Origin: Octopus bimaculoides
Taxonomy: Eukaryota
Length of the DNA: 64,000 nucleotides
Assembly (NCBI RefSeq): GCF_001194135.2
Contig: NC_068994.1
Coordinates: 39,179,946 to 39,243,945 of the forward strand
Direction of reading: 5' to 3'
Shown here: positions 1-64,000 of the stretch, one piece after another
Layout: each line of letters begins with the position of its first letter
Position numbering within the stretch: the stretch's first letter is position 1
Made by a program: the position numbers and the translations under genes
The notes under the pieces: generated by a model
The model's input: the letters and a program-made list of their open reading frames with translations, nothing else
What the model was told of the DNA's origin: nothing
Databases searched by the model: none

Positions 1-837
1 AATCCATTCACAAAGCTTTGTTTGACCCAGGGCTATAGCAGAAGATAACTTCAAGGTGCCATGCAGTGGGACTGAAACCAAAACCACGTGGTTGAAATGC
101 AAACTTTTTAAACCATATAGTCACACCTGTGCCTTGCTATGCCTTGGTACACCTGCATCTTGCCACACCTGTATTTCCGACCCATGCAAGGAGGGAAAAG
201 TAGATCGATGTTAAAATGATAATGATGATGATGATGGAATATATGTATCTCTATGTAACAAGTGCTGTTCATTATGCATTTTCTAATATACAGTATACTT
301 ATGTATTCTATAGAACAACAAAATGAATTGTAAATAAATTTTATCAGAAAGCAAGAGGGATAGTAATACTGGAAGGACAGGGAAAATATACAGAAGCAAG
401 AAGAATTTAAGAAATGATTTGAAACAGAGTAACAAACAACTAATGGACTGAAAAACAGATTTATAAAACGATTGATAGGTAGGATGAATTTTAAATGGAA
501 TGGGAAAAATGCAGAATAATTAAGCATTAAAGAAAAATAGTTATTCACTCTTGCTTCACAACAGCATTTTATAAATCTGACATCATGAACCCCTTTGTTA
601 AATCTTTAGGTATGCTAATTAATGCTTCAACATGATACTTTTAGTGCCAAAAAATAATTACCAAAAAATCAATAATATTTCGAAATTGAATTTTTATACA
701 TTTTCAAAATGGTATAACAATCAGGATCACTTATTGATGATTTCCATCTCTCATCATGCTTTTGGCAAATTGCTTATTATTGGCTCCAGTTCTTAAGGGG
801 TTAATCTAATGTCTCATTAAATTGTGAGGAATATCAT

Positions 838-1590
838 CATCATCATCATCATCGTTTAACGTCCGCTTTCCATGCTAGCATGGGTTGGACGATTTGACTG
901 AGGACTGGTGAAACCGGATGGCAACACCAGGCTCCAGTCTGATTTGGCAGAGTTTCTACAGCTGGATGCCCTTCCTAACGCCAACCACTCAGAGAGTGTA
1001 GTGGGTGCTTTTACGTGTCACCCGCACGAAAACGGCCACGCTCGAAATGGTGTCTTTTATGTGCCACCCGCACAAGCCAGTCCAGGGGCACTGGCAACGA
1101 TCTCGCTCGAGAATCCTACAGGAGCCAGTCAGGCGGTACTGGCAACAGCCACGCTCAAAATGGTGCATCTCATGTGCCACCCGCACAAGAACCAGTCCAG
1201 GGGCACNNNNNNNNNNGAGGACTGGTGAAACCGGATGGCAACACCAGGCTCCAGTCTGATTTGGCAGAGTTTCTACAGCTGGATGCCCTTCCTAACGCCA
1301 ACCACTCAGAGAGTGTAGTGGGTGCTTTTACGTGTCACCCGCACGAAAACGGCCACGCTCGAAATGGTGTCTTTTATGTGCCACCCGCACAAGCCAGTCC
1401 AGGGGCACTGGCAACGATCTCGCTCGAGAATCCTACAGGAGCCAGTCAGGCGGTACTGGCAACAGCCACGCTCAAAATGGTGCATCTCATGTGCCACCCG
1501 CACAAGAACCAGTCCAGGGGCACTGGCAACGATCTTACTTGGCTTGCCGGGTCTTCTCACGCACAGCCCATTTCCAAAGGTCTCGGTCCG
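838..1590 (-). mobile_element. RTE-derived element (family B) with a (GAT)n tail and internal ~75-bp subrepeats; 307 bp duplicated across the gap
   Basis: The minus 5' end encodes DRDLW..AVREKTRQAK*. The 3' end reads ..aggaagggcatccagctgtagaaactctgcc..gcatggaaagcggacgttaaacgatgatg. Confidence 0.85.
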
Positions 1591-1969
1591 TAAAATGAAA
1601 AATTATAGCAACATTGTAATCATTTCAAGATTTAGTATGTGAGAATTGATTGATATCTTGAACCTCTGTCAAGCATATTCTTGCACATGACATTAAAAAA
1701 AGGAAGTTATGTTGATGTGTATATGTACACACACACACATATAAATGAGGGGTTACTGAAAAGTTCTTAGTTTTGGGTAAAAGGAAATACAGGAGGATCA
1801 GTTAATTATGATTTTATTCAACATATTCCTCTCTCAGATTCACATGCTTATTGCAGCAGTCCTTCAGTTTTTCTAAGCCCTGTAAAAGGACATGGATGGT
1901 TGGGCTCCCAACCAGGCCTTTCATGATAACCTTAAAATCAGGGACTTTTCAATACCTCCTCATATATAT

Positions 1970-2015
<46 letters not shown>

Positions 2016-2024
2016 TTATATATA

Positions 2025-2700
2025 CAGTGGGGGGAAATAAATATTTGTACATGTCAAAATTCTTTATTTATTTAATTTCTAATGAACATAAATGGGACAT
2101 ACCAATACTATATTTGCATGCACATGCATAAACTAAGAATATACAAAAGAAACAAATAAATTATAGTAACTAATGAATTTATAGACAATTATAAATATTT
2201 AAGGGTGAAAAAAGTATTCGTACAGAATAAATTTAGGAGTTTCTATGCCACAAAATACTGTTAAAATAATTTTTTTTTACTAGAACATTCTCGTTTGTTC
2301 CAATAATCTTATCAGTGGTCATTTTTAAGTGTCAAAACGCTAGCTTCTTCATTCAGCACTGAGACAGCATAAAGTAGTGTCATAATAACGGCGAAAAGTA
2401 AAGAACTCACAAATTCAGTGAAAAACTTAATTATTGAACAGTGGAAAGCAGGTAATAGTTACAGGAAAATATCAGAGACCCTTTGTATTCTATTTTCTAC
2501 CATATCTTCAATTATTCAAAGATATAAAAAATCAGGAACAGTTGAAAACAAAATAAGATCTGGTGCACCATGGGTCTATCAGCTGCTACTAAATTCAAAC
2601 CATGATGAACAGAGGAGATGGCCTTGAAGTCAACGATTTTAAACTAATGGAGACAGCACTTGTATATTGCCTGAGGAAACAAAACTAAATCTCATTACGC
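2025..2700 (+). mobile_element. Tc1-family DNA transposon 5' end: IR/DR terminal repeat plus decayed transposase N-terminus
   Basis: TA|CAGTGGGGGG at 2023-2025, with a similar internal DR at 2203-2224. Frame from ACG 2388: (M>T)AKSKELTNSVKNLIIEQWKAGNSYRKISETL..IIQRYKKSGTVENKIRSGAP (paired-like HTH). Confidence 0.82.
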
Positions 2701-2954
2701 AAACAAATAGTTGCATAATCAAATACCTATATTCCTGTACAAGCGAAACAATTGTAGTGAATAATAAATAAATGTCCAACAATACTCCCTCTTCTTCACT
2801 TCAATTTTATAGTCACATGATGAATGCCCAAATTTAAACTTGAAAGAATATAATAATACTACTGACAGTACTGGGTAATTCTGATGGTGGAAAACCTTTA
2901 TACTGTACTCTATCATGTTCCTAAGAGACTATAACATAACTATATATATTTCAT

Positions 2955-3260
2955 CATCATCATCATCGTCATCGTTTAACGTTTGCTTTCCATGCTGACA
3001 TGGGTTGGACGGTTTGACTGAGGACTGGCAAGCCAGTAGTCTGCACCAGGCTCCAACCTGATGTGGCAAGGATTCTACAGCTGGATGCCATTCTTAACGC
3101 CAACCACTCTGACAGTGTAGTGAGTGCTTTTTACATACCAACGGCATGGGAGCCATTCAAGTGGTACTGGCATCGACCACGTTCAGATGGTGCTTTTCAC
3201 ATGCCACCAGCATGGGAGCCAGTCAGGGGGCACTGGCATCGACTATGTTCAGATGGTTCT
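2955..3260 (-). mobile_element. Family B element, older copy
   Basis: catcatcgtttaacgtttgctttccatgc..ctacagctggatgcc..gtagtgagtgctttt. Confidence 0.8.
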
Positions 3261-3608
3261 TACACTATATAGCTCTTTTCTTAGTATTGAGTACTCTCTT
3301 TTTGCCTTGTTAACAATCAAGTGTCCAGAAAGGGCTTCACAACTTGTAGAGAAAAGCTATACAACTTAGCATGAGTGTCATAATAGTCATTACCATCAGA
3401 ATACAAAAAGCTGGAAGAAATACAGTCCAGCTCTTGATCAGTTCCCATCTCTGAAGGACCAAAAAGTAAAGTTTACCCCAGTGTAATTTGAACTCAGAGT
3501 CAAAGTAAATAACACATGGCATGCTGACTCTCTACATAGATAGATACATACACACATATATACATATATATACATGTATACACAAACATACACATGCATG
3601 CATGTATA

Positions 3609-3658
<50 letters not shown>

Positions 3659-5049
3659 NNNNNNNNNNNNNNNNNNNNNNNNNNNNNNNNNNNNNNNNNN
3701 NNNNNNNNNNNNNNNNNNNNNNNNNNNNNNNNNNNNNNNNNNNNNNNNNNNNNNNNNNNNNNNNNNNNNNNNNNNNNNNNNNNNNNNNNNNNNNNNNNNN
3801 NNNNNNNNNNNNNNNNNNNNNNNNNNNNNNNNNNNNNNNNNNNNNNNNNNNNNNNNNNNNNNNNNNNNNNNNNNNNNNNNNNNNNNNNNNNNNNNNNNNN
3901 NTATATATGTATGTATATATGTATTGAGAGGGCTAAAGTGACCATGGACACTGCCTTTCACTCTTGACTAGCTAATAAGAAAAAGTAATATAAAACTCAA
4001 TAACTAAGAAAGATATTGGTGTTCGAATGTTTACAGCAATTTTACTGCAAGCAGTTAAACACACAATGTGCTTAGATCAGCAGCTTCTGATGTATGGAAA
4101 CTACTCTTTCAGGCTGCACATTGATGAATAAATGATTGTGTAAAAACTGCAATAATAGCTATGACAAAGCTAAGGGTGTTGATCATGATAATACTATGAT
4201 AAATCTACATGTTTGTATTTGCACTGGTGTAAATACAAATAGGAAAAGTAAATAAGACTACTGTTGAAAGAAGTCCTTAGATATATCCTAACAAATAGAA
4301 AATTAATAGTAGATTTGTCAAAATTATACTGCCAACGATGTATAAAATGATATATAGACCATTTGAAAGCTAACGCAATTTTCTTACCGAAATCAAAATA
4401 ATAGCTTTAGCAAACATATTTAAAGACATTAACATTACTTGGATTGTGTTGCAGTAATGTAAATATATGATATTATTGATATGGTATTGAAAGTTGAATG
4501 GTAAATTCTTTTATGACAGTGCAGCAATCAACAGAATGACATTTATCAAACTTAAGAAGAAACCAAATAGTTAGGATATCAGCCTCAAAGCTATAGTTCG
4601 AACCATATCATAAAAATTCTATTGTCTCATTCTTCTTTTAGTCTATGTGGCTTCAAATAAGTCGATTCCTTCTTTAATATAGGCACAAGCATAGTAATGT
4701 GGCCAAGAAGTTCACTTTATAACTACTAGATGCGGGTTCAGTCCCACTGCACAGCATCTTGGGAAAATGTCTTCTGTTGACAAATGCTGTGTAAATGAAT
4801 TTGGTAGATGGAAACTATGTTGAAACCCACTGTGCACGTGTGTATGTGTGTGTGTGTGTGTGTGTGAGTTTTTGTTTTTGTCTCTCACTGCTTAACAACT
4901 GGTATAAGATTATGTACATCCCCATATATTAGTGATTCAGCAAAAATACAAAACAAAGAAGACTAATAATATAAGTATTAAAATCGATTTGATTCACTTA
5001 AAAAGGAAAAAAAAACCAAGGCATGCCCCAGCATGACTACAGCTTTTCT

Positions 5050-5459
5050 GGAGTGGCTGTGTAGTAAGTAGCTTGCTTACCAACCACATAGTTCCGGGTT
5101 CAGTCCCACTGCATGGCACCTTGGGCAAGTGTCTTCTACTATTGCCTCGGGCCAACCAAAGTCTTGTGAGTGAATTTGGGAGACGGAAACTGAAAGAAGC
5201 CCATCGTATATATCTATATATATATGTATGTATGTGTATATGTTTGTGTGTCTGTGTTTGTCTCCCCAACATCGCCTGACAACTGATGGTGGTGTGTTTA
5301 CGTCCCTGTAACTTAGCAGTTCAGCAAAAGAGACCGATAGAACAAGTACTAGGCTTACAAAGAATAAGTCCTGGGGTCGATTTGCTCGCCTAAAGGCGGT
5401 GCTCCAGCATGGCCACAGTCAAATGACTGAAACAAGTAAAAGAGTAAAAGAGTAAAGAG
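5050..5459 (+). mobile_element. tRNA-derived SINE family A, full length
   Basis: Head ggagtggctgtgtagtaag..gggttcagtccc (A/B-box-like), then ggcaccttgggcaagtgtc, an internal microsatellite and an (agtaaaag)n tail. Confidence 0.88.
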
Positions 5460-6809
5460 AGTATATAATAGAAATAGCACCAAAAAGTTCCAGTATGTAG
5501 AAATAATGCATTAAATAGTAGATCGGTATCATTTTATATTTTCTTTTCAAGATGATGAGTGTTGGAGGGGTTCATATTTGTTTTAGTCAATTCCTATTCA
5601 GTTACAGACCTTCTATATGGATCAGGCAAGTATGTCTCACTCATACAATGTTATAGCTTTTGTGGCTGGAAACTCAACATAACACCAACTGAATGTGCTG
5701 GGTGCATTTTATCAAGATATCCATTTCAAACCAAAGACACTATTCTACTATGATTATCATTGAATCTGCTCTTGTATATTAATGAATAGAATCATATTAT
5801 CTTAATAGCTCTAAATCATATTATTATCTCAATAGCTATGTGAACTCTGTATTACAGTCATCAAAATATATTTGCATTTGCATAATTTTCAATAAGCTCA
5901 GATATGGCTGTGTTGTTAAGAAGTTTACTTCATAACCACATGGTTTTTGGATTCAGTCTCACTGTACAGCAAACATTTTTTACCATGGTCTTAGGCTGAT
6001 CAATACCTTGTGACTGAATTTGTGAATTTGGTAGATGGAAACTACAGTAGGCCCAGTATGTATGTGTGTGTTTGTATGTACATATGTAGGTATGTATGCA
6101 TGTATGTATGTATTGTTTAGATGACGAGAATTTAGAAACTTTGAGAGATGTGATATAAACTGTTTTTAATAGTGGAGTTTAAAGATAAATCAATAGATAG
6201 TGTTTTTAAACATTAGAAAAAAATACTTTAGATTGAATAAGTCAAATGCTTCTTTGGGACTTCATGGTAAGAACAAAGCTTCTAAAATGGATGGAAGAAT
6301 TCAAAGGATTGACTTGGTCCAATGGTTGAACATCTATCATGTTTGAGTTCCAATGGCAGGTTTTGGCTTTCTCCATCCTAAGTTCTTTTTAGTCCAATAT
6401 TTAAAAATATTATTATTTGTAGCTTTATATACTTCAAGTTCCACTTTTAAAACATATTATATGTGTGCTGTGTGTGTATTCATGTGTGTGCATGTTTGTA
6501 TGTGTGCATGAACAAATATCTATAACTTTTATACTTTCTGTGTTGACATTGCAAATTGTCAGTCTTTGCTCAAAATAGGTAAGAGCTGGCTAAAAGGGAA
6601 ACCATCCAGCTGAAAAATCCTAACTCAGTATCATTTCCCATCCAAATCATGATAGCATAAAAAAAAAATGATTTTTAATTGAATGAGTGTTCAAATATTC
6701 TACAGTATAATAATCAGATACCAAAAATGTTTTAGGAAATTGCACTATTATTTCCTTGTTCTGATATTGAAATCTTTACTATATTTAGAACTTCAAAATT
6801 TACTTAGGA

Positions 6810-7142
6810 GGCACCTTGGGCAAGTGTCCTCTACTATGAACCCAGGCCTACCAAAGCCCTGTGAGCAGATTTGGTAGCTGGAAACTAAAAGAAGCCTGCC
6901 ATATATATATGTGTGTGTGTGTGTGTTTGTGTGTTTGTGCCTGTGTTTGTACCCCACCATTGCTTGACAACTGGTGTTGGTGTGTTTTTGGCCTGTAACC
7001 TAGCAGTTCAGCAAAAGAAACTGATAGAATAAGTACTTAACCAAAAAAGAATAAAGAAATCCTAGTTCATTTGACTAAAAATTCTTCAAGGAGGTGCTCC
7101 GGTATGGCCATACTCTAATGACTGAAACAAGTAAAAGATAAA
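6810..7142 (+). mobile_element. SINE family A, 5'-truncated. Other partial copies at about 1-128, 4692-4998, 5905-6060, 10958-11115, 16420-16610, 29265-29400, 29760-29985, 33120-33365, 34040-34250, 35750-35940, 44430-44650 and 57710-57830
   Basis: Shared diagnostic blocks: ggcaccttgggcaagtgtc, ggaaactgaaagaagcc, gctccagcatggcc. Confidence 0.8.
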
Positions 7143-7821
7143 CGATAAAAGATTCTAGAAGTTATTGAACTAATTTGGTTAAGTTAGGGTTAGAATCAAT
7201 CAAGGACTCTGAACAAATGATCAATTTTAAAAATCCCTCTAAAACAATTCATATTTTGGTTATTTATCTCATTTTCATTTCCCTATTGAAAACTGGTAAG
7301 AATTCATTTTGATTTTGTATATTTGGGGCAAACTAAATTTTGGTAGGAGTCATTCAGTTCCAGCCTTTTAAATACTGGAAGAATTGAATTCAGCCCTACA
7401 AATGTTAAGTTGCTTTCAGAAGTAGAGGTGGCAAGTGGGGAAATGTGAATCATTTCCCCCCTTTTTAATGCATAGGAGATTTTTAGTAAAGCAGGCTTAT
7501 GAATTCCTCATAGAAACTTGAAGGATTTATTCTGATAGCAATGCAATGATATGTGATTGCAACACTGAATGAATAATGGGTTTTGAAAGACATGAAATAT
7601 GACTTAAGCAAACAGTTGCAAGCCATTAATGACTTAGAGACAATGCTATTCAGAACACAATGAATGGCGAGAATTTAGACCATATATGTGTGTATGTACG
7701 TATTAATATGCATACATACATACATATATATATATACTATTTATAATGTAATATTTACATATATAACATAATATATGAATATGTATATTATTTATATACA
7801 TATATATATGTATATCATGAT

Positions 7822-7879
<58 letters not shown>

Positions 7880-7968
7880 NNNNNNNNNNNNNNNNNNNNN
7901 NNNNNNNNNNNNNNNNNNNNNNNNNNNNNNNNNNNNNNNNNNNNNNNNNNNNNNNNNNNNNNCATGAT

Positions 7969-8022
<54 letters not shown>

Positions 8023-9504
8023 CATACATACATACATACATACATACATACACATATATATACATACACACATACACATATGTGAATACATATTTGAATG
8101 CGTGTGCCTGAGCAAATGTTTATAAGAAGCTTAAATTAGATAACAACAACGTGCAAAACCTTGGAAATGTTAGGTCTCACAGAAAATACTGTACAAAATG
8201 CAAAAATTGCATGGGGAGAAGTGCTAAGTTGATTTCTTTAACTAACTTATGTCAAGAGGGAAACCTGAGATGTAAAATGAAAATATTGTGAATGAAATTG
8301 ATAAAAAGATAAAAGAGAATGAATGACAGTCACAACAGAAATTTTATATATCATTACTGATTTATTATTTCAGCATTATGTGTATCGAATGATATTCTAC
8401 TTCAATGTCTTTTAATAGAATAGACTGTGCTGATGTAAGGAAACTTTTATACACACACACACACACACCCACACACACACATTCTCAATTATTACAAATA
8501 ATTATAGTCAAGCTAACAAGCAAGGCCACTACATAGTCATTTGACTTTTGAGAAATAGCAACCAAATCTCCCTCCAGTCAAGATATAGTGTTTCAGAAAG
8601 AAAAGAAAAAAAAGGAAAAAAACACATTGGATAATAATGGTTTCAAAAATTTTGGCACAAGGCCAGCAATTTTAATGGAAGAGGCAAATTGATTGCATTG
8701 ACCTCAGTGTTCAACTGGTATTTATTTTATCAACCTCCAAATGGATAAAAGGTGAAGTTGCCCTTAGCAGAATTTGAACTCGGAATGTAATGAGTCGGGC
8801 AAAATATTCCAAAGCATCTTTTCTAGTGATCTAACAGTTGTGCCAGCTTGTTGCTTTGCCATATTTAATGATATTCCTAGATGTCCTATGTCCAAATAAA
8901 AGATAGGATGGTCATGACTGGAAAGAATGGTCAATTTGAACAGGATTGGTCTTGAAGTTAAACAAAATCGGTAACAACAACCGATAATTCCAAGTCACAG
9001 CATTTATGGCACCAGTTCCAAATATCCATATTTTATCTATGTTAGTGTTGTTAAACACTGTTCAAGAAAACAGTGTTAATTTCAATGAAGGAAAGCAAAA
9101 TATTTTACACACAATAGACATGCTAATGACCATTTCTACATAATAAATGATCATTATTAATATTCATGATGCACAGTTGTTTTAAACTGTCGAAGTATTT
9201 GTAAGTTGCCAATAACAGAGAATATTGAGTGATGAAGATATATGAACAGAATTGCTAATGTGTGCTTGAATGATGAAGAGTAACAACTACATGACATTAA
9301 AGAAACTAATACATTATTGGCATGAAGAATTCATGGAATCTTTGTAGTAACACATTATTTCAGAGAACTAAGTACAGAAATATTGAAAAAAACAAAAAAC
9401 AAAAAAACAAAAAAAAAATTAAATAAAATATTGAAAAGAAAAATAAATGACTAAACAGTCTATTAGTCAATTGGTAGATTAATTTGTCAGTTTCTGTGCA
9501 GGTT

Positions 9505-9683
9505 TGGCTGTATATTTAAGAAGTTTATTTGTTGATCAAATGGTTTCAGGTTCAGTCCCATTACACTTCACCTTGGGCAGGGATCTTATGCTATTGCCCT
9601 GCTCTGAGCCAACCAAGGTGTTGTGAGTGAATTTGGTTGAAGGAAACTGAAAAAGGCCCATCAGATATGTTTATATGTATGTA

Positions 9684-9714
<31 letters not shown>

Positions 9715-10015
9715 GTACATATGTATGCGTGTACATATGTATGTGTTTATGCTTGTGTGTATATATGTGTTTATGTTTTGTGTCTCCTTGTCTTGACATC
9801 TCATGTTTGTCATAAATGAGTGTCACTGTCATACAAGTAGTGTCATTCATTTTCAATACTGTGCAAGAACATGTTTGTCCATGGTAAAATATTACCCCAT
9901 TTGGAAGCAACTGAAGGTTAGCAATAGAAAGGGCAACTGGTTGTAGAAAAATCTGCCTCAATAAATTCCATCTGACCCATGCAGGCAAGGAAAAAACAGA
10001 TATTAAATGATGATG
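9505..10015 (+). mobile_element. SINE with a family A head and an RTE-type (GAT)n tail
   Basis: The A head (9505-9660) is followed by a different body ending tagaaagggcaactggttgtagaaaaatctgcc..gacccatgc..ttaaatgatgatg. Confidence 0.7.
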
Positions 10016-13000
10016 ATGGTGGTGGTGGTGGTGGTGGTGGTGGTGGTTATATGCTGGTTATAATGTAAGCAGCTGTAAATATTATCGAATATAGTTTGAA
10101 GTGTTTTTATTTTATTTTTATATCTGTCCAGCAATTATTAGTTTCCAAAATAGTTTTGGAAATAATGGATAGAAATGCATACAGATTTCAATGTTGAGCA
10201 TTCCCTAAGATATCTTGAAGAAATCAGGAAATAAGTAGTGCAAATAATGACTTCAGTATTTCAACTGTTTATCCATTCTTTGCATCACAGATTAAAAATA
10301 CCTTTTAGCTATATCTTCAATTAATTCAACTGTATAGAAGTGCATATAAATGAAAGTTTTGCAGTCTGTGATTTCTCTTGGTACCAACTAATAATGATTA
10401 GAGAGAGGGGTGGGGGAGAAAGACGTGCCAGTAAAGAAAGCCTGTATGCAGTCACTTGTAGTATTAGAAATAGCAGTCAAATTTCTTTCCTCTCACACTT
10501 GTACATCTTAAAGAATGAAGGCTACATTGGATAATGATGTAATTACAAATACAACAGCCAGAAAAAATGTAGAGGATAATCATGGGTTGCCTTGAAAAAT
10601 GAAAGGACACATCAGAAAATGTCATCACTGTTGTAAGAAAAGAAAATTTTTTAAATTTGGGATGGCCATGGCTAGAATGCATTTGATTACATAGCTACTG
10701 GTTCAAAGTTGATTTGGATCTAAAAAAAAATAGACAAAGAGAGGAAGAAAGAGAGTAAAAGAATTAAAAGTTCCAAGTTATTTATGATGAGCAATATACT
10801 AATATACTATGATGCTATCAGTGATATAATTATGAAAATAACTGTTTCAAAGATGGCCTCTATGGATATATATTTTTAGAAATGTTCCCAAAAGTCAAGG
10901 ATACCAGTCTTTTTGCTTTGGCTAAACTAAGAATAAAGTTAATTCTGGAATATATGAGTAGCTGTGTGGTCAGAAGCTTGCTTCTCAACCACATGGTTCT
11001 AGGTTCAAATCCACTGTGTGGCACCTTGGACAGGTGTATTCTACTATAGCTTCGGACCAACCAGAGCATTGTCAGTGGATTTAGTGGACAGAAACTGAAA
11101 GAAACCCGTCTTATCACTTCAGAAACATATCTGCTCTCAAGTGGTGTCCTCTATCTGTCTTTTCTACCTTTACTAAAATAGTTATTTCAAATGTTGGCAC
11201 AAGACCAGCAGTTCTAGTGAGAGGATGTTTGTCAATGACATCTACTCCAGGACTTCAGTGGTTCTTTATTATACCATCTCCAAAAGGATGAAAGGTAAAT
11301 TTGACCTTAGTATAATTTGAACTCAGAATGTAAACACACTGAAGAAAATTCCACCAAGCAGTTTGTGTGACTCACAATTCTGCCAGCTCACTACGTTTAC
11401 CATTACTAAAATAATAATAATAGTCTTTGCATTGTAGTATACATTCTGGCCCTTTGAGCTTTGAGTTCAAATTCTGCTCATGTCAACTTGATCTTTTTGG
11501 TGTCATACCTTTAAATTCTTCTTTTCTCTGTTTTTCTAGAATAAAATACAGTGTTCAGATCTGAAGAAGGATTGGTTCTGCCAAATGCCCAACAGATGCT
11601 ATATTACCCCCACTCCCACCCTCATCAAGTGTCAGGGCTCAAAGAAGGAAGGAAAATAATAACTGCTCCTTTGAATATGCAAACTGTAATTTACTGTCTT
11701 GTTCTTTCCTTTAATTCCTACTATATTCCAACCACTAGGCTCCTGCACCAAACATTTTTCCTAATTCTCCTTCCACAGAAATGTACCTATTATTCTAGCC
11801 ATCTTTTTCCTTCAGCTACTAATCTCTAGAATTCCATTTCAAATTCGTTTTTATTTCTTACATTGAGTTATACTTATTCCTTCATCTGGAAACATTTAAA
11901 AGGTTTTGGATTCAGCTTGTCTGAGAAAAAAAATAAACAAGTTAGTTAATACGTAGTTGTCGAGGGTACCAGAGATATTAAACAAGTCTCCTTCAAATCA
12001 CACTTCATGGTCTTAAAAAAGAGTAAGATGTGCTTTAGATAATGTAACCCTTAAATACTTCCTCAAGAAAGCAGGATAGTCATGGGTGGAATGCCTTTGA
12101 TTATAGGCCTGTCTGCTTGATCAGATTTGACCTACAAGAAGCTGTAGCAACAAAAGCAAATGGCTTTGGTCTAGTATGGTGTGATATCAGATATATAATT
12201 ATGTATAAAAGTAGCATTTATCAACTCAAATAACCATATAGATATATTAATGCTAATGTAAAGAGAAAACCTTTTATAATGTGTAAACAGGAAAGTCGGA
12301 ATGTGTTAGTTATAAATATTATCATAGTGAAAATGTAAATATGTAATAAATCAATAGCACATTGGCAAGAGTCGTATGAAAAAAAAAATATATATATATA
12401 TGATAAATAAGTTAACATCAAATGGATTTTTGTGGCATTGCACATAACTGTATTATCAAATGCTAGTGGAAAAATGAATTGATTTAAATGGTGATAGTTG
12501 TAATTTGGCACTTCTATCTAATTATAGCAAAAATAGTCACTTGCTCTTGTTGGTGCCCTCATAAACAAGTCATATTGCCTCAAACCATCACTTTATTTAT
12601 TCATGCACATATTTATGCACGCATGGGATAAGCATTAACTATATTCCATTTTCTGATCCCTTTTCACCATCCCCTATTTTTTCCCTCTCCCTATCAAGGT
12701 TGCAGGATTATTGAGCAGATCGTATGTTCTTTGATTAATGTTGATTAATGGTCTCTTTTAGGGTCTTTATTCAATAGCCATTGCAACAGACTTAATGCAC
12801 CTTAATGCAACGATAAGTAACATAGCTGCTATGGCTTTTTTCTTTTTGGCAGAAAGATTAAAGACAGAATACACAGTTATTTGGACGGACATTTGCATGT
12901 TACTGCCATGAGAAAACAGCGCATTCTACTTTGCTTTTGTCCATGTAACTTAGAACATCAATTTTAGTATAATGTATAAATGAAACCATCATAACACACA

Positions 13001-13399
13001 TGCAATTTCAGTTTTACTCATTTTATTCCATATTTACTTTTGTACATCTCAACAACAAACAATCATAAAATAGCCACATTTTTGCACAACTTGAAGAATA
13101 TTTAGTCTTCTGTGGTGAATATGTATATTTTTTTTTTTCAGTTTTATAATTGATTTGCAAGTGACATGTGAATTCATGTGTTGAAATAGATTTTGTTGCA
13201 TCTCAAGAAGTTCATTATGTCAATAATAAGCAAACACACTGGTTCTTTTTCACATTTTCTTATGATCATCGTTATTAGTCAATGAATAAACCATTTAGCC
13301 AGTTAACTATTCGATTGTTTGATTAATCAGTCAATCAATTAGTCTGGTTTGTCAAAGTCATTCCATCACCATTCACAACATCATCTTCTGAAACCTTAA

Positions 13400-13618
13400 C
13401 TCTTTAGCATTCAAATCAGCCATATCCAGCCAAATTATTCAATGTTTTATGTTCAAACTGGCCAGATATAGCTTTTCACACCTACCCTACAATGTTGTTC
13501 TAAAAAATAAATGCTCACATCATCAAAATCTCAAAGCTACAAGATAATGCATGACTAATTCAGATGCATGTGAATAAATAAACAATATATTTGATAGAAA
13601 AATCTGAATACTAAAGGG
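13400..13618. mobile_element. piggyBac-like MITE, copy 1
   Basis: TTAA|ctctttagcattca ... tgaatactaaaggg|TTAC. Confidence 0.75.
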
Positions 13619-13869
13619 TTACTCGTTATACAAGTATAGCTAAAACTCAAGAAAAAATTATAGAAACCGTTTAGTTAATCATTATTCATTTATTCTTTTG
13701 CTAATTTCAGTCATTAGATTGTGTATCCATTTAAGGTGGGCATGGATGTCAAGTGTTTTAGTTAAGTATATCAATATATTTTATTGATCTCTTTTGAATG
13801 GTTAAATTTATCTTTTGAGTTATAGACCTATTAGAAAGTTTCTTCCTTTTAGTGATGTAATGACTTTAA

Positions 13870-14089
13870 CTCTTTAGCATTCAGATTACTCTGTGGAATG
13901 CAATGCTTATTTATTCACATTATTTTGAATTAATCATGCATTATCTCATAGCTATGTGATTTCAATGATGTGATTGTTTATTTTCAGAATGACATTGCTG
14001 GGTAGGTGTGAGAGGCTACATCTGGCCAATTTGAACATAAAACAAGAAGAATATTTTGGCTGGATATGGCCAGTTTAAATGCTAAAGGG
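13870..14089. mobile_element. piggyBac-like MITE, copy 2 (inverted relative to copy 1); partial third copy at about 57437-57510
   Basis: TTAA|ctctttagcattcag ... taaatgctaaaggg|TTAA; the internal sequence is the reverse complement of copy 1. Confidence 0.8.
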
Positions 14090-15745
14090 TTAAGGTATTT
14101 ACACTGGTTACACCAGAATACACAAATACAAACAACACACAAACACAAACAATGCACACAGACACACTGACACCAACACACACACACACACACACACATT
14201 CAAAGTATGCTAGAAATGCTTCCGGCAAAATTATCTTTCACAAACAATTTTTGCATATCTTGGAGAAATTATGTGAATGATGTTGAGGTTTTGGAGCTAG
14301 TAAGTGTTGTGACCATAGATGTTCTCTAGCAACATAATAGACTGATGTGAGTAGGGTGTATAGTTTGTACGGAAGACCAAAAAAATTTTAAATGTCTATT
14401 CTATGGAAAAGCAATGTTCCGGAAAAGAAAAAAACTCTCCTTTTCACAAACTAAAATTAAGATGCAAAAACTGCCTTAAATCTGATCTAAATAAAAGGTA
14501 ATATTCATGTGGAGAGTCGAAAAAAATTATTATTAATAGGGCATCATAAAAAGATATATAGTTATTGTGTTCAAGCATTTTGAAAAGACTCGCATTAAAC
14601 ACACACAAGTGAAATTAGACACAAAGAAAGAAACACTTAAGTATTATGTAATAATCTTGTCAAATGTTCAACTTGTAATCAAATTTTTAATTCTAATACT
14701 GACCTTTTTAGCCACTCAAGATCACACGAACTGAAGCTGGATGAAAATATATTATCACAACCTAATTTAATATAATCTCTGCCAATCCCGATCCAGGGAA
14801 ATAGATAGGTGGAACTGTGAGAAAAATTTGGCAGTTTTTGTCCTAGCTCTTCGCATCCCCATAATTTAGCAGTTTAACATGATAACAGATAAGCAAGGAG
14901 TTTAGAATGGAGTATAGTGGAGGAGGGAGAGGGGGAGTGAGTGAGAGAGAGAGAGAGAGAGAGAACAGTGACTGAAAGCACAGAAAGGTGGTGACTGAAG
15001 CAGGCTTCTTAATTATACAGTGATAGAAAAACTATACAAAAATTCAATTAATTAATTAATTAAATTTGTGTAAAACAAAATTATGAATAACATGTCTTTT
15101 CAAGATCTTCAAGTGTTAGTATCATTATTCTGAAGCCTTAAATTACATTATTTTAAAATTCTGTGGTGTACTTAGACATATTATGGGGCATGTTAGTGCC
15201 CTGCAGTGCACTGTTAGAAAATGACTGCTCTGGATGGTATCCAAGGAAAAGCCATGTGAAAGATTCAGTAACTTTCTACAACCACTAATTCAGCTCAAGG
15301 GAACCTCTGTGTAACCACTTGACATGCTAGGAATATCAGCTTAAGAGCCACTTACTTACTCATTTATATATTAATAGGAAGGTTTCCTAAAGCAAATAAC
15401 ATGCTTAGGATGTAAAATAGAAATCATATGAATAAATGTTGATGAAGTAACCAACCTTGCAATACTTGCATTACTAAGCAATATCACAAAATTCCTGATA
15501 AGAGAATGATGAATTAACATTAAGTTGCAATGAAAAAGAAAGCATAATGAATAATAGCATTTGAGAGAATGAAATTGTTCTATAAATTTTTCCAGCACCT
15601 GCTAGCATGGAAAAATAAATGATTCACGAGGAACAATAACTAAATAATGAAAGAAACCAAAAAAGAAAAACAATCTCCGAATTCATAGAGTGTTTTATCA
15701 ATGGGAATTCTACAGTCCACAGTTACAGAAACCAATGGATTCTTT

Positions 15746-15777
<32 letters not shown>

Positions 15778-16663
15778 CAATTATCAAACTAAGCATCCAA
15801 ATTTATTTTTTTAAATTGTTTCATCCAACGTTTATAAAAATGGTGTTATTTTTATGTTGTATTATAAAACTATCATAATGTATTTTGAGAATTATCACCT
15901 CTGAAAGCTATTTATTTCTACTCCTCCCTCAGTCATGACTAAAATATAAGTTTTCATTATAAATCATTCATTCAATTCTTAATGCTTAATGTATATGTAT
16001 GCATGTATTCATATACATACAGGCATACATACATACATTCATATAAATATGTGCGCATATGAATGTATGGATGGATATAGTTCAACTGATATTATTATCG
16101 TTCATCTGCATTAAAAGGTATAGAACTAAAGATTGCTTCTGCAAATTAGCTTTTCCTGTAGCGACATCACAAACAGATGGTTACAGCAAATGTCACAATT
16201 CGAGGAGTGGAGGCTGGCTTCATTTACAAGGCCAGATACATGATAAGTAGATTAAGCATTGGCAATTAAAATACAATGTATGGCTAGCTAATCCATATTA
16301 CCTTTCGTTCTTAGTTAATATACTTAATGACATGAAACAAAAAAAAAACAAAAAAACTGATTTTAATCATTTGAAATTTGACCCATAATGTAGACCCGAG
16401 AAATATTAGGGAGATAACTCCACTTTCTTTTTCATCTGTTTCTGTCATTGGACTGCAGTCATGCTGGAGCACTGCCTTCAAGGATTTAGTCAAAAAAATC
16501 AACCTCAGTACTTATTTTTAAGTCCGATACTTATTCTGTTGGTCTCTTTTTGCTGAACCGTTGATGTTATGGAAATATAAACAAACCAATGCCAAGTGCT
16601 AAGTGGTAGAGAGAGAGAAACAAAAGCCCAAAGACACATCCATACAAATATACACACATACAT

Positions 16664-16701
<38 letters not shown>

Positions 16702-16961
16702 NNNNNNNNNNNNNNNNNNNNNNNNNNNNNNNNNNNNNNNNNNNNNNNNNNNNNNNNNNNNNNNNNNNNNNNNNNNNNNNNNNNNNNNNNNNNNNNNNNN
16801 NNNNNNNNNNNNNNNNNNNNNNNNNNNNNNNNNNNNNNNNNNNNNNNNNNNNNNNAACAAGGTTACAAAGTGAGCGTCTTAACTTCACAACCATGCCAAT
16901 ATACTCAAATGAAACTGATTTAAAATACTACTGCACATTCTGAACACCAATATTTTTTTTT

Positions 16962-17171
16962 TTACTCTACGCACAAGACTCGAAATTTTGGGGGAAGGGG
17001 CCAGTCGATTAGATTGACTCCAGTACGCAACTGGTACTTAATTTATCGACCCCAATAGGATGGAAGGCAAAGTCGACCTTGGTGGAATTTGAACTCAGAA
17101 TGTAAAAACAAACGAAATACCACTAAGCATTTCGCCCGGAGTGTTAATGATTCTGCCAGCTTGCTACCTTT
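16962..17171 (-). mobile_element. SINE family C. Other copies at about 8645-8858, 11190-11395, 18425-18630, 21625-21875, 27790-27985, 30000-30180, 30330-30545, 35480-35675 and 40580-40770
   Basis: Block ctggtacttaatttatcgacccc..ggatggaaggcaaagtcgacct..gaatttgaactcagaa. Confidence 0.82.
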
Positions 17172-18255
17172 GAGCACCAATAATTTGATAAGTACATTGG
17201 ACAGAAAAAGAGAACAACCACAAGATGTATGGGAGAGGAAGCTAGATAAAAGATACTGAAAATGATCATGAACAGTAACTGGTAATATGTTTTTAATGTC
17301 CTATAAAAATTGTGCAGATGTTCCTAAATTTAAAGTTATCAAATGAATGCCATTAAAAGTTGTATATAATTTCATATTCAGCCAAATGAAACATTATATA
17401 TTAAGGTAATTTGATCACTTTTACATTATATTAATATTAAAAAAATAAACTAAATATAAATTTATTTGAAAATAAACAAGTATTAGTTTTTACACAACAT
17501 AGAAGAAAATAACAGAAAATGATATTATACAATCAAAATAAAATGGGAAACCTTAGAAATACTTTGTTTTTGTATCTGGCTTGCAAGATTCTTTATGTGA
17601 ATTTGTGTCCTGAAACAAATTTTGTTGTGTCTAAGGAGAGTCATTATGCCTGTATTATTGACACATGGGCTAGTTCAATTCCACTCTTTTACTATTATTC
17701 AATTTCTTGAATATCCAACTAACTAATCATTTGTTTGTTTAATTTGGTTAGACAATAAGACATTTTGTTTTTCAAAGCTCTTTTGTTGTTATTTGCAACC
17801 TTTTCAATGACTTTCAACTTAGTCCACTATGTAGGCTGTGTTTGTCTGCTTGAGACCTTGTTGCATGTATGTGCATGCCAGTGTGTGCATCCACTTATGT
17901 ACATACTTTAGCATCTCGATTCTTGGCATAAAGCCACCTCTCTCAACACTACAACCTGATGCTATCAAGGGTGCTTGTCTTGCATGTTACTTACCACAAA
18001 AAAAAAAGAAAAGCGCCCAATAAACTTTGTAAATTATTTGGCATTTGGAAAGCTATCCAACTCCAGAAGCCATGCCAAAGCGGTCATTAAAACTCAATGC
18101 AGCCCTCTAGCTTATCAGATTCTGTCAAACCATCAAACCATGTCAGTATGAAATATAGACCTCAATGATGATGATGATGATGATCCTCAATCACAATCGT
18201 TTTTACTATGTGTGTAGGTATATACATGTATGTGTGTTTCTATGTGTATATATGT

Positions 18256-18287
<32 letters not shown>

Positions 18288-18706
18288 CGTTTAATCGTTT
18301 AACGTCCGCTTTCCATGCTATATATATACACAAATATATTTATGTGTGTGTGTATGCATACATACTTACATATGCATACGTATACATATATATAAATATG
18401 CTTAATATATAAACATAAATAAGATGGTTAGCCAGCACAATCATTAACATGCTGGGTAAAATGCTTAGCACCATTTTGTCCGTCTTTACATTTTGAGATC
18501 AACATACACCAAGGTGCACTTAGCTTTTCATCCTTTCTGAGCCAATAAAACAAGTACCAGTTGAACACTGGGTTTGATGTAATTTACTTACCTCTTCCCT
18601 GAAATTACTGGTCTTGTGCCAACATTTTAAACCAATATTTAAGCATAAATATGCCTATACATATGTGTATATGTATGTATCTATATATATGTATGTGTGT
18701 GTATGA

Positions 18707-18748
<42 letters not shown>

Positions 18749-18773
18749 GTGTGTGTGTGTGTGTGTAAATATG

Positions 18774-18818
<45 letters not shown>

Positions 18819-20094
18819 TTATGAATGCTTGTGTACATGCATATGTATAAATATATATAAGAAAACATAAAATGAAGGAATATCAATGAACAACAATTGA
18901 CTTACATCAATAATAGATGATATAATTCACTTGTTGTTCATCAATATTTCTCCATTTTTTGCTTTCTTTAAATTTTGATTCCTGATAAACTCATGTTTAT
19001 CCTTGTCTTTACCTGTAATTTATGAGCATAGTATGCTTGCATATGTATGCCCATGGTTAAACATAAGTAATACATCGATAGTTTAATGGATACTTCTATC
19101 CCTTAGACAATTATTTTAACCTCTAACTCAGCTAACCTTTTAAATATATATATATGCAGGTAATATTTATTGCCACAGAAAGGTATTCTCAAGCTAGAAA
19201 CCTAGCCTGAGTTTTCACAGCAAAATAGTCAACAATAAAAAAAGAAAATCACCCAAGATGCCAAGTAGGTATGTCAGACAAGGTGGTTGGATAAGTCTAC
19301 AATCCAAGAGGGTCATTGTGGAATTTGAACTCAGAATGCAAAAACTCACAAGTAAGTACCATTGGGCTTCCAGTCTAATCCATTACCTTGGATTGGCACT
19401 TATTTATTAACTTCCCAAAAAATGAAAGGCAAATTTGTACCTGCAGTGCAATGAAATATTGAAATGCAGCTAAAGTTTGAAACAGTATTCAGCTATAAAA
19501 AACAAACATGGTAAAACACAGCAAAGTTGGTAGATTTTATTTATTGTTAAGTCTGCATGATAACAAAATACTGAGACCTATTCTCATCCATGCCAGAATG
19601 GAAATACAGATGAAAATTGATGAGAATGGTAATGATATATTATTTTAATATTTTTCATCATAGAGTTGGCAAGTAATTTGTCTGTTAGCCAACAAGAGCA
19701 ATTTTTTATGTTCAGTCCAAAATTGTCTTTTTCAATCATTATTGTAATACCACTCTTTAAAATGTCAATTGGATACAGACTTAAAAAAAGGACAGTGTAC
19801 TAACTGGATTTGACTGAGTTTTCTTAATATCAAGTGGACTAGTTTCATGATATTGTAACTGCAAACTCTCTAGTGGTTGTTAAATTTATTTAAAATATAT
19901 TTCTTTTGTTTTGTTTGCAAAATTTTGTAGATTTAATTGTGTTCCTAAATTTTAAAATAAGTTTCCTCTACTATCGTGTCTTGTTTTGTTGTATGCTAAA
20001 TACTTTTATTTTTCTCATCTTATTTCAGTGTACCGAATAAATACTTAGGTAGAACAAATTCTGAACAAGTAAATACTTTCTATTTTTGTGGAAT

Positions 20095-20150
<56 letters not shown>

Positions 20151-20152
20151 CC

Positions 20153-20254
20153 TTCCTCCAAGTGAAGGGTAGATTGTATAATGCATGTGTACGAACAGCA
20201 ATGCTAGATGATAGTGAGACAAGGGTCATGTATGCAGAGGACATGCAAAGAGCT
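20153..20254 (+). mobile_element. RTE-clade LINE ORF fragment
   Basis: LQVKGRLYNACVRTAMLDDSETRVMYAEDMQR resembles the RTE motif KGRLYxACVRxAMLYGSETW. Confidence 0.7.
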
Positions 20255-22039
20255 ATATTTCTTGTAAATCATTATTTCAGAACATTCAACTGAAAAACAA
20301 AATGGATGAAGATATCTATTTTTTTTTATATCAGTTGTCCATGGCAAACTTGCTAAGGAAAAATTTTAACAAAAAATTTTAAAATGTTTAGTTACAGAGT
20401 ATTTTATGGTTAATATAATTTCAGCAGGAATTGTAGAGCATTGGACAACATTCCTTGCTGTATTTTGTTACGTTTCTTTATGTTTTGAGTTCAAATCACA
20501 TGAGGGTTGAGCTTACCTTTTCCCCAAGATTCAATACCCATCGAAAATAAATTTTTTCCAACCAGTTAAAAAGGAATTTTTCATTCAATTGAAGGCAGAT
20601 TTTTTTTCTTTTTTTTTTTTCAAGTAACTGGAAAAGCCTTTCTTTTGTCTCAGAAAGAATGGTTAGTCCCAAAACATTAGATTTCTCTTCTCTCCTCAGC
20701 ATATGAACTTATTAAAACCCTTGAAGTTAATTGCACATTTCAATTGTATAGCAATGACTACAGTGATAACTACTATGAAAGACGTCTAATTTGATAGTTA
20801 AATCAATCAGTGTCATGCACTGTTGAGCAAAACGTATGTTAATATCAAGTCTGAGCTGAAATGAGTTCACTTATGCCAATACACTGGTTAGAAAAAAAAA
20901 ATAATAATAATGAAGCAAAGAATGAAAATTCTCATTTTTCTGTCCTTTTAGATATAGGACTTCTGTGCCTAGCCAGCAGGAACCAATATTTCAATAGACC
21001 AGAAGTTGCTATTGATTAACTTAAACTATGTTTTTGACAAATACTTTAATTTTCACTTGTCAAATGCATATAAAACAGTACAATTTATTATTGTAAGGGG
21101 AAGATGGACCGGACCCTATCTTTATGAAGATAGATGCTATGAGAAGGTATTATTTATTACTGTAGTGTTTTGTTAGTTTGCAATGTAAAAAAATCACTTG
21201 TCTGTTTTTCCTGGAATCATTACATAAAGTTTTTTTATGATGCCTCAGTGACCTTGCTGGCTGTGCGACATTTGGTATTTAAAAAAAAAAATTTTCTTAA
21301 TAATAAATGCAGACAGTCTTTGATGTAATTATTTGAAATTAAATATTGATTAATTCATGTAATATTATATTCTGCTTTAACTTTTAAAAATACTGTAGCT
21401 GAATAAAGTATTGACTAAATAAAGTAAACAACTTCAGTCACTCAGTAATTTTTGTTTTCATATGAAAGATAAGATTTCAATTTGGAAATAGGCAAGTTAG
21501 GATGGTTTTGAGAAATGGAGATTTATGATAGACATGCTTCTCTTAAAGAATTCACCAATAAGGATATGCCACGTTTGTTTCTTTTAATTGCATGGAAATA
21601 TAAATAATATTTATATCATGCAAGCAGCAAGCTGGCTGAACCATAAATACACTGGACAAAATTCTTTAAGGTGACAAGCTGGCAGAAATGTTAGCATGCC
21701 AGGCAAAATGCTTAGCAGTACTTCATCTGTCTTTATGTTCTGAGTGCAAGTTCCGCCAAGGTCAACTTTGCCTTTCAGGGTCACTGAAATAAGTACTAGC
21801 TGCATACTGAGGTTGATATAATCGATTCCCCCACTCCTCTGAAATTGCTAGCCTTGTGCCAAAACCTGAGACCAATATTCATATGAAAAAAACATCATTG
21901 CATCACATTTTTCTTGATCATAAGCAGTACTCAATCAGAGTTCTTTCAATTGATCCAGCTGCTGGATTTCACTAAGTTAGAGTATATACTTAACAGCTTG
22001 GACCACATCATAACAACTAGTTTTCTTCCGTAGACTGGA

Positions 22040-22420
22040 AGAGAATTAATCCTCCAGCAATTAAAGATACTGTACAAAGCTCTGGTGTGGTCCACAGCCA
22101 AGTATTGAACAAGTGCTACTGCTACAACATATGCAGACATTCTGAATCATATTCAGAAGCCCACCAGTCTGACTGGCATAATGTCTCGAGCAGAAATGTT
22201 CTAACATGCTGTCTCTCCTAATTAAATCTACCAGTACTATAATGGCTTCTGCTCCTCAGGGCAGCTCCACTCAGGTTTTCCTGTCAAACTCCCATCTCCT
22301 CTAATCATTCAGGCCTTACACATATGACTACGCTTAAAATGTCAGTCCTTTCTTTCCAGAATCTAGATTCAGTGGAAGCTTACTCTCCACCACTATCATC
22401 ACTTCCTTATATTTTTCTTG
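22040..22420 (+). mobile_element. Decayed CR1/L2-group LINE 3' fragment
   Basis: LKILYKALVWSTAKY..DILNHIQK resembles LYKxLVRPxLEY..LxxIQ. A downstream SFFP/WNxLP-like remnant is present. Confidence 0.55.
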
Positions 22421-24685
22421 CAAGTATTAGCTTACAAAGTTAAGAGGAAAATTGAACATTTAAGGTATCAATTTTACTGATCTGGTAGGTCCTGCAAAGA
22501 CTGTTAGCACTGCCCATTTTCTTCAGAACCAGCAATTAAAGAGAAAATGGTATATGTGAATGGACAAGAAGTCATTGTTGATAATCTACAACTGCTGCTG
22601 CTATGTGGTTAAATCAGACAGTGAATCCTCGATTATAAACACAAAACCAATATGTTCCATTAAAAAAAAATGCTCCATAGCTACTTAATGTCTTAAGTAT
22701 TTAAATACACAATTTGGAAGCAATGACTTAATAGGGTTAATTTATCTTTTGCAGTTTCACAAAACTGTTAGAATAAATAGTTGGAATAATGCTAGAGTAG
22801 GGTAAGTTGATATATTGGTTAAGAGAATCTGTTTGCCTCCCATTTCATATTGAATTATAGAGTACAAGGGAAAAGAAAACATAAAAAAAAACACAATTAG
22901 ACATTATAAGGACAGAGCAAAAAGAGTAATTTAAGACGTTAATTACAGATAAGTTTCTTGCAATCCTGGTGTCTTGAATGCGCTTAGAATTTTAATATGC
23001 AAAAATAGCATTTTAAAAATAAATATAAAAAGGAAAATAATGCTGAAAGGTGAGGCATAAATTTGAAAAAGAATTGATTTTCCTTTTGTTCCTTTTTTTT
23101 TTTTTTTTATAAGTGATCAAGTTATATATTTCCTTTACAACTATTAGTTCTCTTGCTGTGAAAGGAAAAATACTTATTTCAGTAAAACTATATAACTATA
23201 TCTTTACAATGCTATTCTTGCAGTTAAGATATTTTTATTTTTTATCTTCAATAACAGAATATTTTGTACTATCAAAAAATAAATAATAAATAAATAAATA
23301 AATAAAATTTAAAAAACCAAAAGAAAGAAAGAAATCAGTAAAGATGTTTAGTTGTGAATAATGTCAACTATATTCTTTATTTTTTCATTTTCAGTACCTT
23401 TTACACCTATTTTCTAGCTTTTAGTTCTAATTGGCTGACCTGATAGGCTGATATATTGTAATCTGCTGCATTGGTGATAGTTAAACACTTAATATGGGAT
23501 ATTTTGTCCATAGCCAAGACTGCCAACATTCTGTGGACTAGCTGGTTGTTATTCTGTACTTAATGGGCAGAAGAATAACTATGGTTCAGGAAATTAACTT
23601 CAACATCATGTGTTTTTGGATGAAGTTAATTCTGAGTTTGACTTTACTGCAAAACACAATAAACACGTATCTTCTTCTATAATTATAGATTGATCAATGC
23701 ATTTGTGAGCAACATATAGTAAACATTATACACACACACATATATAAATGCATACACACACACACACACTCACACACACACACACACACTCACACACACA
23801 CACACACACTCACACACATACATATTAATGAAATTCCAACTACGTCTGATTTTCAAATTTTATTATCTGCACATTATTTTACAATTTTAAAATATTGAAA
23901 TAACCTAGTACTTTTATGTGTTACATAATCATCAGGTTTATGTAGTGACAGTCATGTTCCACAATTGACAATTGTGTTCCACAAACATACAAACTCAAGA
24001 TATATATATATATATCCTCATCATCATCATCATTGTTTAACATCTGCAATGTGCAGATAATTTCTTCCCGTTCTCCCCCCAGTCTAGAACGCCTTGCAGA
24101 AATGAAAAATATCATGGATACTGGACTTTCTGCTTTGTCTTAATGATATTAAAAAACAAGAAAAAAAAAAAAAAGAAACTTATTAACACATGATGTTCAC
24201 TAATGNNNNNNNNNNNNNNNNNNNNNNNNNNNNNNNNNNNNNNNNNNNNNNNNNNNNNNNNNNNNNNNNNNNNNNNNNNNNNNNNNNNNNNNNNNNNNNN
24301 NNNNNNNNNNNNNNNNNNNNNNNNNNNNNNNNNNNNNNNNNNNNNNNNNNNNNNNNNNNNNNNNNNNNNNNNNNNNNNNNNNNNNNNNNNNNNNNNNNNN
24401 NNNNNNNNNNNNNNNNNNNNNNNNNNNNNNNNNNNNNNNNNNNNNNNNNNNNNNNNNNNNNNNNNNNNNNNNNNNNNNNNNNNNNNNNNNNNNNNNNNNN
24501 NNNNNNNNNNNNNNNNNNNNNNNNNNNNNNNNNNNNNNNNNNNNNNNNNNNNNAAATATTGAAATAACCTAGTACTTTTATGTGTTACATAATCATCAGG
24601 TTTATGTAGTGACAGTCATGTTCCACAATTGACAATTGTGTTCCACAAACATACAAACTCAAGATATATATATATATATATATCC

Positions 24686-24917
24686 TCATCATCATCATCA
24701 TTGTTTAACATCCGCTTTCCATGCTAGCATGGGTTGGACGACTTGACTGAGGACTGGTGGACCAGATGGCTACACCAGGCTCCAATCTGATTTGGCAGAG
24801 TTTCTACAGCTGGATGCCCTTCCTAATGCCAACCACTCTGAGAGTGTAGTGGGAGCTTTTACGTGCCACCGGCATGAAGGCCAGTCAGGCGGTACTGGCA
24901 ATGGCCACGCTCAAAGT
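24686..24917 (-). mobile_element. Family B element 3' portion
   Basis: Same 3' sequence as the other family B copies. Confidence 0.85.
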
Positions 24918-25344
24918 ACTGAATAGAATGCCTAATGGTATTTGTTTTGAGTTCAAATTCTGTCTAGACCAACTTTACTTTCATTATTTCATGGCCAATA
25001 AAATAGTCCTAATTCAGGTAAAGGATTAGTGGGACTGTTAGAGGGTCTGTGATACAGGTCTTGGCTCTTTACATTCTGTCAGAACCACATATGACAATAC
25101 TGATTCCAAATTCTATTGACCCAAATTGGTAAATCTTTGAAAGTCTCCCATCTCTATTATGGCATGAAGAGAAGGAAACTTGCATGCATGAGAGCTTTCC
25201 CAAATAACCTTGCTCAATCCTGCACATATATGCACAAATGCATGATCACTTTTGATTGAGTGAGGCCTTATACAGTTTATCAGAGTACACTCAGAGACTA
25301 AACAGCAACAACAACTATATTATCATTAGAGAAATCCAAATGTT

Positions 25345-25580
25345 CCATCCAAACTTGGCCAATGCTAGTGCCCCTTCACTGGCTCCCATGCCAGTATTGG
25401 GTTAAAAGCACCCACTACACTCTCAGAGTGGTTGGTATTAGGAAGGGCATCCAGCTGTAGAAACATTGTCAGATCAGATTGGAACCTAGTGCAACTCACT
25501 GGCTTGCCAGACCTCAGTCAAACTGTCCAACTCATGCTAGCATGAAAAGCGGATGTTAAACGATAATGATGATGATGATA
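25345..25580 (+). mobile_element. Family B element 3' portion (opposite orientation)
   Basis: ..ggaagggcatccagctgtagaaac..gcatgaaaagcggatgttaaacgataatgatg. Confidence 0.8.
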
Positions 25581-25845
25581 AATCCTATTACAATTATTTT
25601 TGCTGTATATGATTATCACTGACTAGAAATTTTAATAACTTCATAAGTAAGCAAACACAAAAAAAAAAAAAATTAAATGTGCATATTCTGTACATCATTT
25701 TCATTATTCCTAAAGTTTAAATTAAAACTTTTAATTCCACTGAAGAGTATGAAGAAATGACTATCTCTCTTATATTCTTTGTCCATTAGTGAACATCATG
25801 TGTTAATAAGTTTCTATTTTTTTTTTTTCTTGTTTTTTAATATCA

Positions 25846-25947
25846 TTAAGACAAAGCAGAAAGTCCAGTATCCATGATATTTTTCATTTCTGCAAGGCCT
25901 TCTAGACTGGGGGGAGAACGGGAAGAAATTATCTGCACATTGCAGAC
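25846..25947 (-). CDS. Weak candidate terminal coding exon (VCNVQIISSRSPPSLEGLAEMKNIMDTGLSALS*), possibly of the protocadherin
   Basis: Acceptor ttcaggacag|GTC gives phase 0, compatible with the donor at 46546. 33 open codons, then TAA and AT-rich UTR-like sequence. No homology recognised. Confidence 0.2.
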   Translation of the reverse strand, partial: VCNVQIISSRSPPSLEGLAEMKNIMDTGLSALS

Positions 25948-28710
25948 CTGTCCTGAATACTTGAAACAGAGTAAATTCTACAAAAAGTATCCAGAAACCA
26001 AGTATTGGAACTAAACAAGGAGAGGGATTAAGCCTGCTGTTACAGGTTTTTATTGCTTTTCTTTAATGACTCAAGGAAGTTTGTGAGAAAAAGATACGAG
26101 ATAGCAAATATAATGATATTTCTATAGGTTTCCAAGTTGAGAAAGTAGAAGTAGAAGCATTTCATGAATCAGTAGGAGAGGAGAGAGAGAGAGAAGCAGG
26201 CAGACATAGTAAGCAAGAGAGAAAACTATTAAGTCAGGTTGACTGAGAGTGAGGGAGAAAAAGTAAAACAGGGAGAAGCAGTACATGATGTAGTAATGAC
26301 ATAGTATTGTGATTGTTGTTGTTTAACTGCAAGTCAGCTGTGAGTACATAGATCTATGATCATGGGGAGTTCCATTTCTGACCATTCCTTTATTTTGTAT
26401 AAGAGTCTACTTGTCTAGTGTTTAATTCTGTATTTAAAGACAGTAAGATATTGTTGGAAGGAAATCTGGATGTTATTTCTAGTAAGCTGACAGATTATGG
26501 AATGTCTCCTTTGTTGGTTTGTAGCATAGACAAAGTGTATTTGAATGGTGTGAGCAATAATGTGAGAGGAAACCGTAATCAACCAAAAGGGACAGTGTAA
26601 TCAGAGTGACATATAATCAATGTTTAATGGCATGGTTGATATAAAGGGAAAGGTTGGTAAGGGTTACGATGGTAGATGGGTAAATGGTGAACAGGCAGCA
26701 ATTTAATATTACTCTAGCAAGTTAATTGATAAAATTCTTCCTCAATCTAATCAACAAGGGAGTCTCTATGTAATCCCTAACCTGCTAACAATAGCAGCCA
26801 AAAATCTCAAATAACATGAAGCCCTGCATTTAATTTATCTGAGAATAAGATGAATTGGTCATAGTTGGAATACTTTGATCGTAAATCTCCTTGATGAGAG
26901 TGTGAACATGTGACTAAACAAGAAGTCTTCCAAAACGAATTCCATCAGTTTCTAGCCCGTTGTCATATAATATCACTTCTCTGTCTGTTCCCAGTGGTAC
27001 AAATGTCTAGATATTTGCTAGAACTCACTTGAAGTATCTGACTTTCAACTTGGCATTGCAAGCAGTTTTTCATTCAAGAACTGAAGTGGCAGAATTGTTC
27101 AATAGAATGCCACAAAGCATTCATTCCACTTTTCTCAGCTCTAAATTCAAATCCATGCAACGTCAACTTAGCCTTTTGTTCTTTGGTAGTGAGGTGCGTT
27201 GATACAAAAGAACTAGTCCAAGGCAGTGGATTGGTATAATTGTTAAGACCACCAGGCTGAATGCCTTGTGTTTTCTATTCCAGCTCCATACATTTTACTT
27301 TCTAAGTTAAAATTTCACTGCTTTATTGAAAATGATGACACTTCTGTCTCAAGTTGCAACCAAAAAAATATTATAGACTATAAGCAATTTGAAAAAGTAG
27401 TTGAAACATGAAAATAAGATAGCAATATAATGAAGATGGAAAGCTTCTTACAATGTGAAAAGGCAAAAGTTTAACAACCTTTATATATTTCATGCACATA
27501 GGTCCATCATCAGAAATAAACAGTCAAAACAAATGTTAGTCTATATAGTACTTACTGAACAACAATCAACATGGCCAAAACTGTATAGATTAACATTTCT
27601 TGACTTCCCATGATAGGATTTTGTGCTTGAAACATATAATGATTATTACCTTATAAAAAGTTCTCCAACGTCACTGTTTTTGCTATTTTACTTCTTTGTC
27701 ACAAGGCTCCAAACACTTTCCCAAGCATAGTTTCTTTGGTTAGAATGGAAGAATGACTGCTATTATTATTCTAATATTGATTTCAAATTTTGTTCAAGGC
27801 CTGCAATTTTAGAGGAGGGGTAACTCTACTACATCAACTCCAGTGTCCAGTGTATTTATTTAAGCAACTTTGAAAGGATGAAAGGCAAAGTTGACCTCAG
27901 CGGTACTTGAACTTGGAATGTAAAGACAGATGAAATATCACTAAGCATTTTGCCTGGCATGCTTACACTTCTGCCACCTCACCACCCTTCATTATACTAA
28001 TATTCCATGCTAATTACACCAATCTTTCTCAATTCCTCAACATAGCCGATATGGAAAAAAGACCTTTTCTCATATTATGAGTAATTTCACTTCTATCCAC
28101 TGGGCTAACTGCAGGTATCAGTACCAACAAATTTGGCAGTCTCCTTAAGTACCATAGACTCAGGGGCACCATGTCATACATTTGAAATCTTCCATATACT
28201 GAGGAGAAAATGTGAAAATTATTACAGTCTCATAGTTTTATAACAATAGTGTTGCATGCATTTTGTGTGAAAATGTCATTTGATCCAACCTGATGGCCAG
28301 ATGATGAAGACAGCATGGCAGCCATTTCTGTGTTGTGAAATTTTTTTCTTTATGATATATCTTGAATTCAACTGTATGTTTACTTGGTTCTTCTGTTGAT
28401 TAAGGTAAAAATAACTAAAGAGCTATGTGTGAGACCATCAATTACTTTGATGGACACTTAACTGTGAGATCACATCAATGGCCTCTGAAAAAGACCCTTT
28501 GTTTAGGATAATAAATACAGTCTGTTCGACAAAAACAGTTTCATCTAATTGATAATATAGCAAAAATAAAACAAAAATACTTTATTCCTGCAATTTCAGT
28601 TTTTCCTCTTTGTCAAAAAGTTGTTAAGAAGAAATATACATGTAAGGGCACAAGGAACATTAGGACTGACTCGGCTTGTAAAATATAAACAAATAAATAT
28701 AAATAAATAA

Positions 28711-28751
<41 letters not shown>

Positions 28752-29393
28752 TTTGAAATAAAATGACATAATCTATCAAGTTACTTGTACATTTTGAACA
28801 TATTTTAAGCTAATGACTTTTGTCAAACACTAACAATAGAATTTCTCTGCACATCATTACTTTACAATATTTATTTATATATTTACTTGAAACGTATACA
28901 TCAAAGAGGAGACAAAACTCAGCTTATCATACAGGATCAGTAGACTTGAAGATTAAAGTGCAGCTGCAATATTAATCAATTTACTCTTAATGTAGTTGTT
29001 TGTATTAAGCAATGGTTATCTACTGCTTTAGTTAGATGACTTCTGTCACTTTCAATAGCTTGAACTGTATACAGCAAATTAAACTAAATGCAGCTGGGCT
29101 TGCATTGTTCCAATAGTATTTCTAGCAGGGAAGTATATATTATTCTCTGACACTCACTGCTCTGCACACCCGTATATTTTTAACTATATCAAGTCTACTC
29201 ATCATTATTTGTATTATTTGCATAAACATACCTTCCCTAAAGTGGCGACGTCTATTGTAGCTACTTCCCAACCATATGGTTCCAGGTTTAGCCCTACTAT
29301 ATGGCACCTTGAGTAAGTGTTTTCTACTATAGTTTCAGGCTGACCAAAGCCTTGTAGGTGGATTCTGATAGACAGAAACTGAAAGAAGCCTGT

Positions 29394-29453
<60 letters not shown>

Positions 29454-30191
29454 ACTATTAAGGACAAAATCCAAAATTACAGGTAAAAACTCAATTAAAA
29501 TCAATTTATAAAAAATTAAAATTAAATTGATCTTTACAGAGTAAGATATATATAAATTTATAGTTTTAGTGGATTTTCATCGATGAGTTCATGAACCTTG
29601 GTTCTTTTCCCTAAAACTATATATTTATAAGCCAGCTGGAGGAGATGTCCTCCTGGGGCTAAAAGCAACAGTAACATCCACCCCTCGGGGTCAGCCACAT
29701 TTAAGTGGCAAATATACTTCACTATATATTTATATATATATTTATATATGTATGTATGTATGTATGCATGTGTCTGTATTTGTCCCCCTGCCATCACTTG
29801 ACAATTGATGCTGGTGTGTTTATGTCCCCATAACCTAGTGGTTCAGCAAAAGAGACTGATAGAATAAATATTAGGCTTACAAAGAGTAAATCCTGGGGTT
29901 GATTTGCTTGACTAAAACCTTTTAAGGTGATGCTCCAGCATGGTCGTAGTCAAATGACCAAAACAAATAAAAGAATGAAAGAATAATAATAATAATCCTT
30001 TCTACTATGGGTACAAGGCCTGAAATTTGGGGCAGCAGTATAGTCGATTATATCGACCCCAATACCCAACTGGTACTTATTTTATTGACACTGAAAGGAT
30101 AAGGGCAAAGTCGACTTCAATGGACAAAATACCACTAAGCATTTTGCCTGGCATGCTAACGATTCTGCCAGCTTGCAGCCTTAATAGTAAT

Positions 30192-30192
30192 A

Positions 30193-30226
<34 letters not shown>

Positions 30227-30292
30227 CGATGACGATGACGATGATGATGATGATGACGATGACGATGATGATGATGATGATGATGATCATGA
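30192..30292. repeat. (GAT/GAC)n triplet microsatellite
   Basis: Direct reading. Confidence 0.95.
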
Positions 30293-30606
30293 TCATACAA
30301 ACAAGAACAATAATAATAATGGTTTCTAAGCATAAACTTAGAAATTTAGGTTGGGTGTGAGTTTGTCAATAACATCAACCCTAGTACTCAACTGGTATTT
30401 TCTTTTATTAACCCTAGAGAGATGAAAGGTAAAGTTGACCTCAGTTGGGTTTGAACTCCAGACATAAAGAATCAGAACAAAACAAATACTGCAAAGAATT
30501 TTTTGCTCTGATATACTAGCAATTCTGCCAATTCAACCACCTTTACTGCTGCTACTACTACTACCCCCCATCCCCACCATCATTCGTGCTGCTGTTGCTG
30601 CAGCTG

Positions 30607-30664
<58 letters not shown>

Positions 30665-32289
30665 CACCAGCACCACCACTACTACAGTATGATGATGATG
30701 ATGATGATGATGATAACTACTCCCCAGACTGTCAATTACAAATCCCTTCTATCATGTGACACTAGTAGATGAGATCATCGAATTATAGGTGTTTGCTGGA
30801 GGATTAATGGAGCCTCACTCCAATTTTGACATTTTATTTTATTTTTCAGTTTTTTTTTTTTCTCATTAAAATGCTTTTCTTTGAAGATCAATATTTTTTT
30901 AGTGTCTTTTTGTTTTTCCTTTCTATTTTTATTTTTTTACATTAGAAATATTCTTGAAGACAGCTTGAACTAAAAGACATAGCAGTTTTGATTGTTTGAT
31001 TAATTTCAACACCTTTATGTTTATGTGCAACTGTTTGTCAACATCTTGTCGTTAATTATTTTGTCTACTCTCTTAATTAATTTTATTCACTATTGAAATA
31101 CTTCTTGCATCAAAGAACCTATAATTTTAAAACTTGAATTTTCTAATGTAATATCAGTGATAATCAAATTGTGCATGTGTATGTGCATGTGCATAAATAT
31201 ACATACATTCATGTGTGTGTGTGTGTGTGTGTGTGTGTATTTTGTTTATGCTTAGAAGAGATGCATGTTATCAGAGTTTCTAGCTTGATCAAATTGATCA
31301 AGCTGCTCCAAATGCTAATTATAGTATCTGTGAGAATGAATTTAAGACTAGCAAACAAGTATGAGACATAGAGTCGTATAAGGTATAACAATGAAATCAA
31401 ATCAAGTAATGATATTTTTAATGCAATTAATATGTACATTTCAGATAATTATGCAATAGATAAAAAGGGGCACCTCTTATGTAAAATCTTCCTCAGTTAA
31501 AACGTATCAAAATATGAACAAATTGATGGAATTAATTCTTTATGTATGGTCAAGCAGTGTAGGTCATCAACTAGATGAGGAGATGTGTAAAGATAGAATA
31601 CCTACAAAAATTAGCATTGTTTGGAACTGCCAGAATTTGCAGCATGGTTCTTGAAGCATGACCAGTAAACAAGTGTCATCTGAGTCTGTTGGCTGTGGAC
31701 AGCTGACACTTTTCATCATACCCAGCAAAATAAGCTGAGAGTTTTTATGATACAATAATAATAGTAATGAAAGAATAAATAGCTAAAATAATGATGATGA
31801 TGATATTTTATTTTTGACTACAGAATACTAAGAGTGTCTGTCTCAATTACGGTGAAATTCGGTGTTGTGAATTGGTTGAACCCTTTCTGATTCAGACAAA
31901 ATGCCGTGCAGTATTTATGGGTTTATTATATTTTGAGTTCAGTTTGAGCTCACCTCCATACTTCATCGCTTCTCTAAAGTTGATAGAATAAAGAAGCATT
32001 GAAGTCCTTTGGTTACTCAAAATATGCACCAATTTTAGAATTCAATGAATAAAGTTATTAAAATGATTGGATAGAAAGAGAAAGAAAGAATTTGGAGAAA
32101 TAGAGAAGTGTCTAGAATATTTTAGAGATATCTCAAGGAATGTAGTTTAGAAAACAGAAAAAGCACAGGGAAAAAGACTTTCACATTCACAGTGTCTCAA
32201 ATATCAAGCCATAACTTCAAAGTCTTAAATTTCAATAATTTGACAGCCTTTCATATCTTTTTCCATCTATCTATTTTGTATGTATCTGT

Positions 32290-32438
32290 CTGTCTATCTG
32301 TCTGTCTATCTGTCTGTCTGTCTGTTTGTCAGATGATAAACAGATGAATAGATAGACAGATAGACTGACAGACAGACGGATAGATAAATAGATAGATAGA
32401 TAGATAGATAGACAGATAGATAGATAGATAGACAGATG

Positions 32439-32474
<36 letters not shown>

Positions 32475-32525
32475 TGCAGGTAGGCAAACAGATAGATAGA
32501 TATGCAGGTAAGCAGACAGATAGAT
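32290..32525. repeat. (AGAT)/(AGAC)n tetranucleotide microsatellite
   Basis: Direct reading. Confidence 0.95.
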
Positions 32526-33637
32526 ATTAATCTGATTGTCTGTCTCTTTTTCTTTCTCACCTCTTTCTTTGTCTCTTGCCCCACATCTTTCTATAATGAT
32601 AAAAAAAAACCTGTGGTTTTGGAGTCGAGATCACTCCTGAAAAGCCTCTATAGTTCTCATAGACCCAACATAATGGTCAATCTAAATAAGAGTATTAGAA
32701 TTTTACATGAAACTTATTTAGCACTGGATTTCTACTGCTGAAGATTAATATAAAAAGAATAAATGCAACAGAAAGAAAATAGTTCTATACATTTATCTCC
32801 TGAAAGACAGGATGTAATAATTTATTAAAATGTGTTTTTTTTTTACAAACTATCTCCTATGCTTTGATACTTATTAGAATCATTACAAAATAGTGATTAA
32901 AAAAAAAAAAATCTTGTCTGTATGTATTGATGTAGTTTAAAATTTATTCTGTAAGAAGCTGATAATACTTGGAACATTAATAGAATCTTAGACGAAATTT
33001 TGATGGTTTAAAGAATAGGTGAACTGAATCTGGTGTGGTAATAACATACACATACACTCAGACAGACAAACAGACACACACACAAACATATCTATATACA
33101 TATTTATGTATCTTTTATTTTTTTATCCTTTACTTGCTTCAGTCATTAGACTGCAGCCATACAGGGGTACTGTCTTGAAAAATCTTAGTTGAACAAATTG
33201 ACCCCAGCACTTAGTTTTTAAGTATCATACTTATTCTATCAGTTTCTTTTGCAGAACTGCTAAGTGTCAGAGATGTAAACAAACCAACACTGGTTACCAA
33301 ATGGTGGGGATACAAGCAAATAGATACACACAAACACGATTGGCTTCCACACAGTTTCCATCTGTTTGTCTGTCTGTCTGTCTCTCTCTCTTCTATATGT
33401 ATGTGTGTGTACACCCACACACATATATATAACAATGGATAGGTGTCAATTCATTACAGCTGTTTCTAAAGAATTTTAAAATTGATTAATGACTATATTT
33501 TATCATAGTAAAAACTATTTTCCTCAGATGAGTACATGAACTTCACAGTTAAGGACATTTTAAAAAGATTTAAAATCCTTGGCATGTGCATATTTAGTGA
33601 TTCTATAATCAACGCTTACCAATTCACCTGAATCTTA

Positions 33638-33716
<79 letters not shown>
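33638..33716. repeat. Long pure (TG)n. Others: (CA)n 1972-2008, 35944-36000, 57832-57984; (TG)n 50212-50284; (CT)n 20097-20148, 54026-54072; (TA)n 3613-3658, 57048-57090
   Basis: Direct reading. Confidence 0.95.
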
Positions 33717-33718
<2 letters not shown>

Positions 33719-34319
33719 CAAGTCGTTTCTTAAATCATTTGAGAAATCTATTCTTTTGCTTCTGTTTACATCTTTCTGACTTACTTTCCAAATTCCACAA
33801 GAGACATTTCTATGTTTCTCATTCTGAAAATACTGCTATCACTACAGCTGCTACCAGAATTAATCTGATTGCTTTATGCAGCTACTCCTAAACATTTTTT
33901 TTTCAAGGAACATAATATGACTTTAAAAACTCATGTACTCCACCTAGTGTCTATATTTTATGGGCAACTGACATTATAATAATTTTAACAATGATTAAAT
34001 TTAGAGTATATTTATATGTACATGTGTGTATGTGTGGATTTTTGTATCTGTGTTTGTCCCCCATCACTGCTTGACAACTAGTGTTGGTTTATTTACATCT
34101 CTGTAACTTAGTGATTTGGTAAAAGAGACTGATAGTATAAGTACCACCAGACATTAAAAAATAAGTATTTGGGTTGATTTTTTTTTTCAACTAAATTCTT
34201 CAAGGAGGTGGCCCAGCATTGTACAGTCCAAAGACTGAAACAAGGAAAACATATATAAGATCATGCAGAATCCCTGAATGTTTTCATGCAAGCCTGAAAC
34301 CCATTTTGAGAAGCATTGA

Positions 34320-35032
34320 CCTTAAAGTAGGTCTGAAGCCCACAGGTTCGAGAAGCTGGAACTTATCCAGATTTTCAAGGCATTTTTGACAAAAGCAAAA
34401 CCAAACCTGTCCTTGAATGGAATGCCAGTCTCTCGTAGGGTTAACCCCATTAGGTGCGACTGGGATTCATTTTTAGCCAAGTATACTGGAGCAACATGAA
34501 ATGAAGTGTCTTGTTCTAGGATTGGCCCTGGATTAAGCAAAATAAGTACATACTTAGAGTATCAAGTGAAGAAGGGCACCACAGAAATGGTAAAAAGTTT
34601 ATGGCACAAAAGAAATCACTTTAAACTTGCCTAAAATATTATTCAAAGTAGTTTATATGATTAGAAATTTAATTTAAATGTGTTTATGGTGTCATAGTAA
34701 TGATCTGATCAAAAACTTTGCAATTACAAAAAAGTAGGAGAAATCTTTTCAAATATATATAAAGTGAAAATATACAAGCATAAACATTATTTTCCATCTT
34801 GCTGTTAGTTTTGTTTCGTTTTGAAAAATAAAAAATTATTTTATGGTTTATTATTGTTTATATCTTGAATTAAATATATATGGGGGCACCAAAATTTTTT
34901 AAGCGCTTAAGGCCTCTATGGGTCTTAATCCAACCCTGTCCAAGATCCAATGCATCACTCAGTCTGAGAATCAAACATACAACCTAATGATCATGCACCC
35001 ATCATTCTATTCACTGAGTCATGTATCTTCAC
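34320..35032 (-). mobile_element. Old SINE (D-like head, V/CORE-like body) interrupted by a MITE
   Basis: The head lies at 34939-35032 and the body (caagacacttcatttcatgttgctccag..accctacgagagactggcattcc) at 34320-34522. Confidence 0.6.
34523..34938. mobile_element. hAT-like MITE
   Basis: Imperfect 15-bp TIRs tggccctggattaag / cttaatccaaccctg, and an 8-bp TSD tctaggat / tccaagat (6/8 match). Confidence 0.55.
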
Positions 35033-35938
35033 ACAATATTGATTAAAAAAAAAAAATAACAATAATATCAGCAAAGTTCTCAGACTTGTATTTTATTGGC
35101 TTGTCTACTGCTAGCTGTGAAGCAGACAGCCTAGTTGTTAGGGTGTTTGGTTAATGGTCGTAATGTCATTGTTTCAATTCCTGGACCAAGTGCTGCATTG
35201 TAAGGTACTTCATTTCAAGTTGTTTTTGTCTACTCAGTTGAACATGAACACCAGCTAGATGCAGTTCTCTGTCTTTTTAGTTATCATATCCTGGTTGTCC
35301 CATTAGATCAAGAACATCAGACAAAAAGAAAAAAGAATTACAGAGAAATATTTAAGCATTTAAGCTACACCATGCTGTAAAATTTCTCTGTTTATCATAA
35401 AATGTTGGTGGAATGAGTAATATTTGAAAAAGTGACTAATTTTAAATGATTTACTAAGAATGTTTTATAACTTTTGGCACAAAGCCAGCAATTTTAGAAG
35501 AAAGGGGGAGTTGATTACACTGTCCCCCTGTAGTCCAATGATACTTATTTCATCAACCTTGAAGGGATGAATGCCAAAGTCAACCTCAGCAACATTTGAA
35601 CTCAACATAAAGCCAGAAGAAATGTTACTATGCATTTTGTCCAATGTGATAATGATTCTACCAGCTTTCTGTCTTACGATTTACTTATAAGGCACATATT
35701 TTACTGGAAAAGGAGTTGAGAATGAAAGCTATCAAATTGATGCATGCAGTCTACTTTTTATGTTTCAGTCATTAGATGGTAGCCATGCTGGGCCTTGAAA
35801 GGTTTAAGTCAAACGGATCAACTCTAGTTATTGTGTTTTTATGTCTGGTACTTATTCTATCAAAACCTACTGTTAATCCACTAAGTTTCAGGTATGTAAG
35901 CAAATCAAACGTGGTTATGAAATGGCAGGGGACGTGGA

Positions 35939-36001
<63 letters not shown>

Positions 36002-36899
36002 GAATGACACAAGTGGAGTTTTAAAATTTACAACAGCTGTTTCAGCAGCGGTTTTTATCGATAAATACTTCTGTGTTCTTTTTTATAAATGCCATTCCTG
36101 GAACAATCTCAAGGTTGGATCTATAACTTAGATAGAATAGGATACCAACATGTGTGTGTGTGTGCGTGTTCTCATACATGGTGAGCCCACTACCAAACTG
36201 TTCCTGGTGTCCTGCATGTTGAAATACCTGGATTCTAGCGCATGCTTTTTCCTAGCTCAGTTCCAGAGAACTGGCATTCTGGGAGAGAAAGGACCGTGCC
36301 GAATATTTAGTGCAGGGATAGAGGAGTTTCACATATGATAGTAAAGATGGAGAAAGGTAACAGCACACCTGTAGAACAGAAGCTGAAGTGTATCTGCTAG
36401 TGATAGAATACCAATTACCATTTTTGATGGAATATAAGATGCACTTTCTCCACCTTCCAAAAATGTCCTGAGAAACCACCTTGAGTCCTATATGTGAAAT
36501 TGAGCCTATACTATAGGCTTTAATGGAATGAAACATTTTCCCTCAATATGCAAGGCTGAAATTGGAGTGTCTCTCATATGTCTGTGTGTCTTTTAGAAGG
36601 CGTCATCAAATACAGTTTCTGAGTGGCCATTCTGTGAATGCAGACCAGTATGTATTTGTGCATAGCAGCAGCACCACTCTAGTTGTCTGAGTAGTACTTC
36701 ATTGAGGGCCTTACTTGAGCCTTGTGGTGTGTCAGCAGCTATCAGAGGCTGGAATACTTTTTGGCCTTGGAGTAAAGTGTTAGTCTTTGGGATGCAGTCC
36801 TTGCTATGCCAAGGATGGGCTTTTGCCGGGAAAGATAAAAGTGAAAAACAATTCTGGTAGAAGTAGTAAGGAAAAATCTTTGGATAGTAAACCTCACCA

Positions 36900-38882
36900 A
36901 AGAAATATCATAAACCGAGATAAAGTGAAAAACATGTTAAACTTCAGAATCGAGGAAAATTTTGAAAAAGAATGTTTTTACTGGAATGGACAGATATGAT
37001 ATATCGTATTTGATGGCGTTTTATAAAACGCATTTTTTATTTAAAAAAATATTTCCAGATAAATCATGCCAGGCCCTATCTGTTAAGTCTGGTCTATATT
37101 ATTTGAATATACGTTACTGAAATTTGGGTACGTCAAATATACCTGTTCGTCTTTTATGTGATCAAATACAATAGTACGTAATACACCTTGCAAGTCTAAG
37201 GGAGATAATTCAACAAACTTTAGCTACATAAGTTTTAATGGCTATGATTTTTTTAAAATAATAATTAAATGAATAAACTAATTTTGAATAGTTATTAATA
37301 TTGAATATTTTCTTAATTTCTTCTCCATTTTTCCATATCAATAAAAGAAAGTGACAGCCGAAGAAATTCAAACTTTGAGAAAACTCAAAATTAAAAAAAA
37401 AAAAAAGACTTAGGTGAATTGAATTTCTACAGAATTTGAGAAAAGATGATGTGTGTTTATAAATTAAAATTAATATGATTGATTAGAACAGATAGATCAA
37501 AAGTATAATCAAAGTCATGCGCCAGCCACGGCAATCATACCTATTTTCAAACACTTGTATCAAGCACTAAGTTATCTACCACGTCCTTTCTTTATTTTTA
37601 AATTATTAAGTCATCATTTGAATGAATTTCAGCAGCTATTTCTAGCAGTCCCGTTGACCAGCATAAGGGGTCTTTCATTAATTCAGAATGAAGATTGAAA
37701 CGAATTTGGTCACTATTTCTAGACTGACACTCGTTAGTCTAGAAATGTTCCATCATTGGCTTAAGCATTTATGGTTGTATTTCACTCAGATGTTTGATGA
37801 AGAAAAATCTAACAGGAAATTGTGTTAATAAAACATTTAAAACAAAGTAATAGAAATATAATATATATATTACAATTTAAATATTTTATTAAATTATTGA
37901 GATAAAATTAGTCAATTATTTCAATTGGATATAACATAAAAATGAATAAGACCTATTGAGTTTAAAAGTATAGGTGTAACAGATGCGTCCTGTGGCCCTC
38001 ACGCCTTTCTCTGGAAATATGGATGAATTACCTACAGGGAATCTGTACATTTAAATTACTAAAAGCTGATCACTTTAAGATTAATTCTCGTTACAAACTA
38101 TTTTATAAACAAAATTGTTTAAAAGTACTAATTTAAAACTGAACTGTGGAGGCGCAATTGGCCCAGTGGTTAGGGCAGTGGACTCGCGGTCATAGGATCG
38201 CAGTTTCGATTCCCAGACCGGGCGTTGTGAGTGTTTATTGAGCGAAAACGCCTAAAGCTCCATAAGGCTCCAGCAGGGGGTGGTGGTGAACCCTGCTGTA
38301 CTCTTTCACCACAACTTTCTCTCACTCTTACTCCCTGTTTCTGTTGTGCCTGTAATTCAAAGGGTCAGCCTTGTCACACTGTGTCAGGCTGAATATCCTC
38401 GAGAACTACGTTAAGGGTACACGTGTCTGTGGAGTGCTCAGCCACTTGCACGTTAATTTCACGAGCAGGCTGTTCCGTTGTTCGGATCAGCTGGAACCCT
38501 CGACGTCGTAAGCGACGGAGTGCCAACAATACTGTACTATAAATTTGAAGGGTAAGGGAGGTAATTGCAGGAATACTTATTTCCCTTGGTTTATGCGACC
38601 AAAAATGCCAGCTTATTTATTTGTTTGGTTATCGATAGAGACATGAAATTGATAACTATCATTATGCATTCAGTTTCACTAAGATAAAGAGTAGATGCTT
38701 CACAACAAATACATTCATTCACGAAACGGTCATTGTGAGAGTACAGTGTACATTGCGACATATTTATGGAACCATTTCTCTATGGAAATATTTCTATCAA
38801 GAAAAAATTATCCTGAAGCCTTAGGTGTGTTCCTTCATCTCAAACTGGAATCTCGCAGTCTGAAATCCATTTTCTGGTAAGT
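36900..38882. promoter_or_regulatory. CpG-retaining, largely unique region; candidate promoter/enhancer with a plus-strand donor CTG|GTAAGT at 38876/38877
   Basis: About 9 CpG in 36900-37200 and about 6 in 38560-38880, versus about 3 per 900 bp at 22500-23400. Consensus 5' splice site at 38877-38882. Confidence 0.35.
38146..38530 (+). mobile_element. tRNA-derived SINE family D, well-preserved copy
   Basis: A box tggcccagtgg and B box gtttcgattcc, followed by a ~300-bp CpG-rich body. No cloverleaf/CCA, so not a tRNA gene. Confidence 0.8.
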
Positions 38883-38967
38883 GGAAACAAACATATCTTT
38901 GTGAAGTTAGTATTTCTTAAAACAGACAAAACAAAAAGCCCTGAGGACAGTTTACAAATGAACATTA

Positions 38968-39531
38968 CCATGTAATAATCATAATAATTAGATTATTGTT
39001 TTTGGTGCTCAGATGCAGTATAACTTGTTGGAAAAGGTAGCCAAAAATGCATATACAGTACATAGAATGATACATAGAAAGTGAACAGTGAATGAGTCAT
39101 TAAAAAAAAAAAAACTGTGGGTCATCAGTCATATTGTTGGAAGTTTAGTATGATGTAGCATTCTGACAGCTAACAATTGATACAGATAGTCTATTCCATG
39201 CATCTGTAAGTGCGAGCATGAAAAAATGCATCCGGGAGTTATGGGAACTGTGTTTTCTGATTTTGTAAACATATCCAATGGGTGTTAGAGATATTGAATT
39301 TAAAAAAGTGCACAAGGTTGTTGTAGAAAAGATGGTGAATACTTTTGTGGGTGTCTACCAAGTCAGTTACTAGATGTGTACAGAGTTACCTGATAAAATG
39401 AGCATCTTCTTCAGAATTAAAAAGAACAATATTTCTGTTGTTTTGTGCAAGGGGCTGAGTTTGATGGTGAGTGAAGAAATTTATTTGTTTATGATTTCAT
39501 GTGTAATCGTAGTTGTGAGGTTAATAAGCTA
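38968..39531 (-). mobile_element. 5'-truncated CR1-like LINE 3' end with a 27-bp target-site duplication
   Basis: Minus remnants SNTH.., HFFMLALTDAWNRLSVSIVSCQNATSY and an (ATT)-like tail. Perfect direct repeat ctgaggacagtttacaaatgaacatta at 38941-38967 and 39532-39558. Confidence 0.7.
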
Positions 39532-41689
39532 CTGAGGACAGTTTACAAATGAACATTAACATTGACTGATTTTTAGCAGACACTTAAATGAAATATTAGA
39601 TCCATTGACTGAGACATGAAGGAACTCTTTCAGATATCCATCTTCATGTAATGTATCTAAGGTAAGACAACCCAGTAAGAACTATATTTCTTAAGATGAC
39701 TTGGAACAAAGCTCAAGATAAATTCTAAAATGTTGCTACTCCCTTGAAGTGAACTGAAATTCATGCATGAAAGAAATGGTTTCTAGCAAGTTTGAGAAAG
39801 ATAATATTTTGCTGAGGAAGTCTAATAATACTGAAATATATTTGAATTAACTCCCTTACTAGCTGAAATTATAAAAATAATATTAACCATTGGTTACTGA
39901 ATGTATGTTGTCTCTTTTCCTACACATAAGTAGATATTTGATACCTTTTAGAAGGTTCAGCACAAATACCAGCTTGATGCCTGGTATTAGTAACACTGCC
40001 AAAAGCTACAATATGAAAAGGGTTTGTAAGAATATCTATACTACATCATCCAGTATGCAGTTAAACAATGGACACATTCAGGTCTTAGGTAGAGGGGTCC
40101 ATTTGATAGAAAAATATATTGTAGCCCTCATCCAATGCTAGTACATCCAGCAATAAGCCTACAACTTGTCCTGGGAGGCTGGGCACCCAAAACAGATCCA
40201 GGAGAGAACAACCATAAGTAATTGGGGAATTCGAATGTCACAATTCTTACAGGTAAAGCCCCACCTTCCATGAATTGAGCACAGAAAAAAAATGGATGGG
40301 AAAAAAAAAAGAAGATATTTAATGCTCAGTTCATTAAATAAGTTATCACTAAATTTAATTAAATTAGATTGGCTCATTTATGAGTTGAATACTTTTGCCA
40401 TGGACATGATGGTATATCAACTGTGAACCTATTCAGAAATGGATATAGTTTGGTAGTGTAATTCTCAGCTGGTATATAAGTATTATTAGTATCATTGTCA
40501 TCGTCGTCGTCATCATACATATATACATACGTACATACACATATGTATGTATGTATGAATGAATGAAATATTGATACCTAACATTGGTACAGGGCCACAA
40601 ATTTTGGAAGGGAGATTATAAACAATTACATTTCTTAACAGTTATTTTTATTTTATCAACCCCTGAAGGATGCAAAACAAAGCTATTCTAGGTGGAATTT
40701 GAACTTGAAACATAAAGGATAGCAAGACATTTTATCTAAGACTTTAATGTTTTTGCCAAAATAAAATACTGGAACTATAATAAGTAAATTCATTTGAAAT
40801 TCTGATCTTCTGAAATGCATTAAAAAATATCATTGTAATTTTCCAATAAATGAACATAGCATACTGGTTACAGTGTTGGACTCACAATTGTAAGATGGGG
40901 ATTGCAGTTCCCTAACCAGGCTGTGAATTGTGTTCTTGAGTAAAAAGTATTTCTTTTGACATTACTTTAATCTACTCACCTGAAAAGGAGTAACTTCCTC
41001 AGCTTAACTGTCTTAGCTAAGGGTAAACGCTGTGATAGATTGGTGGACTGTTTAAATGGGGAAGTATAGAACTTTTGGGTTGCTTAAATGGCTGGCCTTG
41101 TGCCTCTTATGTTAGAAATAATATGTATCATTATTATACCTGCTTCCAAGGTTTGATGAATGGCAGAATAATTACATCATCAGACAAAATGTCTTACAGT
41201 ATTTGCTCTGTATCTTCTGGGTTCAAAATCCACAAAAGTATACTTTACCATTCTTCCAGCTGGGATGATTAAAATAAGTACTTGTCAGATATTGGTATTA
41301 ATGTAATCAACTAACATTCCCTCTAATCTAAAATTGCTCATCTTGTGTCCAAGTTAAAAACCAATCATTTCACCTGCTCCTACTTAATTAACTATAGTTT
41401 CCACAAAGGTTTGATGTAGAATGAATTACTTTGATGTTATGAAGAAAAGAAAAATCTGAACAATTCATGCAACACCTTTCATCAGTGACAGAATAACTGC
41501 CTGAAATGTTAGAATTTTCTTTTTCCTCGGAGTAAAATAATTTTCTCTTTGCAAAGCTTTAATATTTATTTTTCTGCCAACACAGACTTTTGCAAGATGC
41601 CTCAGATTCTGTTTCACACTTTGATATCTTTAAACACAGCACATCTATAAGTGATTTCATCTCAGATGAAAAGTATATATATATATATA

Positions 41690-42147
41690 TCATCATCATC
41701 ATCATCGTTTAACGTCCGCTTTCCATGCTAGCATGGGTTGGACGACTTGACTGAGGACTGGTGAAACCGGATGGCAACACCAAGCTCCAATCTAAATTTG
41801 GCAGAGTTTCTACAGCTGGATGCCCTTCCTAACGCCAACCACTCAGAGAGTGTAGTAGATGCTTTTATGTGTCACCTGCACGAAGGCCAGTCAGGCGATA
41901 CTGGCAACGGCCACGCTCGAAATGGTGTCTTTTATGTGCCACCCACACAAGCCAGTCCAGGGGCACTGGCAACGATCTCGCTCGAAAATCCTATGGGAGC
42001 CAGTCAGGCGGTACTGGCAATGGCCACGCTCAAAATGGTGCATCTCATGTGTCACCCGCACAAGAGCCAGTCCAGGGGCACTGGCAACGATCTTACTTGG
42101 CTTGCCGGGTCTTCTCACGCACAGCACATTTCCAAAGGTCTCGGTCC
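41690..42147 (-). mobile_element. Family B RTE-derived element, young copy
   Basis: Highly similar to 838-1590, with the same 5' endpoint (ccaaaggtctcggtcc). Confidence 0.88.
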
Positions 42148-42262
42148 AAAAGGCCTGGGTACATGGAGTAAATAAAATCATAACATAATTAAATATAAGA
42201 AATAATAATTTCTTAAAATATGTGTTAATCCCTGTGTACCCAGACTTTGTGGACACCCTGTA
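42143..42262. mobile_element. Short Tc1/mariner-like MITE remnant
   Basis: The right end gtacccagactttgtggacaccctg|TA mirrors the left gtccaaaaggcctgggtaca. Confidence 0.5.
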
Positions 42263-42949
42263 TATATTAAATATAATAAATAGATGGCTATTTCAATCTA
42301 ATAATGCTTCAGTTGTGTAAACCAGATTAAATAAACATAGCCGTTGCTTGCCTATGTTAAAAGACTGATGTGATTATTTCAAGAAATTCAAAGTAAAATT
42401 TCTTCAAATTTTTCTGATGATGAAATTTTATTGTGTTAAAAAGAATCTTGTATGATTAAACATGTTGCAGAGTAAGCAACTTTGGATGCTTGCCTGAATT
42501 ATTTGGGCATATATTATCAATTTCTGAAGTTAGCTACTTGTAATTAAAATATGAATGATAAGTAAAAGGCATCTATTTTGATAATTAACCTTCTGAAAGC
42601 ACACAAAATGCTCCAAGGTCCTATGATAGAAAAATTGTTTAATCTTTTAGTGCATATAATTTATATAAAAATATTCCATTGAAATTTTGAGTTGGAATCT
42701 TTTAAGTTATGTTTCAAAAGTTTGGCATTAGGAACAGCATTCAGACATAGAAACCAAGCCAAAACAGACAACTACAGCCTGGTACAGCTCTCTGGCTTAT
42801 CAGCTCTAGTCAAACTGTCTAACCCCTGTCAGTATGGAAAATGGGCATTAAATGATGATGATGATGATGATGATAATTCAACCCTTCCATATTCTTGATT
42901 CTTTGGCTAATATATTTTATTAGAAATATTACACATGGGAAAGTTAGAA

Positions 42950-43500
<551 letters not shown>

Positions 43501-43689
43501 GTCATCATATTGTCTCAAATATTCATTTAGTTGTTCCGCAGTGCTCCTAGATGTCTCCCCTATGTATGTCATGTTCATGTCTTTACAAGCACCTATGTAT
43601 TTTATGCTGTAAACTACATTTCTAGTTCTACAGTTAATGCCAGGGCTAATCCTACATAGCATGCAGTTATCATTGGTGCATATGGTATT

Positions 43690-44172
43690 CTCAAAGGGGT
43701 ACGTACTACATAGTGATGGAGTTCCCTAGTTTTCAACAATCTTAATGTTGAGTTTAGTCTCTTTCAGGGCTTNNNNNNNNNNAGGGGTACGTACTACATA
43801 GTGATGGAGTTCCCTAGTTTTCAACAATCTTAATGTTGAGTTTAGTCTCTTTCAGGGCTTTTCTATATCTACGGGCTAGTTCTCCATGATATTTGTCAGT
43901 TTTATACCACGTGTTCGCCTTGTTTGCTTTGTCACAAGTTCTTTGTATCCTATTCGAGTCTTTATTTCTATATCTAGGGCAGGTACCACTGGTATCATTA
44001 CGTATAATGTTATCTAATTTCCTTCTAGTACCCCTGTATACTCAAACCCTATCTTTCTGATCATATCCAGAGAATTGCATGCAGTGCATGAAGTTCTGTA
44101 TATGTTTTTTCATTTCATAGGGTTCGCATAGTGGGGACACATTCATTATCCTAACTAAGTCTGCTATCAGTA
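43690..44172 (-). mobile_element. Penelope-like element fragment (RT thumb/linker region)
   Basis: LIADLVRIMNVSPLCEPYEMKKHIQNFMHCMQFSGYDQKDRV..GTCPRYRNKD..WYKTDKYHGELARRYRKALKETKLNIKIVEN matches the PLE 'RMxxSGY..PLYR..GELA..IKVVE' pattern as I recall it. Confidence 0.6.
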
Positions 44173-44711
44173 AGTTATATATATGTGTGTGTGTGTAAAT
44201 ATATAGTATATCTTGTGTGTACATATAAATATACTGTTACTGTTAAGTTTTGAGCACCACATAGACTATATTCCAGTCTGCTTCCAGGAGAGTAGTTAAC
44301 TAACTCCTATACTGAATAGTATTACAAAGCTAATGTAGGAGAAATTAAAATAAACACAAGTTAATATTATTAGTTCCTATATATATTTCACCATTACAGA
44401 AAACTAATATCATGCTTGACATTTCTTCTTTAATCTGCAGTCATGCTGGAGCACCACCTTGAGGCATTTTTGTTGAACTAATTGATCCTAGTTCAACAAT
44501 CTAGTTGAAGTAATTGACCCCCAGTACTTACTTTCTTTCTAATTCTGGTATTTATTTTATTACTTCTTTTGCTGAACTGCGGAGTTAAGGTCATGTAAAC
44601 ATACCAACACTGGTTGTTATTTCTGTGGTGGCGGACAAATACAGTTACAAAGAAATGAGCATTTTGCCAGCTCACTACCCTATAGCTTATAGAAAGTGAT
44701 AATATGAACTG

Positions 44712-44747
<36 letters not shown>

Positions 44748-44750
<3 letters not shown>

Positions 44751-44927
44751 TCATCATCATCATCATCGTTTAACGTCCGCTTTCTATGCTAGCATGGGTT
44801 GGACGATTTGACTGAGGACTGGTGAAACCGGATGGCAACACCAGGCTCCAGTCTGATTTGGCAGAGTTTCTACAGCTGGATGCCCTTCCTAACGCCAACC
44901 ACTCAGAGAGTGTAGTGGGTGCTTTTA
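44748..44927 (-). mobile_element. Family B element 3' portion, cut by the gap
   Basis: Near-identical to the 3' end of the 838-1590 copy. Confidence 0.85.
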
Positions 44928-45517
44928 NNNNNNNNNNNNNNNNNNNNNNNNNNNNNNNNNNNNNNNNNNNNNNNNNNNNNNNNNNNNNNNNNNNNNNNNN
45001 NNNNNNNNNNNNNNNNNNNNNNNNNNNNNNNNNNNNNNNNNNNNNNNNNNNNNNNNNNNNNNNNNNNNNNNNNNNNNNNNNNNNNNNNNNNNNNNNNNNN
45101 NNNNNNNNNNNNNNNNNNNNNNNNNNNNNNNNNNNNNNNNNNNNNNNNNNNNNNNNNNNNNNNNNNNNNNNNNNNNNNNNNNNNNNNNNNNNNNNNNNNN
45201 NNNNNNNNNNNNNNNNNNNNNNNNNNNNNNNNNNNNNNNNNNNNNNNNNNNNNNNNNNNNNNNNNNNNNNNNNNNNNNNNNNNNNNNNNNNNNNNNNNNN
45301 NNNNNNNNNNNNNNNNNNNNNNNNNNNNNNNNNNNNNNNNNNNNNNNNNNNNNNNNNNNNNNNNNNNNNNNNNNNNNNNNNNNNNNNNNNNNNNNNNNNN
45401 NNNNNNNNNNNNNNNNNNNNNNNNNNNNNNNNNNNNNNNNNNNNNNNNNNNNNNNNNNNNNNNNNNNNNNNNNNNNNNNNNNNNNNNNNNNNNNNNNNNN
45501 NNNNNNNNNNNNNNNNN
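44928..45517. other. Assembly gap. Others: 1207-1216, 3659-3901, 7880-7962, 16702-16855, 24206-24553, 43773-43782
   Basis: N runs, mostly flanked by microsatellites or duplicated sequence. Confidence 1.
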
Positions 45518-45587
<70 letters not shown>

Positions 45588-46545
45588 ATTATATATCCAT
45601 ATATATATTTATATATATATATGCATATAACATTTTACCCATGCATGCATGGAAGATAGACATTAAACGATGATGATGATATATATATGCATGTATATAT
45701 GTGTGTGTATATTACACATAAATACATATATATATGTGTGTGTATGTATACTTACATATCCTATGTGTATGTGATTGTGCATATTTGTGTGTGTGTGTGT
45801 GTCTGTCTGGCTGTGTTTCTAAATCTACATTCTGTGTGCTTTGTGTGAGAAACTGTTGAGTTACAATAGTGAAATTTAGTGTTACTGCACTCTCGAAAAA
45901 CTTTTTTGCGGGTACTGCACTTTCAAAAACATGTGGAATAAAACATTCCTTGCTCAAAAAAAAAAAAAAAAAAGTAACGGTTATTGGAATGCATCCATCT
46001 GTAAAACAATATTTCAATGATATCAATGATATATATTTGACAAACCCATGCTAACCTGGAAAAAAAAAGAAAAAAAAAAAGAAAAACAGGCATAAAAATG
46101 ATTGAATCCTATATAAATATTTGTCTGTGAATTCATGTTTTTGTAATCCTCAGATAATTTTTTTATCAAAGAAGAAAAAATCTAAGTTAAGTTCGCAATG
46201 AAAAAATAAACAACGAAAAATACAGGAAATTTCTAGAAAAATAATCATTTTTTTCTTATACAATAAAGATAAATTATCTTACTTTGTGTTTCAAGTAATT
46301 TTGAATGGATCATAAAGAAAATACTTCCTTAATAGGAAATGTTTCCCCCTTGATATAATTTATATAAAGTTGTATGTATGCAAGCCTTTAATAAGAATCT
46401 GTATTGAAGATTTCAATCTTAATGAATAAGGTAGAAATCTAAATTTTTACGATTTATCTCCCCTTCATTTATAACCATTTAACATTACAAAAGTCCTGTT
46501 AAGCAGTTATGAATGCCACTTGAATAAAATAAATAGGTGTCTTAC

Positions 46546-48974
46546 CTGAATAGATCTGTCTATGTTATCGGGATAATGGCTTGGTGATTCTGAAGGTTTC
46601 CTTTCACATGTTAGTTCATGTTTAAAGTTATCTTCTCGACTTGGTTTTGCCTTCTGAAATTCTTTGCTATGTTCAGGAGGAAGTCTCACTGCCATAGCAG
46701 ATGGCGAATCATATTGAAGTGCTGCTTGTTCACACAAATATTCTAATTGTCTATTTTCATCTAAAAATACATTGGAAGGTCTTAATTCACCTCTTTGTTG
46801 TGAATTTCTCCTGTTATTTTTTCTGACGATGCATATAGTGATAGATACCACTAGGATTACAGAAGCAGTCATTGCTACAATGACAATGATGATAAATAAG
46901 TTGATGTGTATTTTATCATCGTACTGTGCGTCTACAGCTGTAAACATTTTCAAAGTCTTGTTGCTGACTGTTAGAGTCAAAAATAATGTAGTTGTAGCTG
47001 TGAGAACAGGTGTACCGCTGTCTTTGACAGCTATATGTAGTTCATATAATCCAGCATCATTTTGATAGATGGCACGAGAATATGACAACACTCCACTGTA
47101 AGGATTAACAGTGAACATTTGTTTATTATTACCTTTAATTATTTCGTATCTGAGGAAGGAATTTACATGACTGTCTCTATCAGAAGCTCTTAATGTTGTG
47201 ATGTCACTCTTACTCTTTGGATGGTAGTGGACATCTAGATTGAAAGGGTTAACACTGGGAAATGTAAAATAGGGAGCATTGTCATTTTCATCCATAACTT
47301 CAACAACTACATTTGCTGTGTTGTTAAGAGATGGTATCCCATTGTCTTGAACTAAAACTTTGAATTTATAGATTTCTTGTTGTTCATGATCCAGTGACTG
47401 TGTAGTTGAAATAAAACCAAATTTAGAAATCTTAAATGGAAAATTATATCTGTTGTTACTTAAAAGATAATATGTTAGTTCACCTCCAGGTCCCAAATCA
47501 GGATCTGTAGCATTGATTAATCCGATTGGAAAGAATGGATTTTCATTTTCATAAGTCAAAAACTTGAACATAGTTTTAGCAAAGTGTGGCTGTACATCAT
47601 TGATATCTGTTACCTGAATTGAAAATTTCCTTTCAGATTTAAGTGAAGGGATTCCTTTGTCGTGGCAACTTATTACCAAATTTATGTTACTTTCTACTTC
47701 TCGGTCAACCACTTTCTTTATTATAACTTTATATTTCTTTTCACCAAGCTTCTGGAGTTGAAAATGTTCGTGGTCAACAACACAATCTACATTACCATTT
47801 TCTCCATTGTCGTTATCAGTGACTTTAACATAGGCAATGAAACTGCCAACTTCTATTCCTTCTGATATAGATGCTATGTTACCATTGGATTTTGAAACAA
47901 AGTTTACATCAATGATGGGTGCATCGTTATGGCTGTTCACCATATTTACAAGCACAGTGGCAATGGAACTCAGTGGAGGGTTCCCTCCATCTTGAGCTTC
48001 AATAAATAGTTTGTATTTGTTTACTTCACCCGATTTGAACTTTTCTGGCAGAAGTATTTCCCCAGTCAATTCATTCAGTATGAAATTTTGTTTAGCATCA
48101 TCAGTTGTTTTAGAACTGAAATAGTAAGAAATGTTTCCATTTCTACCTGAATCTAAATCAGTTGCTGAGAGAGTAATGATTGGCGTGTTTCTTTGTCTGT
48201 TATTCACTGTAACGTTATAGACATTCTGTGAGAATACTGGAGAATTATCATTAACATCCGAAACTGATATCTTTATGTTTAACACTCCTTGCTCTGGTGG
48301 ATATCCTCCATCCTTTGCAATAACTTGTAACATGTAAATTTCTTTTACTTCTCTGTCTAGTGTTGTTTCTAATGTAATTCCTAGTGAGTAAGAACCATCA
48401 ACTCTCTTGGAAACTGCGAGTGAAAATGGATCATAAGTATTTTTCACCAATTCATAACTAATCTGCGAATTCAATATACCAATATCTTTGTCAATAGCAT
48501 TGGGTATTGATCTTCTTGTACCTTTCCCATCGGTTTCATCAAACTGAAGCTCAATTTCTTTTGTTGGGAATTCAGGTTGATGGTCATTAACATCTTCTAT
48601 AATCACTTTGATTTCTAATATTTTTAGAAAAGATTCCTTTTTTTGTACAGCAATGTCTACTATTCTGAAGCACTCAGTGTTATATTTACAAAGAGCCTCA
48701 GCATTCAATCGCTGAGCTGTATAAAGTTTACCAGTTTTAGAAACATTGAACAGCTCTCCATTCTTTGTGTCTTTTTGTAGCTGCTTGAACCGTATTAGAT
48801 TTCTGTCTGTGATCAGTAATTCATCAATATGTGTGTCTCTGGTGATATCACCCAAATATACACCTGGGTTTCTATCTTCTTTCACATAGTAGGTAAAGTC
48901 TATACACTGACAGAAAGTTAGATAAAATGAAAGCAGATATACCCCAAGCAGTGTGTTCCAATCTAACGGTTTCA
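46546..48974 (-). CDS. Pcdh: Protocadherin large exon: signal peptide h-region, 6 EC repeats, TM helix, proximal cytoplasmic tail (cephalopod-type protocadherin)
   Basis: 822-aa ORF (48975..46507). Cadherin motifs seen: DVNDHQPEF, DVNDNSPVF, DINDVQPHF, DENDNAPYF, LDRE/VDRE/LDHE, AxDGG, DxDxG. EC1 has a C-X5-C motif (CKYNTEC), and the TM is INLFIIIVIVAMTASVILVVSITICIV. The ORF 'start' GTG overlaps the acceptor ttttctatttatctacag|TG (exon starts 48974). The donor TTCAG|GTAAGA falls after Q810 (exon ends 46546, phase 0). Confidence 0.97.
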
Positions 48975-49099
48975 CTGTAGATAAATAGAAAATAATATTT
49001 AAAATAAGTTTTTAGATAAACAGAATAATATATAATAAAAATGTATTAAATATGCAATGAATATACAAACAAATTAATATAAATTAAATGCTTTAAGCA

Positions 49100-49565
49100 A
49101 TACTACATACATACATACATACACATACCAACACACATACATACATGCATACATACATAAATGCATACACACATACATACATGCATACATACACACACAA
49201 ACACGATACATACACACACAAACACGATACATACATACACAAACACGCACATGTACATACATATGTATGTATGTACGTACATACATACACACATACACAA
49301 ACACACACACATACATATGTACATACATACGTACATACCCACACACATAAACATGCATACATACGTACATACCCACACACATAAACATGCATACATACAT
49401 ACACAAACACACACATACATATGTATGTACATACACATACAGAAACACACTCACATACATACATACACAAACACACACATACATATGTATGTACATACAC
49501 ATACAGAAACACACTCACATACATACATACATACATACATACATACATACATACATACATACATG
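49100..49565. repeat. Compound (TACA)/(CA) microsatellite in the predicted first coding intron of the protocadherin
   Basis: Low-complexity AC/AT tract with internally duplicated blocks. Confidence 0.9.
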
Positions 49566-49976
49566 CGTGTGTATATTTGAATGAAAAACGTGTAAGAGAA
49601 TCCATAGAGAATTTCCTCTGAATTTGCCTTGTTAAAAATTTACTGGTTGAAATTTTTCATAAAAATTAATTAAAGCTAAAATGCACGATATAAAATATAG
49701 CCAATAAAACAGAAAAAAAAAAAAATTATGCACATCTAAACACTATCAGATTACATTGATACTTCTTAAATTATATTGATACTTTGCCTACTACTCTGAT
49801 TCATTTGGGGGACACATAATACAGGAATAAAATACAGAAAACAGGAATAAAATAAATGGCTTAAAAAGTAAAAGGTAAAAAAAATTTTGAAGCAAAGAAA
49901 AAAAAAAGCCAACAGAAACAACAACAGTATATCTCTGTATCTCTAGCTTAAATGTCATTTTGCAAAGATAACTTAC

Positions 49977-50040
49977 CATTACTGTACCATAGCGATTTTA
50001 AGATTAACATGCTACATGCATTATAGTATAACATGTTCTT
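49977..50040 (-). CDS. Pcdh: Predicted 64-nt upstream micro-exon of the protocadherin carrying the start codon (MLYYNACSMLILKSLWYSN+V)
   Basis: Minus strand: acceptor ttctattttcatgatgcatctcacag|AAGAAC and perfect donor ATG|GTAAGT. ATGs at 50034 and 50010 are in frame. The exon ends in phase 1 (AAT G|), matching the TG that opens the large exon (G|TG = Val). Predicted intron 49976..48975. Confidence 0.62.
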
Positions 50041-50210
50041 CTGTGAGATGCATCATGAAAATAGAACTGATTAATTAAAAACTGAATCAAATCCTGAATG
50101 ATAGTTTACTCTCTCTCACTCTCACTCTCTATCTGTCTAACACCTATACCTTTCTCTATCTGTCTATCTACATATATGTTTGTGTATGTATGTATGTATG
50201 TCTCTCTCCT

Positions 50211-50276
<66 letters not shown>

Positions 50277-50749
50277 TGTGTGTATAAAAGGGTAAAAGCC
50301 TCTTTTGGTCATGAATGACCATGAAATTACACTTAGAAAGTTCCCCTCCGAGGCACAAGCGCAGGCAAGTTTGTTTATGGAAGACCAACAGTTGCCCATG
50401 CATACCAGCCTCTCCTCTTCACACCACGCTACACCACTGATGTTATTCAAGGGAAAGGCTTGGTACCAGAAATTTAGGGAGAGTTAATGATATTTCATTA
50501 AAAGTAGTAGTGTTGATGGTGGCAGTGGGAGTAATAATAAGAGAGAGAAGGAGTGGGTCTGTGAGAGAAAGAGGGAGATGATGTACAACTTTGTTTAACC
50601 AAGTCTCTTTGATAGAAATTCTTGTCGCCAACATACTGAACACTACTTGATCACTACAGACAAATCATCTGTGTGGTTGTTCAGTAAGAAATTGTTGAAC
50701 CCTCATACAACATCTAATGACGGGAGATTCCTTCATATATACATAAATA

Positions 50750-50784
<35 letters not shown>

Positions 50785-50788
<4 letters not shown>

Positions 50789-51062
50789 GTTGTCTACTCT
50801 TTATACAGAGTTTGACCACATCCTGTACTTACACCTTAGAACTATCATGGCTTTTTAAACCAGACAATGTTTTGAATAGACACCAACATAGATTGCATAT
50901 CTGGTTTGGACCACCAAGAGCTGTAGATAAGTTTTGATCTTTGTGGATCTTAAAATGTCTTTTGAGTTGAGGTGTCTGTCAGATTTGCACACCTTCTGGC
51001 ATACATTGCATTGAAAGGTGTTCACAGATATACAGGCAGAAAAGTTGGTAGAGGTTCGTTTT
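50785..51062 (-). mobile_element. RTE-type LINE 3' end with two decayed C2H2 zinc fingers
   Basis: FQCNVCQKVCKS..(frameshift)LKRHFKIH..ICNLCWCLFKTLSGLKSH, then a stop and a short 3' UTR abutting (TA)n. Confidence 0.55.
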
Positions 51063-51069
51063 CCATGGG

Positions 51070-51102
<33 letters not shown>

Positions 51103-51260
51103 TGAGAGAGAGATAGAGAGATAGATATGGAATAGCTAGACATTCAACAACTGATGAAAGGTCATTTCTCTATGTTTATTTGTCCTATTTTCCATTTTTC
51201 CTCTCGTTGTTTACGTATTTCATGTTGTTTACACAGTTGGTGACATCCTGTATCTATATA

Positions 51261-51299
<39 letters not shown>

Positions 51300-51348
51300 T
51301 ATTATTATTATATATAAATACATACATACATGTAAATTATTAAGGTGG

Positions 51349-51568
51349 CTCTTTTTACTCTTTACTCTTTTACTTGTTTCAGTCATTTTGTCTGCGGCCA
51401 TACTGGAGCACCGGCTTTATAGTCGAGTAAATCGACCCCAGAGCTTATTCTTTGTAAGCCTAGTACTTATTTTATCGGCCTCTTTTGCCGAACCGCTAGA
51501 TTACGGGGACGTAAACATACCAGCATCGGTTGTCAAGCGATGCTGGGGCGACAAACAGACGCACACAC

Positions 51569-51631
<63 letters not shown>

Positions 51632-51795
51632 CGATGGGCGTCTTCCAGTTTCTGTCTACCAAATCCACTCACAAGGATTTGGTCAGCCTGAGGCTATAGT
51701 AGAAGACGCTTGCGGTAGGTGCCACACAGTGGGACTGAACCCGGGACCATGTGGTTGGTAAGCAAGTTACTTACCACACAGCCACTCCTGTGCCT
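51349..51795 (-). mobile_element. SINE family A, full length
   Basis: Reverse complement of the 5050-5459 structure. Confidence 0.88.
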
Positions 51796-52406
51796 ATTCA
51801 CAATTTACAACTGAAAGGCAACTAGTATAGTTATCACTGAAGTGATGGCGGGCGCTAGTCAGCACCAACACTGCTATATATATATATATATACATACATG
51901 CATAAATATCCTTAATTAAGCTAAATATCAAAAAAGGAAATAAATCAGTTTGAACTACAATATTAGCCATATCCATACCAACCTTTCTAAAGCATATAAT
52001 AAAATATGAAATATATATGCAAACCCATACTGATGAACATGTAAAAAAGAAGCTGGATATATACAAAATATTTATATGTCTTTTCCCTCCAATTTTTTCT
52101 TTTTTTTTGTATTGCTTTTGCAATATGAACAAATTTCTATGAAAGTGAACATAATACATTTATCATATAGGTTTTGTCACATACACACATATGCACACTC
52201 ACACACACATGCACTCATACAAAGATGTATACACCTAAACATTACATTAATGTTACATAAGTCTGTAGAGTACTGAGCCATTTCCATACTAATTCAATGA
52301 TTAGATAGCTTAGATGATCAAACAATAGAACATTCATTACTAAAGCGAACGGATGATCCATTTTGTGTATGTATGTATGTATTATACATGTGTGTGTATA
52401 TGAGTT

Positions 52407-52449
<43 letters not shown>

Positions 52450-52589
52450 ATGTATATATATATATATATATACATACATAAATACATACACACACACGCA
52501 CACATACACACACATTACATACGTATGTACACACACACATACATGTGCGTGTGTGTGTGCGCGCGTGGATAGATAGAAGACAAATTGTA

Positions 52590-52640
<51 letters not shown>

Positions 52641-53352
52641 AGAGATGCATACAGACACATTCATACCCATATACACACACATGGGTTCGACCAAGAAAAC
52701 TGAAAGGGAAAAGATGGAATAGGCAAGTAAAGGAGGGAATCTATATCATAAATAATAGGCAGTATTTCTATTAACCATAATTTCTATTACAGTTCGCCGT
52801 CTTAAAGATCACATGCAGCTCGGCTACAGAACAAAGGGAAGGAACACTAACCAGCACGTGTAATTATCTCCCTTGTTCCATTAAAAAAAATCTTAATACA
52901 ATGCCAGATAGATTCAATTGTAACTGTAGCTATTTTCTCAACAAGATTTTGCTCTCACCTTAGAAACCATTATAATGATTTCCTCTGTATTACAGACATA
53001 TGTAATTTTTAATTCATCATTCCTGAATTCATGGGAGGCTACACTGAAATTAGGACAGCAACAGTTGATATGGATATGCAAAGCATTTACTGACTCCTAT
53101 GATTTCATCTAGTTGCATTCAACGAAATTCTATTCATTAAGCAATGAGTCTGAGCTCTTTTCTTCTCCCTTTTTCTCTCTCTTTTTTCTTTCTTCGTTTT
53201 TCTTTTTTTTTTCTTTTTCTTTTTACTTCACATATCCATTGAACTTCCCGTGGGTGAAACTTTTTTTTTTACAGAATATTTAAGAAACCATGACCTTGTT
53301 ATCCAAAATATTCATTCTACTAGTATTTACTATTATTATTATTATTATTATC

Positions 53353-53560
53353 AAGGTGGCGAGCTGCCAGAGTTGTTAGCACACAGAACGAAATGCTTAG
53401 TGGTATTTCGCCTGTCGCTACATTCTGCCGAGGTTGACTTTGCCTTTCATCCTTTCGGAGTTGATAAATTAGGTACCAGTAAAATTTTGGGGTTGATGTA
53501 ACCAACTAGTCCCCTCCCACAAAACTTTGGGCCCTGTGCCTATAATAGAAAGGATTATTA
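53353..53560 (+). mobile_element. tRNA-derived SINE family C with an (ATT)n tail
   Basis: aaggtggcgagctgccagag..ccgaggttgactttgcctttcatcctttcgg..taggtaccag..gtgcct..agaaaggattatt. Confidence 0.85.
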
Positions 53561-53599
53561 TTATTATTTACTATTATTATTATTATTATTATTGTTATT

Positions 53600-53815
53600 A
53601 AGGCAGTGTGCTGACTGAATCATTAGTATGCCAGGCGAAATGCTTAGCGGTATTTCGTCTGCCAATACATTCTGAGTTCAAATTCCACTGAGGTCAATTT
53701 TGCCTTTCATCTTTTTGGGGTCGATAAATTAAGTACCAGTGAAACATTGGGGTCGATATAATCGACTTAATCCCCCCACTCCCCAGCTGTCCTTGTGGCA
53801 AACATTTGAAATCAT
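53600..53815 (+). mobile_element. SINE family C, second copy in tandem after an (ATT)n tract
   Basis: Same structure as 53353-53560. Confidence 0.85.
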
Positions 53816-54020
53816 TACTATTTTTATTATCATTATTATTATTATTATTGTTATTATTATTGTCATCATTATCATTATTATTTCTTTTAGAATATATTCT
53901 AATCACTCGAAATAAAGGAACATTAAATTTGATAATCCTTTTTTTAATTTTATTTATATTTCAAATTGTAGACATCTTACCTTATCTATTTAAATTTCTT
54001 TCTCTAATTTCCTTTTCTCA

Positions 54021-54077
<57 letters not shown>

Positions 54078-55084
54078 CTCGCTTTTCCTAGCCTCTCAGA
54101 TTTTAGGTATTGTTCACTTGCTGAAAACTTTCATAGACAATGCTAGAAATGAACTATTAGTACACTATAAGCATCTCTAACAACAAAAATGTCATGATTA
54201 ACATTAGAGTTGAGTAACCAAATAGAGATTGCTGATGTGATTAGGTATACTATCTTTTTCCCTGCTAATGAATTATCAAGCTATGGTGGCATTGTTAAGA
54301 AGTTTATCATCCGTCCTTTTACCTGTTGGAGTGTGGCCATGCTAGAGCACATATGGGAAAACCTTTTCATGTGTTTGGGTTGCAGACTCATGGCCTCAGA
54401 GAAATTAAGCAAGGTGGAACAGAACTACTTTCAGACCTTGTTACAGTGCATATGTGTGTGGTAGGAAGAGGGCTCTTTAAATACAAGGGCATTGAGCTTT
54501 TATTTTTTTTTTTTTTAAGGCAGGTTCCTTTAGATAGTCACAGGCTCCTCCAAGGCTCTTAGGGCCCTGAACTGGTGATGTGCCACATGAAACCTGCCCC
54601 TCATAGCTCCTAGGTAGAACTAATTAACTGCTTACTTTCACACCATCACCTGAACCTTTGGTGTCTTTAAAGGAAGTCACCTGTTTCAAGCATTTGAATC
54701 AAGTTTTCAATCCAAGTTTAATTTCTTTCCTGACTTTTACCAATCTTGGATTCTCTGAAAAATGGTCTTGGGCATTGCCCTTTCTCCTTTAACTCTTTTC
54801 TTGTCCAAAACATTCTCATGATTATAATTGTCCAAAATGTCAATGTGTTGCTTTCAATCTTTGAGTTTGCCCTCATTTCTTATGCTCTGCATAATATAAA
54901 AGCTTTCCCAAATTACTCTGATGGTTGTGAAAAATTGAATATGTGCTTCATATATGATGCATGGTTGCCAGGAATATATGTTAAGATATGTCCTATGAAT
55001 CACATGTGATACACAAGATGAGAAAATGTTTAAGTAAGCTATCAAAAAGAAAACATTAAAATCTGACAGCAGTGACACTGATTT

Positions 55085-55300
55085 AGCTGGGAATCTTTAC
55101 TTGACCTTTTAGAAATAGCAACCAAATCTCTCTTAAATCATAACCTACCATTTGAAAAAGAAAGTACAAATTGGAAAATATAGTCCAGAGAACATTATAC
55201 TTTGAGAAACAAATAGGATTATCACAAAAATGTATGACTTTGATCATGTATCTACCTGATCAGGGTATGCCAGGGGTTAAGCAACAACAACAACAACAAT
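55085..55300 (+). repeat. Unclassified interspersed repeat E with an (AAC)n tail; also at about 8545-8960 (split by SINE C), 10470-10690, 11970-12150 and 26690-26915
   Basis: Shared blocks: agaaatagcaaccaaatctc, acattggataat, ggatggtcatg..ggaatgcctttgat. Confidence 0.6.
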
Positions 55301-55557
55301 AATAATAACAATGATAATGCTATGCCAACCCATTCTGAGAATTCCAGTTTCTCAACAAATAATTTTTGATTGTCCATAAACATCTGTTTGAGAGAGCCTC
55401 CATAGAATTATTTGACTTGTTTGAAGTAGCATCGAAATCTCCCTCAGATTGATAGTGGTGGTGGTGGTGGCGGCGGCGGCGGTGGCAGTGGTGGTGGTTT
55501 TAGTGGTGGTGGTGGTGGTGGTGAACTTGGATCAGTTGAGTCTGAATGTCATGCTAT

Positions 55558-56776
55558 TCTTTTGCAGCATCAGTATGATATGCATTTACTTTGATGTAAC
55601 AATTAATTTCGATTATCCTTAATAATACTGCATCATGGAATTTCCAGTGGTTGGCGTTAGGAAGGGCATCCAGCTGTAGAAACTCTGCCAAATCAGACTG
55701 GAGCCTGGTGTTGCCATCCGGTTTCACCAGTCCTCAGTCAAATCGTCCAACCCATGCTAGCATGGAAAGCGGACGTTAAACGATGATGATGATGATGATG
55801 ATGATGATGGTGTCACAATGTCACACTTGAACACATTGACTTGTGTCATTGTTGTGTTAACCTATTCAATTAATTATCATATTAATTAATTCCTTTTAAT
55901 TTCAGGGAAACTGTCTCGGTATGACTGTATCCATTGACAGTGTCACAGTGTAACAGTGTTTTTAGTGTGACTCAGTTTTGGTGTCATAGTGTGACTGTGT
56001 TCCTATGTAACTGTACTGGAACATGAATGCATAACAGTGTGATAATGTGACTGTATCTCAGTGTGACTTTTACTGTCACAATGATACTGTGCACCAGTGT
56101 GACTGTATCACATTGTAACATCTTGTCAGTGTGTCAATGTTTCCACATCACAATGATTGACTGAATTCAATATGTGAAGCACTATACAAATTTTAATCTA
56201 AAATAGCTTTAAAAACTTACTTTAAATTAAAACTTGTATAAGGCTTCAAACATTGAATTCGGTCCACTGTTGTGATGTGGAAATGTTGCCATACTATGTG
56301 ACTGCTACATTATGACACACTTCCATCATGACAATCACACTGGGATACAATCACAATGTCACACTGTAATGTATTCATCCTAGAACACAGTCACTCTGTG
56401 ATAACCAAAACATAGTCACACCAAAACACTCACATCGGGACACTGTCATTGGACACAATTTCACTGACACACAATTTCCTTAGGATTAAAATAGATTAAT
56501 TGAATGAGTTAATATAGACAGTCACACTTTGACAGTGTCACGGTGTCCCAGTGTTATACTGTGACAGTCTCCCTAGCATTTGAACAGATTAATTGAATAA
56601 GTTAATATAGATCGTCACATACTTTGACAATGTCACAGTGTCACAGTCTCCCAGTGTTACACTGCAATACCATAACACTGCTAAATGCATTATGCATTGT
56701 TATTAAGTATTATTAAAAATAATCTAAATTATCTGTTTAATCAGGTAAACATATATTATGCTAATGCTGCAAAAGA
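55558..56776. mobile_element. Foldback-like element: long imperfect inverted repeat with modular TGTCACAGTG-type subrepeats and almost no loop
   Basis: Arms align as reverse complements from tcttttgcagcat (55558) / atgctgcaaaaga (56776) inward to tatacaaattttaat (56183) / attaaaacttgtata (56240). Centre about 56211. Confidence 0.8.
55636..55810 (+). mobile_element. Family B element 3' portion inserted into the left arm of the foldback element
   Basis: Young copy with a (GAT)n tail; the palindrome arm resumes on both sides. Confidence 0.85.
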
Positions 56777-57046
56777 CACTGTAATTATCATTTTAATCCA
56801 ACCACTTGTTGCTAATGCAGTATGAAAAACGTGAGTCTAGCTCAAAGGATAATGTTACTTCCGAATATTTTGGCAATGATATATTTGTTGACTTTCTAAC
56901 ATGAAAATCTAGGAACAATATACAACATGTACAGGAAAAAATTTACTACTTGTAAAATTAAACCAAATGATTGATTAAATGAAAATATTGCATGTATAGC
57001 TTCTTGTACAATTGTGATATGCAATCACAAAATGCTTGGTAAAGAA

Positions 57047-57093
<47 letters not shown>

Positions 57094-57908
57094 AAGTACA
57101 TTAAAGGAGTAGTTAAATAACATCAGAAAGTGAGGAAGAGAGAGAAGGGAGAGGGGGGAAGGAGAGTGAGTACAAATTGTAAGGTTGGTTGATGATTTGG
57201 AAAGAGGAAGGGAAAAAGCTGTGCCCCTTGCTGTGTACCTATGGTCTCCTGAAATTATGGATTTTTTATTGGTTGAATCACAAATGAGGATGGAGTTTTA
57301 TATGAAGAAAATGTTACAAATCCATAAGTATGAAAGCAAAACTTTAAATTCTCATCATGAAACAATGAAAAATTATTGAATACAAAGTACTTACAAGTAA
57401 AATCTTACCACACGAATGGCAGAAAAGATCTTTAACTCTTTAGCAAACAGATTATTCTGTCGAAGGTAATGCTTACTTATTCTCATTGTTTTGAATTAAT
57501 CCTGCATTAAACAATGGATGGGGCTTCTGCAATTTCTTGCTGAATGACCTCAGATGCTCTGGATATGGTGCTCAAATTTTTATGTTCACATAAGATCTCA
57601 CCTTCCATTAAATCTACATTGTCTGTAAAGCTGCACAGGTGTCAAAGTAATTGCGGAGCATGATTACACCACCCTCATCACTGTGCCATGCACCTTTACC
57701 CAGGAGTCCTTTCAGTTTCCATCTACTGAATACACTCACAAGGCTACTATAGTAGAAGACACTTGCTCAAGGTGCCATGCAGTGGGATGAAACCTGGAGC
57801 CAGGTGGTTGGGAAGAAAACTTCTCAACCATGCACACACACACGCACACACACACATACACACACACATACACGCACACACACACATACACACACACACA
57901 CGCACACA

Positions 57909-57966
<58 letters not shown>

Positions 57967-58166
57967 CACTCACATACACACACAGAGATTTTTGTCTTGC
58001 AGGTTACTTAGTGACCCTGTCAGTTCAGGTGCCACTTATAAAGCATCCGCAAGTTTTGCAACATAAAGTTGACAAAATTTCAGTTTTTCCCTTCACTTTG
58101 AGCTTCCTTCATTTCTCCACCACACCAATGATGTGGTACAACATTTTCTTCATGATCTAAAACTCT

Positions 58167-58591
58167 CTCTTTTACTCTTTTACTTGTTTCAGTCATTTGA
58201 CTGCGGCCATGCTGGAGCACCGCCTTTAGTCGAGAATATCGACCCCAGGACTTATCCTTTAGATGCCTAGTACTTATTCTATCGGTCTCTTTTGCCGAAC
58301 CGCTAAGTTACGGGGACGTAAACACACCACCATCAGTTGTCAAGCGATGTTGAGGGGGAAAACACAGACACACAAGCACATATACACACATACATATATA
58401 TATATGTATATATATATATATACATATATACGACGAGCTTCTTTCAGTTTCCGTCTACCAAATCCACTCACAAGGCTTTGGTGGGCCCGAGGCTATAGTA
58501 GAAGACACTTGCCCAAGGTGCCACGTAGTGGGAATGAACCCGGAACCATGTGGTTGGAAAGCAAGCTACTTACCACACAGCCTCTTCTGCC
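58167..58591 (-). mobile_element. SINE family A, full length
   Basis: Reverse complement of the 5050-5459 structure. Confidence 0.88.
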
Positions 58592-58716
58592 TTCATTTTG
58601 TCACTGATCACATTGTAAAATTCTTTAGCTAGCAGCTTAAAGGCTTTTAGAAATTGCAAAGTAAACTAAAATATAATCTCCCTTTAAATTGTAGATCACA
58701 TGTCAAAGTAGCACTG

Positions 58717-61332
58717 AAATATTTGTATTAACAGCTTGACATAGAACAGCATTACTCAAATTTTTACAGATGAAAAGAAATATTTGGCTGGTCATTTGAG
58801 CACTTAGTTCTGAGTTGTGTAGCATTTGTAGTTCCTAAATACGTCTGATGTTCATTGGGTGATGAGAGAACTGTATTCTTATTGGCTTGTTTGGAATCAC
58901 ATGGTGGTTGCTACTATCTGATACTGAATGGTGAGCAACTGTAACATGATGAGTAGAAATCATTTCCCTTGTCAGTGATATAAATTATAGGAAATTTAGT
59001 ATAATAGAATTAGCAGCTAATGGCTTACTATCAAAATGTAAAGCATGATGATAGTTCAATTTCTCTGTTATGATAGTTCAATTTCTATGTTATGATAGTT
59101 CAATTTCTCTGTTATGATAGTTCAATTTCTCTGTTATGATAGTTCAATTTCTCTGTTATGATAGTTCAATTTCTCTGTTAATATATAGAACATGGTGCAG
59201 CAATATGAGGTGTTAAGTTTATAGAAAGATGTTAACATACATTTAATGGCTAAACAGTAGCCAGTGAAGAGTCTTGTTAGAGGACACAGTTGACTTTTGA
59301 AATATAAGAAGTTTGTTGTAGAGATACACATGACAGCAACATACTTAGGTAGAGTTATTAAAATGCTCCAGGTTATACTGTAGAAAGTAATTATATGGTC
59401 TCAGAGTCTCCAACAAAATGAAATGTGGAGGTGAAGTTTTCATTGTCCATATTTGTGAAAGAATTTTTATGTTGAATAAACCTTCACTTAGATTTGTTGC
59501 ATACAAAAAGTTTCATATAGTCTCTTGGAATATCATCTGGTTGGAAAGTAGCTAATCTATAGACCATTGTCTTAGAAAAACAAAATCCTCTCTATGAACA
59601 GATGATTTGGTCGGGAAGTTGTAAATGGGTGCCTGAAATGAAGTTTGCATTGGTATATGTTTTTTATTTTCTGTTATAGCATGAGATGCTGAAAGAGTTG
59701 TTGTCTAAATGAAATTAACTCACCTTGACATTATGTGTACTACAATGCTTGTGGAATTTATGTGTTCTTGCTGGTGAAAGTTCCAAATTATATTTATGAA
59801 GGTTGGATGGAAGATTGAAGAATAAGTAAGATTACTCTGACTTATTCTCTTTGGGATTGAGAATGAGGGGAACCTTCAGATACATCAAGTACTCACTAAA
59901 GCTACACCTCACTTTGCTTCATTTTAGTGGATTGCAGCAATGTTGAAGACATTTGTATATGAAGACAGATTAGATATATTTTTTGTAAAACAGGTTACTA
60001 AATCCCTAATTATAAATAAGTTAGGAAATTGGAATAATGAGTTTTCTATCGTGGTAGTATATGCCAGTCTTGAAGTCTAAAGTAATGTCCAAGAAGTTTG
60101 ACTGTGGTTATACTGTTTGTGATGGTCATAATTAAACCAAACTTTCTGATGATTGCTATTGACCTCTTTTTTTATTTTTAATCTATCCATAGCGTGACTA
60201 TTCATATTACTTGAAATTTTCAGGCTGTCATATCTGTACAACCCTAACCAGTGAGAAAATGAATATTTATCCTAGAGCATCTAAGATAAATATGCTAACA
60301 AAATCTGAGACCTCAACTTCATCATAACTGCCTATAAAAAGGCTCAATAGTTGGTTACTTTCTGTTTGGAACCATTAGGAGTCATTATGATATAAGAATG
60401 ACCTCCTAGCATTCGTGATTACTTTTGTATTGAAGCCACTAATACTAGTAAATTGGCTCCCAAAATCCAGGGCTTACAAGAAACACGAGTTTGGTACAGA
60501 AAGATGGAAATCTATGATATCAAATTGAATGAATCTGCAGGTTACTTTGTTCTTAATATTATGACACTATTTCTATTGAATTAATACACTAGACATTATG
60601 ATCCCAAATCTGACTCTACCTACTTTACTTTTTGAAGGGTTGGAAAGGAAAACATATTTGTGGAGATCGACTAGTGAAGCATTTCATAAGGTCTTTAATA
60701 GTGTGACTAGCTCCTTTTATTAAGTGCTTAAATTGTATTTTGCACTATTAGTTTTCTTGTATGTATTGATAATGTGCTCTGTTGCATTTTGCCATGCTTT
60801 CCTTTTATCATGTCTTTTCTTTTATCATTAAAAATGTAGCAGATTGTTTGAAAGGTACTATGTAATAGATAAAAAAATTATAAAAATGAATCAGAAAATT
60901 GTTGGAGCAGTGCAGAAATCTTACCTTTTTAAACAGGTTAATTAAGTCAGCTTTGAAATTCTTGAGGTCTTTTATCTAAAGTGGGGGAGCACTTTTATGA
61001 TTTGAAGTGAAATTTATCTGCAGAAAATACTGCAATCATGTTCATGCAGAAGTAAAGCCTCCCAGTGCAATTTCTTAATCACAACTTCTTCCTCTTCAAT
61101 AAGGTATGGCATGTGAAGCTTCCTTGATGGGATCTCAATGCTCTTCAGTGAATATAAAAGTTGTTAGCCCTCCAGCTTTAGCCATTTGTTCTCCATTGTT
61201 AGATAGCAATCAACAAGTTTTACTAATGAGAGTACAATGAAAGAAATGAGTACTCAAAAAACATTTGATGGTGTTTAAATATTTGTATTAACAACTTATC
61301 TCAGAATAACATTGCTTGAAATTTCCCAGATG
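58717..61332 (-). mobile_element. Decayed near-full-length Penelope-like element (RT + GIY-YIG) with ~55-bp direct terminal repeats
   Basis: Minus-strand remnants in the expected order: YSLKSIEIPSRK..VIKKLHWEA (~61150), NFKADLINLFKKVRF (~60950), IGSYDEVEVSDFVSI (~60330), GLYRYDSL (~60240), FLDITLDFKTG (~60090), GFCFSKTMVY (~59590), RFIQHKNSF (~59480), ITWSIL (~59390). Direct repeat aaatatttgtattaaca..cagatg at 58717-58770 and 61277-61332. Confidence 0.85.
59048..59179. repeat. Tandem repeat, 6 x 22 bp (ATGATAGTTCAATTTCTCTGTT)
   Basis: Six adjacent units, with one substitution in unit 2. Confidence 0.97.
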
Positions 61333-61924
61333 CTAAAAAAATTATAAAAATAATTCAATTTTAAAAGCAGTTAGTAGAGGTTGGTCACTAACATGACACC
61401 ACTTCTGTCATGTGATCCAAACCAGCCAATGACGATTAGCCTTTATAAAACTTCAAGTAATACAATTTTGAGTTAAATTGTTGATAAAAACATTTAATAA
61501 CTATGATTATATAGACACTTAAATCTTAGTGAGACTCAATTGCAATTAGTTGGTTAGGATAACGTGATGGTAATCAGTCACTCATTGGCAGCTGAATTCC
61601 ACTAATGGCTAATGATTTAGAGGTAATTTTTGTACAATGGGCAAGAGCAGTTGCCCTAAAAACAGCAGCCCTATTTGATAAGCTGTGTTGCTTCATCATT
61701 CATAACTAAGTATCCAGAAAATCAACAATTCTTTTTTATTTGTGAAACCTCAAACAATTCAAAGCTATTGATACAAACATTTGAACTCCGTGAAAAATAT
61801 TGAGCACTCTTTTCTTTCATTTGGGTACTTACCCATATGTATGTTTGTCTGTCTGTCTGTCTGTCTGTATGTATTTATGTATGTATGAATGTATGTATGT
61901 CTCTTCTGTTTTTTAATTATTATA

Positions 61925-62466
61925 AATCTTCCATTGAGGAGGGAGCTGGTTTCCAACAAAGATACAAGGCTCCATCTTTGGGATGTAGTTAACACAGACA
62001 AATTCACATTTGTAACTTGAGAAAAGTCTTGCATATTTTTACTGTTCCACTCACAGATTACACTTGTAATGTATGAATTAGCCAGTCAATTTCTCTTTCT
62101 GAAAATCCTAGTTTATCCAGCTTCTCCTTTAAGCATTTACTAACAAAACCTAGTGCTCCAATTATTATTGGTATGGATATGAAGTCATAATCTGGATATA
62201 GAAGCTGGAGGTTTCAAAGCAGTTGTCCATAGATATCCTCTTTTCCTTTGATTTTCAAAGAGGTATTTATATCTGCAGGGCAGCTGACTTCTATGATGGT
62301 ATATACTTTTGCCCCTCTGTCCCAAACAACAATATCTGGCCTGTTATGTTTTCATTTGACAGAAGTTTTGATGGGAATATTCCACCAGTATTCCTTGAGT
62401 TGGTGTTTATGAACATATTCCATAACAGAGGGATTTTCTACGTTTATTTCAGGGCAGCCTTTTTTA
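61925..62466 (-). mobile_element. 5'-truncated RLE non-LTR retrotransposon 3' end (R4/Dong-like), copy 1
   Basis: Minus translation EYWWNIPIKT..HNRPDIVVWDRGAKVYTIIEVSCPADIN..EDIYGQL..LYPDY..PIIIGALG, a PD-(D/E)xK restriction-like endonuclease with stops. Confidence 0.88.
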
Positions 62467-63017
62467 AGGTGTGTATATGTGTGTGTATATTTATGTGTAT
62501 GTATGTATGTATGTCATTATTCAGTTTTCTTTCAAGATTTCTTGCCAATAGAGAAAGAGTTGGTTTCTGACCTAAATCCAAGGCTCCTTTATTGGAATTT
62601 TTACAACATCAACAGGATATTATTCCATATACGTGTGTATGTGTGCAATATTTGCAGTCAGTGCATGAACAAATTTTTATGTTTTGTTTTATGTATGTAT
62701 TCTCATGCATATAGTTGCATGTCTAGACATGCAACTATATACTTAAAGGGCATCCAGTGATAAATGTATGTATGCATATGTGTGTGGTGTGTGGGTATGT
62801 GTCTGTATATGTGTGTGCAGATAACCTTGACCAGAAATCATGTGATAGTTGTAGATGAGCACCAGTAGCATACAAGAGCTTGTTCATGTACTGTCTTCTG
62901 CAGAAAATCTGCTTAAGCAAATTCCATTTGACTCATGGAAGTGTAGAAAAGGGGATGTGAAATGATGATGGTGATGGTGGTGGAGATAATAATGATGATG
63001 ATGACGATGTGTGTGTA

Positions 63018-63060
<43 letters not shown>

Positions 63061-63064
63061 TGTG

Positions 63065-63640
63065 TTCCTTCCGGTTTTAATTATTTGAAATCGGCCTCTG
63101 AAGATATCTAACAAAGATAGAAAGCTCTGTCATTGGCCTGTAGATAACAAAAACAAATTTACATTTTAGATTTGAAAATGTCTTGCATATTTTTACTGTT
63201 CCAGTTACAGATTGATTTTGTAATGTGCAAATTACCTGGGTAATTTCTTTTTCTGAAAACCCAGTCTTATCCGGATTGTCAATCAGGTATTAAGTCTCAA
63301 ACCCAAGCACACCAATTATTATTGGTATAAATGTGAATTTCTAATCTGGATAAAGAAGCTGGAGTTTTTGATGCACTTGTCTGTAGTTATCCTCTTTTAG
63401 TTTTGATTTTCAAAGAGATATTCGCATCAGTAAGACAGCTGACCTCTTTTATGCTGCATATTTTTTCATGAATGTCCCAAACAACAATATCTGGCCTGTT
63501 ATGTTAACACTTGACAGATGTTTTGATGAGAATATTTCACAATATTCTTTGTGCTGATGTTTGTGTACATATTCAATAACAGGTAGATTGTCTATATTTA
63601 TTCTAGGACAGGGTTTTTGAATGTTTAGTTGTAAAGTACA
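63065..63640 (-). mobile_element. 5'-truncated RLE non-LTR retrotransposon 3' end, copy 2 of the same family (may extend to ~63950)
   Basis: HNRPDIVVWDIHEKICSIKEVSC..LYPD..PIIIGVLG..SVTGTVKICKTF. The 3' UTR is similar to copy 1. Confidence 0.85.
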
Positions 63641-64000
63641 GGTAAAATGAGAAGAGTACTTATATCTTCTGAAATGGTGCTGTAGTACTGCTTATAACAG
63701 TGGTGTTATTAGTTTCAGCCATAATCTTTCTAACAGAAATCCACTTGGTATAAAGTCTAATTTTTTTTTAAATCTGGTTTGTGTAACATTATATTGGCAA
63801 GTAACAGGTGTTTCCCTTATTCATAATTGAAGAAATAATTCAGTTACGGATTTAGGCTTAAGAGTTAGCATAATTCTAGAAGAAAATATTCAAAGAGGAA
63901 TTTTAAATGGTCATCTATGCCTGCACGTCTGATGCTGATGGTGCCAAGTTGTATACGTGTCTGTCTGCATGTATGTATATATATATATATATATATATAT

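What the first reader, a model, noticed from the sequence alone, without database searches (positions are those of the whole stretch)
48974..50040. Protocadherin start codon is on a separate 64-nt micro-exon
Seen: the large exon has no in-frame ATG before EC2 and begins right after a strong acceptor. About 1 kb upstream, an acceptor-bounded exon with a perfect GTAAGT donor supplies two in-frame ATGs (A at -3) in the needed phase 1, giving M(LYYNACSM)LILKSLWYSN-V-KPLDWNTLLGVYLLSFYLTFCQC|IDF. Its own acceptor implies a further non-coding 5' exon. Known: vertebrate clustered Pcdh variable exons carry their own ATG. Inference: here translation is gated by splicing, so micro-exon inclusion or alternative leaders could switch the gene on or off or be shared among paralogues.
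Basis: partly seen in the sequence, partly recalled or inferred. Interest (0 to 1): 0.7.

Follow-up and report, generated by a model that had tools for sequence, protein, structure and literature searches.

The report
Octopus protocadherin with possibly split-off start codon
An intact, apparently unannotated octopus protocadherin gene has no start codon in its large exon; a 64-base exon 1 kb upstream could supply one, but no transcript evidence was available and the gene may instead have just lost its start.

Summary
The minus-strand protocadherin exon 48974..46546 opens right after ctacag. It has no in-frame ATG for 224 codons. It codes for a normal signal-peptide core, six cadherin repeats and a transmembrane segment, and ends in CAG|GTAAGA. 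The segment 50040..49977 carries two in-frame ATGs and ends in G|GTAAGT in the phase needed.

This gene is an exception within its family. In all 9 related octopod genes I examined in genomic DNA, the ATG is contiguous with the large exon. That exon is itself preceded by a 5'UTR intron, whose acceptor lies 3-55 nt upstream of the ATG where one is recognisable.

The large exon shows family-typical purifying selection, so it is not an old pseudogene. No protein above 64% identity exists in any database searched, so there is no annotation or transcript support.

The spliced model restores the leader spacing (M-x10-V-K) and the acceptor-to-signal-core distance (84 nt versus 85-90 nt) seen in the nearest paralogues. 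However, ATG-plus-donor candidates are common by chance: 10 lie in the 15 kb upstream.

My estimates are about 0.45 for the micro-exon model, 0.3 for a very recent start loss, and 0.2 for a different upstream exon. The idea that splicing gates translation or that the leader is shared among paralogues has no support.

The parts
46546..48974 (-). Large protocadherin exon of 2,429 nt. It codes for the distal part of the leader, the signal-peptide core, Cadherin_2 plus five Cadherin domains, a transmembrane segment and the proximal cytoplasmic part. It starts in phase (TG of a split Val codon) and ends on a complete codon.
   Evidence: Translation. Pfam match. It is 64% identical over 793 aa to O. 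bimaculoides XP_014774848. It has 2 mismatches at 140 family-conserved columns, against a family median of 1.5.
46540..46545 (-). Donor GTAAGA that closes the large exon (ATT CAG|GTAAGA).
   Evidence: Sequence. Paralogues end their large exon at the equivalent place with gtaagt- or gtgagt-type donors.
48975..48980 (-). Acceptor ctacag behind a pyrimidine-rich tract. Its final G (48975) is also the first base of the GTG (Val) codon when the DNA is read contiguously.
   Evidence: Sequence. Score 4.1, in the top 1.8% of AG sites. It is the best acceptor within -1300..+200 nt.
48973..48975 (-). GTG codon at -24 from the predicted cleavage site. It may be a mutated ATG, the remnant of cag|ATG after a 1-nt deletion, or the split codon G|TG or A|TG.
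   Evidence: The best homologue P0001 has its Met1 exactly 24 residues before the same motif, although a gapped BLASTP alignment places it differently.
48952..48954 (-). ACA (Thr) at position -17, where the family almost always has Met.
   Evidence: Of 116 homologues, 49 start exactly at -17, and the longer leaders I inspected keep a Met there. The window codons are read.
48975..49976 (-). Candidate 1,002-nt intron. It runs GTAAGT...ctacag and contains an (ATAC)n/(ACATAC)n microsatellite at 49100..49564.
   Evidence: Sequence and TRF. The non-microsatellite parts have no other copy in about 700 kb of comparison sequence.
49971..49976 (-). Perfect GTAAGT donor after AATG.
   Evidence: Sequence. 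Score 5.63; 19 (minus strand) and 14 (plus strand) equal or better sites in 64 kb.
49977..50040 (-). Candidate 64-nt leader exon with ATG1 (50034..50032) and ATG2 (50010..50008). It ends in phase 1.
   Evidence: No detectable DNA similarity to the leaders or 5'UTRs of L005 and L006.
50041..50046 (-). Weak candidate acceptor (tcacag) in front of the small exon.
   Evidence: Score 2.18, about 2 such sites per kb per strand. In spliced mRNA it lies 84 nt upstream of the -17 codon, compared with 85-90 nt in L003b, L007 and L005.
50072..50100 (-). 29-nt element CATTCAGGATTTGATTCAGTTTTTAATTA. It matches 25/29 bases of a sequence 162-190 nt upstream of the ATG of the P0008-type paralogue in O. vulgaris (L005) and O. 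bimaculoides (L008).
   Evidence: Empirical p is about 0.0025-0.01. A whole-window scan found one equally scoring unrelated hit.

Best explanation
This is a real protocadherin gene that has been maintained by selection. It comes from Octopus bimaculoides or a very close relative.

In this gene, the 5' end of the ancestral large exon has been separated from the rest by a roughly 1-kb intron. The separated piece carries a few bases of 5'UTR, the ATG and the first 11-19 leader codons. The intron is GTAAGT...ctacag, and half of it is microsatellite.

Proposed transcript path:
1. A non-coding 5' exon lies further upstream, as in the paralogues.
2. It splices to the small exon 50040..49977, where translation starts at ATG1 or ATG2.
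3. Splicing 49977^48974 joins G to TG, making a Val codon.
4. The reading frame continues into KPLDWN, then the hydrophobic core TLLGVYLLSFYLTF, then CQC|IDF.

Shown by the data: the sequence features, the phase, the family architecture, and the selective constraint on the large exon.

Inferred only: that the two splice sites are actually used, that the intron is a gain in this lineage, and that splicing is constitutive rather than regulatory.
For: 1. The large exon is intact and under family-typical constraint: 2 mismatches at 140 conserved columns, which is the median rank. It has a normal closing donor. It therefore needs a start and has had one for most of its history.
2. Neither family start position is usable. 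Position -17 is ACA and -24 is GTG, with no ATG in any frame within about 130 nt upstream.
3. Large exons that open at an acceptor behind a 5' exon are the family norm. Strong acceptors lie 3-55 nt upstream of the ATG in L002, L003b, L005, L006, L007 and L008, and are conserved in Argonauta orthologues. O. vulgaris isoforms P0149 and P0171 join upstream exons exactly at those sites.
4. The donor at 49976 is top-tier and in the required phase, with an open frame back to two ATGs. The expected number of such candidates is about 0.07 per kb.
5. From ATG2 the product has M-x10-V-K. That is the spacing in the neighbouring paralogues P0002, P0008 and P0168 (M-x10-V-K/R), where GTG AAA .. AAC ATG corresponds to GTG AAA [+12 nt] AAC ACA in the window.
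6. The spliced distance from the 50041 acceptor to the -17 codon is 84 nt, against 85-90 nt in paralogues. The contiguous exon is only 20 nt long there, so it is short by about the length of the small exon.
7. The 29-nt element just upstream of the small exon matches the 5' flank of the P0008-type paralogue at 25/29 bases.
Against: - There is no transcript, protein or orthologue. The best database identity is 64%, 58% and 63% in three searches. Orthologues in this family are normally at least 90% identical across O. bimaculoides, O. sinensis, O. vulgaris and Argonauta. RNA-seq-aided annotation pipelines therefore produced no model here.
- All 9 paralogous genes inspected have the ATG contiguous with the large exon.
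- The small exon has no DNA homology to paralogue leaders.
- Its own acceptor is weak.
- The proximal region 49098..48975 also aligns to paralogue 5' flanks at a similar p value, so flank homology does not discriminate between models.
- Ten alternative ATG-plus-donor candidates lie in the 15 kb upstream.
- Several of the supporting coincidences were noticed after the fact.
Confidence: 0.45

Rival explanations
1. The gene has very recently lost its start codon, and the small exon is a chance construct.

Under this reading, the GTG at 48975 is a mutated ATG. An A-to-G change there would also create the AG of the apparent acceptor. Alternatively, a family-type acceptor abutted the start (cag|ATG, compare cag|ATA ATG in L002) and one A was deleted.

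The locus would then be a fresh pseudogene or null allele, an assembly error, or a gene translated weakly from GUG.
For: - The Val is 24 residues before the cleavage motif. That falls inside the family range of 16-31, and the best homologue P0001 starts exactly at -24.
- MKPLDWN-TLLGVYLLSFYLTF-CQC would be a textbook 24-residue signal peptide.
- A at -3 (ACA GTG A) would give a good initiation context.
- No protein model exists for this 810-codon ORF in any annotation. That fits pseudogene status or lack of expression.
- Possible pseudogene fragments have been reported within cephalopod protocadherin clusters, chiefly for squid (PMC9068888).
- ATG-plus-donor candidates are expected by chance.
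- The window is a draft assembly with 7 gaps.
Against: - The ORF has no other lesion and shows normal constraint. A start codon is only a small share of the possible first disabling hits, which by my own rough estimate is about 1-2%, so a start-only lesion is rare a priori.
- The canonical -17 Met is also gone, which needs two substitutions (ATG to ACA). An upstream start has therefore been in use for some time.
- The exon begins 37-70 nt closer to the signal core than in any paralogue. The missing length equals that of the small exon.
- Only 1.8% of AG sites have an acceptor context this good.
- A-to-I RNA editing cannot rescue the start, because it converts A to G and not G to A.
Confidence: 0.3
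2. The acceptor at 48975 is real, but the partner is a different and probably distant 5' exon. This is the family-typical first exon, which lies more than 10 kb upstream in the paralogues.

That exon would either carry an in-frame ATG or end in A, so that splicing rebuilds A|TG and gives MKPLDWN...
For: - In paralogues the 5' exon is not found within 10 kb upstream of the large exon.
- Annotated O. vulgaris isoforms show that such exons can carry in-frame ATGs that read through the junction (P0149, P0171).
- Other candidates exist in the window. Examples are AAG|GTGAGA at 57601 (giving ME-), CAG|GTGACT at 54680 (giving MLET-) and AAA|GTGAGG at 59912, which would rebuild A|TG.
Against: - None of these candidates reproduces the paralogue leader spacing or the exon-length match that the 50040..49977 segment gives.
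- Split start codons and one-base intron sliding are rare.
- This model does not explain why the exon is 5'-truncated relative to its paralogues.
Confidence: 0.2

Closest known systems
Octopod protocadherin genes of the same sub-cluster on O. bimaculoides chromosome CM046614.1 (XP_014774848 / P0001, XP_014774835 / P0161, XP_052829022 / P0168) and their O. vulgaris, O. sinensis and Argonauta orthologues
   Same: - One large exon of about 2.4 kb encodes the signal peptide, six cadherin repeats, the transmembrane segment and the proximal tail. It shares 57-64% amino-acid identity with the window exon.
- The large exon closes with a strong donor.
- The large exon sits behind an acceptor and a 5' exon.
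- The 3' exons lie tens of kb downstream.
   Different: - In all 9 genes inspected, the ATG, and usually a second Met at -17, lies inside the large exon.
- In the window gene the large exon has no ATG. Its 5' end is 37-70 nt shorter, and a small exon 1 kb upstream may carry the start.
- No annotated protein corresponds to the window gene.
Vertebrate clustered protocadherins (alpha, beta, gamma variable exons)
   Same: - A large exon encodes the whole ectodomain, the transmembrane segment and part of the tail.
- Paralogues sit in tandem arrays.
   Different: - Each vertebrate variable exon is a first exon, with its own promoter, conserved sequence element and ATG. It is spliced to shared constant exons (established knowledge).
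- Cephalopods do not use shared constant exons (PMC9068888).
- The octopod large exon is preceded by a 5' exon. In the window gene it lacks an ATG.
N-terminally extended annotated isoforms of O. vulgaris protocadherins (CAI9732464 / P0171, CAI9732374 / P0149)
   Same: An upstream exon with an in-frame ATG is spliced onto the large exon at the acceptor just upstream of the normal start.
   Different: - In those isoforms the large exon keeps its own ATG, so the upstream ATG is optional and may be a longest-ORF annotation choice.
- In the window gene an upstream ATG would be obligatory.

Membership tests
Protocadherin (cadherin superfamily) | N-terminal Cadherin_2-type EC1 followed by further cadherin repeats, six in total | tested here: met
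   Pfam hits PF08266 (residues 47-128) and PF00028 with 5 stretches, E = 2e-71. Full-length alignment to annotated octopod protocadherins.
Protocadherin (cadherin superfamily) | Single transmembrane segment after EC6 and a cleavable N-terminal signal peptide | tested here: inconclusive
   The TM-like stretch LFIIIVIVAMTASVILVVSITICIV and the hydrophobic core TLLGVYLLSFYLTF followed by CQC|IDF are visible. No dedicated signal-peptide or TM predictor was available, and the initiator Met is unresolved.
Octopod protocadherin gene architecture (large exon behind a 5'UTR intron) | Acceptor a few to about 55 nt upstream of the start codon, used by annotated transcripts | tested here: met
   Paralogues. 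In the window, the ctacag acceptor at 48975 is the best in its neighbourhood.
Octopod protocadherin gene architecture (large exon behind a 5'UTR intron) | Start ATG contiguous with the large exon, with Met at -17 and often also at -31 | tested here: not met
   No in-frame ATG for 224 codons. Position -17 is ACA and -24 is GTG. All 9 paralogous genes have a contiguous ATG.
Vertebrate-type clustered protocadherin locus | Variable exon is a first exon with its own ATG, spliced to constant exons shared by the cluster | tested here: not met
   No ATG in the exon. No other protocadherin exon lies in the 64 kb. Each related locus fetched holds one large exon per 34-99 kb gene. The literature states that cephalopods do not share constant exons.
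Pseudogene | Disabling lesions (frameshifts, stops) or relaxed constraint | tested here: inconclusive
   There are no stops or frameshifts in 810 codons, and only 2 mismatches at 140 conserved columns. The only possible lesion is the missing start. Absence from all annotations fits a very recent pseudogene but does not prove one.
Micro-exon | Exon length of about 30 nt or less (51 nt or less in looser usage) | tested here: not met
   The candidate exon is 64 nt. It is a small exon, not a micro-exon in the usual sense.
Expressed, spliced exon | Junction-spanning transcript reads, or an annotated mRNA or protein containing the junction | not testable with these tools
   No octopus transcript collection could be searched. 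Protein searches that would have caught a translated transcript found nothing above 64% identity.

The most novel reading that the evidence does not exclude
An old, selectively maintained protocadherin gene has escaped annotation in four octopod genomes. It acquired a new intron of about 1 kb, rich in microsatellite, inside its signal-peptide coding region. The intron moved the start codon onto a separate 64-nt exon. This would be a datable intron gain in a rapidly duplicating neural recognition gene family. It would also be the only known family member whose translation depends on a splice.
Probability: 0.4. Interest if true: 0.4.

Novelty: new variant of a known kind. Interest (0 to 1): 0.3.

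Why it matters
If the splice is real, three things follow:
- The octopus protocadherin repertoire contains at least one functional member that current annotations miss.
- The family norm that each large exon carries its own ATG has an exception.
- The locus would be a clean example of intron gain within a coding leader.

If the splice is not real, the locus is a snapshot of the very first step of gene death in a birth-and-death family.

Either way this is a gene-model question about one paralogue. It is not a new mechanism. A start codon on a small upstream exon is commonplace in animal genes, and nothing points to regulated switching.

Tried and rejected
1. Looking for the gene's own protein or transcript. 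Three large protein searches (whole exon, N-terminal 243 aa including the hypothetical leader, C-terminal 242 aa) gave best identities of 64%, 58% and 63%. There was no orthologue and no fragment.
2. Looking for the downstream cytoplasmic exons in the window. None were found. Paralogues have them 14-97 kb away.
3. Testing homology of the small exon to paralogue leaders or 5'UTRs. Scores were at or below random.
4. Building an nhmmer profile from three paralogue 5' flanks to scan the window without bias. The flanks do not align to each other, and the hits were microsatellites. The test was uninformative.
5. Using flank homology to decide which acceptor is the family acceptor. Both the region upstream of the small exon and the region upstream of the large exon align to paralogue flanks at similar empirical p values. 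This does not discriminate.
6. Checking a conserved block upstream of L002 and L004 as a possible family promoter element. It is gene-specific and absent from the window.
7. Testing an insertion with a target-site duplication (TACAGT at both intron ends). Removing the insert at that repeat breaks the reading frame, so I rejected it by reading the sequence.
8. Considering an indel that hides an out-of-frame ATG. No ATG occurs in any frame from about 130 nt upstream of the GTG to well inside the exon.
9. Considering rescue by A-to-I RNA editing. Rejected on first principles, because editing reads as A to G and cannot turn GUG into AUG.
10. Placing the window on the chromosome through neighbouring loci. 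There is no overlap with L001, L007 or L008. An 86-kb stretch between L001 and L008 remains unsampled.
Full report
**What is in the sequence**

On the minus strand, an open frame of 822 codons runs from 48975 to 46507. It encodes a complete protocadherin ectodomain. Pfam finds Cadherin_2 plus five Cadherin stretches. A transmembrane segment and the proximal cytoplasmic part follow. The coding part stops at 46546, in front of CAG|GTAAGA.

The frame is closed by a stop 13 codons upstream of the GTG at 48975..48973. It has no ATG until about codon 225, which is inside EC2. The G of that GTG is the last base of ttattttctatttatctacag, so an exon starting at 48974 begins with TG.

About 1 kb upstream lies AAGAAC ATG .. 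ATG .. AAT G|GTAAGT (50040..49977, donor at 49976..49971). Joining 49977 to 48974 gives MLYYNACSMLILKSLWYSN-V-KPLDWNTLLGVYLLSFYLTFCQC|IDFTYYVKED. An in-frame TGA at 50055 means ATG1 is the first possible start in that frame.

The 1,002-nt interval is half (ATAC)n microsatellite. The rest has no other copy in about 700 kb of related sequence.

**Is it more than chance?**

I scored splice sites with a simple position-weight matrix against the window's own background.
- The donor is in the top 0.5% of GT sites: 33 equal or better on both strands.
- The 48975 acceptor is in the top 1.8% of AG sites. It is the best within -1300..+200 nt.
- The acceptor at 50041 is ordinary, at about 2 per kb per strand.

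About 27% of strong donors have an in-frame ATG before a stop in the phase-1 frame. The 15 kb upstream holds 10 ATG-bearing candidates with donor score >=3, and two of them have a donor at least as good as this one. A candidate of this quality is expected about 0.07 times per kb. On its own, then, the small exon is suggestive but not compelling.

**Where the window comes from**

Interspersed repeats in the window match O. bimaculoides loci at up to 99.4% identity. They match an O. vulgaris locus at 92.7% or less, and Argonauta loci essentially not at all. With seven N-gaps, the window looks like the O. bimaculoides draft assembly or a very close relative.

**The family norm**

The best homologues are octopod protocadherins at 57-64% identity. 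I examined nine of them in genomic DNA: L001, L002, two genes in L003, L004, L005, L006, L007 and L008.
- For the six proteins I mapped with tblastn (P0001, P0037, P0061, P0008, P0017, P0168), residues 1 to about 800 map as one block starting at the ATG.
- For the two L003 genes and L008, the ATG is seen contiguous with the exon by direct reading of the DNA.

The start is therefore inside the large exon in all nine.

Across 116 homologues, the distance from Met1 to the xDxxY motif peaks at 17 residues (49 cases). A second mode lies at 31, and the longer leaders I inspected keep a Met at -17. The window has Thr (ACA) at -17 and Val (GTG) at -24.

The large exon is not a first exon in this family.
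- Strong acceptors lie 3-55 nt upstream of the ATG in L002, L003b, L005, L006, L007 and L008. L001 shows only a weak one at about -82.
- These acceptors are conserved between Octopus and Argonauta orthologues where the surrounding intron is not.
- O. vulgaris isoforms P0171 (..GSFHV|IHSVIISEIWKTIN-MNSH..) and P0149 (..VVIK|I-MECSLH..) join an upstream exon exactly at those predicted sites.
- Their upstream exons are not within 10 kb.

**Is the gene alive?**

At 140 alignment columns that are at least 95% conserved among 120 homologues, the window protein differs at 2. The family median is 1.5, and half of the annotated genes have 2 or more. The ORF has no stop or frameshift, and its closing donor is intact. 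This rules out an old pseudogene. If the start is missing, the loss is very recent.

Three protein searches found nothing above 64% identity. Orthologues in this family normally cluster at 90% or higher across O. bimaculoides, O. sinensis, O. vulgaris and Argonauta. The gene is therefore unannotated in all four species. This counts against a well-expressed, normally spliced gene, but it is indirect evidence.

**Evidence that favours the small-exon model beyond chance**

1. The neighbouring paralogues P0002, P0008 and P0168 have the leader M-x10-V-K/R-x-M(-17), encoded contiguously. Their DNA reads GTG AAA AAC ATG. The window reads GTG AAA [CCG TTA GAT TGG] AAC ACA. From ATG2, the spliced product is M-x10-V-K, which is the same spacing.
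2. In paralogues, the acceptor-to-(-17 codon) distance is 85-90 nt. In the window's contiguous exon it is 20 nt. With the 64-nt exon added, it is 84 nt.
3. The 29-nt element at 50100..50072 matches 25/29 bases of a sequence 162-190 nt upstream of the ATG of the P0008-type gene, in both O. vulgaris and O. bimaculoides. The empirical p is about 0.0025-0.01.

**Caveats on that evidence**

- I noticed these coincidences after the fact.
- The small exon itself has no detectable homology to the leaders.
- A whole-window scan gave one equally scoring unrelated hit for the element.
- The region just upstream of the large exon also aligns to paralogue flanks at comparable p values, because both are AT- and T-rich.

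**Rival explanations**

*Start loss.* The Val is 24 residues before the cleavage motif, exactly where the best homologue P0001 starts. MKPLDWN... would be a textbook signal peptide. An A-to-G change would also create the AG of the "acceptor". A 1-nt deletion after a family-type cag|ATG would have the same effect.

Four points count against this rival. The ORF has no other lesion. The -17 Met was also lost, which needs two substitutions. The exon is 5'-truncated by about the length of the small exon. The acceptor context is good.

*A different upstream exon.* The distant family-type first exon could supply an ATG, or a final A that rebuilds A|TG. Candidates exist, and there is precedent for in-frame ATGs in such exons.

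**Verdict**

The core interpretation, that the ATG is supplied by the 50040..49977 exon, is the single most likely model, at about 0.45. It is unproven. Start loss stands at about 0.3 and another upstream exon at about 0.2.

The further inference has no support. That inference covers translation gated by splicing, an on/off switch, and leaders shared among paralogues. No paralogue lies within the 64 kb, and each related locus fetched holds one large exon per 34-99 kb gene.

The literature states that cephalopod protocadherins are independent multi-exon genes, and reports possible pseudogene fragments in the clusters, chiefly for squid (PMC9068888). At 64 nt, the exon is small rather than a micro-exon.

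If real, this is a structural variant of a known gene family, most simply an intron gain in the leader. Its interest is modest.

Noticed in passing
window 46546..48974 (-): The intact 810-codon protocadherin exon has no counterpart above 64% identity in any protein source searched. Orthologues of neighbouring family members are at least 90% identical across four octopod species. The gene appears to be unannotated everywhere.
   Followed up: partly
L002 9975..10003, L004 9975..10003, L005/L006 about 9930..10000, L007 9935..9958, L003 about 101150..101196: Octopod protocadherin large exons are preceded by a 5'UTR intron. Its acceptor, 3-55 nt upstream of the ATG, is conserved between Octopus and Argonauta. 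O. vulgaris isoforms CAI9732464 and CAI9732374 splice upstream ATG-bearing exons exactly there, giving N-terminally extended predicted proteins.
   Followed up: partly
window 50072..50100 (-); L005 9811..9839; L008 9812..9840: A 29-nt non-repetitive element (GGATTTGAT.CAGTTTTTAAT core) is shared between the window and the 5' flank of a 63%-identical paralogue in two Octopus species. It is only weakly recognisable in the Argonauta orthologue. It could be a regulatory motif, a small conversion tract or a chance match.
   Followed up: partly
window 48904..48922 (-): A second acceptor-like site, ctaactttctgtcag|TGT (first exon base 48906, phase 0), lies just before the last Cys codon of the signal peptide. 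It would allow a foreign leader exon to replace the whole signal peptide. Its score is only 2.55.
   Followed up: no
window 50008..50034 (-): The two ATGs of the small exon open similar 24-nt units (ATGTTATAC.. and ATGTTAATC.., 12/24 identical). This may be a small tandem duplication or a chance effect of AT-rich sequence.
   Followed up: no
window 833..1032, 24664..24878, 41675..41884, 44724..44927, 55646..55805: A SINE-like repeat of about 200 bp has copies up to 99.4% identical to copies in O. bimaculoides loci. Some copies carry a spurious ORF (..LAEFLQLDALPNANHSESVV..).
   Followed up: partly
window 5050..5476, 29723..29994, 51353..51797, 58168..58590: A second interspersed repeat family of about 430 bp is shared with O. 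bimaculoides and O. vulgaris loci at 73-88% identity.
   Followed up: no
window 1207..1216, 3659..3901, 7880..7962, 16702..16855, 24206..24553, 43773..43782, 44928..45517: Seven runs of N (10-590 bases) show that the window is a gapped draft assembly. The two 246-247-aa 'ORFs' at 44822..45659 are artefacts of the largest gap.
   Followed up: yes
L001, L002, L004-L008: Octopod protocadherin genes span 28-99 kb for 940-1010 codons. The two small 3' coding exons lie 14-97 kb downstream of the large exon. No other large exon lies inside the gene ranges fetched.
   Followed up: partly
CM046614.1 39,488,195..39,574,227 (O. bimaculoides; not fetched): An 86-kb stretch between the P0001 gene (L001) and the P0008-orthologue gene (L008) is not covered by any locus I could fetch. 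It is large enough to hold the 64-kb window, whose gene is most similar to exactly these neighbours.
   Followed up: no
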